Notes: generated by a model not told the origin, from the letters alone. A stretch of 64,000 bases of DNA from Acidimicrobiia bacterium (GCA_963663955.1 OY760694.1:3215251-3279250); one strand, 5' to 3'; shown: positions 1-64,000, numbered from the stretch's first letter. A program made the numbers and translations.

Positions 1-1580
1 ATATCGGACGGGGTGAATACGACCGTTGCACCGTTGGGGAACCGCCATTCGACAGCGTCCAGCACACCCAGTTTCCTGGTATCCGCCGCTTCCGCCGGGT
101 CGGGAACCTGCATTAACGCATCGATCGGCTCCTCCACCGGTGGGGCCTCGCTACGCGGGGCAGCGGATGCAACCGCCGCTGCCAGGTCCGCCGTGGTGGG
201 GACACTTTCCGGGTTCTGTCCGACTGCAATGAAAATCGGCCCGGCCCGATTCATGAGCCACCGGTAGCGAGCGGTCAATTCTCCGACCGTCACCTCTTCA
301 GCCAGGGCCGTGAGCCGGTCATGGCGGTCCTGCGGAGCGCTGAGGTCACCCCCGGACAGGAAGTGCGATACATAACTATCGGCGAACCCGGGGTCGTTTG
401 TGCTAGGGGAGGTTTCCAGCTGGTGCTCCAGGCTGGTGGCTAGCTGTTCGACAGCCCGCGCCAGGTCAGCATCCGTGAATCCGTATTCGTCAACGGTTAG
501 CAAAACGGACATGTAGGCGGCAGAGGCCTTATCAAGATCCTCGCCCTGCCAATTCGTTCCGTAGTAACGCAAGGCGTTGCCATAGGTGAAGGACGAGAAG
601 GAGGGTCGGTCGACTTGGAGGAGTTCACCCCGGTAATAGGCGTCGTCGAGCCGATTAGACACCATGATCTCGATGAGCCATTCCATCAGGCCTAGCCTCT
701 CACCCTCGTCCGTACCGGGAACCGAGCGTGGGATGGGTATGTCGAGCGATATGTAGGAATACCCCAGATCCTCATGGGTGGCAACGTAATATGAGCCTTC
801 GGGATCCGGGACGACCTCCGGCAAGGAGAAGGACGGGGCCTCTCCGGGTGGTATAGGCCCGAAGTGCTCCTCTACCAGGGCGTAAAGGTCATCGAGCGGC
901 ACGTCTCCCACCGCAACAATGGCCATGTTGGACGGCACATACCACGTCTCGTAGAAGTCCCTCAGGTCCTCGGCCGTCGTCGCTTCGATAGCGGCTTCGG
1001 TCCCGCCCGCGTAGTAACCCTCGTAGGGCGTCCCTTCGGTGTATACGCGGTCAAACTCGGCGGAGATCTGGCCGCTGCCGGTGGCGGTCCTCAAACGTAA
1101 CTCGTCGATCACCACCCCCCTCTCAAGCACGGCCGCGTCGGGGTCGATAGTCGCCGCATGGGCTAGTTGTGACAGCACATGCAGGGCGGTACTCACCTTC
1201 TCGGGCGGGTCGGCGGCTACGGTCAACTCGTATACCGTCTCGTCGTACCACACGTATGCATTGGTATCAGGACCCAATTCGGCGCCCAGGTTCCGGATCG
1301 TCGAATTCAATTCTTCAGCCGAGTAGTCCTCGGTGCCCTTGAAAAGCATGTGTTCGAGGAAATGTGCGATCCCCAGACCGGGCTCGGGTTCGTTGACCGA
1401 CCCGGCTTTGACGGCAAGTCGCATTGTTATCGAGTCACCGGGCCTGTCGTTGCTTCGCAAGTAGTACGTGAACCCATTGTCAAGCGTGCCTATCCGAATC
1501 TCCGGATCGACGGAGAGCGCTTCCGGCTCGTGACCGGGACGGGGAACCAACCGGAGGGCCCTGGCTAGTAGAGCAGCCAT
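1..1580 (-). CDS. M16 (pitrilysin/insulinase) family zinc metallopeptidase, N-terminal ~526 codons; the 3' end lies beyond the window start
   Basis: Absent from the ORF track because it runs off the window. My reverse-strand translation starts at the ATG that is the complement of 1578-1580. It reads MAALLARALRLVPRPGHEPEALSVDPEIRIGTLDNGFTYYLRSNDRPGDSITMRLAVKAGSVNEPEPGLGIAHFLEHMLFKGTEDY... and carries the inverted zinc motif HxxEH (HFLEH). The frame stays open to position 1. Confidence 0.8.
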   Translation of the reverse strand, partial: MAALLARALRLVPRPGHEPEALSVDPEIRIGTLDNGFTYYLRSNDRPGDSITMRLAVKAGSVNEPEPGLGIAHFLEHMLFKGTEDYSAEELNSTIRNLGAELGPDTNAYVWYDETVYELTVAADPPEKVSTALHVLSQLAHAATIDPDAAVLERGVVIDELRLRTATGSGQISAEFDRVYTEGTPYEGYYAGGTEAAIEATTAEDLRDFYETWYVPSNMAIVAVGDVPLDDLYALVEEHFGPIPPGEAPSFSLPEVVPDPEGSYYVATHEDLGYSYISLDIPIPRSVPGTDEGERLGLMEWLIEIMVSNRLDDAYYRGELLQVDRPSFSSFTYGNALRYYGTNWQGEDLDKASAAYMSVLLTVDEYGFTDADLARAVEQLATSLEHQLETSPSTNDPGFADSYVSHFLSGGDLSAPQDRHDRLTALAEEVTVGELTARYRWLMNRAGPIFIAVGQNPESVPTTADLAAAVASAAPRSEAPPVEEPIDALMQVPDPAEAADTRKLGVLDAVEWRFPNGATVVFTPSD

Positions 1581-1591
1581 CTCGCCGCGTG

Positions 1592-2191
1592 TTATGTCCC
1601 GGGATGGCAGAACAGCAGAGGATCGGTGGAACACCCCGTCGCGATGCCCGCGCCCGCGAGGGCATCGACGTCAGAGGCGCTCTCCGAACCGGCTATATCC
1701 CCGAATCCGGAGGAGGAAGCTGATGGAAGGTCGAAGGCCTTCACGAGCATGGTGGCGGCCTCCGCCCGGGTGACAGGACCGAAGGGACAGAACACGGAGG
1801 GATCGCCGTTGCACTGCTCGATGACACCCAACTCGGCCAGACGTTCGATGTGGGCTACGCCCGGCCAGTCGGCTCGAACGTCGGCAAACCGCTCTGACGG
1901 CTCGCCGGTTGGATCTCCGCCGTCGATGGCGCGCACCAACCACACCGCCAGAACCTCGCGCGTCAACGGATCGTCGGGACAGAATTCACCTGCGGAACAT
2001 TCCGTTCCTTCAAGAACACCCGCCAAGGCGAGGGCTTCGATGGCCGAGGTAAAACCCCCACCTGTGTGCACATCGGCATAACTCGCCTCGTGAATACCGG
2101 CAACGGGAACAGCCGACAAGGTAGTTACCATTGCCAATGCACCGAAAATTGATATCAACTTGCGCAAACGTACAATCACTGACTCCTCCAA
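1592..2191 (-). CDS. secreted protein with SLH-like (S-layer homology) repeats
   Basis: There is a hydrophobic N-terminal signal (ISIFGALAMVTTLSAVPVAG). Three repeats follow of the type F-x-D-[VI]...H...I..LA..G...GC....FCP...VTR.E.A..LV.A. It ends 12 nt upstream of the M16 start, so the two are probably co-transcribed. Confidence 0.6.
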   Translation of the reverse strand: MEESVIVRLRKLISIFGALAMVTTLSAVPVAGIHEASYADVHTGGGFTSAIEALALAGVLEGTECSAGEFCPDDPLTREVLAVWLVRAIDGGDPTGEPSERFADVRADWPGVAHIERLAELGVIEQCNGDPSVFCPFGPVTRAEAATMLVKAFDLPSASSSGFGDIAGSESASDVDALAGAGIATGCSTDPLLFCHPGT

Positions 2192-2413
2192 GAACCAAGA
2201 CAGTTGTTGATAGAAGAGTAATACCGATACTCGGTTAGAACAACAGTCACGTTTGCGACCCTCTCACTGATCACGCACTCGTCATCATCTTGCGACACCG
2301 TACTACGGCTGGTCCGGGTACCGGTTTTCCCCAGCTACGGGAAGTACAGTCATAAGGGGCCTAATCCCGGTGAGGTCCGCTATTCAGCTACCGGATCGGA
2401 AAGGACCATTCTC

Positions 2414-3499
2414 GTGCCGGAGATCCGAAGGGATCAACTCGAAGACCTTTGTACAGACGTGCTGCAAGCAGCGGGGGCTTCGGAAGCGCACGCACGGTTG
2501 GTGGCCTGCCACTTGGTGGACAACGACACGATCGGGCGCTCCTCGCACGGAGTTCTGCGCCTTCGAGATTATGTGGAAGCCATCGATCAAGGGGAGCTGA
2601 TTCCCTCCGCCGGTCCCCGCATAGAATCGGAGTCCGCATCCACCGCACGCGTTGACGGCGCCTGGGCGTTCGGCCAGGTAGTCGCCGAGTTCGCCACCGA
2701 TCTGGCTATCCGTAAAGCTCGGAGCACCGGAATCGCCTCGGTCACGATGCGGCGCGCCAAACATATCGGTCGGCTGGGCCGCTATGCGGAAAAGGCCGCC
2801 GCGTGCAACATGGCGTCCATCATTTTCACCTGTGCGGGCGGCCATGGGATCAACCAGGCGCCTTTCGGAGGAGCGGAGCGCAAACTCAGCTCGAATCCGG
2901 TCGCCATGTCCTTTCCTTCCACTCTCGAAGGACCCTTCCTGTTGGATATGGCCACCTCGGTAGTGGCCGAGGGCAAGGTGCGGACTTACCGGTACCGGGG
3001 AGAGGAAACCCCGGCCGGGTGGATAATCGACTCGGCGGGAAACCCTACTACCGACCCCGACGACTACTACGCCGGTGGCGCCATCCTCCCGCTGGGCCGC
3101 GAGGAAGGGCACAAAGGTTATGCCCTCGCCTTCATGGTGGAACTGTTCGGCGGCATCCTGTCAGGGGGAGGAATACCTGGAGACCCGACGGATTCCTTCA
3201 GCAATGACTCGATGATCATCGTGCTCGATCCACAGCGCTTCGTGCCGATTGACGAAGCCAAGCGACGGGCATCACTGTTGACAGATCACCTAAAGTCCAC
3301 TCGGCGCGTCGATGACTCACAGCCCATCATGTATCCGGGGGAGATCGAGGCGACCGCCCGAATTGCCCACCGTGGCCGGCCGATCGACCTGCTTGATGCG
3401 ACCTGGCAAGGCATCCTGGACGTTCTCCGGAAGTACTCTCTACCCGAACCCTCGTTAGGTCGCATACCTACCCGAGGGACCCGAACAGAGACCAGCTAG
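2414..3499 (+). CDS. Ldh_2 family (malate/L-lactate/ureidoglycolate dehydrogenase type) oxidoreductase
   Basis: The 361-aa ORF has an N-terminal pattern (HLVDNDTIGRSSHGVLRLRDYVEAI ... HIGRLG ... GGAERKLSSNP) that matches my recollection of the Ldh_2 family. Confidence 0.75.
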   Translation: MPEIRRDQLEDLCTDVLQAAGASEAHARLVACHLVDNDTIGRSSHGVLRLRDYVEAIDQGELIPSAGPRIESESASTARVDGAWAFGQVVAEFATDLAIRKARSTGIASVTMRRAKHIGRLGRYAEKAAACNMASIIFTCAGGHGINQAPFGGAERKLSSNPVAMSFPSTLEGPFLLDMATSVVAEGKVRTYRYRGEETPAGWIIDSAGNPTTDPDDYYAGGAILPLGREEGHKGYALAFMVELFGGILSGGGIPGDPTDSFSNDSMIIVLDPQRFVPIDEAKRRASLLTDHLKSTRRVDDSQPIMYPGEIEATARIAHRGRPIDLLDATWQGILDVLRKYSLPEPSLGRIPTRGTRTETS

Positions 3500-3556
3500 C
3501 GCACCAACTGGTGGTCTCCCGATTCGGGCGACCACCCGAGCACATCACGGCGGATG

Positions 3557-3764
3557 CCCGGATCCCGAGAACGCGAAAATCGCCGACGCAGGCCACCCCC
3601 TCCGGGCCCACCCCCACCGCCACCTGTCCTGGGTTCGGAACGCGCCGACCTTGCCCTCACCGGGCTTGGCTGTATTGATCTCTGCCCGGTCGAAGCTCGG
3701 TACCGGAACCGACCGACGATGCTTACGGTTACCTATCAGTATGCAACACATCTGGGACAGATCC
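3557..3764 (+). repeat. conserved non-coding element, copy A (candidate structured sRNA or MITE-like repeat)
   Basis: Block-wise similarity to the reverse complement of 10200-10437. Shared blocks are cgcgaaaa, ccaccccc(a)accgcc and ggtacc.ga.ccgac...gcttacggttacc...cagtatgca...gacagatcc. It lies in a convergent intergenic region, and the reading frames are not conserved between the two copies. Confidence 0.4.
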
Positions 3765-3863
3765 AACCCCTTTAAGGCCCAAACACCCATGAATACAACC
3801 GAGGCACAACTCAGGACTGAGGTTCGTTCCAGCCCGGTCCTACTAAAGCGGGTAGCCGGACGG

Positions 3864-5471
3864 TCAGGTACCTAGCCTTCGCAGGACACGACCCGCGGTG
3901 GTCTCCATTAGTCGGCCGGCTTCGATGGCGACCCGTCCGTTGACGAACACGTAGTCCATGCCGACCGCCCTGGAACGGGGATTCTCGAAAGTGGCCCGAT
4001 CACGAACACGGTCCGGGTCGAAGACCACCACGTCAGCGGCGGCGCCTGCCCGGATGATTCCTCGATCTGCCAGTCCGTAGCGGGTCGCCGGCATCAAGGT
4101 CATCCGGCGGACGGCATCTGCTAGGCCGAGCCATCCCTTCTCCCGTACCAGGTGGGCCAAGACACGGGCATGGGCGCCGAAGCCTCTCGGGTGAGGGTAG
4201 GCGCCCCGGAACAACCCGTCGGAGCCGACCATCCCTAGGGGGTGGGTCATGGCGCGGCGTAGCTTGGCCTCGTCATCCCAGCGGTAAACCATCAGCACCC
4301 GCAGGCGGCACTCGACGAGCAGCGTGCATACCGCATCTGCCAGGGTGTCACCCGCCGCACCAAGGGCGTCGGTGAGCGGGCGGCCCTGGAGATGCTGGTA
4401 TGGACCGGGCGGTAGCGAGGAGAAGAAGGCGTTGTCCGCACCGGCCACATATGACTCGAAGAACTTCTTAATGTGCGGAGCGATTCGGGAACGCACACCG
4501 GGATCCTTAAGCAATTGGATGGTCCGCTTGGGTGGTCCCTGCTCCACCCACTTGGGAAGGCAGAATGCCAGATGGCTGCTGGCGGCCATGTAGGGATAGG
4601 CGTCGAAGGTAACATCCTGGCCCTCGTCCCGGGCGTCGCTGAGCAGTTGGTATAGCTGATCGGTTCCGAACAGATGGGAAATGTGGACCGCCACCCCCGA
4701 TTCACGGCCCACCCGGAGGGCCTCTCTGACACCACCGAATGTGTCGCCCCGGACGCCTCGTACATGGGAGGTGTACACCCCGCCGTAACCGGCCACCACT
4801 CGAGCCACCGCGATCAGCTCCTCGGTGGTGGCATGGCCCGACGGAAAGTAGTCAAGGCCAACCTGGATGCCGGGAGCGCCTTCCTCCATCCCTTGCCTTG
4901 TCAGGTCCTCCATTCGGGCGACCTCAGCAGGTGTCGCCGGGCGCGGCGCCCAACCGACCGCCTCGGCTCGGACGGCGTTGAAGCCCACCTGGGGAACCAC
5001 ATTTATACCGACTCGCCGGTCGAACATCCTCAGATACTCGGCGGAGGTGGACCACTCCCAGGAAGGATCGGGGGGGCCGTTGAACACCTCGAGGTAGGCC
5101 TCCATCTCGGCGCGACGTTCCCCCACCAGCGGTGCGTAGGCGAACCCGTCCGGAGAGAGAAGATCGGTAGTGATCCCTTGGCGGAGTCGGGCGTCAACGT
5201 CAGCCCCTCGGAGCAAAGAGAACTCAGAATGAGAATGGACATCTATGAAGCCGGGGCAGATAACAGCGCCGCCCATGTCCACGGTTCGGCGGGCTTCCCT
5301 ACCGGCTAGGTCACCTACCGCAGCTATGTCTTCTCCGACTAGGCCGACATCGGCCCGGAAACCGGGTTTGCCGGTCCCGTCTACCACGGTTCCGCCTGCC
5401 AGCAACCAGTCGAGCATGCCGCCTCCCGTTTGACTCCCGCAACTCCATCGAATGTTACCGGCCCCGTCCAC
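3864..5471 (-). CDS. D-aminoacylase / N-acyl-D-amino-acid deacylase family amidohydrolase
   Basis: The N-terminus reads LLAGGTVVDGTGKPGFRADVGLVGEDIAAVGDL...VICPGFIDVHSHSE, with an HxH metal motif, and later GGVYTSHVRG. The likely true start is the ATG at 5417, which is preceded by GGGAGG. Confidence 0.8.
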   Translation of the reverse strand: MDGAGNIRWSCGSQTGGGMLDWLLAGGTVVDGTGKPGFRADVGLVGEDIAAVGDLAGREARRTVDMGGAVICPGFIDVHSHSEFSLLRGADVDARLRQGITTDLLSPDGFAYAPLVGERRAEMEAYLEVFNGPPDPSWEWSTSAEYLRMFDRRVGINVVPQVGFNAVRAEAVGWAPRPATPAEVARMEDLTRQGMEEGAPGIQVGLDYFPSGHATTEELIAVARVVAGYGGVYTSHVRGVRGDTFGGVREALRVGRESGVAVHISHLFGTDQLYQLLSDARDEGQDVTFDAYPYMAASSHLAFCLPKWVEQGPPKRTIQLLKDPGVRSRIAPHIKKFFESYVAGADNAFFSSLPPGPYQHLQGRPLTDALGAAGDTLADAVCTLLVECRLRVLMVYRWDDEAKLRRAMTHPLGMVGSDGLFRGAYPHPRGFGAHARVLAHLVREKGWLGLADAVRRMTLMPATRYGLADRGIIRAGAAADVVVFDPDRVRDRATFENPRSRAVGMDYVFVNGRVAIEAGRLMETTAGRVLRRLGT

Positions 5472-5544
5472 GATTACTCATGAGCGGAGCGGGCCGGAGT
5501 TCTACTAGATTTGGACATAATCGGGATAGACAAGGAGCAGAGAG

Positions 5545-6870
5545 ATGGCTGCGAAGGCTCTGGTTGGCGGAAAGGTAATAGACGGTACCGGCAGGGAACC
5601 CATCGACGACGCGGTGGTGCTGATCGACGGGGAACGGATCGATGCGGTGTTCCGTAGTGGGGAAATGGAGGTTCCCGCCGATGCCGAGGTAGTTGATATC
5701 TCCGGCTCTACGGTGATCCCGGGCCTGATCGATTGCCATGTTCATGTCGGAGTGCTGGCCGACAACTCGTTCCTCCAGGTGGAGGATCCCGGTTCCTTGG
5801 CCGACCTGTTCATGACCACCCTGTTACGCCACGGGGTGACAACAGTCCGGGACACGGGGAACTTCGATCCGGGAGAGGTCTTCCATACCTTCAAGCAAGG
5901 GCGCGATACCTGGCCGCGCTTCTTCGGCGCCGGGACGATCCTGGACGGCCCGGCCGATCCTCCGGCGCCGTGGCGATGGCTGGCGATCATCGACGATGAA
6001 GCGACCGCCCGAACGGAAACCGCCCGGCTTGCCGACGCCGGGATGGACTTTATAAAGGTGTACGTGTGGGCACGCCTCCCGGTCCTGCGGGCGGTGGTCT
6101 CCGAAGCTCACAAGCGGGGAGTAAGGGTGGCTGCACACGTTGGCCATGTCGTGACCGTCGAGGAGGCGGTGAAGGTCGGGGTCGATGCCCTCGAACATGT
6201 GCGGATAGGCCGGGAACTGGTACCGGAGGAACGCCAAGCGGACCTCGAAGCCCTGGCGGGCCGTATCCTTGATCCTCTGGTCGGTTTCCAGCCGTGGCGC
6301 TTTATCGATCCCGGATCAGATCTGGCAAACGGCTTGATAGCTCTAATGGCCGAGCGTGGGACCTTCATCACCCCCACCCTCACCCTCTCGCAAAGCATCC
6401 TGGCCGGCAACACCCCGCAGGCCGCAAACCCACCCGGACTCGACGAAATGCCCGACGCCGTCAAGGAGCAGTGGAACCAGTACGCCTACCCGTTCGATTA
6501 CAGCGAGACGGACTGGGAGCAGGCGCCGGTCGAGCTTCGCAACCAGATGACCTTCATCGGTCGAGCCCAGCGAGGCGGGGTGAAAGTAACGGCCGGCACC
6601 GACCTGACCAACCCGTTTGTTGTTCCGGGCCACAGCATGCACGAAGAGCTACGCCTTTTGGTAGAGGGTTGCGGATTCCACCCGATGGAGGCCATCGTCG
6701 CCGCCACCAGTCGGGCCGCCGAACTGCTCGGGCAGAGCAACGACCTGGGCACCGTCGAGAAGCGCAAGCTGGCCGATCTGGTGGTTCTCGAGGCTGATCC
6801 TCTGGAGGACATCCGGAACACCCGCCGGATTTCAGCCGTTTACAAGGGAGGTCGGGCGACCGTCGCCTGA
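5545..6870 (+). CDS. amidohydrolase family protein (imidazolonepropionase / Xaa-Pro dipeptidase-like)
   Basis: Contains GGKVIDGTG...VIPGLIDCHVHVG (HxH), later AAHVGH, and a C-terminal LADLVVLEADPLEDI typical of the amidohydrolase superfamily. Confidence 0.75.
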   Translation: MAAKALVGGKVIDGTGREPIDDAVVLIDGERIDAVFRSGEMEVPADAEVVDISGSTVIPGLIDCHVHVGVLADNSFLQVEDPGSLADLFMTTLLRHGVTTVRDTGNFDPGEVFHTFKQGRDTWPRFFGAGTILDGPADPPAPWRWLAIIDDEATARTETARLADAGMDFIKVYVWARLPVLRAVVSEAHKRGVRVAAHVGHVVTVEEAVKVGVDALEHVRIGRELVPEERQADLEALAGRILDPLVGFQPWRFIDPGSDLANGLIALMAERGTFITPTLTLSQSILAGNTPQAANPPGLDEMPDAVKEQWNQYAYPFDYSETDWEQAPVELRNQMTFIGRAQRGGVKVTAGTDLTNPFVVPGHSMHEELRLLVEGCGFHPMEAIVAATSRAAELLGQSNDLGTVEKRKLADLVVLEADPLEDIRNTRRISAVYKGGRATVA

Positions 6871-6871
6871 T

Positions 6872-7726
6872 CTAGCCGGGGACGATCCGCAACCTGGCCC
6901 CGGCTGCCGCGTCCGGGTCGATATCGACTCCCGCGGGCGACTCCCGGTAACGGACCCGGCGGCGGGCCAGCACCCGGACCGTCCGGTCGACATCACCGGA
7001 TTGCAACACCAGCCGGAGCGGTCCGGGTCCGCGACGGTCCAACTCCTCGGCCACCCGGCCGGTTCCGGTCGGTTGGTGCAACCCCAATCGGAATCCGTCT
7101 ACGCGGTAGTAGAGGATTCGGGCCGCGGGTCGTTGTTGCCGTGACTCCGGTCGCAGGCCGAGCCCTTGCTCGTAGATCGCCGCCGCCGAGGCCAAGTCCT
7201 CCACCGCAAGGTCAATCCCGCCAACACCGGTGACCCCGCAGGCGTGATCGCCCGGCGGATCCCATTCGAGTAGTTCCGCCGGGGTGGTGATCCAGTCGAT
7301 CAAATAGGGCCAAGGTTTGCGCCATGGCGATGCGCCGGGAAGTACCAGTCGCCACGCCAGCCGCCCGCCAAGCGCATGGATGCGGTCCATCTCGAAGGGC
7401 CCTTCCACCTCGAGACCGAGCGTACGGAGCCCCTCCGCTTCCTGATGGAGTCCGGCACCCGCCAGAACGAACCCCACCAGACCCGAGTCCCGCTGCACGA
7501 AGGCCAGCAACTCGGCGCCGAAGGTGCCCCTGGCCCGGGCGGTGTCCGGATGTTCGACCGCCAGCAACTCCAGATAATCGAGACCGAAGCGGACTATGGC
7601 ATTGCGGGTCCCGAGCGACGGGTGACGGCCTCCTTCCGCCACCTCGAACCCGAGACGCCCGAAAGCCTCCATCGCCTCCTCGAGGTCGGGCACCCCTATC
7701 ACGGCATGGTCGAATCGTTCGATCAC
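6872..7726 (-). CDS. VOC / glyoxalase-like domain protein
   Basis: Starts MIERFDHAVIGVPDLEEAMEAFGRLGFEV..GGRHPSLGTRNAIV.F..DYLELL. The repeated beta-alpha-beta-beta-beta style halves are typical of the glyoxalase-like family. Confidence 0.6.
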   Translation of the reverse strand: MIERFDHAVIGVPDLEEAMEAFGRLGFEVAEGGRHPSLGTRNAIVRFGLDYLELLAVEHPDTARARGTFGAELLAFVQRDSGLVGFVLAGAGLHQEAEGLRTLGLEVEGPFEMDRIHALGGRLAWRLVLPGASPWRKPWPYLIDWITTPAELLEWDPPGDHACGVTGVGGIDLAVEDLASAAAIYEQGLGLRPESRQQRPAARILYYRVDGFRLGLHQPTGTGRVAEELDRRGPGPLRLVLQSGDVDRTVRVLARRRVRYRESPAGVDIDPDAAAGARLRIVPG

Positions 7727-7732
7727 GAGCTA

Positions 7733-8719
7733 TCACTCCACCAATGCCGGAAGCACCTGTCGGGTGACCCGCCGGAACTGTTCCGCTTCGTCGTAGCCCA
7801 CCAGCCTGAGCGTAATCGTGGTGGCCCCGGCCTCCACGAATCGGCGAATCAGACGGATGCATCGTTCGGGAGACCCTACCGCTACCCACCTTTCCAGGAA
7901 GTCGCGGTCGTAGTTGACCCCGTAATAGTCCTTCAAATAGGCACCCACCTCATCGAAACCTCGTTCCCGGTCATCATTGACGTGGATGTTGTAGTAGAGG
8001 CAGGCTTCGAACCCGTCCACCAAGGGCTTGCCTTCCTCGGCCCCGTACCTGCGGATCGCGGCCAGGTTGGCGGCGAAGCTGTCCGCGGTGTTGGCGGTGG
8101 TCATCCAACCGTCACCTAGCCTGGCCACCCTTCTCAGCGCCCGTTCGGCCAGCTTCGGGAAGGCGGGATTCGGATTGGCGGTCACCCAGATCGGAAGGGG
8201 CTGCTGGACGGGGCGGGGCAGCACGGTAACGTCCTGGAACCGGTTGTAGGTACCTTCATAGGATGCGTTCTCGGTTTGGGAGACCAGCCGGAGGATCTCG
8301 ATTCCCTCCTCCATGCGGCGGCTCCGGGTCCCCGGATCGATACCGAAGGCCGCGAACTCCTCCGCGAACTTGCCTCCTCCCGCCTCCCGCTGGCCCTGGC
8401 AAGCCACGAAAATGGATCGTCCAGCGGATACGGCGTCGAAACTCAGCCACTGGTAAGCCATCAGCAAGGCATCGCGCAGCGGCATGCTGGCCATGCACCC
8501 GACCCCGAGACGGACCCGTTCGGTGCAGGCGGCCAGCGCCCCCAGCGCCACCATGGCGTCGAGCCGCGGCTTGGCGAACACCGAATCCCCCACCCACACC
8601 GAATCCCAGACCTTCGCTCGGTCGGCCTCGGCGCCCAGGTCGAGCATCTCATTCACCGTGGACATGCCAAGCAACACGCTGCGGTTGGATAACGTGAGCC
8701 CATACTTGGCCGGGGCCAT
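7733..8719 (-). CDS. LLM-class (luciferase-like) flavin/F420-dependent oxidoreductase
   Basis: The 328-aa ORF has the pattern GLTLSNR....EMLDLGAEADRAKVWDSVWVGDS...RLGVGCMAS...FAEEFAAFGIDP..R.RRMEEGIEILR, characteristic of LLM oxidoreductases. Confidence 0.7.
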   Translation of the reverse strand: MAPAKYGLTLSNRSVLLGMSTVNEMLDLGAEADRAKVWDSVWVGDSVFAKPRLDAMVALGALAACTERVRLGVGCMASMPLRDALLMAYQWLSFDAVSAGRSIFVACQGQREAGGGKFAEEFAAFGIDPGTRSRRMEEGIEILRLVSQTENASYEGTYNRFQDVTVLPRPVQQPLPIWVTANPNPAFPKLAERALRRVARLGDGWMTTANTADSFAANLAAIRRYGAEEGKPLVDGFEACLYYNIHVNDDRERGFDEVGAYLKDYYGVNYDRDFLERWVAVGSPERCIRLIRRFVEAGATTITLRLVGYDEAEQFRRVTRQVLPALVE

Positions 8720-8841
8720 CGACCTCCCCTCTCCGATCCGATCAACCTAACAAGCCCGAAGCGTTCATCCCAAGACAGCGCCGAGACTGCGCTTCTCTCG
8801 GGATTTCCACCGTCGCTCCACGAATTACATGGATGTGGTGG

Positions 8842-8997
8842 TTGTTCGGTTCTTTTATTCTGCTTTGACCGAACAATTTCATCCCGGAACATGTCCTGGG
8901 AGTCCGATCCCATCAACTCATGTCGATCCAGTCGGAACTCCCCCTGTCGACCAGCAAAATTGTTCGGTATCATTATTAGTGCCATGAACGAACAATT
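8842..8997. promoter_or_regulatory. two perfect 9-bp inverted repeats sharing a TTGTTCG/CGAACAA core, upstream of and overlapping the Fic start
   Basis: The first is TTGTTCGGT-N17-ACCGAACAA (8842-8876). The second is AATTGTTCG-N22-CGAACAATT (8958-8997) and spans the ATG at 8984. Both sit in locally AT-rich sequence. Confidence 0.3.
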
Positions 8998-10000
8998 ATC
9001 TACACCACGGCGCGGCAGGCCTTCGCACCTCCAGATCTATGAGCGGCTGGCGGTTCAGGTACGAGAACTCCACGATCGAATGGGCGGACTGCCCACTCCT
9101 CTCGAGGCGGCCGGAATCTGGAAACGTATCTGGCATGGAGAGGTTCATCATTCCACCGCGATCGAAGGTAACACCCTGGTTCAACGCGAGGTGGAACGCC
9201 TGCTCGAAGAGGGACGCGCCGAAGGTAATCGACCGCTGAGCGAGTATCTGGAGGTCAAAGGGTACGCCGACGCCGCCGATTGGGTGTACCGGCAGGTAGC
9301 GCCTCTGAGGGAATCGTCCGCACCCGATCCTATCCTGACACTCGCCGATGTGAGGATGATCCATCACAAGGCAATGACACCGGTCTGGAACGTGAACCCA
9401 CATCCGGCTGCGAGTGACTCCGAAACGCCCGGTGCCTACCGAAAGCACGAAATCCGTCCTTTCCCCGGTGGAATGACCCCCGTGCCATGGCCCCTCATCC
9501 CCGCGGAGATGACGGCCTGGATCGATCAGGCCAACTCCCTCCAGCCGGATGATCCGACGTTTCCTGAACAGTTAGCGGTCCTGCACTGCCGGTTCGAGCA
9601 GATCCACCCGTTCCTGGACGGCAACGGCAGGTCCGGGCGATTGGTCCTCAACCTGATCCTTGTCCGGCTGGGCTTTCCACCGGCCATTATCTACAAACGG
9701 GATAGGGACCGTTACCTCCGCGCGCTCCGGCGGGCCGATGCGGGGGAACCGGGAACCTTGGCGGTGCTAATTGCCCGAGCGATCCTCGATACCATGTACC
9801 AGCATGTGATACCCGCCGTCGCCGGGCCCGCGCGTCTAGTCCCACTGGCGGCGCTCGCCACCTCCGACCTCAAGGCTCCTGCGCTGAGAACCGCCGCCGC
9901 TCGCGGTCGGTTACAGGCCACTCGCGGACCCGACGGTCAGTGGCGCAGCTCACGGCGCTGGGTCGAGGATTACAAGGCGAGTCGCTGGATCCGGAACTGA
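8984..10000 (+). CDS. Fic family protein (AMPylase-type Fido domain)
   Basis: The canonical Fic motif HPFLDGNGRSGR is present. The track ORF starts at 8891, but the ATG at 8984 (MNEQLSTPRRGRPS...) is the more plausible start. Confidence 0.85.
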   Translation: MNEQLSTPRRGRPSHLQIYERLAVQVRELHDRMGGLPTPLEAAGIWKRIWHGEVHHSTAIEGNTLVQREVERLLEEGRAEGNRPLSEYLEVKGYADAADWVYRQVAPLRESSAPDPILTLADVRMIHHKAMTPVWNVNPHPAASDSETPGAYRKHEIRPFPGGMTPVPWPLIPAEMTAWIDQANSLQPDDPTFPEQLAVLHCRFEQIHPFLDGNGRSGRLVLNLILVRLGFPPAIIYKRDRDRYLRALRRADAGEPGTLAVLIARAILDTMYQHVIPAVAGPARLVPLAALATSDLKAPALRTAAARGRLQATRGPDGQWRSSRRWVEDYKASRWIRN

Positions 10001-10199
10001 TCGACCCGACCACAGTCGATCTTCACCTCTTGCGCCAGCGGTCGGACTCCGTTACCCGGCAAGGCGACACACTATGACACCAGATTGTCTCCTGCGGAGC
10101 CGGATGATTAGTTCCTAGCCGCTAATGTATTGAATCGTTGTTTCGCTCTGGTTCGGACGCCCGCGAAATCTTTCTGACGGGCATGACCCGACCGCCGGA

Positions 10200-10437
10200 G
10201 GATCTGTCACACCTCCTGTGCATACTGGTGGGTAACCGTAAAGCACCGACGGTTCGGTCAGGTACCGACCGGACCGGGGTTGGGATTATTCTGTTCGTTC
10301 CCCGTGCCATAGCAACGGTTTAGCGGGACGCGTTTCGACGCTGAGGAGGCGGCGGTTGGGGGTGGGACCCACTGGAGGTGTCCAATCCGGGTAGTTTGGT
10401 TTTCGCGGTCTTGACTAGAGGCATCACCGGGAGGTGG
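10200..10437 (-). repeat. conserved non-coding element, copy B (inverted relative to copy A)
   Basis: Shares the blocks listed for 3557-3764. It contains a perfect 10-bp hairpin, cggttcggtc-aggtacc-gaccggaccg, at about 10251-10277. It lies downstream of nnr on the same strand. Confidence 0.4.
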
Positions 10438-10640
10438 GTGGTTACCTGCCATCTTCAGCGAACTTCCAACTCGGAAGGATGCGCCCACCAGGCCGGCATC
10501 GAAGAAGCGTCGCCGACTCATGCCGCCTTCGGATAGAGGGACCTCTCGAAGCGGATGGCCTCTTCGATATCGAGGAGCATCATTTATAACTAACTATCCG
10601 TTCGCGCCGGGGGCCGCTCCGGTTAACTTTCGGTGTCGGC

Positions 10641-12044
10641 TCAGCGTCGTGTGGTCACCCCGATGTGGTCCACCAACTGATCAGCAGTGACGGTACGGAC
10701 ACGTTGCAGGTCGGCTGCGGCCCGGCCATGCCAGTAGGCCCCTGATCGGGCGGCTGATTCGGTGTCCAGCCCGGCAGCCCGGAAAGCGCCGATCATTCCG
10801 GCCAACACGTCACCCGTGCCGATGGTGGATAGCTCGGGACCTCCAGAGTTGACCATCCAGCGCTGCTTACCCATCACAAAGGTGGGAGAACCTTTCAGGA
10901 GAACCGTCACTCCGGTACGGTCAGCTAGCCGGATGGCCTCGTCGTAGGAAGCGTTACGCCCGGTGAGCCGGAAAAACTCCCCGGAATGGGGGGTGATCAC
11001 CGTCTCCCCTTCTCTCTGTAAACCCTCCGGCCCGTCTAGAGCGTTCAGGGCGTCGGCGTCGGCCACTACCGGGTGGTTATACGACTGGAGAAAATCGGTC
11101 ACGAACCCACCCAGGTCTCGGTGGCTTCCTAATCCCGGCCCGATGATCACGACATCGAACCGGGAGGCCAGTTCGAGAACCTCTGCTAGGTCGGCTGACG
11201 ACAAGATACGGCAATTGCCGATCGCCCTGGTCATGATCTCCGGCGAACGTACCTTCTCCTCGACGGACGGTGGGCAGCCGATCATCACCGCCCCCGCCCC
11301 GGCCCGCAACGCAGCCCGAGCGGTCAGGGTGGCGGCGCCGTCAAGACCGTCGGAGCCTCCCAAGACCAGCACCGACCCGGCCGACCATTTGTGACCGGTG
11401 CGACATCGTAGGGGTAGCTGGGCATCCTCCTCTTCGCACAGCCACAACTCCGGCTCCACATCCGGTAGCCCGATATCCGCCACGGTGACCTTCCCGCACA
11501 CATCCGGCCCCGACCCGATCAGGTGACCTACCCGGTAACCGTGGAAAGTGACGGTTGCGTCAGCCGCCAGCAGACCGGGGGAGACATCTCCGGTGCTGGC
11601 ATCGAGTCCCGAAGGCACGTCCACCGCCAAGCGGGCCGGAACCCCTCGCCACGCCGACAGTTCGGGTAACCGGCCCCGGAACCCGGCCCCGAAGAGTGCG
11701 TCGATTACCAGATCGGCAGGCCGCGGATCGTCCCACGCTCGTACCGTCACACCTTCCCGCTCGGCTAGACGCAGCGCCCAAACAGCTGGATCGGTCCTCG
11801 GTTGTGCCAGCGGGTAGGTATCGACCGACACCCCTCGACCAGCCAGGTAGCGGGCGGCCACGTAACCGTCCCCGCCGTTGTTACCGGGACCGGCCAGGAC
11901 AGCCACCGTCTGCCCGTAACCCGCACCCAACGACACTGCTTGCAACGCCACGGCCAGGCCCGCCCGCTCCAGCAATACGCGGGGATGGTCGTCGGCAATA
12001 GCGTCTTGGTGGCGGGACTGTTCGGAGGTGAGTACGGGCCGCAT
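10641..12044 (-). CDS. nnr: bifunctional NAD(P)H-hydrate repair enzyme (epimerase + ADP-dependent dehydratase)
   Basis: The N-terminal YjeF-N pattern is VLAGPGNNGGDGYVAARYL. The C-terminal carbohydrate-kinase-like half contains GPGLG, ITPHSGEF and GTGDVLAG. Confidence 0.85.
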   Translation of the reverse strand: MRPVLTSEQSRHQDAIADDHPRVLLERAGLAVALQAVSLGAGYGQTVAVLAGPGNNGGDGYVAARYLAGRGVSVDTYPLAQPRTDPAVWALRLAEREGVTVRAWDDPRPADLVIDALFGAGFRGRLPELSAWRGVPARLAVDVPSGLDASTGDVSPGLLAADATVTFHGYRVGHLIGSGPDVCGKVTVADIGLPDVEPELWLCEEEDAQLPLRCRTGHKWSAGSVLVLGGSDGLDGAATLTARAALRAGAGAVMIGCPPSVEEKVRSPEIMTRAIGNCRILSSADLAEVLELASRFDVVIIGPGLGSHRDLGGFVTDFLQSYNHPVVADADALNALDGPEGLQREGETVITPHSGEFFRLTGRNASYDEAIRLADRTGVTVLLKGSPTFVMGKQRWMVNSGGPELSTIGTGDVLAGMIGAFRAAGLDTESAARSGAYWHGRAAADLQRVRTVTADQLVDHIGVTTRR

Positions 12045-12251
12045 GATGGCACCCTAATACCCACACGGGTCCGATAAGGAGAGCCATCCCGGCAAGGCAC
12101 CCTCCCGGAAGTCCATTATCCAGTAGCACGAGAGGAGCCGGAAACGCTAGTCGGACACAGTAGGCCGTATTCCCAGACAACCAGCAGAAGTCACGACACC
12201 AAGTCGCGAGCTCGTCGAGCGCGGCAGGGCTGGACGGTCTGCAACCCTTCC

Positions 12252-12782
12252 TCAGGTGGCTATTGCAGCGACTTTTTCAGGACGCACCGGATCGATGCCG
12301 AGATCTGCGTATGTGGCCATGGGTAGGTACGCGATGTCATGAACAGCGATTCTCGGACCAGCCGAGTCTCCTCGATCAACCAGTGCCACGACTCCAACGA
12401 TGGTGGCGCCTGTCACCACGTCGTCGACCAGCAGCACGCGCGTGCCCGATCCGACGGGTACTCCCTCGATGCGGCGGCCGGTTCCATGTCCCTTCGGTTG
12501 CTTGCAGATGAAGAACCACCGAGAGTGGTTGGCTGCGGTAATTCCGACAGCCAAGGCGTCAGCGCCCATAGTCGGGCCGCCCACCGCATCGAACTCAATG
12601 CCAGCCTCTTCTACAGCTTCCGTGATGGCCACCGACGCTGTGGAGAGATCGGTCCACTCAGCTAAAGCCTTCTTACCGTCGGACGAAGTAGCTGGACAAA
12701 GCCCCCGATACGGTCCCCGCGGATCCTCTGCGCTCGAACCGCGGATGCGCTCTTGCCGCCCGTTCACCGACCTAGCACCCAC
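12252..12782 (-). CDS. orotate-phosphoribosyltransferase-like PRTase with an abnormally short PRPP-binding region
   Basis: The motifs AVGGPTMGADALA and FFICKQPKGHGTGRRIEG resemble PyrE. The PRPP loop reads RVLLVDDVVTGATIVGVVALVDR, which lacks about 17-20 residues of the usual D-x-x-T-T-G-x-S...helix segment. Confidence 0.45.
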   Translation of the reverse strand: MGARSVNGRQERIRGSSAEDPRGPYRGLCPATSSDGKKALAEWTDLSTASVAITEAVEEAGIEFDAVGGPTMGADALAVGITAANHSRWFFICKQPKGHGTGRRIEGVPVGSGTRVLLVDDVVTGATIVGVVALVDRGDSAGPRIAVHDIAYLPMATYADLGIDPVRPEKVAAIAT

Positions 12783-12898
12783 GCTATACCAGCTGGTTCT
12801 TCACGGCTGGCTCGGAAGAACAATACCGGTAAAACATGGACATCTCAGATATCACTTGGGTCCTCTATCATGGACTGGCTCCAACCAACAGGTGAAGG

Positions 12899-13831
12899 AT
12901 GGTCGAACTGAAAGAGCCTGCTCGATCCCGCTATGTCCGCTCCGGCGGCGCCTCGACGCTTCGATCAGTAGTCGTAGGGGCTGCTGTCTGGTTGCTCGTA
13001 GCCGCTTGTAGCGGGAATGGTGACTCGACAAGCACCGGGCTTTCGGTAACACCTGCCCCGGGCACCTCCGGCGCTCCGGTAGCAGACGATACGACCACGG
13101 TGGTCACTACCACCACGCCCATCACTACTCGAACGACCGCCTCGACAACCTCAACCCCTACGGCAACCAGCGTAATCTCACCGTCGGATGACGAACCCTC
13201 CCCGGTCTCGACAACGACGCCGCCCCCGAGTGCTTCAACCACCGAAGTGGTAGAGCCACCTGCAACCACCACAGTCGAGATACCTACTCCGGACACCATG
13301 CCCGCCGACGCCACGGTTACCTCTGCGGTGGAGAATCCCTCCTCAACCATGCCTCCTCCATCTACAACAACCTCCGTCTCGGTGGTCGAAGAACCGCCGA
13401 CCGTCGCCTTCACCCCGGCAGATGACCTGCTCGACTACGACATGATCGACGTTCACACGGGCGCCACCGTCAACTTACGTTCGGTAGCCACGGGTGAGAA
13501 ACCGCTGCTGTTCTGGTTCTGGTCCCCGTTGTGAGAGACGTGCCGGACCGAAGGCCCGGCCTTCGAGCAGTTCGCTCGGAACAACGCCCATCGGCTCAAC
13601 GTCGTAGGAGTAGGTGGCTTGGGCACCTTCGAGGACGCTCAGAACTACATTACCCACACCGGGGTGACCTTCGCCTTGCTGTGGACCGACACCTGGGACG
13701 TGTGGGACCACTACGGCATGCAGAGTACGTCCGACTTCATCCTCCTCGACCCGTCCGGCAATCGAGTCACCAACGGCGCTCAACCTTATGACGAGGCCCG
13801 CATAGAGGCCCTGGTGGAGGGCTTGTTCTGA
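12899..13831 (+). CDS. TlpA/ResA-like thioredoxin-fold lipoprotein, candidate selenoprotein (in-frame UGA at 13532-13534 in a U-E-T-C motif)
   Basis: Track ORFs 12899-13534 and 13619-13831 are in the same frame, and the whole span 12899-13831 is open apart from a single TGA. There is a lipobox (LLVAAC) and a Thr/Pro-rich linker. The domain then reads ...PLLFWFWSPL-U-ETCRTEGPAFEQFAR...DFILLDPSGNRV. Confidence 0.65.
13542..13560 (+). promoter_or_regulatory. hairpin 7 nt downstream of the UGA (candidate bacterial SECIS)
   Basis: GCCGGACC-GAA-GGCCCGGC forms 8 bp with one A.C mismatch and a 3-nt loop. Confidence 0.4.
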
Positions 13832-13942
13832 ACCTCCCGCATCCGCATCGAAGCAGTCGGCGGATGGATGGCAGCTAAGCCTCGGGTCGAAAGGGGACTA
13901 GGCTAGGGAATCGGACTTAGGAAACCCAAGAAAGCACTCACA

Positions 13943-15049
13943 ATGACCGCATCCGATCCAGCAGGTTTAGCAGTACGACCCAAGCGTCTCCGCTCGCGTA
14001 CCTGGTCGGCGGTGCTGGTAATACTCGCACTGCTGTTTTCCATCATCGTGCCAATCCCTGCCGCAACCGCCGCCGAATTCTCCGATGTGGCCGGTAACAG
14101 CCACGAGACAGCCATCACCGCGCTCGCCGACTCGGGCGTGCTTGACGGCACCGAATGCGGAACGGGACGGTTCTGCCCGGACGATCCCATCGAACGGTGG
14201 GTAATGGCTGTGTGGTTGGTTCGCGTCCTCGGCGGTGACGTAACCTCGGGCGGTACTTCTCGATTCGCCGATGTCGACTCTTCCGCTTGGTGGTCGCCCT
14301 TCACCGAGCAACTCGCCATCCGCAACATTACAGCCGGGTGTAGAACCGGCCCTCTGCGCTACTGCCCCCAGGATGCGGTAACGAGAGGCCAGATGGCGAC
14401 CTTCTTGGTCCGGGCGTTCGATCTAGCCCCAGCCGCCCCGGCCGGATTCGTCGACACCGGCGGCAATACCCATGAGACGAACATCAACGCTCTGGCCGCA
14501 GCCGGCATTACCGCGGGGTGCAGGACGAGTCCGCTCAGCTACTGCCCTCAGAATGCGGTGACGAGAGGCCAGATGGCCTCCTTCCTGCACAGGGCCTCGC
14601 TCAAACAACAGGCCACCGCCGCAGAGATCAGCGACGACGTTCCCAACATCGAGTTGACCGATCTGGCAAGCGGCGCAACCGTCAATCTACGCTCCCTGAT
14701 CTCAGGTGACACCGCAATCCTTCTTTGGTTCTGGGCCGAATGGTGACCTGTCTGCCGGGGGCACGCCCCCGAAGTCGAGCAGTTCGCTCGGCAGAACGCA
14801 GATCGGCTAACCGTAATCGGGATCAACCCGGCTAGCTTGAACAATCAGGCAAGAGGGACGAGCTTCGTAAGCCGCTACAACTTGACGTTTGCAAACCTGT
14901 GGGACGGTTCCAACCGGGTATATCAACATTACGGCCGACCCTACAACTCCAACTTCTGGCTACTGGACCAGAACGGCAACCGGGTGGGCGACCGAGCGGT
15001 TAGCTTCTCCGTGCGTAGCGCACAAGAGAAACTCGACAGCTTGGAATAA
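13943..15049 (+). CDS. SLH-repeat protein fused to a TlpA-like thioredoxin domain, candidate selenoprotein (in-frame UGA at 14744-14746 in a U-P-V-C motif)
   Basis: Track ORFs 13943-14746 and 14837-15049 share a frame, and a single TGA separates ...AILLWFWAEW from PVCRGHAPEVEQFARQNADRLTVIGIN...FWLLDQNGNRV. The N-terminus has a signal peptide and three SLH-like repeats. Confidence 0.65.
14756..14771 (+). promoter_or_regulatory. hairpin 9 nt downstream of the UGA (candidate bacterial SECIS)
   Basis: CGGGGG-CACG-CCCCCG forms a 6-bp G/C stem with a 4-nt loop. Confidence 0.35.
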
Positions 15050-15466
15050 TAGGGTGCCGCAGCCCTACGGCCCTTATCCCGAGCGAACTTGCCTTCGGCG
15101 GTAAGCGCCGACGCCGACCACCACACCCACGTAGGCCAACCAAGGTATATCCGTCACGCCGGTTGAGCCCTGAGGGTTTCGTCAACCAACACCTCTAGGT
15201 CAACACTGGCTGTTGCAACAGTCTTGTCATCCCAACCGGTTAGGTCCTTCACTTCCTGGGGGGCTGATTCCCGGGCGCACCCTAATCAGAGCGTAGAGCA
15301 GGTACGCGCGCTTACCCCGGTCACTGCCATTCTCAGGTCGGTCGGAACTCATGCGCGATCTGCTGCTCTATGTGCCAAAAACCCCACCCAGACAGTTCGC
15401 TTTCAACACCGGAATCGGCATCCTCATCTTCATGCCTTTCCTATCCCTTTGTAGTAATAAGTCTAA

Positions 15467-16425
15467 GAGCGTCCGCGGGTAGGGGTTAGTTGAGGTTGTA
15501 GCGGTCTCGCCATTTGATGAGTTTGATGGTGATGATGAGGGTGATGGCTAGGTTGAGTTGGGCGTGTCGGTGGTGGGTGTTTCGGTCGGTGTTGCGGCGG
15601 AGTTGCCCGTAGTTGGTGAGCCATGAGTTGGTTCGTTCGACGGTCCAGCGCATACCGAGGGGTGCGGGTGTTTTGGTGTTGCCGGTTTGGCCTCGTGGTT
15701 TTTTCTTGGCGCATATGACGTCGGTTATGCCGGCGGCGTCGCAGAGGGCGCGCACGGTTTTGCTGTCGTAGCCTCGGTCTAGGTGGAGGGTTTCTATGTC
15801 GGGGAGCAATCCCCGCCGGTTGATCGCTTCGAGGGTGGGTTGGAATAGGATGCTGTCGTGGCGGTTGGCCCCGTTTGTGGCCCAACCGATCGGTATGCCG
15901 TTGCGGTCTGTGGCCAGGGACCATTTCGGGCCGGATTCGGCCCGGTCGCAGGGGTTTTTCCCGGTTCCTTCCCCCCCGGAGGGCGCTTTGTGTTGGCTAC
16001 CGTCGACCGAGACCTCGGATAGGTCCAACCCGATCACACGGTCGTAGGCGGCTACGGCTTCTGCTTCGAGGTTCTCGAAGACGCCTGCTTTCATCCATTC
16101 ATCGCGTCGGGCCCGCAGAGTCGTGTCCGACACCTCTTTGTTCAAGAGTTGTTCGGCTGTTTCCCACAAGCAGCCGGTCACCAACCGGATCAGTATCCCC
16201 TGGAAGCAGACACGGTCCGGTTTACGGGGATTGTGACAGCCCAGGGGATGGTTGTCCTCCCGGGCGGGCAACAGACCCTTTGTGGCTTTCCACACCGCGT
16301 TTGCTACTTCGGGGTCGAGTGCGCGCATAATGATACCTCCACCAGTTGGGGGATTTGTGTTGCACTCGGTATGAAACCCGAGACAACCCCTCAACTGGTG
16401 GATTTCCACCTACCCGCGGACGCTC
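15467..16425 (-). mobile_element. IS5-family insertion sequence, copy 1 (959 bp)
   Basis: It has 17-bp terminal inverted repeats GAGCGTCCGCGGGTAGG / CCTACCCGCGGACGCTC. It is flanked on both sides by TAA (a 3-bp duplication within CTAAG) and encloses one transposase ORF. Confidence 0.8.
15486..16409 (-). CDS. IS5-family DDE transposase (DUF4096-type N-terminus)
   Basis: Contains GILIRLVTGCLWE, HLDRGYDS and RWTVERTNSWL..YGQLRR. A probable internal ATG start gives MRALDPEV. It differs at 4 residues from the copy at 37745-38668. Confidence 0.85.
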   Translation of the reverse strand: MEIHQLRGCLGFHTECNTNPPTGGGIIMRALDPEVANAVWKATKGLLPAREDNHPLGCHNPRKPDRVCFQGILIRLVTGCLWETAEQLLNKEVSDTTLRARRDEWMKAGVFENLEAEAVAAYDRVIGLDLSEVSVDGSQHKAPSGGEGTGKNPCDRAESGPKWSLATDRNGIPIGWATNGANRHDSILFQPTLEAINRRGLLPDIETLHLDRGYDSKTVRALCDAAGITDVICAKKKPRGQTGNTKTPAPLGMRWTVERTNSWLTNYGQLRRNTDRNTHHRHAQLNLAITLIITIKLIKWRDRYNLN

Positions 16426-16888
16426 TAAGTGATCCTGCACGCCTCGGCTCGACATCGGATGTCCTCCGGCAGAAACAGATCGGTCAGATTAGCCATCGCA
16501 AGCGTTACCGGCCGAGGTCGTTCGGCACTGCCTGAGCGGTTGGAGGTTCACCCGGATTCACGGAGCCCTGCTTACGCAAACAGTTTGCGTATTTCTACAG
16601 CTTTGCGCAATCCGCTCAAAGTTTGCAATCTGCGCAAAGGCAAGGCGCATACACGCACGGGACTGCAATGTCTGCCCAAGCTGAAGCTCACAAGACCGGG
16701 CCGTTATCGGGACGAGGCACACCTAACGACTCGTAGAGGGAACTCGGATAATCCGGAGACGTCATGAGACGGTTGCCCGGTTTGGATGCACGCCGAGGTT
16801 ACTCCCCCCACGAAGATCCGTCGGGCAGTTGTGCTGCATCCTGCCTAAGCTACGGTTCATGGCCTTCCCGTCTGGAATACGGTGAGGA

Positions 16889-18688
16889 GTGTTAACCGTG
16901 GTAGAAGCCCCCCGCCTGAGTGCCGGTGTTCGTATAGAGGCCGTCTGGATCAGCGGTTTTCGCGTGTTGCGAGACGTATGTGTGACCCTTGATCCGGAAA
17001 CCACAGTTCTTGTTGGTGAGAACAACACCGGCAAGTCCGCCTTTCTGGAGGCGCTGGAGACTGCTCTGGGAACGCGATCCCCCGTACCAGACGACCTCCA
17101 CGTCGACGGGGCTGGTCAGCAGAGCCGCGAGTTCCTTGTAGACCTTCTCTTGGTGCCTGCGAGAGGAACCCGGTTCTCTCAGCATCTAGAAGCACTGTTC
17201 GGGGATGCAGTCCGCTCTGAGACCCCACAAGGCTCTGTCGGCGAAGGAGCGCGCAACTTCGTGGCGATACGTACCATCGGTACGATTGGCGTCGATCACA
17301 GCACCGTCGACCGTCGTCGCTGTTTCGTTGAAGGTTGGCCCGGTTGTGGCTCACCCACCGGGACCGGAGTTATGGAGGTGCCGGCACCGCGGGTGACTGA
17401 GCGCCACCTAACCGTACTCTCGTTCGCTCTCTTGCATGCAAATCGTGATCTCGTCGCCGACATGCGACGACAAACAAGCCGGTGGGGTCGACTGCTGGCT
17501 CAGCGCGACCTGGATCAGGACATAGAGAAGTCCGTCGAGGGCCAATTGCGGGAGTTGGGTGAACTTCTTCTCGGGAACAGTTCTCTGCTTGGTCGCCTTC
17601 GGGACCGCCTCGACGAGGCCCGGAAGGCTATGCCGACCGTCGACGAGGTAGAACTTGAACCTCTACCAAGCAGGGTCGCCGACCTCACAAGGGCGACGGA
17701 TATTGTTGTGAGCGCCCCTGCAGGAGCCCGTTTGCCGCTACGGATGCAGGGCCTGGGGAGCCGGAGCCTCGCCGAAGTGCTGGTCTATCGAGCGTTTGTC
17801 GGCGAAATCCCGGGAATGGAAGAGCCCTTCTCACCACACATTGTGGCTGCCTTAGAAGAACCCGAGGCCCACCTACATCCACATGCCCAGCTCGCCCTTA
17901 TGCGCATTATCGATCAAATACCCGGTCAGCGGATCGTCACCACGCACTCAGGCCAGATCGCAGGAACCACACCGATCCGACAAGTTCGAGTCTTCCGGCA
18001 CTCAGATCAAGGCATCGAGGTCAGACGCTCCGGGCACCTTGACGATGCGGACCAGATCAAGACGCACCGTCTCATCGCCCGTTCCTACGGCCAAGTACTT
18101 TTCGCTCGCCTGGCGATCATCGGAGATGGGACAACTGAGCACGACGCCTTACCTGTGTTCGCCCGTGCTCACTGGGGAGCGGAAGCCGAAAGTTTGGGCG
18201 TAACCTTTGTCGATCCGGGGTCCCTCGCCGCGGCGAAGGGGCTTGTCAAAGTGCTTGAAGGCCTTTCCATACCGTGGCTAGCGCTCGTTGACGCCGACCA
18301 GGGGGGCGATAACGCACTACGAGCTATAGGCAACTTGCTTGAACGAACCCTTAATAGGGAGTCGGAAGAAGTCGTGATGCTCCCGGACCGCACAGACTTC
18401 GAACGATATCTGATCGACGAAGGCCTTCAAGCGCCTATCAGGGATGGAATCCGCGCATTCTACGGACCCTACGCACTGGCCAGATTCTCGAAACAGACCA
18501 ATTATCGTGGACGGGGCGAGGATGATGTCCTTGAGGGGTTTCTCGACAAGAACAAGGGAACTTACGGGGCTGCCGTTGCCGAAGCGGTCGTCGCGCTCGA
18601 GGATGAGAACGGTAATCCGACGATTCCGGGGCGGGTCGCGGAGTTATTCAAGCGGGCTGACCATATACTCGGAATGCGTTCGCGATGA
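16889..18688 (+). CDS. gajA: OLD-family ATPase/TOPRIM nuclease (GajA-like)
   Basis: The N-terminal ABC-like ATPase reads VWISGFRVLRDVCVTLDPETTVLVGENNTGKSAFLEAL, with Walker B AALEEPEAHLHP and TTHS. The C-terminal TOPRIM signature is LAIIGDGTTEHD ... LVDADQGGD. It is followed directly by a UvrD-like helicase. The GTG at 16898 has the better SD spacing. Confidence 0.7.
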   Translation: MLTVVEAPRLSAGVRIEAVWISGFRVLRDVCVTLDPETTVLVGENNTGKSAFLEALETALGTRSPVPDDLHVDGAGQQSREFLVDLLLVPARGTRFSQHLEALFGDAVRSETPQGSVGEGARNFVAIRTIGTIGVDHSTVDRRRCFVEGWPGCGSPTGTGVMEVPAPRVTERHLTVLSFALLHANRDLVADMRRQTSRWGRLLAQRDLDQDIEKSVEGQLRELGELLLGNSSLLGRLRDRLDEARKAMPTVDEVELEPLPSRVADLTRATDIVVSAPAGARLPLRMQGLGSRSLAEVLVYRAFVGEIPGMEEPFSPHIVAALEEPEAHLHPHAQLALMRIIDQIPGQRIVTTHSGQIAGTTPIRQVRVFRHSDQGIEVRRSGHLDDADQIKTHRLIARSYGQVLFARLAIIGDGTTEHDALPVFARAHWGAEAESLGVTFVDPGSLAAAKGLVKVLEGLSIPWLALVDADQGGDNALRAIGNLLERTLNRESEEVVMLPDRTDFERYLIDEGLQAPIRDGIRAFYGPYALARFSKQTNYRGRGEDDVLEGFLDKNKGTYGAAVAEAVVALEDENGNPTIPGRVAELFKRADHILGMRSR

Positions 18689-20619
18689 GCGTCACCACTC
18701 TTACCGAACAGCAGATCGCGGCTATTGAACTGGGCGACGGAGCGCACTTGATCACCGCTCCTCCCGGCTCTGGCAAGACCGAGGTGCTGGTACGACGGGT
18801 GATAAGCCTCTTGGACGGATCGCCGCGTGATCTTTTCCGGATACTTGCCCTGACCTACACGGTAAGGGCCGCTCAAGAACTGGAGAAGCGTGCTCGGATG
18901 GTGGTTCCCGAAGACGACCTCTGGCGGGTCAACGCGACAACCTTCCACTCCTTCGCCCTTGGCATTCTGGAGAACTACGGAGGTCCGGTAGGTCTGAAGA
19001 GGCCCATAACCGTCATCTCGGACCTGGAAGACAAGCGCGCTCTCGTCATCCAAACTCTTGAGGAACGGTTCGAGCTGATCGGATCGATAGATCGTTCTGA
19101 ATGGCGGAAACTGTTCAATAGGATCGCCCTGATGAAAACCAGTCTCACCCACCCGACACCGGGCGGACGAGATCGGGTACTAAACGGCAGGATCCGGCTG
19201 TCCGAAGCCTACGAAGCTTACGAAACTGCGCTGACGAATACCGGAAGTGTTGACTATGAAGGGATGATCCGCCAAACGGTCAAGCTGATGGAGATACATC
19301 CATGGGTGGCCTCACACATCCGCCGACAGTACCGGCACATACTGGTCGATGAGGGCCAGGAGCTAACCGGAGGCCAGTACGAACTCTTAAAGATGATACG
19401 GAATGATAACCATCAGAGGTTCTTTGTCGTCGCCGACACCGACCAGTCCATCAACGCCTTCGCGGGGGGTGGTCCTACCTTCTTACGAGAGTTTGTCTCG
19501 GACTTCAATGCCGACGAACACAAGCTCACAACTAACTTCCGGAGCGCCCGGGCCATCGTCGACGCCTTGGGGGGGTTGCGCAAGAATATCGGGGAACGCG
19601 GTGCGCCGACAACGCTCGATAGTGGAACTCTTGCTAGGGGGTGGGTCGGGGCACGCTCCTATGTCAACGACGAGCACGAAGCAGAATCTACCGGTAAGTG
19701 GATCCGCTCCGTCCTGCAGACGGGGCTTGATCCGGAATGGGTGTACAAGGGAGAGGCCACCGCGGTAACACCCGAGGACATCTGCGTTCTCGGGCGAACC
19801 CGCTATGCGTTTGCCAACCTCTTGGATGATCTCCAAGAACACGAGGTTGCCTTCTCTCTGCGCGTCGAGGAAAAGGCCCTCTTCGAGTCATCTCCGGGCC
19901 GCCTAAGCCTCTACGCCCTCAAGCTGGCACAGAACCCGAGAGACCTACCGGCGCAGCGTCGCCTACTGGAAGAGTTGGGAGAACAATACAAAGAGGGCGA
20001 TGACGGTCATGAAGTCCTGTCGACTGAAGCCATCCTCCGAGACTCCGCAAAGCGAGGAAGCCTCCCCCAAGAGTTCATCGAAGCCCTCCTGGGCTCGGAC
20101 ACTGCGACCCCGAACGGCCTCCAAGCGGTTTCGGCATTGATAAGAATGGACGAGATCGGCATCGACCTAGACGATACCGAAAGAGAAGCGTGGTATCGCG
20201 ATCAAGAGCACCTTCAGCGACTGCTCACCGACTATCAAACAACCACCGCGGCGCCTTATCGATCTCTCGCCGGGTTCCTCCGCATGTTATCTCGGCTTGA
20301 GGGCGTCCCACCGTCCGAACCCGGCGTGAGGGTCCTGACACCGCACCGCGCCAGAGGGCTCGGCTTCAAGGTGGTGATTCTTCTAGGAATGAACGACGGC
20401 AACTTCCCTCACTACAAAGCCACATCCCCCGAAGAACTGGCCGAGGAACGTAGAGTGGTCTACGTCGCAGCAAGCCGAGCAGCCAGGGCATTGCTCCTCA
20501 CCCGACCACGTACTCGGCTGTCGAGATATGGCAACTGGTATCGATGCCGGGAGTCACGTTTCATCCGTGAGATGGGGCTGACGATGGAGGAAGTCGCCCC
20601 GGACGCCGACGCCTCCTAG
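18685..20619 (+). CDS. gajB: UvrD/PcrA/Rep-type superfamily-1 helicase (GajB-like)
   Basis: Contains LTEQQIAAIELGDGAHLITAPPGSGKTEVLVRR (motifs Q/I), ILVDEGQE, TNFRS and VLTPHRARGLGF. Its start overlaps the gajA stop (ATGA). Confidence 0.75.
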   Translation: MSVTTLTEQQIAAIELGDGAHLITAPPGSGKTEVLVRRVISLLDGSPRDLFRILALTYTVRAAQELEKRARMVVPEDDLWRVNATTFHSFALGILENYGGPVGLKRPITVISDLEDKRALVIQTLEERFELIGSIDRSEWRKLFNRIALMKTSLTHPTPGGRDRVLNGRIRLSEAYEAYETALTNTGSVDYEGMIRQTVKLMEIHPWVASHIRRQYRHILVDEGQELTGGQYELLKMIRNDNHQRFFVVADTDQSINAFAGGGPTFLREFVSDFNADEHKLTTNFRSARAIVDALGGLRKNIGERGAPTTLDSGTLARGWVGARSYVNDEHEAESTGKWIRSVLQTGLDPEWVYKGEATAVTPEDICVLGRTRYAFANLLDDLQEHEVAFSLRVEEKALFESSPGRLSLYALKLAQNPRDLPAQRRLLEELGEQYKEGDDGHEVLSTEAILRDSAKRGSLPQEFIEALLGSDTATPNGLQAVSALIRMDEIGIDLDDTEREAWYRDQEHLQRLLTDYQTTTAAPYRSLAGFLRMLSRLEGVPPSEPGVRVLTPHRARGLGFKVVILLGMNDGNFPHYKATSPEELAEERRVVYVAASRAARALLLTRPRTRLSRYGNWYRCRESRFIREMGLTMEEVAPDADAS

Positions 20620-20729
20620 GAGGGGTCGGCAAAACGAATCTTGCGGGATTCGGTAGTCGGCAAACCGCCTGGTCAGAGAGTTGCGGGTTAGCGGTCGAAC
20701 CCCTTTGTACGGTGTTTCTCAGCACCCTC
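20620..20729 (-). mobile_element. 110-bp MITE (type 1), copy A, flanked by a CTAG duplication
   Basis: The imperfect terminal inverted repeat is GAGGGTGCTGAGAAAC. CTAG occurs at 20616-20619 and 20730-20733. By eye it is about 80% similar to the reverse complement of the copy at 61108-61217. The left CTAG supplies the TAG stop of gajB. Confidence 0.6.
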
Positions 20730-20985
20730 CTAGACCATCCACCGACCCTCCGTCCGTCGGTAGAGTTCAGTGGAGAACGTTTGGGCATTCGTCGTAGAAT
20801 CACCCCCTATCAATGCACTGGACAAGGGCGTATCAGATCAGAGCATGATCGACCGGTAGCTTATGCGTTCCCGACGACCATGAGAACCCGAATCACGCAT
20901 CATGATCACTACAAGCTCCGCGAAGACTCGCCTATGCATCCGCAGGCCGCGTGTAGTCCCTTGAGGTGGCGGGCCGGTCTGATGG

Positions 20986-22413
20986 CTATCTACCTATAGC
21001 CTGGAGCAATTCTTCGGTTTCGCGGGCGAGACGTTCCGCAACTGCTACATGCTCTATTTCGGGTATACCCCACTCCGGATCGATCGACTCCGCCACTATA
21101 CGTATACCACCAGCCGCTTCGGTGTCCTCGAATCTGTATACGCCCAGGTCGTCCGGACTTATAGGGGAACCTCCCGATGCATGCTCGGCCCCCTGCGACC
21201 TGAGCATGCAATTGGAAACCTGATGTAGAAACTCAGAGCTATGAGTGGTACACAGAACCCTCACGCCTGCCCCGGCCAGGGCCACCAATGACTCGGCAAC
21301 AGCCAGGATCGCCTCGGGATGCATATGAGCCTCAGGCTCGTCAATCAGCAGCAAATCGCCTGGGCGCAAGATGTGCTTAACCCAACCGAGCAGCGGCACT
21401 ACCTCCGCCACCATCGAAGAAGCCCGCTGCACCGGAATCTCTTTACCATCCTGTGCATAGGTAAAGGAAGGAACCTTATCCCTCCCCCTTCCGAACTTGA
21501 TCTCACCGGCGATCAACCCATCCAAACGCTCGACAGCCGCAAACATCATCATGTCGGACTGGAGCGGTCGTCGAGGCTGTATGAGTGGAAGCAACTCGGA
21601 CAGGAAATCCAAGGCTATGCCTCCCAAGGCGGCAGGTTCCCGACCCTTGAGAGCGAGACGGTCACGCTCCCGTTCGAGCCTGAGACGCACCACATCCGTC
21701 CACGCCTCCAGTAACCCGGATCGCCCGGCCGGTAAGTAATAAGCCGATCCACCTAAGCCGGCCGACGGCAGGAAACCCTCAGCCCACACAAACCGGGCAA
21801 GCTGAAGAGATATCCGCCGTCTCGCATATCCAGCAAGGTCACCCTCTCGGGACCTTTCCCAATACCTTCGGGCACCCCTCAGGACGGGACCGCGCGTCGG
21901 TCGACCGGGTTGGTAAGCCATGGCCGGGAAGAAGTCCGCTACTTCAGCAGAAGGGCCTCCACCCAAACCGAACAGGAACCGATCCTCTCCGGCGATCCTG
22001 CAGGAAACCGCAACATCAAGATCGGAGTCGGCAGCCCACCTTTGTATCTCATCCAACCCCTTGACATCAAAATAGATCTTCAGTCGATCCTCTAGATGTT
22101 CGTCCGCTTGACCCATAAGGTCGCCCAACCACCGCTCGGCTTTCCCCCTCACGGACGACCCGAACACAGCCCAACCATCGTCAGCTACGGATCGACGATC
22201 GGCGGCAATCACCTGTTCGACTTCCTCGTCGGACAAAAGCGGCTCCGGCACGCCATTCACCTGATCCACAGCCTTGAACACCGAATACACCGCCTGAGCA
22301 GCGTACGTCTTCCCCGTATTGTTCTTACCGATCAGCACCGTGAGAGGATGAAGCTGGATCTCACCCTCTCGAATCGGGCCAAGATTCCGCAAACGGATCA
22401 TTGGATAAGCCAC
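20986..22413 (-). CDS. stand-alone ABC/SMC-like ATPase (AAA_15/21-like)
   Basis: Contains MIRLRNLGPIREGEIQLHPLTVLIGKNNTGKT (Walker A), YLPAGRSG (Q-loop-like), LLLIDEPEAHMHPEA (Walker B) and CTTHSSEF. Confidence 0.65.
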   Translation of the reverse strand: MAYPMIRLRNLGPIREGEIQLHPLTVLIGKNNTGKTYAAQAVYSVFKAVDQVNGVPEPLLSDEEVEQVIAADRRSVADDGWAVFGSSVRGKAERWLGDLMGQADEHLEDRLKIYFDVKGLDEIQRWAADSDLDVAVSCRIAGEDRFLFGLGGGPSAEVADFFPAMAYQPGRPTRGPVLRGARRYWERSREGDLAGYARRRISLQLARFVWAEGFLPSAGLGGSAYYLPAGRSGLLEAWTDVVRLRLERERDRLALKGREPAALGGIALDFLSELLPLIQPRRPLQSDMMMFAAVERLDGLIAGEIKFGRGRDKVPSFTYAQDGKEIPVQRASSMVAEVVPLLGWVKHILRPGDLLLIDEPEAHMHPEAILAVAESLVALAGAGVRVLCTTHSSEFLHQVSNCMLRSQGAEHASGGSPISPDDLGVYRFEDTEAAGGIRIVAESIDPEWGIPEIEHVAVAERLARETEELLQAIGR

Positions 22414-22499
22414 CTGAACCTGCCCCTCCGCTCAGCCCTAGCCAACCAGCACCCTACCAGCCGCCTACTCGTAGGTCTTTTGGGAAGCGTGGCGCCTGT

Positions 22500-22647
22500 A
22501 GCAGGTTATCCGGGGTGTTGCGGTCGGGAGTCCGTCATCAAGGCGCGCCAGAGAGGTGGCAAAAGAGGACCGGAACTTAAACTCACCAACCCACCCGGGG
22601 TGAGAAACTCAATGATCCACTCTGGGGATTCTCAGTGATCACCATCA
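22500..22647 (+). mobile_element. solo IS21-family right-end remnant
   Basis: The segment actcaccaacccacccggggtgagaaactcaatgatccactctggggattctcagtgatcaccatca aligns with the terminal repeat region of the IS21 remnant at 43144-43211 (reverse complement). No istA or istB is present. Confidence 0.4.
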
Positions 22648-22767
22648 GGCATGCAGCCAAGGATCCGGCACACTAGCGCAGCAACGTCTATAACGACTCG
22701 GGCGGGAGAGTCCTTGATCCAAAGATCGAGAATCAAAAACTTCCCCCGGCTAACGGACCGAAGCTCG

Positions 22768-24873
22768 TCAGGCCGCTTCGAAGTCCCGTGTGTTCGACAG
22801 GTCGAACGTGTTGGCGTGTGAGGGTTCGGGCGAGTACTCGGTGTAGCTGATCCGGGTATACGCTCCGGAATACAGTGCCTCTTCGAATGCTTCAAGACGT
22901 ACTGGCGCACCTCTCACTGTCAACCGATCGTTGTCATCGTATTGCACCAGCTTGGGGCTACGCGCGTCGTGGAGGATCAGATTCCTCGTCACGTCCTGTA
23001 CCAGGATGGGCACACCCAGAACAGATCGTCCTTCAGCCTGGGGCTTAGCCCAGTAGTGCGCCATGGGCTGGGCCGTAACCTCACCTGCCGTTTGGGCTGC
23101 GATGGTCTCTGTGTCAGGTTCGGCTCCGGTCCATATGTACCGGAGCGACGCCACACCCCGCTGGTCGGTGTTTCTAACGGTTGGGACGGTTCCGACTCCG
23201 TGGCCGTCATCAGATGTGAATGCGATGCTTTCCCCAACCACCGGGGCGCCGTACTGGTCGGTGAGGACCCCTGTCACCACGTTCACGGGACCCGGCCCGG
23301 ATCCGGTGAGTTCGTGGTAACGCATTACCTGCCTGAGCCGGAGGGTGGTAGCCCTAGGCGCTTGCTCGGACCATGTAACCGGGGCGTCTAGCGTCGAGCC
23401 ATCTCCGCCCGCCACTCCAAGGGTGCTCCGGTCGATCACAGTAAGACCCTGGACCGACACGTCGATGTCCATCGTGGTCTCATCACCACCCGTAGACGGG
23501 TCCGGATCGGACGCTTGGTAGGAAACAGTAACCCTGCCCCCGACATCTGTCCGGTAGGTTTTGACACTGGTCAGGTCTCTCACCCCGTTCCTTACATACG
23601 TGGTGGAGACTTGTACCCGGTGTCCCGCTTCGCCAACCGCTCGACCGTCTTCGTCGACCAACTGGAATACGAACCCGATTGGCACACCAAACATGAGTGC
23701 CTGGGCGGTGGACCGCATATCGTCGGCGACCAGGACCGACGAGGCTGGTTTCAGCACCTGGACGTCGGCCATAGCAGCTGTAGTAGTAGCCAACCGGAAG
23801 CGGCTCCCCTGAGAACCCGTCCAGGCCCACAACCTTATGTTGTCGACTGGTTGAAGGACCACCCGAACGTTACCGGACTCATCAAGCTGCTGATCGGACC
23901 CATCAATCGTGCACACCCGTGCTCCGACCGTGGCCTGCACTCCCTCCCGGCAGGCGCCATCTGCGCCGAACAACTCGTAGGGATCGTCGGCCGAGGTGGA
24001 AAACATGTCTATTCGCATCCCGGTCCGGGGCTGGAACCTGGCGTCACGAACGGAAACCTGCACCTCGAGCGTGTCGCCGGCGGAGATAACCGAGGAGGCG
24101 CTCTGGATCGATATGCCTTCCGGGCGTGAGTTCGTATGGGCTAAGGCCCGGGTCACGAATAGGGCCATCTGGCCCCTCGTTAGGAGGGTTCGGGGCGAGA
24201 AGGTCGTGGCAGTAACCCCCACCGTGATGCCCATCTCGTACATCACCCTCACCGCGGTGACCACCAGCTCGGACTGGTCGCCCAGATCCTGAAACACGTC
24301 ATCGTCCGGCGTGACCACAGATACGTCCGTCCCGCCGGGACCGGTAGGGGCCAAATTGAGGAAGCGGTACAGGAAAAGGGCCATCTGGCGGCGATCCATC
24401 GGGCTATCCGGGTGGAAGGTAGTAGGCGAGGTACCCCGAGTAATCCCCATGGTCGCCAGTTGATTGATGGCGACTTGGATGTGAGGAGCATGGTGGGCGA
24501 TATCCTGGAACCCTTGATCGATTGCCACAGGCACAGCGATTCCGGCCGGCCCGGAGGCCCGCACCAAGAACATCGCCATCTGCCAGCGAGTTATCGGATC
24601 GTCGGGTGCGTATCGGTTGGCCGTTTTTCCTACCGAAATGCCGTAGTAGGCAAGACAATTGATGCCCTGTTCGGCGAAATGGCCGGCTACATCCAGGAAT
24701 CCGGCTGAAGCATTAGCGGCTCCCGTACACGCCGAGTAGACAGCAAGATGGTCCGGTTGGCCGTCAACAGCTCGGACCGGTGACGGAGCCGCCACCACCG
24801 ACGCAGCGACCAAAGCGGCAAGCAAGACCACTGCCGTACGTTTTGAGGCCCATGTGCTCATACACTCTGTCAC
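22768..24873 (-). CDS. large secreted surface protein: signal peptide + 3 SLH-like repeats + Ig-like/beta-rich C-terminal region (paralogue 1)
   Basis: It has a signal peptide. The SLH block begins YSAC...AGFLDVAGHF..INCLAYYGI...ITRWQMAMFLVRA, with two further SLH repeats. It also has the HTNSRPEG motif shared with the other four paralogues. Confidence 0.7.
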   Translation of the reverse strand: MTECMSTWASKRTAVVLLAALVAASVVAAPSPVRAVDGQPDHLAVYSACTGAANASAGFLDVAGHFAEQGINCLAYYGISVGKTANRYAPDDPITRWQMAMFLVRASGPAGIAVPVAIDQGFQDIAHHAPHIQVAINQLATMGITRGTSPTTFHPDSPMDRRQMALFLYRFLNLAPTGPGGTDVSVVTPDDDVFQDLGDQSELVVTAVRVMYEMGITVGVTATTFSPRTLLTRGQMALFVTRALAHTNSRPEGISIQSASSVISAGDTLEVQVSVRDARFQPRTGMRIDMFSTSADDPYELFGADGACREGVQATVGARVCTIDGSDQQLDESGNVRVVLQPVDNIRLWAWTGSQGSRFRLATTTAAMADVQVLKPASSVLVADDMRSTAQALMFGVPIGFVFQLVDEDGRAVGEAGHRVQVSTTYVRNGVRDLTSVKTYRTDVGGRVTVSYQASDPDPSTGGDETTMDIDVSVQGLTVIDRSTLGVAGGDGSTLDAPVTWSEQAPRATTLRLRQVMRYHELTGSGPGPVNVVTGVLTDQYGAPVVGESIAFTSDDGHGVGTVPTVRNTDQRGVASLRYIWTGAEPDTETIAAQTAGEVTAQPMAHYWAKPQAEGRSVLGVPILVQDVTRNLILHDARSPKLVQYDDNDRLTVRGAPVRLEAFEEALYSGAYTRISYTEYSPEPSHANTFDLSNTRDFEAA

Positions 24874-25104
24874 GATTCGATATTCCTCATTCCCAGGCCC
24901 GGAAGCACCGCAATTCTAGAGTTACCCTCGAAGCGTAGTGCGCTAACCGATGATTGCAATTAGCACATTCCGGCCGAAGCCGCCGGGAACCGACGAGATA
25001 CGGGAAACCGAAACGGGAACACTGCCAACGCTCGACATCAAGGCGGTTCGCCCCCGGTTAGCGCAACCCGGTATTGGAGTATGGGTGCCGTCCCTCGTCA
25101 ACCG

Positions 25105-27177
25105 TCAGCGGTTCGTCAGTATGTAGCCGTTGACTATCCCGGAGCCGGCACCCATAATCCGGTATTCGAGGGTATCGCGGACAGTCAGGTCATCTTCGAA
25201 ATCCGAGTAGCTGACGGCCTTCTTGTTGATGGTGAACTGATCATTCGAATCGTACTCCACGAGGAGGATGTCGTTAGTGGCCACGATAATCGCGGTGTCC
25301 TCATCGGTGTCCACCACTCGAACGGTGCCCGAACCGTTTGCCGGGCCTTGTATGCGGGTGACCCAGAACTGGCGCGTAGTGGACGTAATCCGATCGAACG
25401 AACCGGTTACCCGCTCGGCGAAGCTTTCGTTCGAGTCCCTTTGGTAGTTGAGGGCGGCCACCCCGCTCGCATTGGTAGTACGTCGGATCCCGTTCGGAAC
25501 CCCTCTGCTGTCATTGGACGAGAAGACCACTTGCTCGCCTCTTACCGGCCCCCCATATTGGTCACTGAGGAGGGCTGTGACCGTGGCAGCTGCACCGCTT
25601 CCCGCGGATGAGGCCACTACGTATTCCTGCAATGCTGAAAGGGTCAGCGTGGTGGGCTCAGGTCGTTCATCGGACCATTGCAAGGTCGGATCGTCGCGGG
25701 TTCCGTCATCATCCACAATCCCGACCGCCGTCTCGTCGGTAACGCCGAGACCGCCTCCCGGCATCACATCAAGATCCAGAAACGCCACGTCACCCCGCTC
25801 CTCCGATGGGTCGATGTTGAGGAAGGTTGCCTGCGCGGACCCGTCGATTCCGGTCTGCTTGGTCAGGGTGGTCGTCTCGATCCTCTTTCCCCCGTCCCGT
25901 GACTCCTGAACTTCCACCACGAATGACGCCCCCTGCCAGGGAACCGGGTTCCCGTCGTCGTCGACCACCTGGAAGGTGAAGGTCACCGCTCTACCGAAAG
26001 GCACCCGCACCGCACTGTCCGGTAGGTCGTCGGTCACCAGCAGGGCGGCAGGTGTACTGCGAGTGGCTACGTCTACCGCCACGAAACGGGTGCGGTTCAG
26101 GTCGAACACAGCACTGAGATTTCCTGTCCACACCCAGATTCTTACAATCGCCGACTCACCGACTTCAACATCGGCAGTCAAGTTCCCGGAGATGTCGGTG
26201 GTTGGATCCCGACGATCAATGACACATTCGGTGGCACCCGCCGCGGGTATCGCCTCGGATGTGCACCGGCCCTCTTTGTCAAACGCCTTGTCCTGTGTCT
26301 CGGTGGTGAACAGGTCCACCCCCTGATTTGCAAAGGCTCCGTGGGTGCCGTCGCGGAGGGTTATCGAGATCTCAGCGCTTGACCCCTTGAACACCTTCTC
26401 GTCGGTGGTCTGAACAGACAAACCGGCGGGACGGGCGTTGGTGTGGGCCAGCATACGGGTTATGAATACCGCCATCTGGCCCCGGGTAACCCAGGCGTCC
26501 GGGGAGAACGCATTGGCGGTGGTCCCTTGGGTGACACCCAACTCGTAGAGCCGCCGTATGGCCCGGTTGGTAACGAAGGGCACTTGGTCTAGGTCCTTGA
26601 AGTTGCTGTCATCAGGCCGGACATCACGTATGGCTGTGCCTCCAGGCCCGATAGGAGCCGCCTCCAAGAACCGGGACAACAACATGGCCATCGACTGGCG
26701 TGTAACCGGTTCGGCAGGTCCATAGGTTTTATCTGCCAAACCCGGCATGATCCCCAATTGAGCCATCTGGTTGATTCCGGCCTGGATGTGAGTAGCGTAG
26801 GTGCCTAGGTCGGTAAACCCCTGGGCGGTGGGCTTGGGCAGCACGAGCCCGGCCGGATGGGTTGCTCGCTGTAGGAACAAGGCCATCTGCCAGCGGGGGA
26901 TTATGTCGCGAGGAGAAAACCTCCCGGCCCCCGTACCGAAAGTAATTCCGTAGTGAGCAAGGCAGTTAGCAGCTTCCTCGGCGAAGTTACCGGCCATGTC
27001 AACAAACCCGGCAGGGGTTACGGCGGCGTCGACACAGGCAGAATACCGGGCTGGATGATCCACCACCCCGTCCACCCCTGCCGCGGGAGGTAGGTGCCCG
27101 AATAGCAGAGATCCCACCAGCAACAGGGCGAGCGTCGGCAACGCCCAACGTTTGTGCGGTGCTGCCGCTTCGAACAT
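25105..27177 (-). CDS. SLH + Ig-like surface protein (paralogue 2)
   Basis: Same architecture: YSACVDAAVTPAGFVDMAGNFAEEAANCLAHYGI..., HTNARPAG, a C-terminal HYW/FWV motif and Y-D-x-N-D-x-F. Confidence 0.7.
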   Translation of the reverse strand: MFEAAAPHKRWALPTLALLLVGSLLFGHLPPAAGVDGVVDHPARYSACVDAAVTPAGFVDMAGNFAEEAANCLAHYGITFGTGAGRFSPRDIIPRWQMALFLQRATHPAGLVLPKPTAQGFTDLGTYATHIQAGINQMAQLGIMPGLADKTYGPAEPVTRQSMAMLLSRFLEAAPIGPGGTAIRDVRPDDSNFKDLDQVPFVTNRAIRRLYELGVTQGTTANAFSPDAWVTRGQMAVFITRMLAHTNARPAGLSVQTTDEKVFKGSSAEISITLRDGTHGAFANQGVDLFTTETQDKAFDKEGRCTSEAIPAAGATECVIDRRDPTTDISGNLTADVEVGESAIVRIWVWTGNLSAVFDLNRTRFVAVDVATRSTPAALLVTDDLPDSAVRVPFGRAVTFTFQVVDDDGNPVPWQGASFVVEVQESRDGGKRIETTTLTKQTGIDGSAQATFLNIDPSEERGDVAFLDLDVMPGGGLGVTDETAVGIVDDDGTRDDPTLQWSDERPEPTTLTLSALQEYVVASSAGSGAAATVTALLSDQYGGPVRGEQVVFSSNDSRGVPNGIRRTTNASGVAALNYQRDSNESFAERVTGSFDRITSTTRQFWVTRIQGPANGSGTVRVVDTDEDTAIIVATNDILLVEYDSNDQFTINKKAVSYSDFEDDLTVRDTLEYRIMGAGSGIVNGYILTNR

Positions 27178-27736
27178 CTAACGCTCCTTCGTCTGCTTGT
27201 AGCGACCGCCGAGCCGGTTTGCCGGAACTTAAGGGTCAGGTTCCAGTTCGCCCGATCACAGTGACATGTTACGTCCCGAACCGTTCTGCGTGGTTGATAT
27301 ATCCGACTTGCCATCGATTCGCGGCACCCTAGCCTCACGGCTCCCGTCACTCGGTAGAGGTGTTCGACCGTCGAGGACGCGGCCGGCCACATTGTGCGGG
27401 CGAACCCCGACGCTGGCGGCAGTGCGTTTCCCCCGGTACACGAGCAGAAACCGAGGCCGCCTACCATCGTGAACAGAACCAGCTGGGGCACACCCCAGCC
27501 GAGGCAACTGGACTCAATCAAACCACTCTCCGGCAAACTTCAACCCTCGCCATCAACCCGGTAGGGTTTATCTGGGGTTCTGACCGTGGTATCGTCTGTG
27601 CTTGTTCCGATGGTGCTAACACAGCGCAAGGTGCTACTCCTCTCCATATCTTCTACTCTTCGCCTAGCGGTAGCTGTGCCTTCGGTAACTGGCCTACCTA
27701 AGGATTGCTGTTAGGAAACGCTGCGGAGGTTGTCCC

Positions 27737-28819
27737 ATGAGAATCAAACGCTTCGAGATTAGTGCCTTTAGGACATTCGACCATCTCACGTTGGGCGGGT
27801 TACGTCGAGTTAACCTCATCGCAGGACAGAACAACGTTGGAAAGACGGCCCTGCTCGAAGCGTTGTGGCAGTTCTCGGGGCCCAATCAACCTGATATCGG
27901 TCTACGGCTTGATCAGTTCCGAGGAATCCATTGGATCGAGGAAGATTACCTGTTTGCCAATTTGTTTCATGGTCGTGATACATCCAAGCCTATAGAACTG
28001 AGAGCCCATGGAGATGCGTCCGTGACTCCGCGTGTTCTAAGGATCGAAACAAGGACTCGAACAACGTCTCGGACTCCCTTAAACGGAAACGGTGCCTCCG
28101 AGGCAATCATGCCAACCCTCGTAGATAGGCCGCATGAGTTAGTCCTTACGTACGAGGATGGATCGGCAGAATATGAATCCCGCGGATGGTTCGAACCCAG
28201 CCGTACACCTGCCGGGGTCCAGAACTCCTTTGAGACACAGAGACATCAGATTCCAGGTGGGCTGGTCGCCGCGTATTTCAGTCCGAGCCACCGCAATCCC
28301 TCGCAGGAAGATGCTGATCGGCTTGGGCGCCTTCAAGTAAGGGACGCCGATGCAATGGTCGTTGACGCCCTCAGGCCCTTCGAACCACAACTGCAACGGC
28401 TGGTGACCGTATCTGTCAGTGGAATACCCGTAATCCACGCGGATCTGGGACAGAACCGTCTCATTCCGATGGGTCTCCTGGGCGACGGTATGCAACGCTT
28501 GCTTTCCCTGACTCTCGCCTTTGACGTCGCGTCAGGGGGAATGATTCTGGTCGACGAGATCGAGAACGGGATCCACCACTCCAAACTAGACTACTTGTGG
28601 CGAGCCATATCGGTCTTTTCAATGAGGTTCGACGTTCAGGTATTCGCCACCACCCACAGCGCCGAATGTGTAAGTGCCGCGCATGAAGCTTTTGAGCATG
28701 AAGACCACTACGACTTTCGTCTCATCCGCCTGGATCGGCTCAACGGGGCAACCGTGGCCAAGTCATTCGACCGGTCTACTCTGGGCACCGCCATAGAGGC
28801 GGACTTCGAGGTGCGCTAG
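27737..28819 (+). CDS. ABC-like ATPase of a two-gene ATPase/TOPRIM module (copy a)
   Basis: Contains MRIKRFEISAFRTFDHLTLGGLRRVNLIAGQNNVGKTALLEAL (Walker A), ILVDEIENGIHHS (Walker B) and FATTHSAEC. GGAGG lies 7 nt upstream of the ATG. Confidence 0.75.
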   Translation: MRIKRFEISAFRTFDHLTLGGLRRVNLIAGQNNVGKTALLEALWQFSGPNQPDIGLRLDQFRGIHWIEEDYLFANLFHGRDTSKPIELRAHGDASVTPRVLRIETRTRTTSRTPLNGNGASEAIMPTLVDRPHELVLTYEDGSAEYESRGWFEPSRTPAGVQNSFETQRHQIPGGLVAAYFSPSHRNPSQEDADRLGRLQVRDADAMVVDALRPFEPQLQRLVTVSVSGIPVIHADLGQNRLIPMGLLGDGMQRLLSLTLAFDVASGGMILVDEIENGIHHSKLDYLWRAISVFSMRFDVQVFATTHSAECVSAAHEAFEHEDHYDFRLIRLDRLNGATVAKSFDRSTLGTAIEADFEVR

Positions 28820-29436
28820 TGGTCCGAACTAAACCGGTCAGCATCAAGGAGGCCGGCCTCGTATTGGTTGAGGGCAAGGATGACCAGAAGTTTCTCCACC
28901 GCCTGAGTGATCACATGGAACTCAGGGGACTCCAGATTCTCAGCTATGGAGGGAAGGACACACTTCGAGATTACCTAAGGACCATACGCCGGCTGCCCGG
29001 GTACGAAAGCGTGCAACATCTCGCAATCGTTCGCGACGCGGACGATAATGCTGAGAACGCCTTCCGCAGTGTCCGCAGCGCGCTGATCGACGCGGAATTA
29101 CCGGACCCGCCAAGACCGGATGAAATGGCATCGTTGCCAAAAGTTGGGCTAAAAGTCTCGGTGATGATCATCCCCCCTGGCTTTCAACGGGGCTGTTTGG
29201 AAACCTTGCTTTGGCAGATTATCAAGACCGCCTCATCCGCGAATTGTATAAGCGAGTATATTGATTGTGCTGAGATCCCTGCCAGAGGAACCCGGCGCGA
29301 TAGAGCGATGGTCCACGCTTACATAGCCGCCCAGCACAAGCCGGGCCTCAAGATCGGTGAGGCCTCCCAGGCTGGCTACTTTGACTTGGACCATGCTGCA
29401 CTCCGCCCTGTCAAGACCTTCTTAGCAGAGTGGTAG
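28819..29436 (+). CDS. small TOPRIM-like protein (copy a)
   Basis: The GTG start shares one nucleotide with the ATPase TAG stop (TAGTG). It has the conserved Glu motif LVLVEGKDD and the acidic D-x-D cluster AIVRDADDN, matching the TOPRIM pattern. Confidence 0.6.
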   Translation: MVRTKPVSIKEAGLVLVEGKDDQKFLHRLSDHMELRGLQILSYGGKDTLRDYLRTIRRLPGYESVQHLAIVRDADDNAENAFRSVRSALIDAELPDPPRPDEMASLPKVGLKVSVMIIPPGFQRGCLETLLWQIIKTASSANCISEYIDCAEIPARGTRRDRAMVHAYIAAQHKPGLKIGEASQAGYFDLDHAALRPVKTFLAEW

Positions 29437-29708
29437 CGAACTGACACGGAACATGAGTAGCCGACTTGTATGCAGGCGTTGCCCGGTACACAAATCAGTC
29501 CAGGCCACTCTCCAGTGGACTAGATAGGTGGCGGGAGGTCACTTTATCTCTTCCTCGCGGTCCATCATCCGTTTCGCTACAGGGTCCGCCGTCTCCTACC
29601 TACGATCAATGGCCATTACTCAAACACCCATAATCGCAGGTCAGACGGTGCATACCCACGTCAATCACCCACCCATCAAACTACCCATGAGTAATCGGGG
29701 TTAGTGGA

Positions 29709-31766
29709 TTGGCCGTCCGGGATCATCCCCCGACATGGTCCGCTATAGCGACCGCTTCGTTGGTACTCGGGTCGTTGCTAGTCGCGTTCGCGGTGTCCGC
29801 TATCTACGATATCGGCCCTCGGGAGCACGCGAACCCTTCTGTGGTCTCACCCACGACTGGAGATATCTCGACCACCTCCGCGACCGCGGTGGTGACCGTG
29901 ATGACAACTCTTGCTGGAGTTGAGCCCGGAGTTGGATCGGGAAACGAGCAAGACAGTGGCTGCTTCCTTGGGGACGAATGGTCAGATGGAATCGATTCGG
30001 CTGTCCCGGCTGACTTGTTCGGAGGTATTACGCCCCATCATTATGTATGGTCGCCGGATTGCGCCTTGCTGGCCGTGAGCATTGGGTCGAGAACCTATTT
30101 CGTGCGGGCCGGGTGGACGAGCGATCAGCAGGTCGTCGGCAGCCTCGATCGCGCCAGGGATATTGCTTGGGCACCTAACGGTGATCGCCTCGCCTACGTA
30201 AGGAACTCGGAGATCTTCACGGTTGATGTCGACAGCGACATCAGCAAGCAACTGACCCGGAGTAACGACGACCCTCTGTTTCGGGAGGAGTTCTGGTATC
30301 GAAGCGTCGATCCCGCCTGGTCGCCCGACGGCACCCGAATCGCCTTCACCAGCAACCGCGACGGCGATGACGAGATATACACCCTAAAGGTGGATGACGG
30401 GGGCGAACCGTCCCAGATGACATCCAACAGCAGGAGAGATCGGACGATCGAACCGGACTGGTCACCCGACGGAGTTACGAACCTCGTTTCGGATCGGGAT
30501 CCCGCCTGGTCACCCGACGGCACCCGAATCGCCTTCACCAGCAACCGCGACGGCGATGACGAGATATACACCATGAACCCCGACGGGACACTGGTCACCC
30601 GGATCACTCGCAACGAATTCTCGGACTGGGAGCCTTCCTGGTCACCCGACGGCACCCGAATCGCCTTCACCAGCAACCGCGACGGCAATCTCGAAGTTTA
30701 TACCACCAATGCCGAGGGCGGCGACCTGCGGCGGATTACACATAACGAGAACACCGACCGGAACTCCTCCTGGTCTCCGGATGGTTCTTATATCTTCTAT
30801 CACAGCCTTGCCGACGGGGAGGTCCGGTTTCGGGCCGCACGGGCGAATGCATCCTTGCCGGAGCTCGAATACCCGGCGACGAGGCCGTCAGGAGTGACTT
30901 CCCCGGATTCGGCGTGTGAGGCCTTGAATGACGGCTTGCGTCGGGATGGGGCTCTCGAGGCGCCGGTTCGATCGAATCGATTGCTGGCGGTTTACCGTTT
31001 CGGGTGGTCGCCCGACTGCCGGACTGTTCTCGGGATCGGTGACAATACGGACAGTTACGCCTTGGTGAAGATGGGGTTGGACGGAAGTCACTCCGAACAT
31101 CTCACCAACGACGGCTACTGGTATTCGAACCCGACCTGGTCACCGGACGGAAGCCGGATTGCGTTCGAGAGCGACCGTGACGGGAGTTACGAGATATACG
31201 TCATGGACAGCACCGGCGCCAATATCCGCCGGCTCACCCACCTGAACGATCGGCAACGGAACCCTGTCTGGTCACCGGACGGCTCGGCTATAGCCTTCCT
31301 GAGGGGGTCAGGTGAGTGGTCAGAGATATGGACTATCCGAGCCGATGGTAGGGACCTCCGGAAACTCACCGACAATAGGTTCTTCGACGGAGCCCCGAAC
31401 TGGTCACCGGACGGGACCCGCATCGCCTTCACCAGCAACCGCGACGGCGACAACGACATCTACACCATGAACCCCGACGGAACCAACCCCCACCAAATCA
31501 CCCACAACAACACAGACGACCGCAACCCCGTCTGGTCACCGGACGGGACCCGCATCGCCTTCACCAGCAACCGCGACGGCGACAACGACATCTACACCAT
31601 GAACCCCGACGGAACCAACCCCCACCAAATCACCCACAACAACACCGACGACCGCAACCCCGTCTGGTCACCGGACAGCACCTACATTTCGGTCACGAAC
31701 GGCGATTCTAACGACCCTGTTTACTTCGTATTGCGAGCCGACTCGACCAACCCGGCCCGTTCTTGA
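29709..31766 (+). CDS. membrane-anchored PD40/TolB-like beta-propeller repeat protein
   Basis: It has an N-terminal TM helix followed by at least 10 repeats of WSPDGTRIAFTSNRDGDxEIYTMNPDG. Confidence 0.75.
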   Translation: MAVRDHPPTWSAIATASLVLGSLLVAFAVSAIYDIGPREHANPSVVSPTTGDISTTSATAVVTVMTTLAGVEPGVGSGNEQDSGCFLGDEWSDGIDSAVPADLFGGITPHHYVWSPDCALLAVSIGSRTYFVRAGWTSDQQVVGSLDRARDIAWAPNGDRLAYVRNSEIFTVDVDSDISKQLTRSNDDPLFREEFWYRSVDPAWSPDGTRIAFTSNRDGDDEIYTLKVDDGGEPSQMTSNSRRDRTIEPDWSPDGVTNLVSDRDPAWSPDGTRIAFTSNRDGDDEIYTMNPDGTLVTRITRNEFSDWEPSWSPDGTRIAFTSNRDGNLEVYTTNAEGGDLRRITHNENTDRNSSWSPDGSYIFYHSLADGEVRFRAARANASLPELEYPATRPSGVTSPDSACEALNDGLRRDGALEAPVRSNRLLAVYRFGWSPDCRTVLGIGDNTDSYALVKMGLDGSHSEHLTNDGYWYSNPTWSPDGSRIAFESDRDGSYEIYVMDSTGANIRRLTHLNDRQRNPVWSPDGSAIAFLRGSGEWSEIWTIRADGRDLRKLTDNRFFDGAPNWSPDGTRIAFTSNRDGDNDIYTMNPDGTNPHQITHNNTDDRNPVWSPDGTRIAFTSNRDGDNDIYTMNPDGTNPHQITHNNTDDRNPVWSPDSTYISVTNGDSNDPVYFVLRADSTNPARS
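31401..31664 (+). repeat. 2 x 132-bp near-perfect tandem duplication inside the PD40 gene
   Basis: Units 31401-31532 and 31533-31664 differ at one base (aacacagac versus aacaccgac). Shorter near-identical blocks occur at about 30310, 30500 and 30640. Confidence 0.85.
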
Positions 31767-31815
31767 TCGTCGTCGCGCCGATCGGATCGCTTATGTCCAC
31801 CCGAGTAGGGAGAAG

Positions 31816-33984
31816 TTGAGCATGCCAACCGACGCGGGAGGCCGGGTTGATTCCACGGGACCGCTCCTTAAGAAGGTTCCTTTGGCAGGACCCAGCGGGA
31901 GCAGCATCTCCCGACCACCGGACGCTCCGGTCGTAGAACCAGGTACGGACCCTTCAGGCAGATCGAAACCTCGCTATCCAGGACTCGACGGCCTCCGAGG
32001 AGTGGCTGTCGCGCTAGTGGTGGGCTTCCACCTCTGGCCCGACGGTGTCCAGGGTGGCTGGCTAGGAGTGAGCCTGTTCTTCACGCTATCCGGTTACCTG
32101 ATCATCGGGCGGATCGACAGCGAAATCCTATCGACCGGTCGCCTACGCCTCGGGGCCTTCATGGAGCGCCGGGTGCGTCGCCTCATGCCCGCCGCGCTCC
32201 TCACAATCTCCATGACCGTCGCTCTCACGGCTCTGCTCACCGACCAGGCTCTAAGAGGAGTCGGCATCGATGCCATGGCGGCCGTTCTGAACTTCTTCAA
32301 CTGGCATGCCGCCACCGACCCGGGTGGCTATGCAGCCATCTTCGATGCAACCAGCAAACCGCTGGAACATTTCTGGTCGCTCGCCATTGAGGAGCAGTTC
32401 TACCTGATCGTGCCCGCCGCAGCCGGGGTTGTGCGACGAACAGGTCTGGTGGTTTTCGCCATGACCGTTATCGGCCTAGGCGGATTAGGCCTGTGGTGGG
32501 GATCCCCGGACGCCTACGTCGCTACGCCGGTCCGGTCCCTGGAAATCGCCGCAGGCGGTGGCCTAGCCATCATGATTGCTCGCTCGGCAGGCATAAGCCG
32601 CCTAGTGCGCTGGGAACCGGGGCTCCGCCGCTCCACACGCGTGGCAATGGTTATGGCGGTCCTGGTTGCTCTGGTGGTCTTCGAATTGGCCACCATCGGG
32701 CTCGGGCCGACCGCTGATCCGGTGTTCCGTGGTTTCCCACAGTTCATGAGCTTGTGCTGGGTGGTGCTGATAGCTGCATCACTACCCGGAGGCCCCCTGG
32801 AACGCCTACTCTCCTTAAGCCCCCTTCGCTGGTTGGGAACCCGCTCTTACGCGATCTATCTCTTCCACTGGCCGTTGATCGAATTGACCACACTCGGTCC
32901 GGGGCAGATCCTCCTCCTAACTCTCGGGCTGGCCGAACTGTCTTACCGGCTGGTGGAGATGCCGGTAAGGCAGAGCATGAACACTCGATCGCTGTTGGTG
33001 TTAGGGGGCTTGTCGATAGTCGTTGCCGTCGGGTCAGCCTTGGTTGTCCTAACATCTGAACCTGCTCGTGCCGTCGGCGATCGCCTGGATCTAACGGCCG
33101 AACTACCCGAATGGCTTGAAGAACCTCCACCCGCCGACCGGGCTCCGGCTGGGGAGCTACCTTCGTCAGCCTCGACGACCTCGGAACCTGAAACAACCCG
33201 GTCCGACGAGCCGACCTCGGCTGCCCTGTTGACCGGCTCATTATCCGTCCCCGACGCGGATCCGGAAGTCCCCATCAAGACCCTCCGCCCTCCGATCGTC
33301 ACGGTTCTGGGCGACTCTACAGCGGTACACATCGCCGACGGGCTCAGGCGGTGGGCTGACAGTTCCCGAGCGATGGCGGTGGTAGACCGGGCGTTGGCGG
33401 CCTGCTCTCCCGTGAGTACCGGTGACCTGCCCTGGAAAGTCATCAGGACAGGTGATGGCGGCAACCCACGAAATCTGGTACACCGTGACGAGCCCTGCCG
33501 TTTCCACGATATCGAACCCGGAACCGACCTTGTGTTGGTGGTGGACCACGCCATACCCTTGGTGGACCACCAGCGCCTAGACGGCTCCTGGGCGTCGATC
33601 CTGGACAACGACCTCTCTACCGACCTTGAGAAGGTCTATCGTGATCTGGCATCCGAAGTGCGGGGGATCGGCGCCCGCCTGGTGCTGACTACCACACCCC
33701 GCTGGATCCCACCGCCTGATGATCCCGCTCCGGCCCCGCCACACGCCGACCCGGCTCGAGCCGCTGCGTACAACCGATTGGTCAGCGACTTGATCTCGGA
33801 TCTTGCATCCGAATTCGGGGAACACACCGTCGGCCTGCTCAATACCGCCGCCCTGCTCGATGCGTCTGGGTACGACGGTCCCTACGGCCGATCCGATGGC
33901 GCTCACCTCGACTTCGGTCGGTCAATAGATTTCGCCGCTGAGTTTCTAGGTCCCGCCCTCCAGGAATTGGCTTCCGCCCGCTGA
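31816..33984 (+). CDS. OafA-type acyltransferase-3 with a C-terminal SGNH-like domain
   Basis: Contains YPGLDGLRGVAVALVVGFHLWP plus multiple TM segments, then a Pro/Ser linker, then VTVLGDSTA (the SGNH block I position). Confidence 0.75.
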   Translation: MSMPTDAGGRVDSTGPLLKKVPLAGPSGSSISRPPDAPVVEPGTDPSGRSKPRYPGLDGLRGVAVALVVGFHLWPDGVQGGWLGVSLFFTLSGYLIIGRIDSEILSTGRLRLGAFMERRVRRLMPAALLTISMTVALTALLTDQALRGVGIDAMAAVLNFFNWHAATDPGGYAAIFDATSKPLEHFWSLAIEEQFYLIVPAAAGVVRRTGLVVFAMTVIGLGGLGLWWGSPDAYVATPVRSLEIAAGGGLAIMIARSAGISRLVRWEPGLRRSTRVAMVMAVLVALVVFELATIGLGPTADPVFRGFPQFMSLCWVVLIAASLPGGPLERLLSLSPLRWLGTRSYAIYLFHWPLIELTTLGPGQILLLTLGLAELSYRLVEMPVRQSMNTRSLLVLGGLSIVVAVGSALVVLTSEPARAVGDRLDLTAELPEWLEEPPPADRAPAGELPSSASTTSEPETTRSDEPTSAALLTGSLSVPDADPEVPIKTLRPPIVTVLGDSTAVHIADGLRRWADSSRAMAVVDRALAACSPVSTGDLPWKVIRTGDGGNPRNLVHRDEPCRFHDIEPGTDLVLVVDHAIPLVDHQRLDGSWASILDNDLSTDLEKVYRDLASEVRGIGARLVLTTTPRWIPPPDDPAPAPPHADPARAAAYNRLVSDLISDLASEFGEHTVGLLNTAALLDASGYDGPYGRSDGAHLDFGRSIDFAAEFLGPALQELASAR

Positions 33985-34039
33985 GCGACCTCTCCTCACG
34001 CTCTCGGTAGTACCCCGACATCATCAGCCTCCACGACTC

Positions 34040-34215
34040 CTGACAAAAGGGACACCGCTTCCGGATTCTTCCGAGGTTGTCGAGTACCTCGTCAGTGGTC
34101 TTGTGCCAGACGAGGGGTTTGGGGTTGTGATTCCATTCTTCGATCCATTGGTTTGACGGTCGCTGAGAATTGGGTCTCGTTCGAGACGTCAGTAGGGCTG
34201 ACACATCCTGTGTTG
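34040..34215 (-). pseudogene. IS630-family transposase C-terminal remnant
   Basis: The translation ...WIEEWNHNPKPLVWHKTTDEVLDNLGRIRK matches the conserved IS630/Tc1 C-terminal signature W-N-x-x-P-K-P-F-x-W-x-K-T-A-D-E-I-L. No N-terminal portion is present. Confidence 0.55.
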
Positions 34216-34317
34216 AGTGGTATGGTCGAGTGATGGAAGCCCCAGTCGGACCAAGGTCACCCCAGGACCTCGCGAGAGCCATCTTCACCCAAGCCAACTG
34301 CAAGAAGCGGTAATAGG

Positions 34318-34815
34318 GTGCAGGTCAACGTTGACGCCCCGCTCGTCATCCTGCTGGTCTTCGTCCTGGGTGGCCTGGTCTGGCTCAGCAAATGGATCGG
34401 GTCGGTGAATGAGCACAAGAGTACGGTCGCGGAGTTCATGAAGGAGATCCGGGCTGATATCAAGAGGATCTTTCGACGGCTCCCCTCCAAGACTCTCGCA
34501 CAAGAGAGCCCTATACGGCTAACCCCATTGGGCGAAGAAATAGCTAAAGCGCTAGATGCTCCTACATGGGCAGAAAGGCAAGCCGGGTCCCTACGAGGTC
34601 GTGTGGCTGGCAAAGCACCCTACCGAGTCCAGGACGTCGCCTTTGAGTTCGCCCGCTACGAATACCGGCCGGACGAACAATTCGAGATCAAGCTAGAAGC
34701 TGTTGCCTACACGAATGGCGTAACCAAAGAAGAGGTTCTTGACGTGCTCGCAATTGCGTTGCGGGATGAACTAGCAGGACCGGAAGCCGCTTTCGATAAC
34801 CCGGAAACGTCCTAG
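34318..34815 (+). CDS. single-pass membrane protein of unknown function (paralogue of 46015-46566)
   Basis: It has an N-terminal TM helix (PLVILLVFVLGGLVWL). The C-terminal block F.FA...Y.PD..F......A...GV.K..VLDVLAIALRDEL is shared with the other copy. Confidence 0.55.
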   Translation: MQVNVDAPLVILLVFVLGGLVWLSKWIGSVNEHKSTVAEFMKEIRADIKRIFRRLPSKTLAQESPIRLTPLGEEIAKALDAPTWAERQAGSLRGRVAGKAPYRVQDVAFEFARYEYRPDEQFEIKLEAVAYTNGVTKEEVLDVLAIALRDELAGPEAAFDNPETS

Positions 34816-35266
34816 GCGTAGCGGATGTAGGCACCGGGTGGCGGACTGCACACCTGCTCGCCTGCGGTTAGGTCACGGTATATCAACTGCTTGTGCTCCA
34901 TCGCCTTGGCGAGTGCGGCCATCTGGTCAATGGTGGTCGAAGGATCTGCCGTATACCAGATACCAGTATCTCCCCGCGGCTTGTCAAGCTAAATACGTAA
35001 TTTCCACTCCGACAGCCTCGCATGGACCTCTGCCCGCCCCGCAGTGACCCCCATCCCGAATGGCCCCGCTCATAGGCACATTACGAGCACTTCAACCCTC
35101 CCACGCCAGCCTAAGCCGTCGGCAGTTCCTCCATGATGTGGTCGAAGCGCTCTCGGCACTCGACGCCGACGGCTCTTGGTAGCGTGTTATGGCTACAAGG
35201 GTTATGCGAAGTCATGCCGAGCAAAGTCTACCATCACCCCTTCGGAGTAAACCCGCCCCCGTCTAG

Positions 35267-37432
35267 CTAATAGCGGGTAAAGGAATTGGTGGCGCCGGGG
35301 TTGTGGGACTGGATAGTCATATCCATCCGGTCCCCCACGTCAAGGTTATCCCCGAAAGAGGCGTAACTCTCCGCATCATCGTCAACGTTGAAGTGGTCGC
35401 TACGGTCGTATTCGGCCACGAATGGTCCGTCGCTTTCGGATGCGATCACCAAGAGATTGCGGCCCCTATCGTGAATACGAACGGTCAGGGAAGTAAGGGC
35501 TCGATCCGTTGGCGCTTTCCTTACCCAGTAATGCAGCAATGGATCATCCGCGTCGGACAGCACCGACCGATCCTCGGTAAAGGCCGAGATGGACTCGATA
35601 CCCGGTTGGTCATGATCGCGGTAGTAGCGCAATACCGCTTCTCCTCGACGATTCGTGACCTTGCGGTAACTGGCCTGGGCCATTTGCGGGTCGTTGGGAT
35701 CCGTGTCCAAACCATTCTCGTCGTCAGACACGAAGTGGATCGTCTCCCCCCTAACCGGATCACCGTACTGGTTCAACAAGGTGGCGGTCACGGTATGGCG
35801 CCCGCCGCGACCGGAAGAGGACGCTTCGCGATAATTGACGGGCTGTTCCAGAACCAGAGCGGAAGGTTCCGCATCTTCGTCACTCCACACCAGCCGAATG
35901 CTGTCGTCGGCGAGGCTGTCCCCCTCCCCATCAACCACGTCCAACCCTGCCGTGTCCAAGACCGCCAAGACGAGAAGGCCCTCGTCCCCGTCATCTGCCG
36001 AAGAGGGGCGATTAACACGATAGAAAAGCTCGACACGGCCGGAGGGGTCGGTGACATAATCCCATGTGCGTCGACTTATCAGCCGACCTTCCACCGTTTC
36101 CTCTCTACGGATGGTGATCTCTACCCCTTCCTCAGTCACCCGATCACCATCCTCATCCACCAACTGGAAGGTAAAATCGACCCGACGACCGAAGGGCGCC
36201 TTCTCAGCCGCAGGATGCAAGCTGTGGGTAGCCTCTATGGCAGCCGCCGGTTTGGTGGCTATCCACTCCAGTTTCGCATAGCTGGTGGTGTCCTCGTCGA
36301 AGTCGTTGCGTAGCCTCCCGGTCCATACCCACAGTATCGTGTCACCGTCCACCGGAAGGTCGTAAACCAGGTTGCCGTCCTCGTCCGTCGTTTCATCGCC
36401 GTTGTCGATTTCGCACAGAACATCCCCGGCTAGCGCGGTCAGTTCATCCTCGTCACAATCGCCGTTGGACTCGAAAGCGTCCGCATCGGGCGGGGCATAG
36501 AACAGGTCAACGGAAGCATCCGTAACCGGTCGGTGCGAACGGTCACGTACCGATACTACGAACTCCTCTGTTGCTCCCTCGAAGCCGACATTGCTCTCTG
36601 CCTGAGCCGTGAGTCCAGCGGGCCGAGCATTGGTGTGCGCAAGCATCCGGGTAACAAACAGCGCCATCTGGGATCTGGTTACATCCCGATCAGGATGGAA
36701 TCGGTCGTCCGCAGCGCCTTTGGTGATCCCCATTTCGTACAGCGCACGCACATCTTGGTAATAGGACTGGGGCAAGTCGCCGATATCGTCAAAGACTTCA
36801 TCATCGGGATTCACGTCCTCGATGTCCACTCCACCCACACCTACCGGCGCCATGGTAAGGAACCGGGCCAGAAACTTGGCCATCTGACGCCTGGTTACCA
36901 ATCCATCCGGATCGTAGGTTGTCGGGGTCTTACCGTTGGTCACCCCAATCTCGGCAAGCTGGTTTATGGCCTCCTGAAAGGAGACCGCGTAGTTATCTAT
37001 GTCTTGGAAGCCCTGGTCCGAGGGTGCGGGTAATTCGATCCCGGCCGGTTCAGCCGCCCGGATCAGGAATAGCGCCATCTGACCTCGAGTGATCCCGTCC
37101 TTCGGTGAGAAGTACCCGGTGGATGTACCGATAGTGATCCTGTAGTGAGCGAGACAGTTGACGGCATCCACTGTGTCCTCGGAATAACCGCGCAGGTCTC
37201 TAAAACCAGCGGATTCCACGGCCGGACCCACACACGCCGAATAGCGGGGCAGTTCGTCCGCTTCGCCGTCCCTTGCCTGTACCGGCCCTGGGGGACCTGC
37301 CAGCAAAGCACCGAGCAACACCAAATAAAACAGCAACGCAACGCTGCCACGAAGCCCGACAACAGGAACCATGGACCTCCTCTTCAAGTCTTCCCTAGCT
37401 AGATAGTACGGTTGGATTCGGCGACTAACCAA
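35267..37432 (-). CDS. SLH + Ig-like surface protein (paralogue 3)
   Basis: Contains YSACVGPAVESAGFRDL...VNCLAHYRI..., HTNARPAG and a C-terminal YDRSDHF. The likely start is the ATG at 37372 (MVPVVGLRG...). Confidence 0.7.
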   Translation of the reverse strand: MVSRRIQPYYLAREDLKRRSMVPVVGLRGSVALLFYLVLLGALLAGPPGPVQARDGEADELPRYSACVGPAVESAGFRDLRGYSEDTVDAVNCLAHYRITIGTSTGYFSPKDGITRGQMALFLIRAAEPAGIELPAPSDQGFQDIDNYAVSFQEAINQLAEIGVTNGKTPTTYDPDGLVTRRQMAKFLARFLTMAPVGVGGVDIEDVNPDDEVFDDIGDLPQSYYQDVRALYEMGITKGAADDRFHPDRDVTRSQMALFVTRMLAHTNARPAGLTAQAESNVGFEGATEEFVVSVRDRSHRPVTDASVDLFYAPPDADAFESNGDCDEDELTALAGDVLCEIDNGDETTDEDGNLVYDLPVDGDTILWVWTGRLRNDFDEDTTSYAKLEWIATKPAAAIEATHSLHPAAEKAPFGRRVDFTFQLVDEDGDRVTEEGVEITIRREETVEGRLISRRTWDYVTDPSGRVELFYRVNRPSSADDGDEGLLVLAVLDTAGLDVVDGEGDSLADDSIRLVWSDEDAEPSALVLEQPVNYREASSSGRGGRHTVTATLLNQYGDPVRGETIHFVSDDENGLDTDPNDPQMAQASYRKVTNRRGEAVLRYYRDHDQPGIESISAFTEDRSVLSDADDPLLHYWVRKAPTDRALTSLTVRIHDRGRNLLVIASESDGPFVAEYDRSDHFNVDDDAESYASFGDNLDVGDRMDMTIQSHNPGATNSFTRY

Positions 37433-37728
37433 ATAATCCGCCGTAGCAGGTTCCCGAACTGCAACAGGTGATCCGGAAAGATATCACCAATGCCTGAAGG
37501 GGGTGGTACGCGTCCCATCCTTGCCGAATCCAAGATCGAGTGTTGCCAGGCCCACAAAACTGAAGCGTTCCGCCCAACCGTACCCATCGGAGTCATGCCA
37601 CAGATCCGACTTGTAAGTGCAATGTTCGAGTCAGCAGGCTTGTCGAGTCCGCCGTTGTCCCTGGTCAGGAGCTTACCCGTGGCTGCGCTTCGCTTCGACA
37701 GGCCTCACTCATGAGGAATCGGGGCTAA

Positions 37729-38687
37729 GAGCGTCCGCGGGTAGGTGGAAATCCACCAGTTGAGGGGTTGTCTCGGGTTTCATACCGAGTGCAACACAAA
37801 TCCCCCAACTGGTGGAGGTATCATTATGCGCGCACTCGACCCCGAAGTAGCAAACGCGGTGTGGAAAGCCACAAAGGGTCTGTTACCCGCCCGGGAGGAC
37901 AACCATCCCCTGGGCTGTCACAATCCCCGTAAACCGGACCGTGTCTGCTTCCAGGGGATACTGATCCGGTTGGTGACCGGCTGCTTGTGGGAAACAGCCG
38001 AACAACTCTTGAACAAAGAGGTGTCGGACACGACTCTGCGGGCCCGACGCGATGAATGGACGAAAGCAGGCGTCTTCGAGAACCTCGAAGCAGAAGCCCT
38101 AGCCGCCTACGACCGTGTGATCGGGTTGGACCTATCCGAGGTCTCGGTCGACGGTAGCCAACACAAAGCGCCCTCCGGGGGGGAAGGAACCGGGAAAAAC
38201 CCCTGCGACCGGGCCGAATCCGGCCCGAAATGGTCCCTGGCCACAGACCGCAACGGCATACCGATCGGTTGGGCCACAAACGGCGCCAACCGTCACGACA
38301 GCATCCTATTCCAGCCCACCCTCGAAGCTGTCGACCGGCGGGGATTGCTCCCCGACATAGAAACCCTCCACCTAGACCGAGGCTACGACAGCAAAACCGT
38401 GCGCGCCCTCTGCGACGCCGCCGGCATAACCGACGTCATATGCGCCAAGAAAAAACCACGAGGCCAAACCGGCAACACCAAAACACCCGCACCCCTCGGT
38501 ATGCGCTGGACCGTCGAACGAACCAACTCATGGCTCACCAACTACGGGCAACTCCGCCGCAACACCGACCGAAACACCCACCACCGACACGCCCAACTCA
38601 ACCTAGCCATCACCCTCATCATCACCATCAAACTCATCAAATGGCGAGACCGCTGGAACCTCAACTAACCCCTACCCGCGGACGCTC
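37729..38687 (+). mobile_element. IS5-family insertion sequence, copy 2 (959 bp), inverted relative to copy 1
   Basis: It has the same 17-bp terminal inverted repeats and is flanked by TAA on both sides. Confidence 0.8.
37745..38668 (+). CDS. IS5-family DDE transposase
   Basis: A 307-aa ORF that differs at 4 residues from 15486-16409. Confidence 0.85.
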   Translation: MEIHQLRGCLGFHTECNTNPPTGGGIIMRALDPEVANAVWKATKGLLPAREDNHPLGCHNPRKPDRVCFQGILIRLVTGCLWETAEQLLNKEVSDTTLRARRDEWTKAGVFENLEAEALAAYDRVIGLDLSEVSVDGSQHKAPSGGEGTGKNPCDRAESGPKWSLATDRNGIPIGWATNGANRHDSILFQPTLEAVDRRGLLPDIETLHLDRGYDSKTVRALCDAAGITDVICAKKKPRGQTGNTKTPAPLGMRWTVERTNSWLTNYGQLRRNTDRNTHHRHAQLNLAITLIITIKLIKWRDRWNLN

Positions 38688-38789
38688 TAAGTGAACCTAA
38701 ACTCGACGAATAATTACGCAAAGACGCAAAGATACGAATAGACAAATAAATACGCAACAAACTTCTCCGGCTGGCGGTATGGTGCTTCT

Positions 38790-39557
38790 ATGGTTTCTCC
38801 TGCGGGCAATCCGTTCTCGCCGACGTTCGGTACCACCCCTCCATTCTTGGCGGGACGGGAAGAGGTGTTATCAAGATTCGACGAAGCCGTAAACGCCGGC
38901 CCATTACATCCCGACTACACATTGCTCATCACCGGAGACCGCGGTACCGGCAAGACTGCCCTCCTGAACGTGCTCGAAGATAGGGTCGCCGATTACGGTT
39001 GGATGACAATAACGGCAAGCGCCTCATCGGAGCCCCTACCGACACGGATTGTCGGCGAGGCCGGGCGCTGCTTGGAACGTCTGGAAAGCGGTCGACGACG
39101 CCCCAAGATCAGATCAATAAGTGCGATGGGGGTCGGGATCCAACTCGGTCACGACCCTGAAGGCCCATTATCGGTGCCCAGCCTGCTTTCGACCCTGGAA
39201 CAGCTTGGAGCGGCGTTGTCCAAGGAGGGTACCGGCCTGCTCCTTACGGTCGATGAGTTACACGACGTTACCCGCCGCGACGTACGAGATGTTGCCGCTG
39301 CTATTCAGATCGTGACCCGTCGCCGCCTTAGGCCGATCGCGTTCGCTGCTGCAGCGCTGCCTCTCATTGAGCACACCCATCTCGCGGACGCCCAAATGAC
39401 CTTTCTGCAACGCTGCGCCCGAGCGTCCCTGGGCCCGCTGGACCCGGTGCATACACGCCAGGCACTCCACAAACCGATTGTTCGCTCCAGCGCTGCCATC
39501 GACGATTCAGGCGGTCATGAAAAGCTTCTCCCTCGCCAGACGAAGCGACTTGGGTGA
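38790..39557 (+). pseudogene. 3'-truncated P-loop ATPase (ORC/Cdc6-STAND-like ATP-binding protein)
   Basis: Contains NPFSPTFGTTPPFLAGREEVLSRFDEAV...LLITGDRGTGKTALL and LLTVDELHD. The family-like sequence ends near 39505, after which the frame reads into antisense of a dGTPase fragment. Confidence 0.5.
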
Positions 39558-39672
39558 CACCTGTCAGCCGCCGGAACTCCGGTGAATACAACACCCGATC
39601 ACGATCCCGCTGGAACGGACTCCGTGGATCGCCTACGCTTGCGGGGCGGCGTCGAGCTTCTCGCTCGCTCAC
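39505..39672 (-). pseudogene. dGTPase (HD-domain dNTP triphosphohydrolase) N-terminal fragment
   Basis: DPRSPFQRDRDRVLYSPEFRRLTGVTQV matches the conserved N-terminus of Dgt-like proteins. The HD domain itself is missing. Confidence 0.5.
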
Positions 39673-39899
39673 TGATGGACTACACGAATACCGTCAAGCG
39701 CATATCGCAGCCTGCCTTCCCGGACGAGGCGACCGATCGCTACCGCTAGGCCCACATCGTCGATATCGGAACCCTCATCTTTCATGTCATAAAAGAGCGC
39801 GAGTACATCGTCGATCGGTGGCTCTCCCTCCTTTTCATGTCTCCGAAAGAACTCCAACACCTCTTCCTTTCTGGACCGGACACTCATGGCTCCTGGCAT
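39669..39899 (-). CDS. small hypothetical protein upstream of and overlapping the dGTPase fragment
   Basis: A 76-aa ORF whose stop overlaps the GTG of the next ORF (GTGA). No motif was recognised. Confidence 0.3.
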   Translation of the reverse strand: MPGAMSVRSRKEEVLEFFRRHEKEGEPPIDDVLALFYDMKDEGSDIDDVGLAVAIGRLVREGRLRYALDGIRVVHQ

Positions 39900-40615
39900 G
39901 TCAGCTCCCTTCTTGGAATTACCCTAGTGAAACTATCAGCAGGGTGGGACACCCGCTTCGCCACGAAGGAAAGGGTGCAGAACTTTCTCGTCTGCCGAGC
40001 GTCTCTCAGCCGGTGTCGTATTCGTTGGTAGAGCGGGTGGTCAGGATTATCGACCTTTCTGGTAGCGGCGGGAGCCCAACTTAGAAGAGGCCTCCGCAGC
40101 TCCCGTCCTTAGGCCAGGAGAATCAGTGTCCTGAAGCATGTGACACACCGAGCTAGGAAGGTCCCTGATGGGCGAGCGCCACCAAGCTACGCTTCCTCGG
40201 GTTCCAGATCAACAAGGCAAAGGTGATGCGACCAGAGAAAATGTAGATGAGGGGGGCTATCACCGTCACACCCGAACGTCCAACCCGAGGAGAATTACTA
40301 CGTCTACTTCTCGGGGTTACCACCGATCAAATCTTCAGCACCCTCCCCAACTACCGCGAAATCACGGATCAGAAGACACTCGAGGCAGGGAACCCAGAAC
40401 CCCGTCCTTCGCTCTATAGTACAAGGACGAGGATGGGAGCGACCGATCTGGTTAGTGAGTCACGGGACGCCAGAAGCTCTGCCAAGACGCCGCGAACACA
40501 TCCGACGCAGAACCACCACCTCGCACACTGAGCGAACGACGGAATAGGACCACTCAAGCCTCATGAGTTGAAGACGTACCCAAACGGCTTCGCTCAGCGC
40601 AACGGAGGTTGCCTG

Positions 40616-41698
40616 ATGAAGATCATAGACTTCGAGATCAAGAACTTCAGGACGTTTAAGAGAATACGTTTGGACGGTCTTCGAAGCGTGAACCTCGTCG
40701 CCGGACAGAACAATGTAGGCAAGACTGCCCTACTTGAAGCATTGTGGCAGTTCTCGGGTGCCGATCAGCCGGACGTCGGTCTACGAATCGATCAGTTCAG
40801 GGGGATCCAGTGGATAGACATGGATCATGTGTTCCGCGATATGTTCCACGGCCATGACGCTTCCCAACCCATCGAACTCAGAGCTACATCAGGTCACGAC
40901 TCGACTCAGTACGTTCTGCGAATCGAAACGCTAGTCCGAGAAACAGTGCGCACCCCCGTGGGTGGAAACGGCTCGGCCGGTGGAGGGCTACCGCCTATCG
41001 TGGATAGCCCCCATGAGATCGTTCTGACGTACACCGACAGCAGCGATCGCTACGTATCCCGTGGATGGTTCGTGTCCCGTATGGCAGGACCCGGGGTGGT
41101 TCAGAACGATTTCGAAACCAGCCGGGAGCGGGTCCCTGGTCGACCCTCCGGCGTCTACTTCAGTCCGAGTCACCGCAGCGCCCCGCCCGAAGACGCAGAC
41201 AAGCTGGGACGAGTCCAGGTTAAGGGAATCGAGACGATGGTAGTTGATGCCCTTAGGAGTTTCGAGCCTCGTTTGACGCGACTCGTAACCGTATCCATCA
41301 ACGGATTACCCGTTATTCATGCCGATCTGGGGCTGGGCCGTCTCATGCCGATGGGCTTGCTTGGCGACGGTATGAACCGCGTACTCTCCTTAACGTTAGC
41401 CTTCGAGACCGCGTCCGGAGGAATGCTTCTCATTGACGAGATCGAGAACGGAATCCACCACTCCAAGCTGAAGGACTTTTGGCGCGCAATCTCAGACTTC
41501 TCGGAAAGGTTTAACGTCCAGGTGTTTGCCACCACCCACAGTGCCGAATGCGTCCGTGCCGCGCATGATGCGTTCGAGGCCGACCGCCACAATTTCCGCT
41601 TCATCCGACTCGATCGTGTCAACGGCAAAACCGTAGCGAAGTCGTTCGAAAGAAACACCCTATCTACTGCCATCGAAGCAGACTTCGAAATCCGGTAG
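40616..41698 (+). CDS. ABC-like ATPase of the ATPase/TOPRIM module (copy b)
   Basis: Starts MKIIDFEIKNFRTFKRIRLDGLRSVNLVAGQNNVGKTALLEAL and is collinear with copy a throughout. GGAGG lies 7 nt upstream of the ATG at 40616. The track ORF begins at the TTG at 40568. Confidence 0.75.
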   Translation: MKIIDFEIKNFRTFKRIRLDGLRSVNLVAGQNNVGKTALLEALWQFSGADQPDVGLRIDQFRGIQWIDMDHVFRDMFHGHDASQPIELRATSGHDSTQYVLRIETLVRETVRTPVGGNGSAGGGLPPIVDSPHEIVLTYTDSSDRYVSRGWFVSRMAGPGVVQNDFETSRERVPGRPSGVYFSPSHRSAPPEDADKLGRVQVKGIETMVVDALRSFEPRLTRLVTVSINGLPVIHADLGLGRLMPMGLLGDGMNRVLSLTLAFETASGGMLLIDEIENGIHHSKLKDFWRAISDFSERFNVQVFATTHSAECVRAAHDAFEADRHNFRFIRLDRVNGKTVAKSFERNTLSTAIEADFEIR

Positions 41699-42030
41699 TG
41701 TCCCGACACCAGCCCATTCGGATAGCCGAAACCGTACTATTGCTGGTTGAAGGCAAGGATGATGAAGGGTTCCTTAGATGCCTCTGTGAGCATATCGGCC
41801 TAAATGGGGTAGATATCCTCATATACGAAGGTAAAACCCACCTGCGAAGCTACCTTGAAGTCCTCCCTCTCCTACCAGGCTACGAGAGGGTAGAGCGGAT
41901 CGGCATCATTCGCGATGCCGACGAGGACGCTACCGGTGCCTTCATGAGTGTCCGCAGTTCGCTGATTAACGCAGGACTAACGGCACCTCTACAACTGAAC
42001 CGTACCACGGCAGCGCAACAACACTGCTAG
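41698..42030 (+). pseudogene. TOPRIM-like partner (copy b), truncated to 110 aa
   Basis: It shows the same TAGTG coupling. LLLVEGKDD and IIRDADEDA are present, but the C-terminal half seen in copy a is replaced by a toxin-antitoxin cassette. Confidence 0.5.
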
Positions 42031-42041
42031 GGTCGACGCAT

Positions 42042-42257
42042 GTGAGGTATACAGGCCACGCACGTATCCAATGGCAAAGAGGGATGTCACAACAGAGGAC
42101 GTTGAAACAGCCCTACAACGTCAGGCAGGCACCGACGCTGGTCAACCGGGAACCATCTGGATCAACGGAATAACCGAAGGAGGCCGCCGGTTGCGAGTGT
42201 GTAGCTGCCAATGACAAAAAGCTCGTTATTACTGTTGGATGGCCAGATGGAGAATGA
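42042..42257 (+). pseudogene. DUF4258-like toxin gene with at least 2 frameshifts
   Basis: Pieces in three frames read YTGHARIQ / MAKRDVTTEDVETALQ...GTIWINGITEGGRRLRV / AANDKKLVITVGWP. Confidence 0.4.
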
Positions 42258-42263
42258 TCTCGA

Positions 42264-42638
42264 ATGTACTTCTCATACGATCTTGAAGCAAACGCCCTCT
42301 ACATTGGGATGACCCCCACACCGAGAGCGGCAAAAACCCGCTTCGTCGACAGCGGCACCCTCGTAGACCTCGACACCGACGGAACTGTTATCGGTATCGA
42401 GATCATCAACCCGCTGCGGCAATGGCCCCTTGATGAGATTTGCAACCAATACGGGCTGGCCCCGGAGCAGCGGAAACTGGCCGAAATGTTTGTGTCTCCC
42501 AAGGACGAGACTGCGGACTCCGCAGCCTTGGCCGTCGCCTTCGAGATGCTGGCGACCGTAACACCCACAGTCGCTTGGCACGGGGACCTCCCGGTATGTG
42601 ATGCTCTCGCCGCCCGGCACGCTACGGCGGCGGGCTAA
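42264..42638 (+). CDS. DUF2283-like protein (putative antitoxin partner)
   Basis: MYFSYDLEANALYIGMT.....VDLDTDGTVIGIEIIN matches the DUF2283 pattern. It has a longer C-terminal tail than usual. Confidence 0.5.
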   Translation: MYFSYDLEANALYIGMTPTPRAAKTRFVDSGTLVDLDTDGTVIGIEIINPLRQWPLDEICNQYGLAPEQRKLAEMFVSPKDETADSAALAVAFEMLATVTPTVAWHGDLPVCDALAARHATAAG

Positions 42639-43143
42639 CCCCCACCACCCAAGTCAAGTTAACCATTGTTTGTCCCTTTGCTACGGCCACTCCAGGTTCG
42701 GGTGCTCTCGTGCCGGAGTGTGGTACTAGACGTGGGACGCCACCACTCGGCTGCCGCCTGCCACCGCTGGTTACCTGGTTGTTTGCCGGCTCTTCGGATT
42801 TCAGTGGGGAGTGACCGCGGGGAGTAGGTCCCAGTTGGGTTTCCCCGCATACAGGTGAGCCGTAGGCAGCTATTCGCGACGGGGACCTCAAACCCCAAGA
42901 AGCCCGCCAGGAGTACATATCCTCCTATGCCTTGGCCTTGTGGTCACTCGGTGCCGCAGGCAAAGAGGTCGTCAAGTCCGGCCCACGCTGGCAGCGCATC
43001 CTCGATGGCGGTCTCGCAAGTATCAACTGGCTGAAAACCAACCCGGACTGGCAGGGAATCTGCATGGCCGAGAATGAAGTGGGCACGCGCATGCCAACAC
43101 GGCGCGCCACAGCTGACTACATCAAATGGAATATCGGCCTAAC

Positions 43144-43650
43144 TGTTGGCGATCAGCGAAATTCCCCAGAGTCGATCATTGAAATTCCCCACCCTGGGTG
43201 TGTTGGTGAGTCTAGCTGGCGCCTCCTTTCGGTCGGTGTTTTCTGGCTTGGGCGTGGTAGACGCGTAGCCAGTAGCTGTCTCCCGAAATGGTGAACACGA
43301 CGCTTCGGTGGAGTAACCGGTCCAACATGGCAGCAGCGATGGTGCTGTCGGAGAAGATGTCTCCCCAGGCGGCGACGCTACGGTTGCGGTCAGGATTGTC
43401 GATCCTTTCTGGTAGCGGCGGGAGATGACCTGGAACAGGGAGGCGGCGTCCTCGGCGGGTATTGGCAGATATCCCAATTCATCGACTATAAGCACTTCGT
43501 GACCGGAGAAGAGGTGCATGGTTGGGACCCGGCGTCCTTCGAGGGCGGCTGTTGGGGCCGCGGACTGGGAGGTCAGCGGCGGTAGTGTAGTAGACCCTGT
43601 GACCGCCATCGACCGCAGCGGCGACCCAGGATGTAGTCGGTCGGTACGGC
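43144..43650 (-). mobile_element. istB: IS21-family remnant: 5'-truncated, frameshifted istB plus terminal repeats
   Basis: Three frames give AAAVDGGHRVYYTTAADL / HEVLIVDELGYLPIPAEDAASLFQVISRRYQKGSTILTA / NRSVAAWGDIFSDSTIAAAMLDRLLHRSVVFTISGDSYWLR. The terminal direct repeats GGGGAATTTC x2 lie at 43160-43200. Confidence 0.6.
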
Positions 43651-43652
43651 CG

Positions 43653-44282
43653 TCATTCGAACAGTCGCTGTATCCAGTCTACAAGGGTCCGCGCAGGCAC
43701 CGACATGGTGCTGAGCTGGGAGTGCTGCGTTGCAGCGCTTAGCAGCCCACCCGGAGACCGTAGGGCTGCTGTCCATGCATAAACCTGCGCTTTGACCGTG
43801 TGTGAATCGCTGAACTTCTTGTGTTCTGCCGGAATCGCCTGGATATACTCTCTCGCTAGTGGCCAGATCGGATCATCATCCGGAATCAATGTGGCTACGA
43901 AGTCTTCCAATTCGCCGGAGGACTGATTGTCCGGCATGAGCCACACACCTACTTTGGGGGCGCCATCAAGAACGGTGCCTCCATGTTCAGGTTCGGACGG
44001 TATGGGAGAACCCAACACCGGAGCCTTACTGACCTCCTGCGCGATATCACCCCACTTCTCGAACCGGTCACTATTCGCATCGGCCATGATCCCGAGTGCC
44101 ATCCGCCCTTCGACGACCAACTGTTGTCGAATCTCTACTCTCAGCCCTGACCACCCGCCACAGGCGCGTATATCGAAGCTGGGCAGACCGGGGTAGGCCT
44201 TGCAGATATGTCGGACAATTCGCTCGTCACTTGACCCTTCGACCAAGAGAAGCCTTGCCAACTGTGTCCCCGTCCTTCGCAT
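43653..44282 (-). CDS. small TOPRIM-like protein (copy c, divergent)
   Basis: Has LLLVEGSSDERIV and GIMADANSD. At 209 aa it is similar in length to copy a. Confidence 0.5.
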   Translation of the reverse strand: MRRTGTQLARLLLVEGSSDERIVRHICKAYPGLPSFDIRACGGWSGLRVEIRQQLVVEGRMALGIMADANSDRFEKWGDIAQEVSKAPVLGSPIPSEPEHGGTVLDGAPKVGVWLMPDNQSSGELEDFVATLIPDDDPIWPLAREYIQAIPAEHKKFSDSHTVKAQVYAWTAALRSPGGLLSAATQHSQLSTMSVPARTLVDWIQRLFE

Positions 44283-44431
44283 TCAGCCGCGCCTGACGGG
44301 AGGGAGAGACCGGGAAGTATCTGCCAGCCTGGACAGGTCTATCCCCAACCGGGTGCATCCGGCACGCTCTACAGTTGCGGTCCTGACCCGGGTGTTAAGA
44401 AATCGATACAGTGCCATGGGAGGGCTCAGGG

Positions 44432-45553
44432 TTAGCGGACTTCGATCAGTCGCTCGGTTGCAACGGTTAGATCTCGCTCGGAATACTCGACCGCCATTAG
44501 ATGCCCGTCCCGTTGGGACAGCCGTACCAGGTGACCTTCGACCTCGGCTGATTCGGCAGCTGCATTCGCGAAACCACTTATGCAATCGAAGCTGTGGGTG
44601 GTAGCGACCACCTGAACGTTATTCTTGTGAGCAACGCGGAGTACCATCCGCCAGAAATCCTGCTGGATTGCATGGTGGAGTCCATTCTCGGCTTCGTCGA
44701 TAAGCAAGAACCCATCCGTACAATTAGCGAGAGCAGCCGCGACGCCGAACATGCGAAGGGCACCATCTCCTAGGCTTCTTAGCGGAACCCGTTCGTCATG
44801 ATCGAACTTCAAGAGCGGCCGTACCCCATCCCTAACATGCTGACGTCCAGGCAGCCTCCATCTGGCGCTATTGTCGCCGACCATAGCTATACGTGACACG
44901 GGTTTTCCCGCTACCAGGCTGAGAGCTTCGGAGACGTAAGGTTCATCAGGGGTTAGGGCGACGTTGTCCCACAAGCGCGCTATCTCGGAATTGGTCAGGA
45001 CACCTGGCCCGATTGATTCGCACTTATGTCGCGCCGGCAAGTCACTACCGTGTCGCGCGGATCTCTTCGATACCCCAGGTACCTGTGGAAACACAGCTAC
45101 CACGTTTCCTCTGTCGGCGACCTCCACCTCAATTAGCCGGACCGGTTCCTCTACGAATGGATCAGGGTCAAAAAGCTCAAAACCGTCCGCGGAGAAAGCA
45201 GGGGCTCGAATAGTAACTGCATTCGAACCGTCGACCGGTCCAATAAAGATGGTTGCCTCGTCTGACACTATCCTGTTGTAGAAGAGGGCTGACCAATCCT
45301 CCACGACCCTCCGAGGTGTGTCAGGATCACCATCTTGAGTAACGATCTCATCCGAGTGGCTCAGCACAGACTGGAGCGAAGCTCGCCGTCCGCGCGACGC
45401 GAACACCCGAATCGCATCCAACACTGTGGTCTTCCCGATGCTGTTCCGCCCGGCCAACAGCGTCACCCGTCCCAGACGAGGAATAGTCAAGTCGCGCAGC
45501 CCGCGGAACCCGCGAATCGTAAGGTCGGGTAGAATTAGGCGACCATCAGACAT
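44432..45553 (-). CDS. ABC-like ATPase of the ATPase/TOPRIM module (copy c, divergent)
   Basis: Contains MSDGRLILPDLTIRGFRGLRDLTIPRLGRVTLLAGRNSIGKTTVLDAI, LLIDEAENGLHH and ATTHSFDC, with a C-terminal ..IEVR like copies a and b. The ATG at 45553 is preceded by GAAGGGAG. The 92-aa upstream extension in the track ORF is implausible. Confidence 0.7.
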   Translation of the reverse strand: MSDGRLILPDLTIRGFRGLRDLTIPRLGRVTLLAGRNSIGKTTVLDAIRVFASRGRRASLQSVLSHSDEIVTQDGDPDTPRRVVEDWSALFYNRIVSDEATIFIGPVDGSNAVTIRAPAFSADGFELFDPDPFVEEPVRLIEVEVADRGNVVAVFPQVPGVSKRSARHGSDLPARHKCESIGPGVLTNSEIARLWDNVALTPDEPYVSEALSLVAGKPVSRIAMVGDNSARWRLPGRQHVRDGVRPLLKFDHDERVPLRSLGDGALRMFGVAAALANCTDGFLLIDEAENGLHHAIQQDFWRMVLRVAHKNNVQVVATTHSFDCISGFANAAAESAEVEGHLVRLSQRDGHLMAVEYSERDLTVATERLIEVR

Positions 45554-46014
45554 CGACTGGGCTCCCTTCTCCAGTAGCTCTAGTGGCGCTGCCGACCTTA
45601 TCTCCCCGGTAAGCCCTGTGACCATAGCTACTGATACGAGGATAGCGTGGCGCGAATCCCGACAGTACTCGGCAACACCGGATAATCTCAACGGGAGTCG
45701 CCGACACATCAACCTGCTCTGATTTGGAACTCTTGGGTGAAACTTCACCGCCCCTGGCCTCGGGTCCTTCGGCAGTTTCGCCATCGCAACCCTCTTATCT
45801 GCCGTGTATCCGCTTCTCTTCGATACCAAACTTCGTCTTGCGCCGAGCCAGGCCGACGAGTCGGTCCGGAAATAGATGCTTCCAAGCGCGTGGGTTCTGT
45901 CTATCCCGCTTACCAGTCGTAGCCACGGCCATCCCCACGCTCAAAGCTTCACACGACAACAGCGTCCTCGGGGAGAAGCACTGCGAGGACGGAGCGCTAC
46001 AGCCTCCAGACCTG

Positions 46015-46566
46015 TTATGTCAGCGAGTTGACTGGATTGGGTTCGGATTGACGGATCAGCTCGTCTCGGAGGGCGATGGCAAGCACGTCGAGAACCTTGC
46101 TTCGGTGCACCCCGTGCTCGTAAGCGGAGCGGTTGATCCTTGCCAGAAACTCGCGGTCCGGCTTGAAGTCGCGGTTGGCGAACTCGAAGCAGAACTCTTG
46201 AAGATCATAGAGATCACTGCCCTCAACTCGATCTTTGAGTTCACGAGACGCGACCCTCGCCCACCCGTCAGCGCCCATTTCTACCGCGATCCGCTCGCCT
46301 AGTTCGGAAAGTCGAAGCGGCCTATATTCTTGAACGGTAACCGGCTGTAGCTGACGCAGTATGTGCCCAATGTCTGCGCGGATGTCTCGAATGTCCTGCT
46401 GTATCTCTCCCAGCACAAGCCGAAGACCATCCCGGTCGGCATCAACTTCACCCGTCCACCGGATGAACTTGACCAAGTACCTGCCTCCGAGGAGTAGCGC
46501 CGTCACGACGCCGGCAATGGCTGCGTAAGTGGAGGGGTTCTCCCACATGACAATCTCTCCTCCCAA
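46015..46566 (-). CDS. single-pass membrane protein, paralogue of 34318-34815
   Basis: It has a TM helix (YAAIAGVVTALLLGG) and ends with a block that includes the identical VLDVLAIALRDEL. Confidence 0.55.
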   Translation of the reverse strand: MGGEIVMWENPSTYAAIAGVVTALLLGGRYLVKFIRWTGEVDADRDGLRLVLGEIQQDIRDIRADIGHILRQLQPVTVQEYRPLRLSELGERIAVEMGADGWARVASRELKDRVEGSDLYDLQEFCFEFANRDFKPDREFLARINRSAYEHGVHRSKVLDVLAIALRDELIRQSEPNPVNSLT

Positions 46567-46602
46567 CCACCAAGGTACTTCTCATAGAGCTTTACTTCCA
46601 GG

Positions 46603-46835
46603 TGCCACTACCCCACAGCGCTGAATGCGTCCCGGGCCGCGCGTGATCACTTCGAGGCCGACCGCTACAACTTCCGCTTCATCCGGCTCGATCGTGTCAA
46701 CGGCACAACCGTAGCGAAGCCGTTCGGCAGAACCACGCTAGCTACTGCCATCGAAGCAGGCTTCAAAATCCGGTAGTGTCCCTACACCAGCCCTTTCGGA
46801 TAGCCGAAACCGTACTTTGCTGGTTAACACGCAAG
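46603..46835 (+). pseudogene. decayed 3' end of an a/b-type ATPase plus the first ~60 nt of its TOPRIM partner
   Basis: It aligns at DNA level with 41535-41760. A 1-nt insertion creates an in-frame TGA. The junction ATCCGGTAGTG is retained. Confidence 0.6.
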
Positions 46836-46882
46836 GGTGGAATTGCCCCGCTTCGGTGGTCATTCACCAATTGCGGAGTGAG

Positions 46883-47053
46883 TTACCGCTCCCTTCGCAC
46901 GCCCTTAAACGGCCCGCCCGACTTCTTCGTTGCCATGAACCGCCCTGTCGAGGCGTCGCGCTTCGTCCACTGACCGGTCTTCGGGTTCCGAACTTGGCTT
47001 CGACCCGAGACTGCCCCATATCGACCACCGCCCCTCGCTCCATTCTTAGCCAT
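46883..47053 (-). CDS. 56-aa basic hypothetical protein
   Basis: Below the track cut-off. It reads MAKNGARGGGRYGAVSGRSQVRNPKTGQWTKRDASTGRFMATKKSGGPFKGVRRER. I recall similar small proteins in other bacteria but cannot name a family. Confidence 0.4.
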   Translation of the reverse strand: MAKNGARGGGRYGAVSGRSQVRNPKTGQWTKRDASTGRFMATKKSGGPFKGVRRER

Positions 47054-47298
47054 GGTGATACACCCTGTTATCGGCTCGCTGTCGACACCACTCTAAACGA
47101 ATTGTTCCCCCATTCTTGGTTCTGGTGACATCGCGTATTCATACGGATCACAATCTAGAACACTCGATTCCCTGGCCCCAGGCGCTGGACTCAAAGCTAC
47201 GTTGCGTCCGCTGAAGACGTGACAGACTATGTGACAAGGCGAGTCAAAGTGATAGCCCAGAGGCTGCCGATGGCCAGCAGAAGGCTGATCCTCCAGGG

Positions 47299-47386
47299 AC
47301 GAAATCGGTAGTGTCCCCTACACCAGCCTGTTCGAATCCCCGAAACCGCACTCCTGCTGGTTTAGGCAAGGATGACGAAGGGTTGG
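47299..47386 (+). pseudogene. second decayed ATPase/TOPRIM junction fragment
   Basis: The segment ...gaaatcggtagtgtcccctacaccagcc...ctgctggtttaggcaaggatgacgaaggg aligns with 41688-41775. The catalytic GAA (Glu) codon context is destroyed. Confidence 0.5.
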
Positions 47387-47526
47387 TGGTAAGGGTCGAG
47401 GTTAGACCCATCAATGGTCTACTGACCTGTGTGTGACTGCACGAATCTACACCCTGATAGTTAGTCTTGAAGGTTCTTCACCTAGAATGAGTTGAAACGG
47501 TCCACCTAAAGCACTCGGAGGCTGTA

Positions 47527-48793
47527 GTGCTCCTTGGATTTCAGGTCACTAATCACCGCTCGTTTCTTGATCGGGTGGATTTCTCCATGATAGCGGTGGA
47601 CGAAGATCGGGAAGCCGCGCGCAGTTACGAGCGGCTCTCCGAGCAAGTGTTGACGGTCGCAGGGATCTACGGTCCCAACGCTTCGGGAAAGTCCAACCTG
47701 CTCGATGGGATTGCTTGGCTGTCTACCGCCGTCCGAACATCCTTCCGCGGTTGGGACGAGTTCATCCCGCGAGACCCTCACCTGATGGGTGACGGCCCTT
47801 CGAAACCGTCCGTCTTCGACATGTCTCTGGTGGTCGGCGGCGTCGAGTACGAGTACCGGCTTGTGGTTGACGACTCAGCCGTGCTGTACGAGAGACTCCA
47901 CGGCTATCCAGAGGGCCGGCGGAGACGGTTCTACGAGCGCGACGGGGACGACTTGCGGTTTGCCCGCGGCCTGGGTGGAGCCCGCGGGGTGCTAAGTCTC
48001 CTGACACCAACCGTACTCGTGCTTTCCGCCGCCACGCGTTTGCGCGTACCCGTTGTACACGACGTTGGACGTGCCATCTCGGGAATCGGCATGCTCGGGG
48101 TTCGTTCATGGATGCCGTCCTTCTTCAGCACAACGCGACGCTTGTTCACAGGTCAGGGCACGCATCCTCAGGTGGCGCTGTTCGCAGATAAGGCCACGGA
48201 CCGGGATGTTGCTTTGGAGCTACTGCGATGGGCCGATCCCGGAATCGTGGATGTGGACTTTGTCGAACAAGACACGAGCGAAGGCCAACCTGGTAAACCT
48301 CACGCTCGGACAGCCCGCCCTTACTGGCAGTTCGTTCGCCGAATAGCCGATGAAGACTACTTCATCGGCTTCGGTGACGAATCAGCCGGAACGCGGGACC
48401 TGGTTCCGCCTGCTAGGACCGGCGCTCAGCGCTCTTCGGAGGGGCCAGGTTCTGTTGTTCGATGAGATCGACGCGAGTCTTCACCCGCGGCTCTCCAGCC
48501 AACTGATCCAACTCTTCCAGGATCCGGAGGCGAATCCCCATAATGCTCAGCTCGTATTCACAACTCACGATACGTCTCTTCTGAACGTTTTGAACCGCGA
48601 CGAGGTTTGGTTGACGGAAAAGAGCTTGGACGGGGTCTCGCAGTTGATCGCTCTTGCAGAGTACGGGGGTGAGAGGGTCAGGAAGTCGCTGAATCTCGAG
48701 AGGGCGTATCTTCAGGGTAGGTTCGGAGCTATCCCGGAAGCCGACCAGATCACGATCCGCAACGCTCTCGGTCTTGCCCTTGGCGGATCGTGA
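47527..48793 (+). pseudogene. AAA_21-like ATPase (Abi/RloA-type) with one frameshift
   Basis: The N-terminal part reads MLLGFQVTNHRSF...IYGPNASGKSNLLDGI. The C-terminal part, in another frame, reads WFRLLGPALSALRRGQVLLFDEIDASLHPRL...FTTHDTSLL...DEVWLTEK. The shift maps to the GGG run at 48395-48397. Confidence 0.6.
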
Positions 48794-49185
48794 TTGCAAA
48801 GTCGCGACAACGTGGGCGAAGGAGGCGAAGACCACGGATAAGGGCGTAGATGGAGAGACTTACATGCCTTTGCGGGAGACAGCGACCCGACGGGCTCGGC
48901 GACTCGCTAGGAAGCACGCGCAGCTAGGAACCGGTTCCCGCATGACAACCCATCCTCGGAAATGTATCTCCTTCTCGAGACAATTGATCCTGGGGACTAG
49001 GCGTAAGCACAGCCTTCGACACGCCTGCGGCAATCGACCGATGGGCCGCCGAGCCGCCCACGAATCTCAGAGCCGGTCCTGTGGACCCGATTCTGGACCG
49101 GTGCCGGCCCACCGCTGAAAGGCCCAAACGAACAGCGTCTTGGGAAGAAGCACTGTGATGACGAGCGCCGGGATTCGATGTGAGC

Positions 49186-49221
49186 GCTCGGGCCCCTGGG
49201 TTGTACCCCAGGGGCCCGAGC
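49186..49221 (-). terminator. 15-bp perfect hairpin downstream of paralogue 4
   Basis: GCTCGGGCCCCTGGG-ttgtac-CCCAGGGGCCCGAGC lies 40 nt past the stop at 49261. There is no clear U-tract. Confidence 0.5.
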
Positions 49222-49260
49222 TTCGTCGTGGGTTGGCTGATGCTTCGCGAACCCGGTGGA

Positions 49261-51366
49261 TCAGGTAAGCACGAACCGGTTCACATCCCCAGTGTTGGAA
49301 CCCGTAAAGACCACCGTGATGTCGAACGGGACGGTCTTATCATCCAAGGCGTCCTGGAACGCCTCGTAGCTGATCGCGCCTGTCGAGTCGGTGAACTGGT
49401 CGTTGCCGTCGTAGGTGACGCCGTACAGGTTCTCCGACGCGTCTTCGATCACCAAGGTGTTGCGGTCCTCGTCGTGATGGACCACCTGGCCCGCCGTCGA
49501 ACTGCTCGGTAGTTCCTGCACCCAGTAATGCTGCAGGGTCTCCGCAGAGACCGACTCGCCAGCGACAAATGCGTCGATTTGCTCAATGCCGGTGGCAGAA
49601 GAGTCCCGGTTGTAGCTGACTGAAGCAACCCCGGACCTGCTGGTAGTCTTGCGGTGGGCGTTCTGGGCCTCCTCCGGGTCTAGCGGTGTCCCCTGATCAT
49701 CCTCCCTCTTCCATAGGCCGGCCTCGTCGTCGGACTTAAAGTGGATGCGTTCGTTCCGCACCGGACTCCCGTACTGGTCAAGCAGCGTCGCCGTCACCCG
49801 GTTGCGAGCGCCGTTCCCGGAGGAGCTTGCGGTGCTGTAAACGGACTGTTGTTCCAGCAGTAGCGTGCTGGGATCCGGGTCGGCGTCCGACCAAGTCACC
49901 ACATTACTCCCCGAGGTGATACGGACCGTGGTGCGATCCAGCGAGTCTATGTCCGACCTAAGTACCTCGAGCTTGAGAGTGCCCTGGTCACCGTCGTCCG
50001 AATCAGGGTCGGAGAGGCGGAAGCTGATCTCGAACCGGCCGGACGAGTCGGTTTCGTAGGTCCGGGCTCGGGTGATCGGCTGACGACCTTCATTGTCCTC
50101 GATCGTCTCGATTCGTACCTCTACGTCCTCTTCCTGGACCGGCTTCTCGTCCTCGTCCACCACCTGAAAGGTAAAGGTAACGGTGGTGCCGTAGCGAACC
50201 GCCTCGGCCCCCTCCCGCATGTCGTCCGTTATCAGGAGATTTGCCGAGCCCTTGGTGGTGAAGAAATCCAGATGTGCGTATTCCGTGCTGTCAAGATCGA
50301 AGTGCTCGTTCCGCTCTCCCGTCCATGCATATACGGTCCGGTCTTCGTCGATAGGCATCGTATGGAACACATTGCCATCGCCGTCGGTGATCTCATCACT
50401 GAGGTCGATCCGGCAACGAGCGTCACCGGTACCGACGCTAACCACTTTGCTGCCACATCGCCCCGTCGACGCAAAGCCCGTATCACTCGCACGTATATAG
50501 AACATGTCGACCAAGGTGTCGATCGTCGGCATGTGGTCGGAGTCCCTGACCGAGATAACCAGATCCACCGTGTCCTCAGCCGTAACCGATGTTCGCTCCA
50601 CCTGCATGGTAACACCGGCGGGGCGGGCGTTGGTGTGTGCCAGCATCCGGCTGACAAACACGGCCATCTGAGCCCGCGTCACCGGCTGATGCGGTCCATA
50701 TGTGGTAGCCGTGGTGCCTCTGGTAACCCCTAGCTCGTAAAGCGCACGGATGGCGCTGTACGGATCGAAGGGAAGCTCGCGGATGTCGGTAAATACGTTG
50801 TCATCCGGCGCAACCGAGTCGATCGACGCTCCCCCCTCACCGACCGGCGCCAACGTCAGGAATCGGGTAAAGAACTGGGCCATTTGCCTGCGGTTGACCA
50901 CCGTGCCGGGAACGTACGTGCTGGGAGTTGTTCCACGGGTGATCTCCAGCTCAGCCAACTGGTTGATCGAATCCCTGATCTCCCTGGAAAGGTGGCCGAT
51001 ATCGCGGAACCCTTGATCGCGGGCGGTCGGCACGTCAATGCCGGCAGGACCTGCCGCCCGGATCAGGATCAACGCCATCTGATCACGGGTGACGTCCTGT
51101 CCGGGCTTGAACATTCCTGAACTGAGACCTGGCATTATCCCGTAGTTCGCCATACAGTTGATCGCATCCTCAAACAAGTCGGGGTAGCCCCCCAAGTCCT
51201 GGAATCCAACCGACTCCACGATGCTGCTATCGGATGGGCATGACGAATACAAAGCTGGGTCGTCCTGCTCTCCGTCCTTAGCGGCGGACGGTCCGACGGC
51301 CAGCGCCATAAGCGAACCCACCAAGGACAGCACGACCAGCACGGCCAACGGTGAACGCCGTAACAT
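49261..51366 (-). CDS. SLH + Ig-like surface protein (paralogue 4)
   Basis: It has a signal peptide, YSSCPSDSSIVESVGFQDL...INCMANYGI, HTNARPAG and a C-terminal YDGNDQF. Confidence 0.7.
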   Translation of the reverse strand: MLRRSPLAVLVVLSLVGSLMALAVGPSAAKDGEQDDPALYSSCPSDSSIVESVGFQDLGGYPDLFEDAINCMANYGIMPGLSSGMFKPGQDVTRDQMALILIRAAGPAGIDVPTARDQGFRDIGHLSREIRDSINQLAELEITRGTTPSTYVPGTVVNRRQMAQFFTRFLTLAPVGEGGASIDSVAPDDNVFTDIRELPFDPYSAIRALYELGVTRGTTATTYGPHQPVTRAQMAVFVSRMLAHTNARPAGVTMQVERTSVTAEDTVDLVISVRDSDHMPTIDTLVDMFYIRASDTGFASTGRCGSKVVSVGTGDARCRIDLSDEITDGDGNVFHTMPIDEDRTVYAWTGERNEHFDLDSTEYAHLDFFTTKGSANLLITDDMREGAEAVRYGTTVTFTFQVVDEDEKPVQEEDVEVRIETIEDNEGRQPITRARTYETDSSGRFEISFRLSDPDSDDGDQGTLKLEVLRSDIDSLDRTTVRITSGSNVVTWSDADPDPSTLLLEQQSVYSTASSSGNGARNRVTATLLDQYGSPVRNERIHFKSDDEAGLWKREDDQGTPLDPEEAQNAHRKTTSRSGVASVSYNRDSSATGIEQIDAFVAGESVSAETLQHYWVQELPSSSTAGQVVHHDEDRNTLVIEDASENLYGVTYDGNDQFTDSTGAISYEAFQDALDDKTVPFDITVVFTGSNTGDVNRFVLT

Positions 51367-51467
51367 AGTTCTCCTTTCGATCTCCGTCTGAGCCTAATAG
51401 CACACAATCGATAATTGATGGACCTCTCGTACATTCCCACCTTGCTCCCGGTCATCGCCGAGAACGT

Positions 51468-51507
51468 AAAAAGGGAACCCGGCCACAAACGGCCGGGTTC
51501 CCTTTTT
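51468..51507 (-). terminator. rho-independent terminator of paralogue 5
   Basis: AAAAAGGGAACCCGGCC-acaaac-GGCCGGGTTCCCTTTTT lies 21 nt past the stop. A T-run follows on the transcribed strand. Confidence 0.7.
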
Positions 51508-51527
51508 CTCAGGTCGTAGAAGATCGA

Positions 51528-53828
51528 CTAGTTGTTGGTAGTGATGGTGAAGCTATTGATATCATCATCGTCGTCACCCATCACAACGGTAATTGAGTCG
51601 GCTTCGTTATCACTGGTATCGGGATCGTCAGCGCTAAGTCGGTCTTCAAAGACGTCCAACGTAATCGGATCAGTCCCATCCCTAAACTGATCTCCAGCCT
51701 TGTAGGTAACCAACCTCGGTGTTCCAGCGTCCCCGATAATAATCGTGTTGTTGTCCGTGTCTACTACCAGAACGGTCTGTGTTGTAAACGTTTCACCAGC
51801 AGACACAGGCCCAGTAGCCCAGTAATGGGTGATGGCATCGGCCTCAACCTTAATGGTATCATCCGACTCTGTGCAGTCGCTACGACTGTCAAGACACTCT
51901 CCTGCCACCGTCACGGTGTATACCGCATCAAGACTTTCATTACCGGCAGCGGTAGCTCCGCGTGTGTATGACTTCGTCGCAACACCACTACGACTTGTTG
52001 TTCGATGGTCTGCCGCGTTCGTACCAGTACCCGCTTCAGGACCATTATCATCGTCGTCGTCGGTCTCGCCGCCACCTAGGCCTAGGGAGCCTCCTGTACC
52101 TGGATTGTCAACGTCTGACCAGAACGCAACCTTCTCGTTACGCACAGGATCGCCGTACTGATCAACCAACGTCGCCCGGACCGTATTCCGAACTCCATCA
52201 TCATTGGCCAGGTGATAAGACATCGCCTGACTCAGGTGCAACGACGTAGGTTCCGGGTCCGCGTCGGACCAGCTGATCACAATGGTGACACTCGTAGCCA
52301 AATCGTCCTCGCTATCCTCACCTGGATCGTTGGCCATCAGCTTGAAGTCCGACTGCCCAGTAATGGTCAACGTCAAGGTGATCATGTCGCCGTCGTCGTC
52401 CGAGGGATCGTCTGAGGTATAGGATACCGTGAATCGACCATTTGCGTCCGTGGTCTTAGTGTCCACGCTAGTCCGCGTATCGTCTCTCTTTGCTCCATCA
52501 CCTGGGGAATCCCCATCGGTCGTATCCGCAATAACGGATCTTATGGTGACCTCTTCGCCATCACTCGCTACTGGATCGTCGTTCTTGTCGGCTATCTGGA
52601 CGGTATAGGTGACCTTATCACCGAACTTCAAGTTGCTCGCGTGTGTCTTGGTGTCGTCGCTAATTAGCGTAGATTCGCGACCCAGCATGACATCAATAAC
52701 CGCAGAAACGGAGTCATCTTCGTCAATATTGAACTCGTCGCCGGATTCTCCGGTCCATGCCCACACCGTAAGGTTCCCGGGATCCGCTGGGAGCGTGACG
52801 GACGCCGTAGCATTACCGTCTGGCTCGGTCGCAGGGTCATCATTGCCGATAACACAACCACCTGCTCCTTCTCGGATGTTTTGGTTTTCAAAGCATGTTC
52901 CGTCGTCGTTCCACGCCTCATCCGGCATAGTGGAACTGAAGACCTCAACGATTGCATCTGCAACCGGTTGATGGTCTCCGTCGCGCACCGACACTTGGAA
53001 GTCGTGTTCCTCACCAACAGTCGTTAACGAATCAGGCATGGACTGCATCGAGATACCGGCTGGACGGGCGTTGGTATGATCCAGCGCTCTGGTCACGAAT
53101 ACTGCCATCTGCGCGCGGCTCACAAGAGCACTCGGCGTGAAGGTGGAACCGTCACCGGTACCGGATGCCACACCAAGTTCGTACAGGTTGTTGATGGCGT
53201 CGTATGCCTCGAACGGAACCATTGCGAGGTCGTCGAATGGGGTATCGACGGTCACCTCATCGCCTTCCCCATCAAGAACATTGCCGTCGTCATTAAGGCT
53301 GTCGATTTCAGCAACGTTCAGGAGGTTGTCAAGGATGACAGCCATGTCTTGGCGACTCACCGCACCTGACGGGTTGAAAGCGTTGTCGTGACCGGACATT
53401 ATTCCGGCGGCGACCGCCTGGTTGATACCATCCTGAATGGCGTCGGTCCAGTTGCCGATATCGCCCAACCCTTGATCCTCAGGATCGTCCAATTCAACTC
53501 CGGCGACCGTGGCGGCCCTGACCATGAACAGAGCCATCTGAGCGCGAGAAATCGAATCGTTGGGCGAGAAGACACCCGCCGACGTTCCTACCGTGATCCC
53601 GTAATGGGCTAAACAATTCGCTTCATCCGCTGCGAAGTTGCCGGCCATGTCGGTGAATCCGGCATCTTCGGTTGCAGCAGCTACACAAGCCGAGTAGTCG
53701 GCCGGTGAGGTTACCTTCTCATCCCCTGCGGCGACCGCAGGCACCGCGGAAACGGCAAGAAGTGAACCCACCAAAGCCAGCACGGCGAGCACAGCCAACC
53801 GCGAACGCTGCCTTGCTTTCAGGGGCAT
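51528..53828 (-). CDS. SLH + Ig-like surface protein (paralogue 5, Asp-rich)
   Basis: It has a signal peptide, YSACVAAATEDAGFTDMAGNF..ANCLAHYGI, HTNARPAG, a very acidic C-terminal half and YKAGDQF. Confidence 0.7.
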   Translation of the reverse strand: MPLKARQRSRLAVLAVLALVGSLLAVSAVPAVAAGDEKVTSPADYSACVAAATEDAGFTDMAGNFAADEANCLAHYGITVGTSAGVFSPNDSISRAQMALFMVRAATVAGVELDDPEDQGLGDIGNWTDAIQDGINQAVAAGIMSGHDNAFNPSGAVSRQDMAVILDNLLNVAEIDSLNDDGNVLDGEGDEVTVDTPFDDLAMVPFEAYDAINNLYELGVASGTGDGSTFTPSALVSRAQMAVFVTRALDHTNARPAGISMQSMPDSLTTVGEEHDFQVSVRDGDHQPVADAIVEVFSSTMPDEAWNDDGTCFENQNIREGAGGCVIGNDDPATEPDGNATASVTLPADPGNLTVWAWTGESGDEFNIDEDDSVSAVIDVMLGRESTLISDDTKTHASNLKFGDKVTYTVQIADKNDDPVASDGEEVTIRSVIADTTDGDSPGDGAKRDDTRTSVDTKTTDANGRFTVSYTSDDPSDDDGDMITLTLTITGQSDFKLMANDPGEDSEDDLATSVTIVISWSDADPEPTSLHLSQAMSYHLANDDGVRNTVRATLVDQYGDPVRNEKVAFWSDVDNPGTGGSLGLGGGETDDDDDNGPEAGTGTNAADHRTTSRSGVATKSYTRGATAAGNESLDAVYTVTVAGECLDSRSDCTESDDTIKVEADAITHYWATGPVSAGETFTTQTVLVVDTDNNTIIIGDAGTPRLVTYKAGDQFRDGTDPITLDVFEDRLSADDPDTSDNEADSITVVMGDDDDDINSFTITTNN

Positions 53829-54493
53829 TTGCCCTCCCTTCCTTCCTTCGTATGCTTAATACGGCCACCGAGAAGGGTCCGTGTATCCCAAGTCTCGGCT
53901 AGCCATGCAATATAACACGCCGCCCACCCACGCGCATGTTATTCGAAGCGTACTTTACGCAACTCTCGCGGCGGGCTTGATCAGCCATGTGCGGGTAACG
54001 GTACCTACGCCAGGCCGGTAACGCAAGCCACATCCAGCTTCTATCCGATTTGAATCGGACCGGATGGATGGATTGAGGTCTCATCACTTCAAGACCCTCA
54101 GCAGCGCCGAAGCCGTCGGAGAGGTCCGACTTTGCGCGGATTCGGGTGGGAAGTCCTCCATCGGGCGGTGACCAGACGGGGGCCGGCGATAGCAGGAGTG
54201 GCGAAGAAGGCCCGAAGTTCGGCCTTTATAAGATTTCTGTGAGTGGACGACCCGGTGAGGAGATTCCTACTCACTCCCGAGACGTTCCGTCCTACGTCTA
54301 CTACGGAGTGGATACCCGAGAGGTTGTGGCGTTTCGCCTCGTCGGCGATCCGAGAGCAGCTGCGCTCGCACTTGCTCGGAGTTTTGGAGAGGGCTAGGTG
54401 AGCGATGGTCGTATGCCGGTCGATCGTCAGCGACGTGGCGTGCCTCTCGTCGTGTAATCCAGGTCCTGGTCGCCGAACCGCCCCCAGCGCTGT

Positions 54494-56694
54494 TTGACGC
54501 AATGGCCGCTACCCTCGCCGGGGTCTTCCGGGAGTGCGATCGTGAGGTATGAACGGCCTATCGGCCAGTCGACTTTTAGGGTGAGGGTGCTTCCGGCGCG
54601 TGCCGGGTACCTGGTAAGACCGGACGATGTGTGTGGGGTGGTCGAGGCGATTCGGGAGGCTTCGACGCGTTGGGCGGGTTATTCCGAGCCGATCATCCTT
54701 GTCCCGGCGGCCGGTGTAGTTGACGATTGGTGGATTCAGACGTTGCAAACCGCTGAAGTGGACGGGTTGGTGAATGTCAACATCGACGCTGACGCAGCCG
54801 AAAGGGTCGCCGAGACGCTCGGTCTACAGGTTGTCGACCTGGTGGACATCGACAAATCCGGTCCGACGCAGTTCAGTACCCACCCCGCCAACCTGCAGCA
54901 AACACGACCACGGTCCGCAGACCAGACAGCCATCCTGGCTAGAGACGATGGTGCCTTGTGGGAAAAGACCGCCGTCGGTGACCTCACCGCTGAGCGAGAA
55001 GCAGACTGTGAGGGCACCTCGTTATCAGTGTGGCGACCGAGAACCGCAGACTTGATCGGTCGTGCGCAACTCGAAGAGACGTGTTGGCTCGATGTCGGCG
55101 CGGCTCATTTCGCCGAACACCGAATCGTGGGTGGTCCATTCGTTGCACCGACGATCATCTGGGTGACCGAACCTGACAGTGTCGAGGACTGTGTGTACTT
55201 CTGGAACCTCCGCGCATTGCGTTACCGCACTCTCAGGCCCCGCGCCGATGCTGCTCGTACCCGCAGAGCAGATCTTCCACTGGACCGGCTTCGCCGATGC
55301 CGTCGCTCATCGCCTCGCAAGGCCCGAGGACATCGAACCCGATGTGGTGCTGAGCTCTTTGTCTGTCGAGCCGGATCAGATCGACGAGATCGCCGGCCTG
55401 CTTGGTCTCATCGAGTCGACAGAAGCGCTGAGGGCCAACATACAGTTCCCCCCGCTGCCCCTAGCGTGCACCGTTCACCTGTCGACGGGATATAGACCCT
55501 CGAAGCTATTTCAATTTCCCAAGGAGATACGGCGAGACGACCCATACTCTCGTGCAGGCCTACCGCGACAGCACCGTGGTCGAAGTCGACTCACCTGTAC
55601 GGTTCACAGGTGGTGGCCGCATCCTGGTTCGTGTTTCTTCCTCCACTTTCGACGGCCTGCCGAAACGGCCCACCACCGCTTCTTTGATCATGAAGGACGC
55701 CTCCTGGTCCGAGGACGAACTCGAATACGCTACCTATGCGCAGAACAGGTACCGCATCGAGTTGCGCGTACCCACACTGCCGGAGGCGACCTGGGCGCTC
55801 CTGAAGAACCGGAACGCCCAAGCCCGACTCTCAGACAAGGGACAGATGGCCTCCCGGCTACACGAACTCGGCGCTGTCGAGGTGCTATTACAGGACAGCG
55901 CGATCCAAGTGATCGAGTCCCTCCGTACACGCCGTTCACAAGACTTGGAGCGTGCCCTGCAGCGGGCCATCAAGCACGTCTCGCCGACCGACGGACTCAG
56001 GGACCGTCTTGAGGAACTGGCGTCGGAATGGGGACAGCGATCCAAACGTCGCTTCCTACCGATCTCCCATATCAAGGGTCTCGGAGAGAACGCGGGGAGC
56101 GCCGTGGAACTGCTGTGCTTCCGTTCATGGGCGGAACGAGGATTAAAGATCAGATGCGGCCAGTGCAGTATCCGAAGCTTCGTTCCTCTTCCAGAGACCA
56201 CACCAGAACCCCAATGTCCCGCCTGTGGAGCAACAAACACACGTTTCGAACCAGCCGACGGCAACCCGGACAGCGGCCCGGAGGTGCACTACCGCCTCAG
56301 CGCCCTAGTGGACCGGGCAGCCGACCAAGGTGTGATCCCGCACCTGTTCGCCGCCGCCGTCCTCGCCAACCAAGACCCGCATACCTTCCTGCTGCCCGGG
56401 ATAGATCTGCTCTTCGACAATAAACGGAAAGAGGTGGACCTCTACGGAATCACAGGAGAAAAAATAGTCGCCGGCGAAGCCAAAACTAACCCAGCACGGT
56501 TCGACCCGGAGCAGCTAGAACGAGACATCGAACTGTCGGCACTCCTCGCGGCCGACACACATCTCGTCGTGTCCACCGGACGGGTATCCGAAGCCACGGA
56601 AGAACAAGCGCGACAACTCGCAGTAGCGAAAGGCCTCGACCTTCTCATTCTGGACAGCCGTCAGCTTGACACCCCAAGCCGAGGCCCTGGGTGA
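54494..56694 (+). pseudogene. ~730-aa gene split over three frames; C-terminal Zn-ribbon + PD-(D/E)xK-like nuclease domain
   Basis: ORFs 54494-, 55179- and 55552-56694 overlap in frames 2, 0 and 1. Third-position GC is high in only one frame at a time. The switches map near the CCCC run at 55238-55241 and between about 55465 and 55550. The C-terminus has CGQC...CPAC and VDLYG...IVAGEAKT. Confidence 0.5.
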
Positions 56695-57008
56695 CGGTTC
56701 CAACCCACCCACATGCAGGCCCTACCTGAAAACCCCTTCCACGTTCATCGGTTCTGTACTGGCCTCTACGCGGCTCAGGGTGTTCGGGTAGGTCGTCGAA
56801 ACGGGTCTATTGGATCAGCGAAGGTTGCCTTGACAAGGTCGCTGGAACCCGCTCGTTGCACGAAGCCTCGAAATGAAGCGTCCCGGGGTCCGCTAGCGGT
56901 GTCAATACCCGGCCAGAGTCCGGCCAGAGTGTTGTCAACCACACAGCGCGCCCCATTGCATAGGCTTGTTCAGCACACTCCAAGGCAGAACCCGGCCCAT
57001 GGGAGACG

Positions 57009-57056
57009 GACAGTCAAGCACCGTCCCGATATGACAGTCAAGCACCGTCCCGATAT
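57009..57056. repeat. 2 x 24-bp perfect tandem repeat
   Basis: The unit is GACAGTCAAGCACCGTCCCGATAT, repeated twice. A separate 2 x 11-bp repeat, CCGGCCAGAGT, lies at 56909-56930. Confidence 0.9.
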
Positions 57057-57062
57057 GTACGA

Positions 57063-57303
57063 GACCCACAGTCACAGTTACTGACGGCTGTGGTAAGTAG
57101 ACCGTTTGGGGGTCATCCACCGAACGATCGTATTCGAAGGCAGACAACGCGGCTTGCGGCGAGAGCCGAGACGCTATACGGATGGGGCCTTCGCGACCAC
57201 CCCTGACCAGGGACTTTGCTAAGGGCACTAGCGACCACGTCACCTCCCGAACCTGGACTACGCCACCTCGGCCATCCTTGACAACCGGCCCTAACGGTGG
57301 CAA
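57063..57303 (-). pseudogene. fragment homologous to the N-terminal half of 63446-63991
   Basis: Shares AFEY....SVDD.Q.VYLP.PSV. DNA-level similarity is visible (ggtaagtagaccgtttgggggtcatccaccgaacgatcgtattcg versus 63750-63810). The fragment ends at the 24-bp tandem repeat. Confidence 0.45.
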
Positions 57304-57314
57304 GGTGAGCAGCG

Positions 57315-57494
57315 ATGGTTACCCGCACTGAGACCCGCGAAGAGCGCGACGCTCGGCTGATCCGCGAGTCCGACGCAGCCGCATACGACCACATTTTCCA
57401 GAGGTCCCGCGACTACCTGATCAGCCAGCTACCGGACGGTTATATACTCGAAGACAGCTACATCGTCCGTACCGACCCGGACTTGCCTGACTGA
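57315..57494 (+). CDS. 59-aa hypothetical protein
   Basis: Below the track cut-off. AAGGTGAG lies 6 nt upstream of the ATG. It reads MVTRTETREERDARLIRESDAAAYDHIFQRSRDYLISQLPDGYILEDSYIVRTDPDLPD. Confidence 0.3.
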   Translation: MVTRTETREERDARLIRESDAAAYDHIFQRSRDYLISQLPDGYILEDSYIVRTDPDLPD

Positions 57495-57597
57495 TCATTT
57501 CTGGATCGCGGCGGTATCCGACGGGAAGCCTACAGGCCGAATGGTGAAGGTCACAGCTCTCTAGAAGCCGGTTTCCGACCAACAACCGCTGATTCCT

Positions 57598-57830
57598 TAC
57601 ACCCGCTGGGCGTGGTACACCACCAGATCGCCTGTCCCCGGGTCATACTCCCCGAGTACTTCGATCGACAGCCCCAACGACGCGGATAGTCCCTCCCACG
57701 TGCAGTCCAGGGTTCCCCTGTCGGGTAGTTATAGGCTCGTCATAGATCGAGGCGTCGAGCGCACGCTGGATGTCTCTCTCAGACAGACCATGCTTGAACG
57801 CAGACCATTCGTACGTAACCACAGATGATC
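57598..57830 (-). pseudogene. small toxin-like ORF (BrnT/DUF4258-like guess) with a frameshift
   Basis: YEWSAFKHGLSERDIQRALDASIYDEP...GTIRVVG continues in another frame as LSIEVLGEYDPGTGDLVVYHAQRV. The shift is at the CCCC run at 57672-57675. Confidence 0.3.
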
Positions 57831-58335
57831 TGATGGTCCAGCATCCCGAGTTGGCGTCCGAGCATCCCGCAGTGGGGGATCGTTCCTCGCTTGTCGGGTG
57901 CCGAGTTGGTTGACTTTGGCTGTCACACAGGCCCTGTTGGGATACACATCCGAAGTCCGTTTCCAACATATGCTCATCTGAGGCCCTGGTTCCCCTACCT
58001 GCCCGCCCGGACGGCCTATAACAAGCGTCAACGACGCGGTGGCTTGATGATGCAACACATCATCAAGTGGCTCAGCCGGATCGCGAGCGCTCTACGTCGG
58101 GGAACTGAAGGGCCGCCGCTATCCATCGGAAGTTCGTGAACCCACTCGTCGATAGAGGATCCTTCTGCCAGGCAGTGGCGATAAAGAGGGTAGCAATGAA
58201 GGACCTTCTATAATATGGTATAGAATACTGCTGCTAAGTATTATAGAATGCTATTAGTTGCTTCGGACGGTCGGCGGTTCTGACACGGATCAAGTCACAG
58301 GCCGGTCCCGCTAGCAAGCTGGTACGATTGAGAGG

Positions 58336-58881
58336 GTGTTGATGGAGCAGATAATCATCGGCCTAGTCGGGCTCATCCTTGGCCTAGTCGGGCTCATCCT
58401 TACCGTGATACTGTTCCTGGAACGATCCCGGCGCGCCGACAACAAGGCGATACGGCACGAAATCGCCGCGGCGCGAGACGAACTCAAAGCCGAAATCGCC
58501 GCGGCGCGAAAAGACGCGAAGGCAGACAACGCAACGTTACGGCGAGAACTGAAGGAAGAAATGGCCCTCAGGTCCGCCCACACCGACCAACGCATCGACA
58601 ATTTCACCGCCGCCATACAAGAAGAAATGGCCCTCAGATCCGCCCACACCGACCGGCAAATCGAAACCCTCACCGCCGCCATACAAGAAGAAATGGCCCT
58701 CAGATCCGCCCACACCGACCAACGCATCGACAATTTCACCGCCGCCATACAAGAAGAGATGGCCCTCAGATCCGCCTCCACCGACCAACAAATCAAAAAC
58801 CTCACTGACGCCGTGTCCAAACTCGTCGAAACCGTCGGACAGGTAAAGGGCCGAACCGAAGTCCTCACCGCCGCCAACTAA
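58336..58881 (+). CDS. membrane-anchored coiled-coil repeat protein
   Basis: The N-terminal TM region contains a duplicated GLVGLIL. Four 22-aa repeats EEMALRSAHTDQRIDNFTAAIQ follow. Confidence 0.6.
   Translation: MLMEQIIIGLVGLILGLVGLILTVILFLERSRRADNKAIRHEIAAARDELKAEIAAARKDAKADNATLRRELKEEMALRSAHTDQRIDNFTAAIQEEMALRSAHTDRQIETLTAAIQEEMALRSAHTDQRIDNFTAAIQEEMALRSASTDQQIKNLTDAVSKLVETVGQVKGRTEVLTAAN
58555..58818 (+). repeat. 4 x 66-bp in-frame tandem repeat
   Basis: The units start at 58555, 58621, 58687 and 58753. Units 1 and 3 encode identical peptides. Confidence 0.85.
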
Positions 58882-59325
58882 ACCCGGCGTCGGCCGGCGA
58901 CCCAGAGAAGAACTCCGAAGGGTTCGAGCCGAACTCGTCGCGGTCGAACTGGAGTTGGCTAGTGACCAGAAAGCCACTGTCGATGCTCCCGTCGGCCACG
59001 TCGGCGAGTTCCTCCTCGTCCTCTTACAACTCGCTTGGGGGCCTTGTCGATCTCTGTAGCAGGTGGCGATGATCGTATGCGGTCGACCGCCAGCAATGTG
59101 GCGTGCTTTTCAATGGTGTGCTCACCGGTACCGAGGCACCCTTACAGCCTGCTCCTAGCCCCGCCACGATGCGGGAGCCGTGACTTGATCTGGACATGGC
59201 GGGTATCCGGACCTTCCAATGACATGTCCTCGAAACCCTCGGGTACCAGCGAATCAACAACAAAACGGCTTGTCGCGACATGCGCAGCCAGACAAGCCCC
59301 ACCGAGAACCCTCGGCAAGTCGTTA

Positions 59326-59528
59326 GCCCGATTATTCATGGATGGAGGCTTGGAGGATGAGCGGAGTAGACCATATTCGCGCCCTTACCAGGCAATACAG
59401 CTATCGATGTTTCCCTCCCTCTCCGGTGTGGAGATTCACCTGCAAGGGTGAACGATAGGTTTCTCCTGATACTCGTGTTGAACTGGCGTTACATGGCGCG
59501 GTGTGTGGGAAACCTGAATAATCAGGGC
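59326..59528 (+). mobile_element. ~203-bp MITE (type 2), copy 1, TA-flanked
   Basis: The terminal inverted repeats are GCCCGATTATTCATGG ... CCTGAATAATCAGGGC, with TA on both sides. Similarity to 63225-63428 is high along the full length. Confidence 0.6.
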
Positions 59529-59576
59529 TAGGACAAGGTCTCCGACCCGCGCGCCGACACGGCTAGGGTACGCGGC

Positions 59577-60632
59577 ATGGCGGCTGCTTCCGAAACTTGC
59601 TATCCGGCCGTAGTTGATCTCTTCTGTGGTGCAGGGGGGCTTTCTTACGGGTTGCAGAAAGCCGGCATGAACGTCGTAGCTGGAATCGACATCGACCCGG
59701 TCTGCCGTCATCCCTTCGAAGCGAACGTCGAAGCGCCGTTCCACGGACGGGACATCACTGAGGCGTCGGCGGAGTTTGTTGCGTCACTTTATCCCGATAC
59801 CGGCCCTCGGGTGCTTGCCGGCTGCGCGCCCTGTCAACCGTTCTCGTCCTACACCAGAGGTGGGGGCGCCGGCCTGGAGCGGTGGGGCCTGCTTGACAAG
59901 TTCGGCGCACTCGTCGCTGAACTCAAGCCGGAAGTGGTCACGATGGAAAATGTCCCTCGTCTGACCGGCCGCTCCGTGTTCCAGCGTTTCCTGTCGGTTC
60001 TGGGGGAGGCCGGTTACCAGTACACACACAGCGTCGTTCGATGCGCGGCGTACGGAGTCCCCCAGACGAGGTCGCGCTTGGTGCTCCTGGCTTCACAACT
60101 GGGGCGTATCGATCTGGCTGCTCCGACCCACCCGGATAGCGGATGGGTGACTGTGCGGGACACTATCGGTCATTTGGTTTCGTTACCGGCTGGCGGCGCC
60201 GACAAGTCTGATCCTCTGCACAAAGCGAGCGGACTCTCCGAGAAGAACCTCCGACGGATACGCGCGGCGAAGGCCGGCGGAACCTGGCGGGACTGGGACG
60301 AGGCGCTGCGGGCACCCTGCCATACCAGGACCAGCGGTCGCACCTACCCGGGTGTCTATGGGCGGATGGAGTGGGACCGTCCCGCTCCGACCATCACCAC
60401 CCAGTTCCATGGCTTTGGGAACGGACGTTTCGGCCATCCCGACCAGGATCGCGCTATTTCCCTTCGGGAGGGGGCACTGCTTCAGACCTTCCCGGCGGAT
60501 TACTCTTTCGTTCCTGAAGGGACAATCGTGAAGATAGGTCCTGTTGCCCGCCTTATCGGGAACGCTGTGCCGGCGAAGCTGGGCGAGGCGATCGGTAAGT
60601 CGATCGTGGATCACCTGAAGGAGAAGTCGTGA
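59577..60632 (+). CDS. dcm: DNA (cytosine-5)-methyltransferase
   Basis: Contains motif I DLFCGAGGLSYG, motif IV GCAPCQPFS, motif VI TMENV and motif VIII QTRSR. Confidence 0.9.
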   Translation: MAAASETCYPAVVDLFCGAGGLSYGLQKAGMNVVAGIDIDPVCRHPFEANVEAPFHGRDITEASAEFVASLYPDTGPRVLAGCAPCQPFSSYTRGGGAGLERWGLLDKFGALVAELKPEVVTMENVPRLTGRSVFQRFLSVLGEAGYQYTHSVVRCAAYGVPQTRSRLVLLASQLGRIDLAAPTHPDSGWVTVRDTIGHLVSLPAGGADKSDPLHKASGLSEKNLRRIRAAKAGGTWRDWDEALRAPCHTRTSGRTYPGVYGRMEWDRPAPTITTQFHGFGNGRFGHPDQDRAISLREGALLQTFPADYSFVPEGTIVKIGPVARLIGNAVPAKLGEAIGKSIVDHLKEKS

Positions 60633-62740
60633 GCGGAGACCACACATATCAGATGACCGTGAGCCTGAACGTGCTCCGGCATCTGGGTCTTGGGCTGTAC
60701 TCGAATGTGGCTGCCGTTCTTTCGGAGGTGGTTGCCAATTCATGGGACGCGGACGCGGAGCACGTTCGGATCTCCATTGATGCGTCTAGCGGCCGGGTCG
60801 TGATTGAGGACGACGGGCACGGAATGACGATTGCGGATGCCAATCAGAAGTACTTGCACGTCGGATACGAGCGGAGGAAGGTCGCACCCCGAACGCCGCG
60901 GTTCGACCGACCGGTCATGGGACGGAAGGGAATCGGGAAGTTGTCCCTCTTCTCAATTGCCCGAACGGTCCGCGTCGAGAGCGTTGCCGGTGGCGAGAAG
61001 CACGGTTTCGTCATGGACGCGGAGGATATTGAAACCGAGATACGGGACGGCGGGGAAGGGCGATACGAGCCTGATCCTGTTGCGAGCGCGGAGATTGACC
61101 TTGCTAGGAGGGTGCTGAGAAACCCCGTACAAAGGGGTTCACCCGCTAACCCATAACTCTCTGACCAGGCGCTTTACCAATCACCGAACCCCGAAAGGCT
61201 CGTTTTTCAGGACCCTCCTAGGGGCACTCGTATCACCCTCACGAACATGAAGCGGAAACTTCAGTGGACGGGTAAGGCGTTGAGGAGGCGCCTCGCCCGG
61301 CGGTTCAGCATCATAGGGGCAGAGCATCGCTTCGCGATCACCCTGGACGGAGAACCCATATCGGCGACCGACCGCTATTACCAGGACAAAGTCCAGTACA
61401 TCTGGACCTTCGGTGACATAGGCAACAGCGTGGCCGGCACGGCCGGCAACCTCGAGAGCCGGGAGGAACGCTCAGGAGCGTTGGAAGGGCATCCCGAGTG
61501 GGTGATCGACGGTTGGATCGGAACAGCTTCCATGGCGGGGCAACTCAAGGATACGGACACATTCGAGAGCATCAACAAGCTGGTAGTCCTCGTGCGCGGC
61601 AAGCTGGCCCAAGAGGATATTCTGGAAGAGTTTGGCGAGGGCGGTCTCTACACCAAGTACATGCTCGGCGAGATCCATGCCGACTTCCTTGATTTGGACG
61701 ACGCTGAGGATATCGCCACCACAAGTCGGCAGAAGCTTATTGAAGAGGACCCCCGCTACCAGGCCCTCAAGGCCAAGCTGAGGGATGAGTTGAAGCATGT
61801 GCAGGGTCGATGGACCAAGCTGCGCCGATCACAGGGGACGGAGCAGGCCGTCGTCTACCCCGGGATCCAGGAGTGGTTCACAGAACTGGACCCCGACCAG
61901 AAGGTCGCAGCCCGGCGGCTGTTCGGTCGAATCAACGAGTTGCCGATTGAAGACGAGTCCAACAAGCGGCAACTCGTCGTGAGCGGCGTCCTCGCTTTCG
62001 AGAGCCTCAAGCTGAGGAACATGCTCTACAGGCTTGATGAGATTTCCACGGAGAACCTTGACGTTCTGCAACAGGTGTTCGTCCAACTGGATGACCTGGA
62101 GGCCAGCGCCTACTACCAGATAGCGAAGGAACGCCTACGGATTATCCACAAGCTGACGGGCCTCGTGGACGAGAACGCTAAGGAGCGGGCGATGCAGGAG
62201 CATCTGTACAAGCACCTCTGGCTACTAGACCCTTCCTGGGAAAGAGCGACTCACACCGAGCACATGGAGAGAAAAATCACGACCGCACTCGACGAGGTGT
62301 GCCATACGCTGACCGAAGAGCAGAAACGGGCCCGGGTGGATGTCAAGTACAGCACCACGGGGAACAAACACGTCATCATCGAACTCAAACGCGCGCAGAA
62401 ACGCATCAGTACCACTGCCCTGAACGAGCAACTATCGAAATACTACACAGCTGCTGAGAAGATACTCGCAGCCGCCGGCCGCGGCAGCGAACCGGTGGAG
62501 ATAGTCGTTGTCGTCGGGCGACGGCTGAGTGATTGGGACGAGACCGATACGAGCGAGCAAAGGTCCCGAGAAATGCTTGCCGCGTCCCGAGCGAGGGTCG
62601 TAATGTACGACCAACTGATCGACAACGCCCTGCAGGCCTACCAAGACTACGTAGATAGCGCCGAGAAGGCAGGCCGGGTGTACAGGCTGGTTCAGAGGAT
62701 CTCGGAACAGGATGTAGACGCGCTCAGCCCGACCGCCTGA
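60629..62740 (+). pseudogene. GHKL (HATPase_c_3/MORC-like) ATPase with a C-terminal PD-(D/E)xK-like domain, interrupted by a MITE
   Basis: The GHKL motifs are EVVANSWDA, IEDDGHGM and GRKGIGKLS. ORFs 60629-61156 and 61247-62740 are in the same frame. Removing the 114 bp (MITE plus one CTAG) restores ...EIDLARGTRITLTNM.... The C-terminus has VDVKY...HVIIELKR. The GTGA start/stop overlaps dcm. Confidence 0.65.
61108..61217 (+). mobile_element. 110-bp MITE (type 1), copy B, flanked by a CTAG duplication
   Basis: CTAG occurs at 61104-61107 and 61218-61221. The terminal inverted repeats are GAGGGTGCTGAGAAAC / GTTTTTCAGGACCCTC. It carries an in-frame TAA at 61154-61156. Confidence 0.65.
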
Positions 62741-62782
62741 CGCCCCAACGGACGGGTGGTCGCACGCGAGACCGGCCCATTA

Positions 62783-62933
62783 GCCCCGATTATTCATGGA
62801 TGGGGGTTTGACAGATGAGTCGATTACGCCGTAATCACGCTCCTGACCAGGTAATACAGCTATCGGTGTTTCCCATCCCGGGCCGGTGTTGGAGGGTCAC
62901 CCGCGGGTGAAAGGTCGGTTTCACGCAATACCC
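62783..62933 (+). mobile_element. MITE type 2, copy 2, 3'-truncated
   Basis: It starts TA-GCCCCGATTATTCATGG and aligns with roughly the first 150 nt of the other copies. It then abuts a nuclease-gene fragment. Confidence 0.5.
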
Positions 62934-62935
62934 GG

Positions 62936-63190
62936 GTTCTGGACCTCTACGGAATCACGGGAGGAAAAACGGTCGCCGGCGAAGCCGGAACTAACCCGGC
63001 ATGGTTTCGACCGGGAGCAGCTAGAACGAGACCTTGAGCTGTCGGCTCTCCTCGCAGCAGACACCCATCTCGTAGTGTCCACCGGACGCGTATCCGAATC
63101 CACAGAAGAACAAGCGCGACAACTCGCAGCAGCCAGGGGCCTCGACCTTCTCGTTCTGGATGACGGTCAACCCGCCCGCTACAGGCTCAC
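62936..63190 (+). pseudogene. duplicated 3' fragment of the 54494-56694 gene
   Basis: DNA and peptide similarity to 56435-56690 (LDLYGITGG..VAGEA ... EQLERDLELSALLAADTHLVVSTGRVSESTEEQARQLAAARGLDLLVLD), with an internal frameshift. Confidence 0.6.
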
Positions 63191-63224
63191 CATCTCTTCG
63201 GCTAGCAGCGGTCGCCATTCACTA

Positions 63225-63428
63225 GCCCCGATTATTCATGGATGGGGGTTTGGAGGATGAGTGGAGAAGACCAGATTCGCGCCCTGACCAGGCAGTACAG
63301 CTATCGGCGTTTCCCGTTTCGGTCCGGTGTAGAGATTCACCTGTCGGGTGAACGGCGGGTTTCTCCTGATACTCGGATTGAACAGGCGTTACATGCCTCG
63401 GTGTGTGGGAAACCTGAATAATCAGGGC
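63225..63428 (+). mobile_element. MITE type 2, copy 3, TA-flanked
   Basis: It has the same terminal inverted repeats as copy 1, with TA at 63223-63224 and 63429-63430. Confidence 0.6.
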
Positions 63429-63445
63429 TAGCGTCGGGGGCTGGA

Positions 63446-64000
63446 CTACAAGGTACTCGTCCTGCGGTGTATTTGTCCTTCGATGCCTCGCCCCGTGTAT
63501 TGGCATGAGCCAGTCCAACTGGGTGCGTGGTATTGTTCGCGGGCGTTTATGATCCTCTTCTGGCCCGTCATTGCCCAGACAAGACCCAGGCCGTCGCGGT
63601 CTAGATAATCAGTCAGCACGTCCTCCCGGATGAGAAGTGCCGATGGCCCCGGCTCATGTGCGGTTGGATCAAACGCCGCCGGCCTTCCTTGATCATCAAC
63701 GAAATCGGCGCCATGACCAGACCATTTCAAACCCATTGCTTCGATAACTGACGGATGTGGTAGGTAGACATTTTGGAGATCATCCACCGAGCAATCGTAT
63801 TCGCCCCCGCTCGTGCTGTACTCGAAGGCTGCAACTTGGACCGGTGTGGAACATGTGACGTCATCGGAGGGGATAATGAAGTCGAGTTCAGTTCCGTGTG
63901 AGTCAGTGAAGGCTGGTCCCCACCCGTGTTCACCTACGTATAGAGCTTCGCCACTGGGCGGTTCCGGCATCCACCGATTCCAGAAGTCCACGCCATTGGA
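63446..64000 (-). CDS. hypothetical protein, possibly continuing beyond the window end
   Basis: The track ORF is 63446-63991, but the frame is still open upstream to position 64000. No motif was recognised. A decayed homologue lies at 57063-57303. Confidence 0.45.
   Translation of the reverse strand, partial: SNGVDFWNRWMPEPPSGEALYVGEHGWGPAFTDSHGTELDFIIPSDDVTCSTPVQVAAFEYSTSGGEYDCSVDDLQNVYLPHPSVIEAMGLKWSGHGADFVDDQGRPAAFDPTAHEPGPSALLIREDVLTDYLDRDGLGLVWAMTGQKRIINAREQYHAPSWTGSCQYTGRGIEGQIHRRTSTL

Follow-up and report, generated by a model that had tools for sequence, protein, structure and literature searches.

Gene content of the island

ORF calling in the window, the whole 64-kb stretch of DNA that was analysed, identified three gene pairs, designated a, b and c, each consisting of an ABC ATPase and a DUF3226 protein (Table 1). 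The ATPases all matched Pfam AAA_21/AAA_15 and the partners, designated T_a, T_b and T_c, all matched DUF3226. The E-values of the three modules against the family HMM, 1e-155, 2e-155 and 8e-74, were far past chance, and the structure of the window was recovered with zero differences in three independent runs. An earlier sequence-only reading had described three diverged copies of one ATPase/TOPRIM module within 18 kb. The clustering is real and the ORF boundaries that it gave were correct, as were its collinearity, gene coupling and ATPase motifs, but it missed the truncation of the partner in module b, two additional relics, the distant relationship of a and b and the separate subfamily of c.

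The source organism is an uncultured sponge-associated bacterium and the modules are chromosomal. The surroundings are part of a hypervariable accessory island with surface-protein and defence genes, and a profile search of the window showed that the island also encodes Gabija and further ATPase genes. A second ATPase match within 10 kb was found at only 2 of 80 genome loci, so that multi-copy clustering is unusual. The evidence from other strains came from Logan contigs, in which rare variants are dropped and indel errors are possible.

Table 1. Position of the modules, relics and neighbouring features in the window
Feature	Coordinates	Strand	Evidence or remark
Gabija-like pair, genuine	16889-20619		Same window, apart from a, b and c
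Strain-variable cassette with pair a, 2.3 kb	27300..29593	.	Strain contigs
ATPase a, 360 aa, ABC/Rad50-SMC-head-like, AbiLi/PDC-M38A-like, intact	27737..28819	+	Pfam AAA_21 1.3e-16, AAA_15
T_a, TOPRIM-like DUF3226 protein paired with ATPase a, 205 aa, intact	28819..29436	+	Pfam DUF3226 9.5e-27
ATPase b, 360 aa, all motifs, ORF intact in this strain, orphaned	40616..41698	+	PADLOC AbiLi 1.4e-55
T_b, truncated DUF3226 gene of b, 110 codons	41698..42030	+	DUF3226 profile positions 3-96 of 208
DUF2283 small gene where the 3' half of T_b was expected	42264..42638	+	Pfam DUF2283 4.5e-9
Fragment of IstB (IS21), between modules b and c	43139..43609	-	Pfam IstB_IS21 4.3e-11, restricted to profile positions 138-193
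T_c, TOPRIM-like DUF3226 protein paired with ATPase c, 209 aa, intact	43653..44282	-	Full-length Pfam DUF3226 match, 1.9e-45
Spacer between ATPase c and partner, 149 nt	44283..44431	-	L085 equivalent 153 nt
ATPase c, 373 aa, separate subfamily (PDC-M38A), intact	44432..45553	-	PADLOC PDC-M38A 1.8e-73
Relic d, last ~57 codons of b-type ATPase, TAGTG, first ~16 DUF3226 codons	46603..46825	+	Sequence
Relic e, ATPase stop, TAGTG, DUF3226 start, in-frame stop (LLLV*GKDDEG)	~47300..47390	+	tblastn 47321-47386
Further AAA_21 ATPase, in two ORFs (312 aa and 147 aa) owing to a frameshift	47527..48793	+	AAA_21 halves in different frames

Pair a, an intact strain-variable cassette

ATPase a matched the PADLOC AbiLi profile over its full length (1.2e-54), and the best Foldseek matches of its AF2 model (pLDDT 86.5) were PtuA (8sux, E 2e-12), Rad50, the SMC head and GajA, with OLD also matched. 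The GTG start codon of T_a overlaps the TAG stop codon of the ATPase by one nucleotide (TAGTG), a junction common to a, b and the homologues L001 and L002. The AF2 model of T_a (pLDDT 95.7) was most similar to the C-terminal TOPRIM regions of the class 2 OLD nucleases 6njx and 6nk8 (E 2e-4, probability 1.0); it also matched 6njw, 6njv and the retron Eco2 TOPRIM, the similarity being moderate, with TM scores of 0.4-0.5 (0.43-0.47 for 6njx and 6nk8). Comparison within the family showed that T_a carries the conserved residues E18, R72-D73-A-D75, E128 and K162.

In each of the runs X7 and X8 one contig covered both 22790-27300 and 29593-30252 or 30362, with only ~0.8-1.0 kb of other sequence between, and pair a was not found at ≥85% identity in X8, X12 or X14. 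L091 holds the pair with both genes intact and 95.4% nucleotide identity. The ω values against this copy, 0.20 for ATPase a and 0.29 for T_a, indicate that pair a is under purifying selection. Since it is intact in L091 with low ω, and is a discrete cassette that has been swapped out in other strains, pair a is probably functional.

Module b, a truncated partner and an orphan ATPase

The sequence-only reading held that b was collinear with a and retained the TAGTG overlap, both of which were observed. The second gene of b is truncated, however. The homology of T_b ends after ~103 codons and is followed by seven unrelated codons and a stop, as compared with ~205 codons in a full-length gene, so that only the N-terminal half is present; strand β4 is missing, as is the helical half with E128 and K162. 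With the full-length L001 partner as the tblastn query, only residues 1-102 were matched in b. A search of the whole window for traces of the C-terminal half of T_b found none. The DUF2283 gene at the expected position of the missing half is 95-99% conserved with L085.

The truncation of T_b was common to every related strain examined. L085 shares the break point and has lost one more nucleotide, which shifts the frame, and X8 has a further 271-nt deletion (41946->42218). The ATPase gene, intact here, is cut at 41397 in L085/X12 by an IS-like element ending GAATAATCAGGGCTAG, while X8 and X14, two runs from different hosts, share a 1-nt deletion at 41335. The truncated partner, the identical break in L085 and the independent lesions of ATPase b in sister strains indicate that module b is a relic, an outcome that the sequence-only reading had itself named as counting against its interpretation, although ATPase b may have residual function in this strain; its long-term ω is 0.13-0.16.

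Pair c, a member of a separate subfamily

The third pair had been described as much more diverged, uncoupled by a 149-bp spacer and in possession of all catalytic motifs. The divergence is indeed far greater than that between a and b: ATPase c belongs to a separate subfamily and resembles ATPases a and b only in its first ~45 and last ~120 residues, where the identity is ~37%. The subfamily has hundreds of full-length relatives at ~50% identity, and the ATPase is 89% identical to its syntenic orthologue in L085, with an ω of 0.25. The spacer was confirmed and is conserved in L085; its counterparts in L086 and L087 measure 41 and 68 nt, respectively. More distant c-type loci are tightly coupled, the two genes being +3 nt apart in L089 and overlapping by 1 nt in L090. 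The predicted RNA fold of the c spacer was no better than that of shuffled sequences (z +2.0).

The claim for the catalytic motifs was accurate for the ATPase, with a nuance for the TOPRIM-like protein. T_c matched PDC-M38B (2.5e-34) and keeps all of the residues conserved in its subfamily, E15, D68, G112, W114, P117 and E126. The motif is E15 and D68-A-N70, not D-A-D; in the third column of this motif, 65 sequences of the subfamily have D and 57 have N, so D-A-N is normal. The T_c orthologue in L085 is a pseudogene with two nonsense mutations and one frameshift.

Comparison of the three ATPases

The residues G30-K36 (Walker A), the signature-like GDG (G249/G251), D273-E274 (Walker B) and H307 (H-loop) were invariant in ATPases a, b and c, and all three end in EVR or EIR. 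Modules a and b were collinear across 1403 nt with 67% identity, while the flanks had no homology, the similarity ending at the module edges. The partner proteins of a and b were 53% identical over the shared half.

As anticipated, the ATPases vary most in the insertion that separates Walker A from Walker B, where residues 85-185 of a and b were 54% identical as compared with 78% in the catalytic C-terminal part; the insertion of c could not be aligned with those of a and b. It appears to be more than a linker, since AF2 predicted it to be partly structured, mostly a β-rich folded domain. No sign of positive selection was seen: the insertion had an ω of ~0.25, which indicates relaxed purifying selection instead, and no ATPase region had an ω near or above 1. 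The average ω was <0.3 for all pairs; the a/b values are rough, as dS between them is saturated (>1.4).

Family identity

The order of the genes, an ABC (Rad50/SMC-head-like) ATPase followed by a DUF3226 protein with a predicted OLD TOPRIM fold, indicates that the modules are AbiL-like/PADLOC PDC-M38 two-gene systems, in which the second gene is translationally coupled to the first. They are relatives of PARIS and a known kind of system. A full-length DUF3226/PDC-M38B gene lies 3' on the same strand in a (205 aa) and c (209 aa) but not in b (110 aa). Among the genome loci, 65 of 79 had an ATPase followed by an intact DUF3226 gene of ~200-215 aa, the gap being typically -4 to +5 nt. AbiL, PARIS and RloAB have been grouped as ABC ATPase plus TOPRIM/OLD systems; PARIS combines a toxic TOPRIM effector with an ATPase that serves as sensor/antitoxin (PMC13064643). 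The immunity role ascribed to the modules was in keeping with their best PADLOC matches, AbiLi or PDC-M38A and PDC-M38B, and with the Gabija genes in the island.

Several known systems share features with the modules. AbiL and PDC-M38 are likewise two-gene operons of an ABC/Rad50-like ATPase and then a small TOPRIM/OLD-like protein; the AbiLi profile was matched end to end by ATPases a and b (~1e-55), PDC-M38A by ATPase c and PDC-M38B by the partners. AbiLii has been superimposed on the PDB family of 6NJV, the same family that was matched by the T_a model (PMC13064643). Unlike AbiL, which occurs on Lactococcus plasmids, the modules reside in uncultured sponge symbionts and their partners are DUF3226 proteins of ~205 aa, whose match to the AbiLii profile was weak and partial for T_a (9.6e-5, profile positions 9-101 of 125) and absent at a threshold of 0.01 for T_b and T_c. 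PARIS (the ABC ATPase AriA and the DUF4435 TOPRIM AriB) has a similarly split ATPase and TOPRIM effector, AriA profiles were matched at 1e-22 to 1e-24, and its toxin-antitoxin (TA)-like dependency fits the order in which the modules here decay, but the partner here is DUF3226 rather than DUF4435 and the ATPase is shorter, with another insertion. Membership in PARIS was rejected, as none of the three partners matched AriB/DUF4435, and AriA was not the best ATPase match (1e-14 to 1e-24 versus 1e-41 to 1e-73 for AbiLi/PDC-M38A). Both folds also match those of the OLD nucleases (class 1 P2 Old; class 2/Gabija GajA), in which the two domains form one polypeptide and GajA needs the UvrD-like GajB; Gabija/class 2 OLD was rejected for a, b and c, in which the genes are unfused and have no adjoining helicase. 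Septu PtuA/PtuB and retron-associated PtuAB include the closest solved ATPase structure, PtuA (8sux), but have an HNH nuclease, not a TOPRIM protein, as effector.

Full-text literature searches on DUF3226 and PDC-M38 gave no match. Because PDC-M38 is a computational candidate and the match to AbiLii is weak, the anti-phage activity of DUF3226-type systems, these modules included, is one that we infer.

Origin of the modules and a proposed mechanism

Several observations indicate that the three modules lack recent common descent and are independent acquisitions rather than in-place duplications, 1) in an NJ tree ATPase b grouped with the homologues of other contigs before joining ATPase a, 2) ATPase b is closer to its homologue in L001, another metagenome contig (78% amino acid identity), than to ATPase a (67%), 3) pair c is of another subfamily and 4) the homology between a and b is limited to the module. 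We consider it probable (about 0.72) that the modules are AbiL-like/PDC-M38 systems with a PARIS-like action that were acquired independently and are now at different stages of gain and decay. Pair a is an intact strain-variable cassette under purifying selection, and pair c, likewise intact here, is of a different subfamily and has been resident for longer; both look functional. In module b, the 3' half of the nuclease gene was lost before the sampled strains split, and the orphan ATPase is being inactivated independently in sister strains. Separate origins, together with a relic and two further scraps, point to the ordinary gain and loss of a defence island, not to local diversification.

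By analogy with PARIS and the ATPase plus TOPRIM class, the ATPase would form an oligomer that binds the TOPRIM nuclease and holds it in check. The ATPase would also sense the infection, probably by means of its variable β-rich insertion. A phage cue would free or activate the nuclease, and the resulting cleavage of nucleic acid would abort the infection. It is plausible that a and c have different specificities.

The sequence-only reading thus stands as far as immunity modules and a variable, folded insertion are concerned, and gives way on module b and on diversification in place. The latter explanation, in which a single ancestral module was duplicated inside the island and its copies were retained for sensing different phages, is improbable. 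It would account for the rare occurrence of three modules in 18 kb, for the greatest divergence falling in a predicted β-rich domain and for the low average ω across all pairs. It is weakened by the tree, by the unrelated flanks of a and b, by the distinct subfamily of c and by the damage to both genes of b, and also by the loss of the c nuclease in L085 and the ω values, which nowhere in the ATPases approach 1.

Order of decay

Three cases combine a lost partner with an intact ATPase: module b in this strain, module c of L085, and L088. An intact ATPase without an intact partner was found at 14 of 79 genome loci and an intact partner without an intact ATPase at 2 of 54 (Fisher p = 0.015), a statistic to be taken as a hint, since the two collections, pattern-seeded genome and metagenome scans, were sampled differently. 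The nuclease gene thus tends to go first while the ATPase persists, at least in these counts, a pattern that fits a relation of toxin (TOPRIM) and restrainer (ATPase). A stronger version, that the TOPRIM gene is regularly lost first and long outlasted by an intact ATPase, which would make the two a true toxin/restrainer pair, and that orphan ATPases such as b are kept for a time to neutralise or sense related TOPRIM toxins, is improbable; if true, paralogous modules in one island would constitute a cross-talking network and not independent systems.

Likewise, there is only a slender chance that ATPase b is retained to restrain or retarget the a or c nuclease in trans, or as an "antitoxin" against incoming homologous TOPRIM toxins. 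Its reading frame of 360 codons is undamaged, and Walker A, Walker B and the H-loop are invariant. At least three samples of this strain carry an identical gene, and orphan ATPases are fairly common, as the 14 loci attest. Nevertheless, two independent lesions have disabled it in other strains, three in all, and the identities to pair a, 67% for the ATPase and 53% for the partner, mean that cross-binding is not assured.

Least probable of all is that the modules are not phage defence but TA/addiction cassettes or hitch-hiking DNA-repair-type ATPase-nuclease pairs, for although the literature searches were empty, TA genes are abundant around L089 and L090 and the decay order is TA-like, the modules recur beside Gabija, TIR, GmrSD and PARIS-like genes, their profiles resemble AbiLi, an experimentally defined abortive-infection gene (PMC13064643), and TA behaviour is compatible with defence, as in PARIS.

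Relics and neighbouring decay

Relic d was 86% identical at the nucleotide level to 41554-41761 in module b, and the tblastn match was 79% over 47 aa; it was absent from the syntenic position of L085. In X8, relics d and e are fused (46764->47316). We propose that d and e are the remains of additional copies, or of recombination between copies.

The IstB fragment is a sign of mobile-element damage, and in L085 a complete IS21 has inserted beside it. The split AAA_21 ATPase, whose N-terminal and C-terminal parts matched at 6.2e-15 and 1.4e-12, respectively, represents more decay in the island.

Module organization and conserved motifs

The three modules, each made up of one ABC ATPase with its TOPRIM-like partner, were found as open reading frames where the sequence-only reading had placed them, and the observation is genuine, well past anything chance would give. 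That reading had missed the incompleteness of copy b and had overlooked two further relics, d and e, which are scraps of the same ATPase/partner junction. The G+C content of the window is ~59%.

Modules and relics, with window positions.
Feature	Position	Strand	Length	Remarks
ATPase a	27737-28819	+	360 aa	
Partner of a	28819-29436	+	205 aa	junction cgcTAGTGgtc, overlapping
ATPase b	40616-41698	+	360 aa	
Partner of b	41698-42030	+	110 aa	junction cggTAGTGtcc, overlapping
ATPase c	44432-45553	-	373 aa	
Partner of c	43653-44282	-	209 aa	149-nt spacer to ATPase
Relic d	46603-46825			last ~57 ATPase codons, TAGTG, 16 partner codons; 86% nucleotide identity to b
Relic e	~47300-47390			similar junction; in-frame stop

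All three ATPases matched AAA_21/AAA_15 in Pfam and all three partners matched DUF3226 (PF11536), those of a and b also matching OLD-like TOPRIM below threshold. In PADLOC, ATPases a and b matched AbiLi end to end (~1e-55), ATPase c matched PDC-M38A (1.8e-73), and the partners matched PDC-M38B. Copy c had been said to keep all catalytic motifs, and an alignment with 27 homologues bore this out for the ATPases, in which Walker A, the GDG signature-like motif, Walker B (DE), and the H-loop had invariant residues in a, b, and c. The C-terminal ...EVR/EIR of the ATPases was a family feature.

Relationship to ATPase-TOPRIM systems

Among the scored candidates, 2890 proteins matched the a/b ATPase family and 2560 the c subfamily at E<1e-10. 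The ATPase was nearly always present as a single copy per locus in 80 genome loci, most of which belonged to Chloroflexota/Dehalococcoidia, cyanobacteria, Planctomycetota, and ANME archaea. A DUF3226 gene of 200-215 aa came next, at -4 to +5 nt; the partner was intact in 65 of the 79 loci that could be evaluated. The GTDB species representatives did not include the window's organism, and the best ATPase match among them was 43%. The TAGTG overlap also occurred in two homologous loci, L001 and L002. A three-gene system was considered and dropped, because nothing upstream of a or b corresponded to the 106-aa gene that overlaps the ATPase start in these two loci. In a Caldilineaceae genome (L028:11104-12843), the gene after the ATPase was a 579-aa ORF of which the N-terminal part alone matched DUF3226 (positions 7-95), suggesting that this effector has had its C-terminal domain swapped.

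A PDB sequence search with the partner of c and ATPase a returned no match, so fold comparison was used instead. The best PDB matches to the model of the partner of a were the C-terminal TOPRIM regions of the class 2 OLD nucleases 6njx, 6njw, 6nk8, and 6njv (E ~2e-4, probability 1.0, TM 0.4-0.47); retron Eco2 was among the best matches too, through its TOPRIM part. The model of ATPase a (pLDDT 86.5) matched PtuA, Rad50, SMC heads, GajA, and Thermus OLD. Every NCBIfam match fell far under its cut-off, so that no curated NCBIfam family applies, and a full-text literature search found no mention of 'DUF3226' or 'PDC-M38'.

A 2026 review put AbiL, PARIS, and RloAB in one group of ABC ATPase + TOPRIM/OLD systems, described PARIS as TA-like, with AriB as the toxic effector and AriA as the sensor/antitoxin, and called the mechanism of the grouped systems other than PARIS untested (PMC13064643). 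The family and fold matches, read with this grouping, indicate that modules a, b, and c belong to a known kind, the AbiL/PARIS-related pairing of ATPase and TOPRIM protein. They differ from PARIS in having no DUF4435/AriB, and from Gabija and OLD proper in that the genes are split and there is no helicase. Their earlier description as immunity modules was borne out to the extent that the PADLOC match makes them candidate AbiL-like systems.

The variable insertion

Variation had been expected between Walker A and Walker B, and this insertion (residues 85-185) was indeed the most divergent part of the ATPase; a and b were 54% identical there, as against 78% in the part carrying the signature, Walker B, and H-loop (ω ~0.09). 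The AF2 model predicted six β-strands and one disordered loop (residues 108-132) in the insertion, which, on this model, is not merely a linker. The accompanying idea of selection on the variable region was not upheld, in that ω in the insertion was ~0.25, dS was saturated, and no signal of positive selection was seen there. Long-term ω was 0.13-0.28 across all gene pairs.

Origin of the three modules

The sequence-only reading had seen in the cluster diverged paralogues of one module, suggestive of diversification of sensing specificity. Modules a and b were 67% identical, at the protein and DNA level alike, over the module only (1403 nt), and their flanks were unrelated. In a neighbor-joining tree, ATPase b grouped with homologues from other metagenome contigs before it joined ATPase a, and it was 78% identical to the L001 ATPase. 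Module c, a separate subfamily, resembled a and b (~37%) over no more than its first ~45 and last ~120 residues and had hundreds of full-length relatives at ~50% identity. These relationships argue against diversification in place and indicate that a, b, and c are not local duplicates; the cluster, as far as sequence comparison can tell, reflects independent arrival in one hotspot. Multi-copy clustering was unusual, with a second ATPase match within 10 kb in 2 of the 80 loci. A striking cluster of 'paralogues' can come from ordinary defense-island turnover, in which modules of different lineages settle in the same hotspot.

Truncation of the partner of b

The partner of b covered only positions 3-96 of the 208 in the DUF3226 profile, and the full-length partner homologue from L001 aligned to it over residues 1-102 only. 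A search of the whole window turned up no remnant of the missing half. In the AF2 model of the partner of a (pLDDT 95.7), residue ~103 precedes strand β4 and the entire helical half, and the conserved residues P119, G125, E128, and K162 sit in the parts absent from the partner of b. The possibility that copies b and c might be non-functional relics had been raised from the outset, and b fits it. Pairs a and c form the shortlist for cloning, with b left off.

An unrelated DUF2283 gene (42264-42638, 124 aa) lay where the 3' half would be expected, and after it came an IS21 IstB fragment (43139-43609). The DUF2283 gene was preceded by a 47-aa ORF (region 42071-42638), and the two are possibly a small TA pair. 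In L085, a syntenic relative represented by an ENA contig of 397 kb, this ORF differed by indels of 1 nt and 2 nt. Directly after relic e, an AAA_21 ATPase of another type (47527-48793) was split by a frameshift into ORFs of 312 aa and 147 aa.

Strain comparison

The organism occurred in sponge metagenomes and in sponge genome runs. The region 39000-49500 was reproduced without any difference in three runs, so the structure of the window is not an assembly artifact. Related strains were represented by L085, by L091, and by Logan contigs from the sequencing runs X7, X8, X12, and X14.

Pair a was intact in the window strain and in L091 (95.4% nucleotide identity, ω 0.20 and 0.29) and was absent from X12, X8, and X14. 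In X7 and X8, the stretch 27300-29593 had given way to other sequence, ~0.8-1.0 kb long, lying between conserved flanks.

In module b, the window strain had an intact ATPase with the truncated partner. In L085 and X12, an element ending GAATAATCAGGGCTAG interrupted the ATPase at 41397, and the partner was truncated alike, with an additional 1-nt deletion. In X8 and X14, the ATPase was missing 1 nt at 41335, a loss left uncompensated, and X8 also lacked 41946-42218. The shared truncation and the differing lesions indicate that the nuclease half of b was gone before the strains split and that the orphaned ATPase is now disappearing in parallel.

Pair c was intact in the window strain and was present at ~90% among X8, X14, and X7. 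In L085, the ATPase was intact (89% identical, ω 0.25) and the partner had two nonsense codons and one frameshift. An apparent premature stop in the partner in X8 was discarded, the codon being TGG and not TGA. The spacer in c was a clade feature (149, 153, 41, and 68 nt), more distant c-type loci being tightly coupled; a structured RNA in the spacer was rejected, since the fold was less stable than those of shuffled sequences (z +2.0). Together the modules offer a natural series for a poorly studied AbiL/PARIS-related family, from a recent intact cassette through an old intact resident and an orphan ATPase to scraps.

Order of decay and a proposed mechanism

In the genome sample, which was anchored on the ATPase, 14 of 79 loci had an intact ATPase without an intact partner. 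The converse was seen in 2 of 54 loci, both with the same sequence, in the partner-anchored metagenome sample, which was scanned with a narrow DUF3226 alignment. The difference (Fisher p = 0.015) is a hint rather than a result because the samples differ in source and seeding. The hint, that the nuclease half decays before the ATPase, agrees with module b, with c in L085, and with the homologous locus L088. TOPRIM-first loss is what a pair of toxic nuclease and restraining ATPase would predict. By analogy with PARIS and AbiL, an ATPase oligomer would hold the TOPRIM nuclease inactive and would sense a phage cue, probably via the variable insertion, whereupon the nuclease would be released or activated and the infection aborted. 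Further study might be repaid only by the decay series and the pattern of TOPRIM-first loss.

Neighborhood of the modules

A Gabija-like pair (16889-20619) consisted of a 599-aa AAA_15/DUF2813/OLD-like TOPRIM protein (GajA-like), whose gene overlapped the start of that for a 644-aa UvrD-type helicase (GajB-like). The GajA-like protein is truncated in X12, where 16916-18363 was missing. An AAA_15/AAA_21 ATPase of 475 aa (20986-22413, minus strand) had no obvious partner; its 78% nucleotide-identical orthologue in the homologous contig L086 was 4 kb from a c-type module.

Five paralogous SLH/Big_1 surface proteins of ~700 aa (22768-24873, 25105-27177, 35267-37432, 49261-51366, and 51528-53828) and a shorter SLH protein (13943-14746) were encoded in the window. 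The SLH genes were interleaved with defense genes, in the same arrangement in L085 and L086, and may form a surface-variation island co-located with them.

An IS4/5-family element of 967 nt was present in two inverted copies, 99% identical (15463-16429 and 37725-38691). A composite transposon carrying pair a was rejected, since the first copy was simply absent in X7, X8, X12, and X14 (joint 15421->16425) and the flanks at 27300 and 29593 were conserved and joined by other sequence. Short repeats with inverted ends CCCGATTATTCATGG ... CCTGAATAATCAGGGCTAG were found at 59320-59531, 62778-62840, and 63220-63431, and in L085 at ~16922-16945; the same end sequence adjoined the cut point of ATPase b in L085, which suggests an active MITE/IS family. 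The two copies of a ~119-nt repeat (20615-20733 and 61104-61222) were 85% complementary, and a depth of ~2000x in the X8 Logan contigs indicated that these genomes carry it in very many copies.

A 685-aa protein contained PD40 β-propeller repeats in tandem, each of 132 nt (30309-31648), and several joints in other strains' contigs indicated that their copy number varies among strains. At 59577-61156, the gene for a 351-aa C5 cytosine DNA methylase overlapped the start of that for a 175-aa HATPase_c_3 protein, and the pair may belong to a further module of restriction or defense type. A tandem repeat array with a 66-nt period (58489-58812) lay inside overlapping ORFs of unassigned function.
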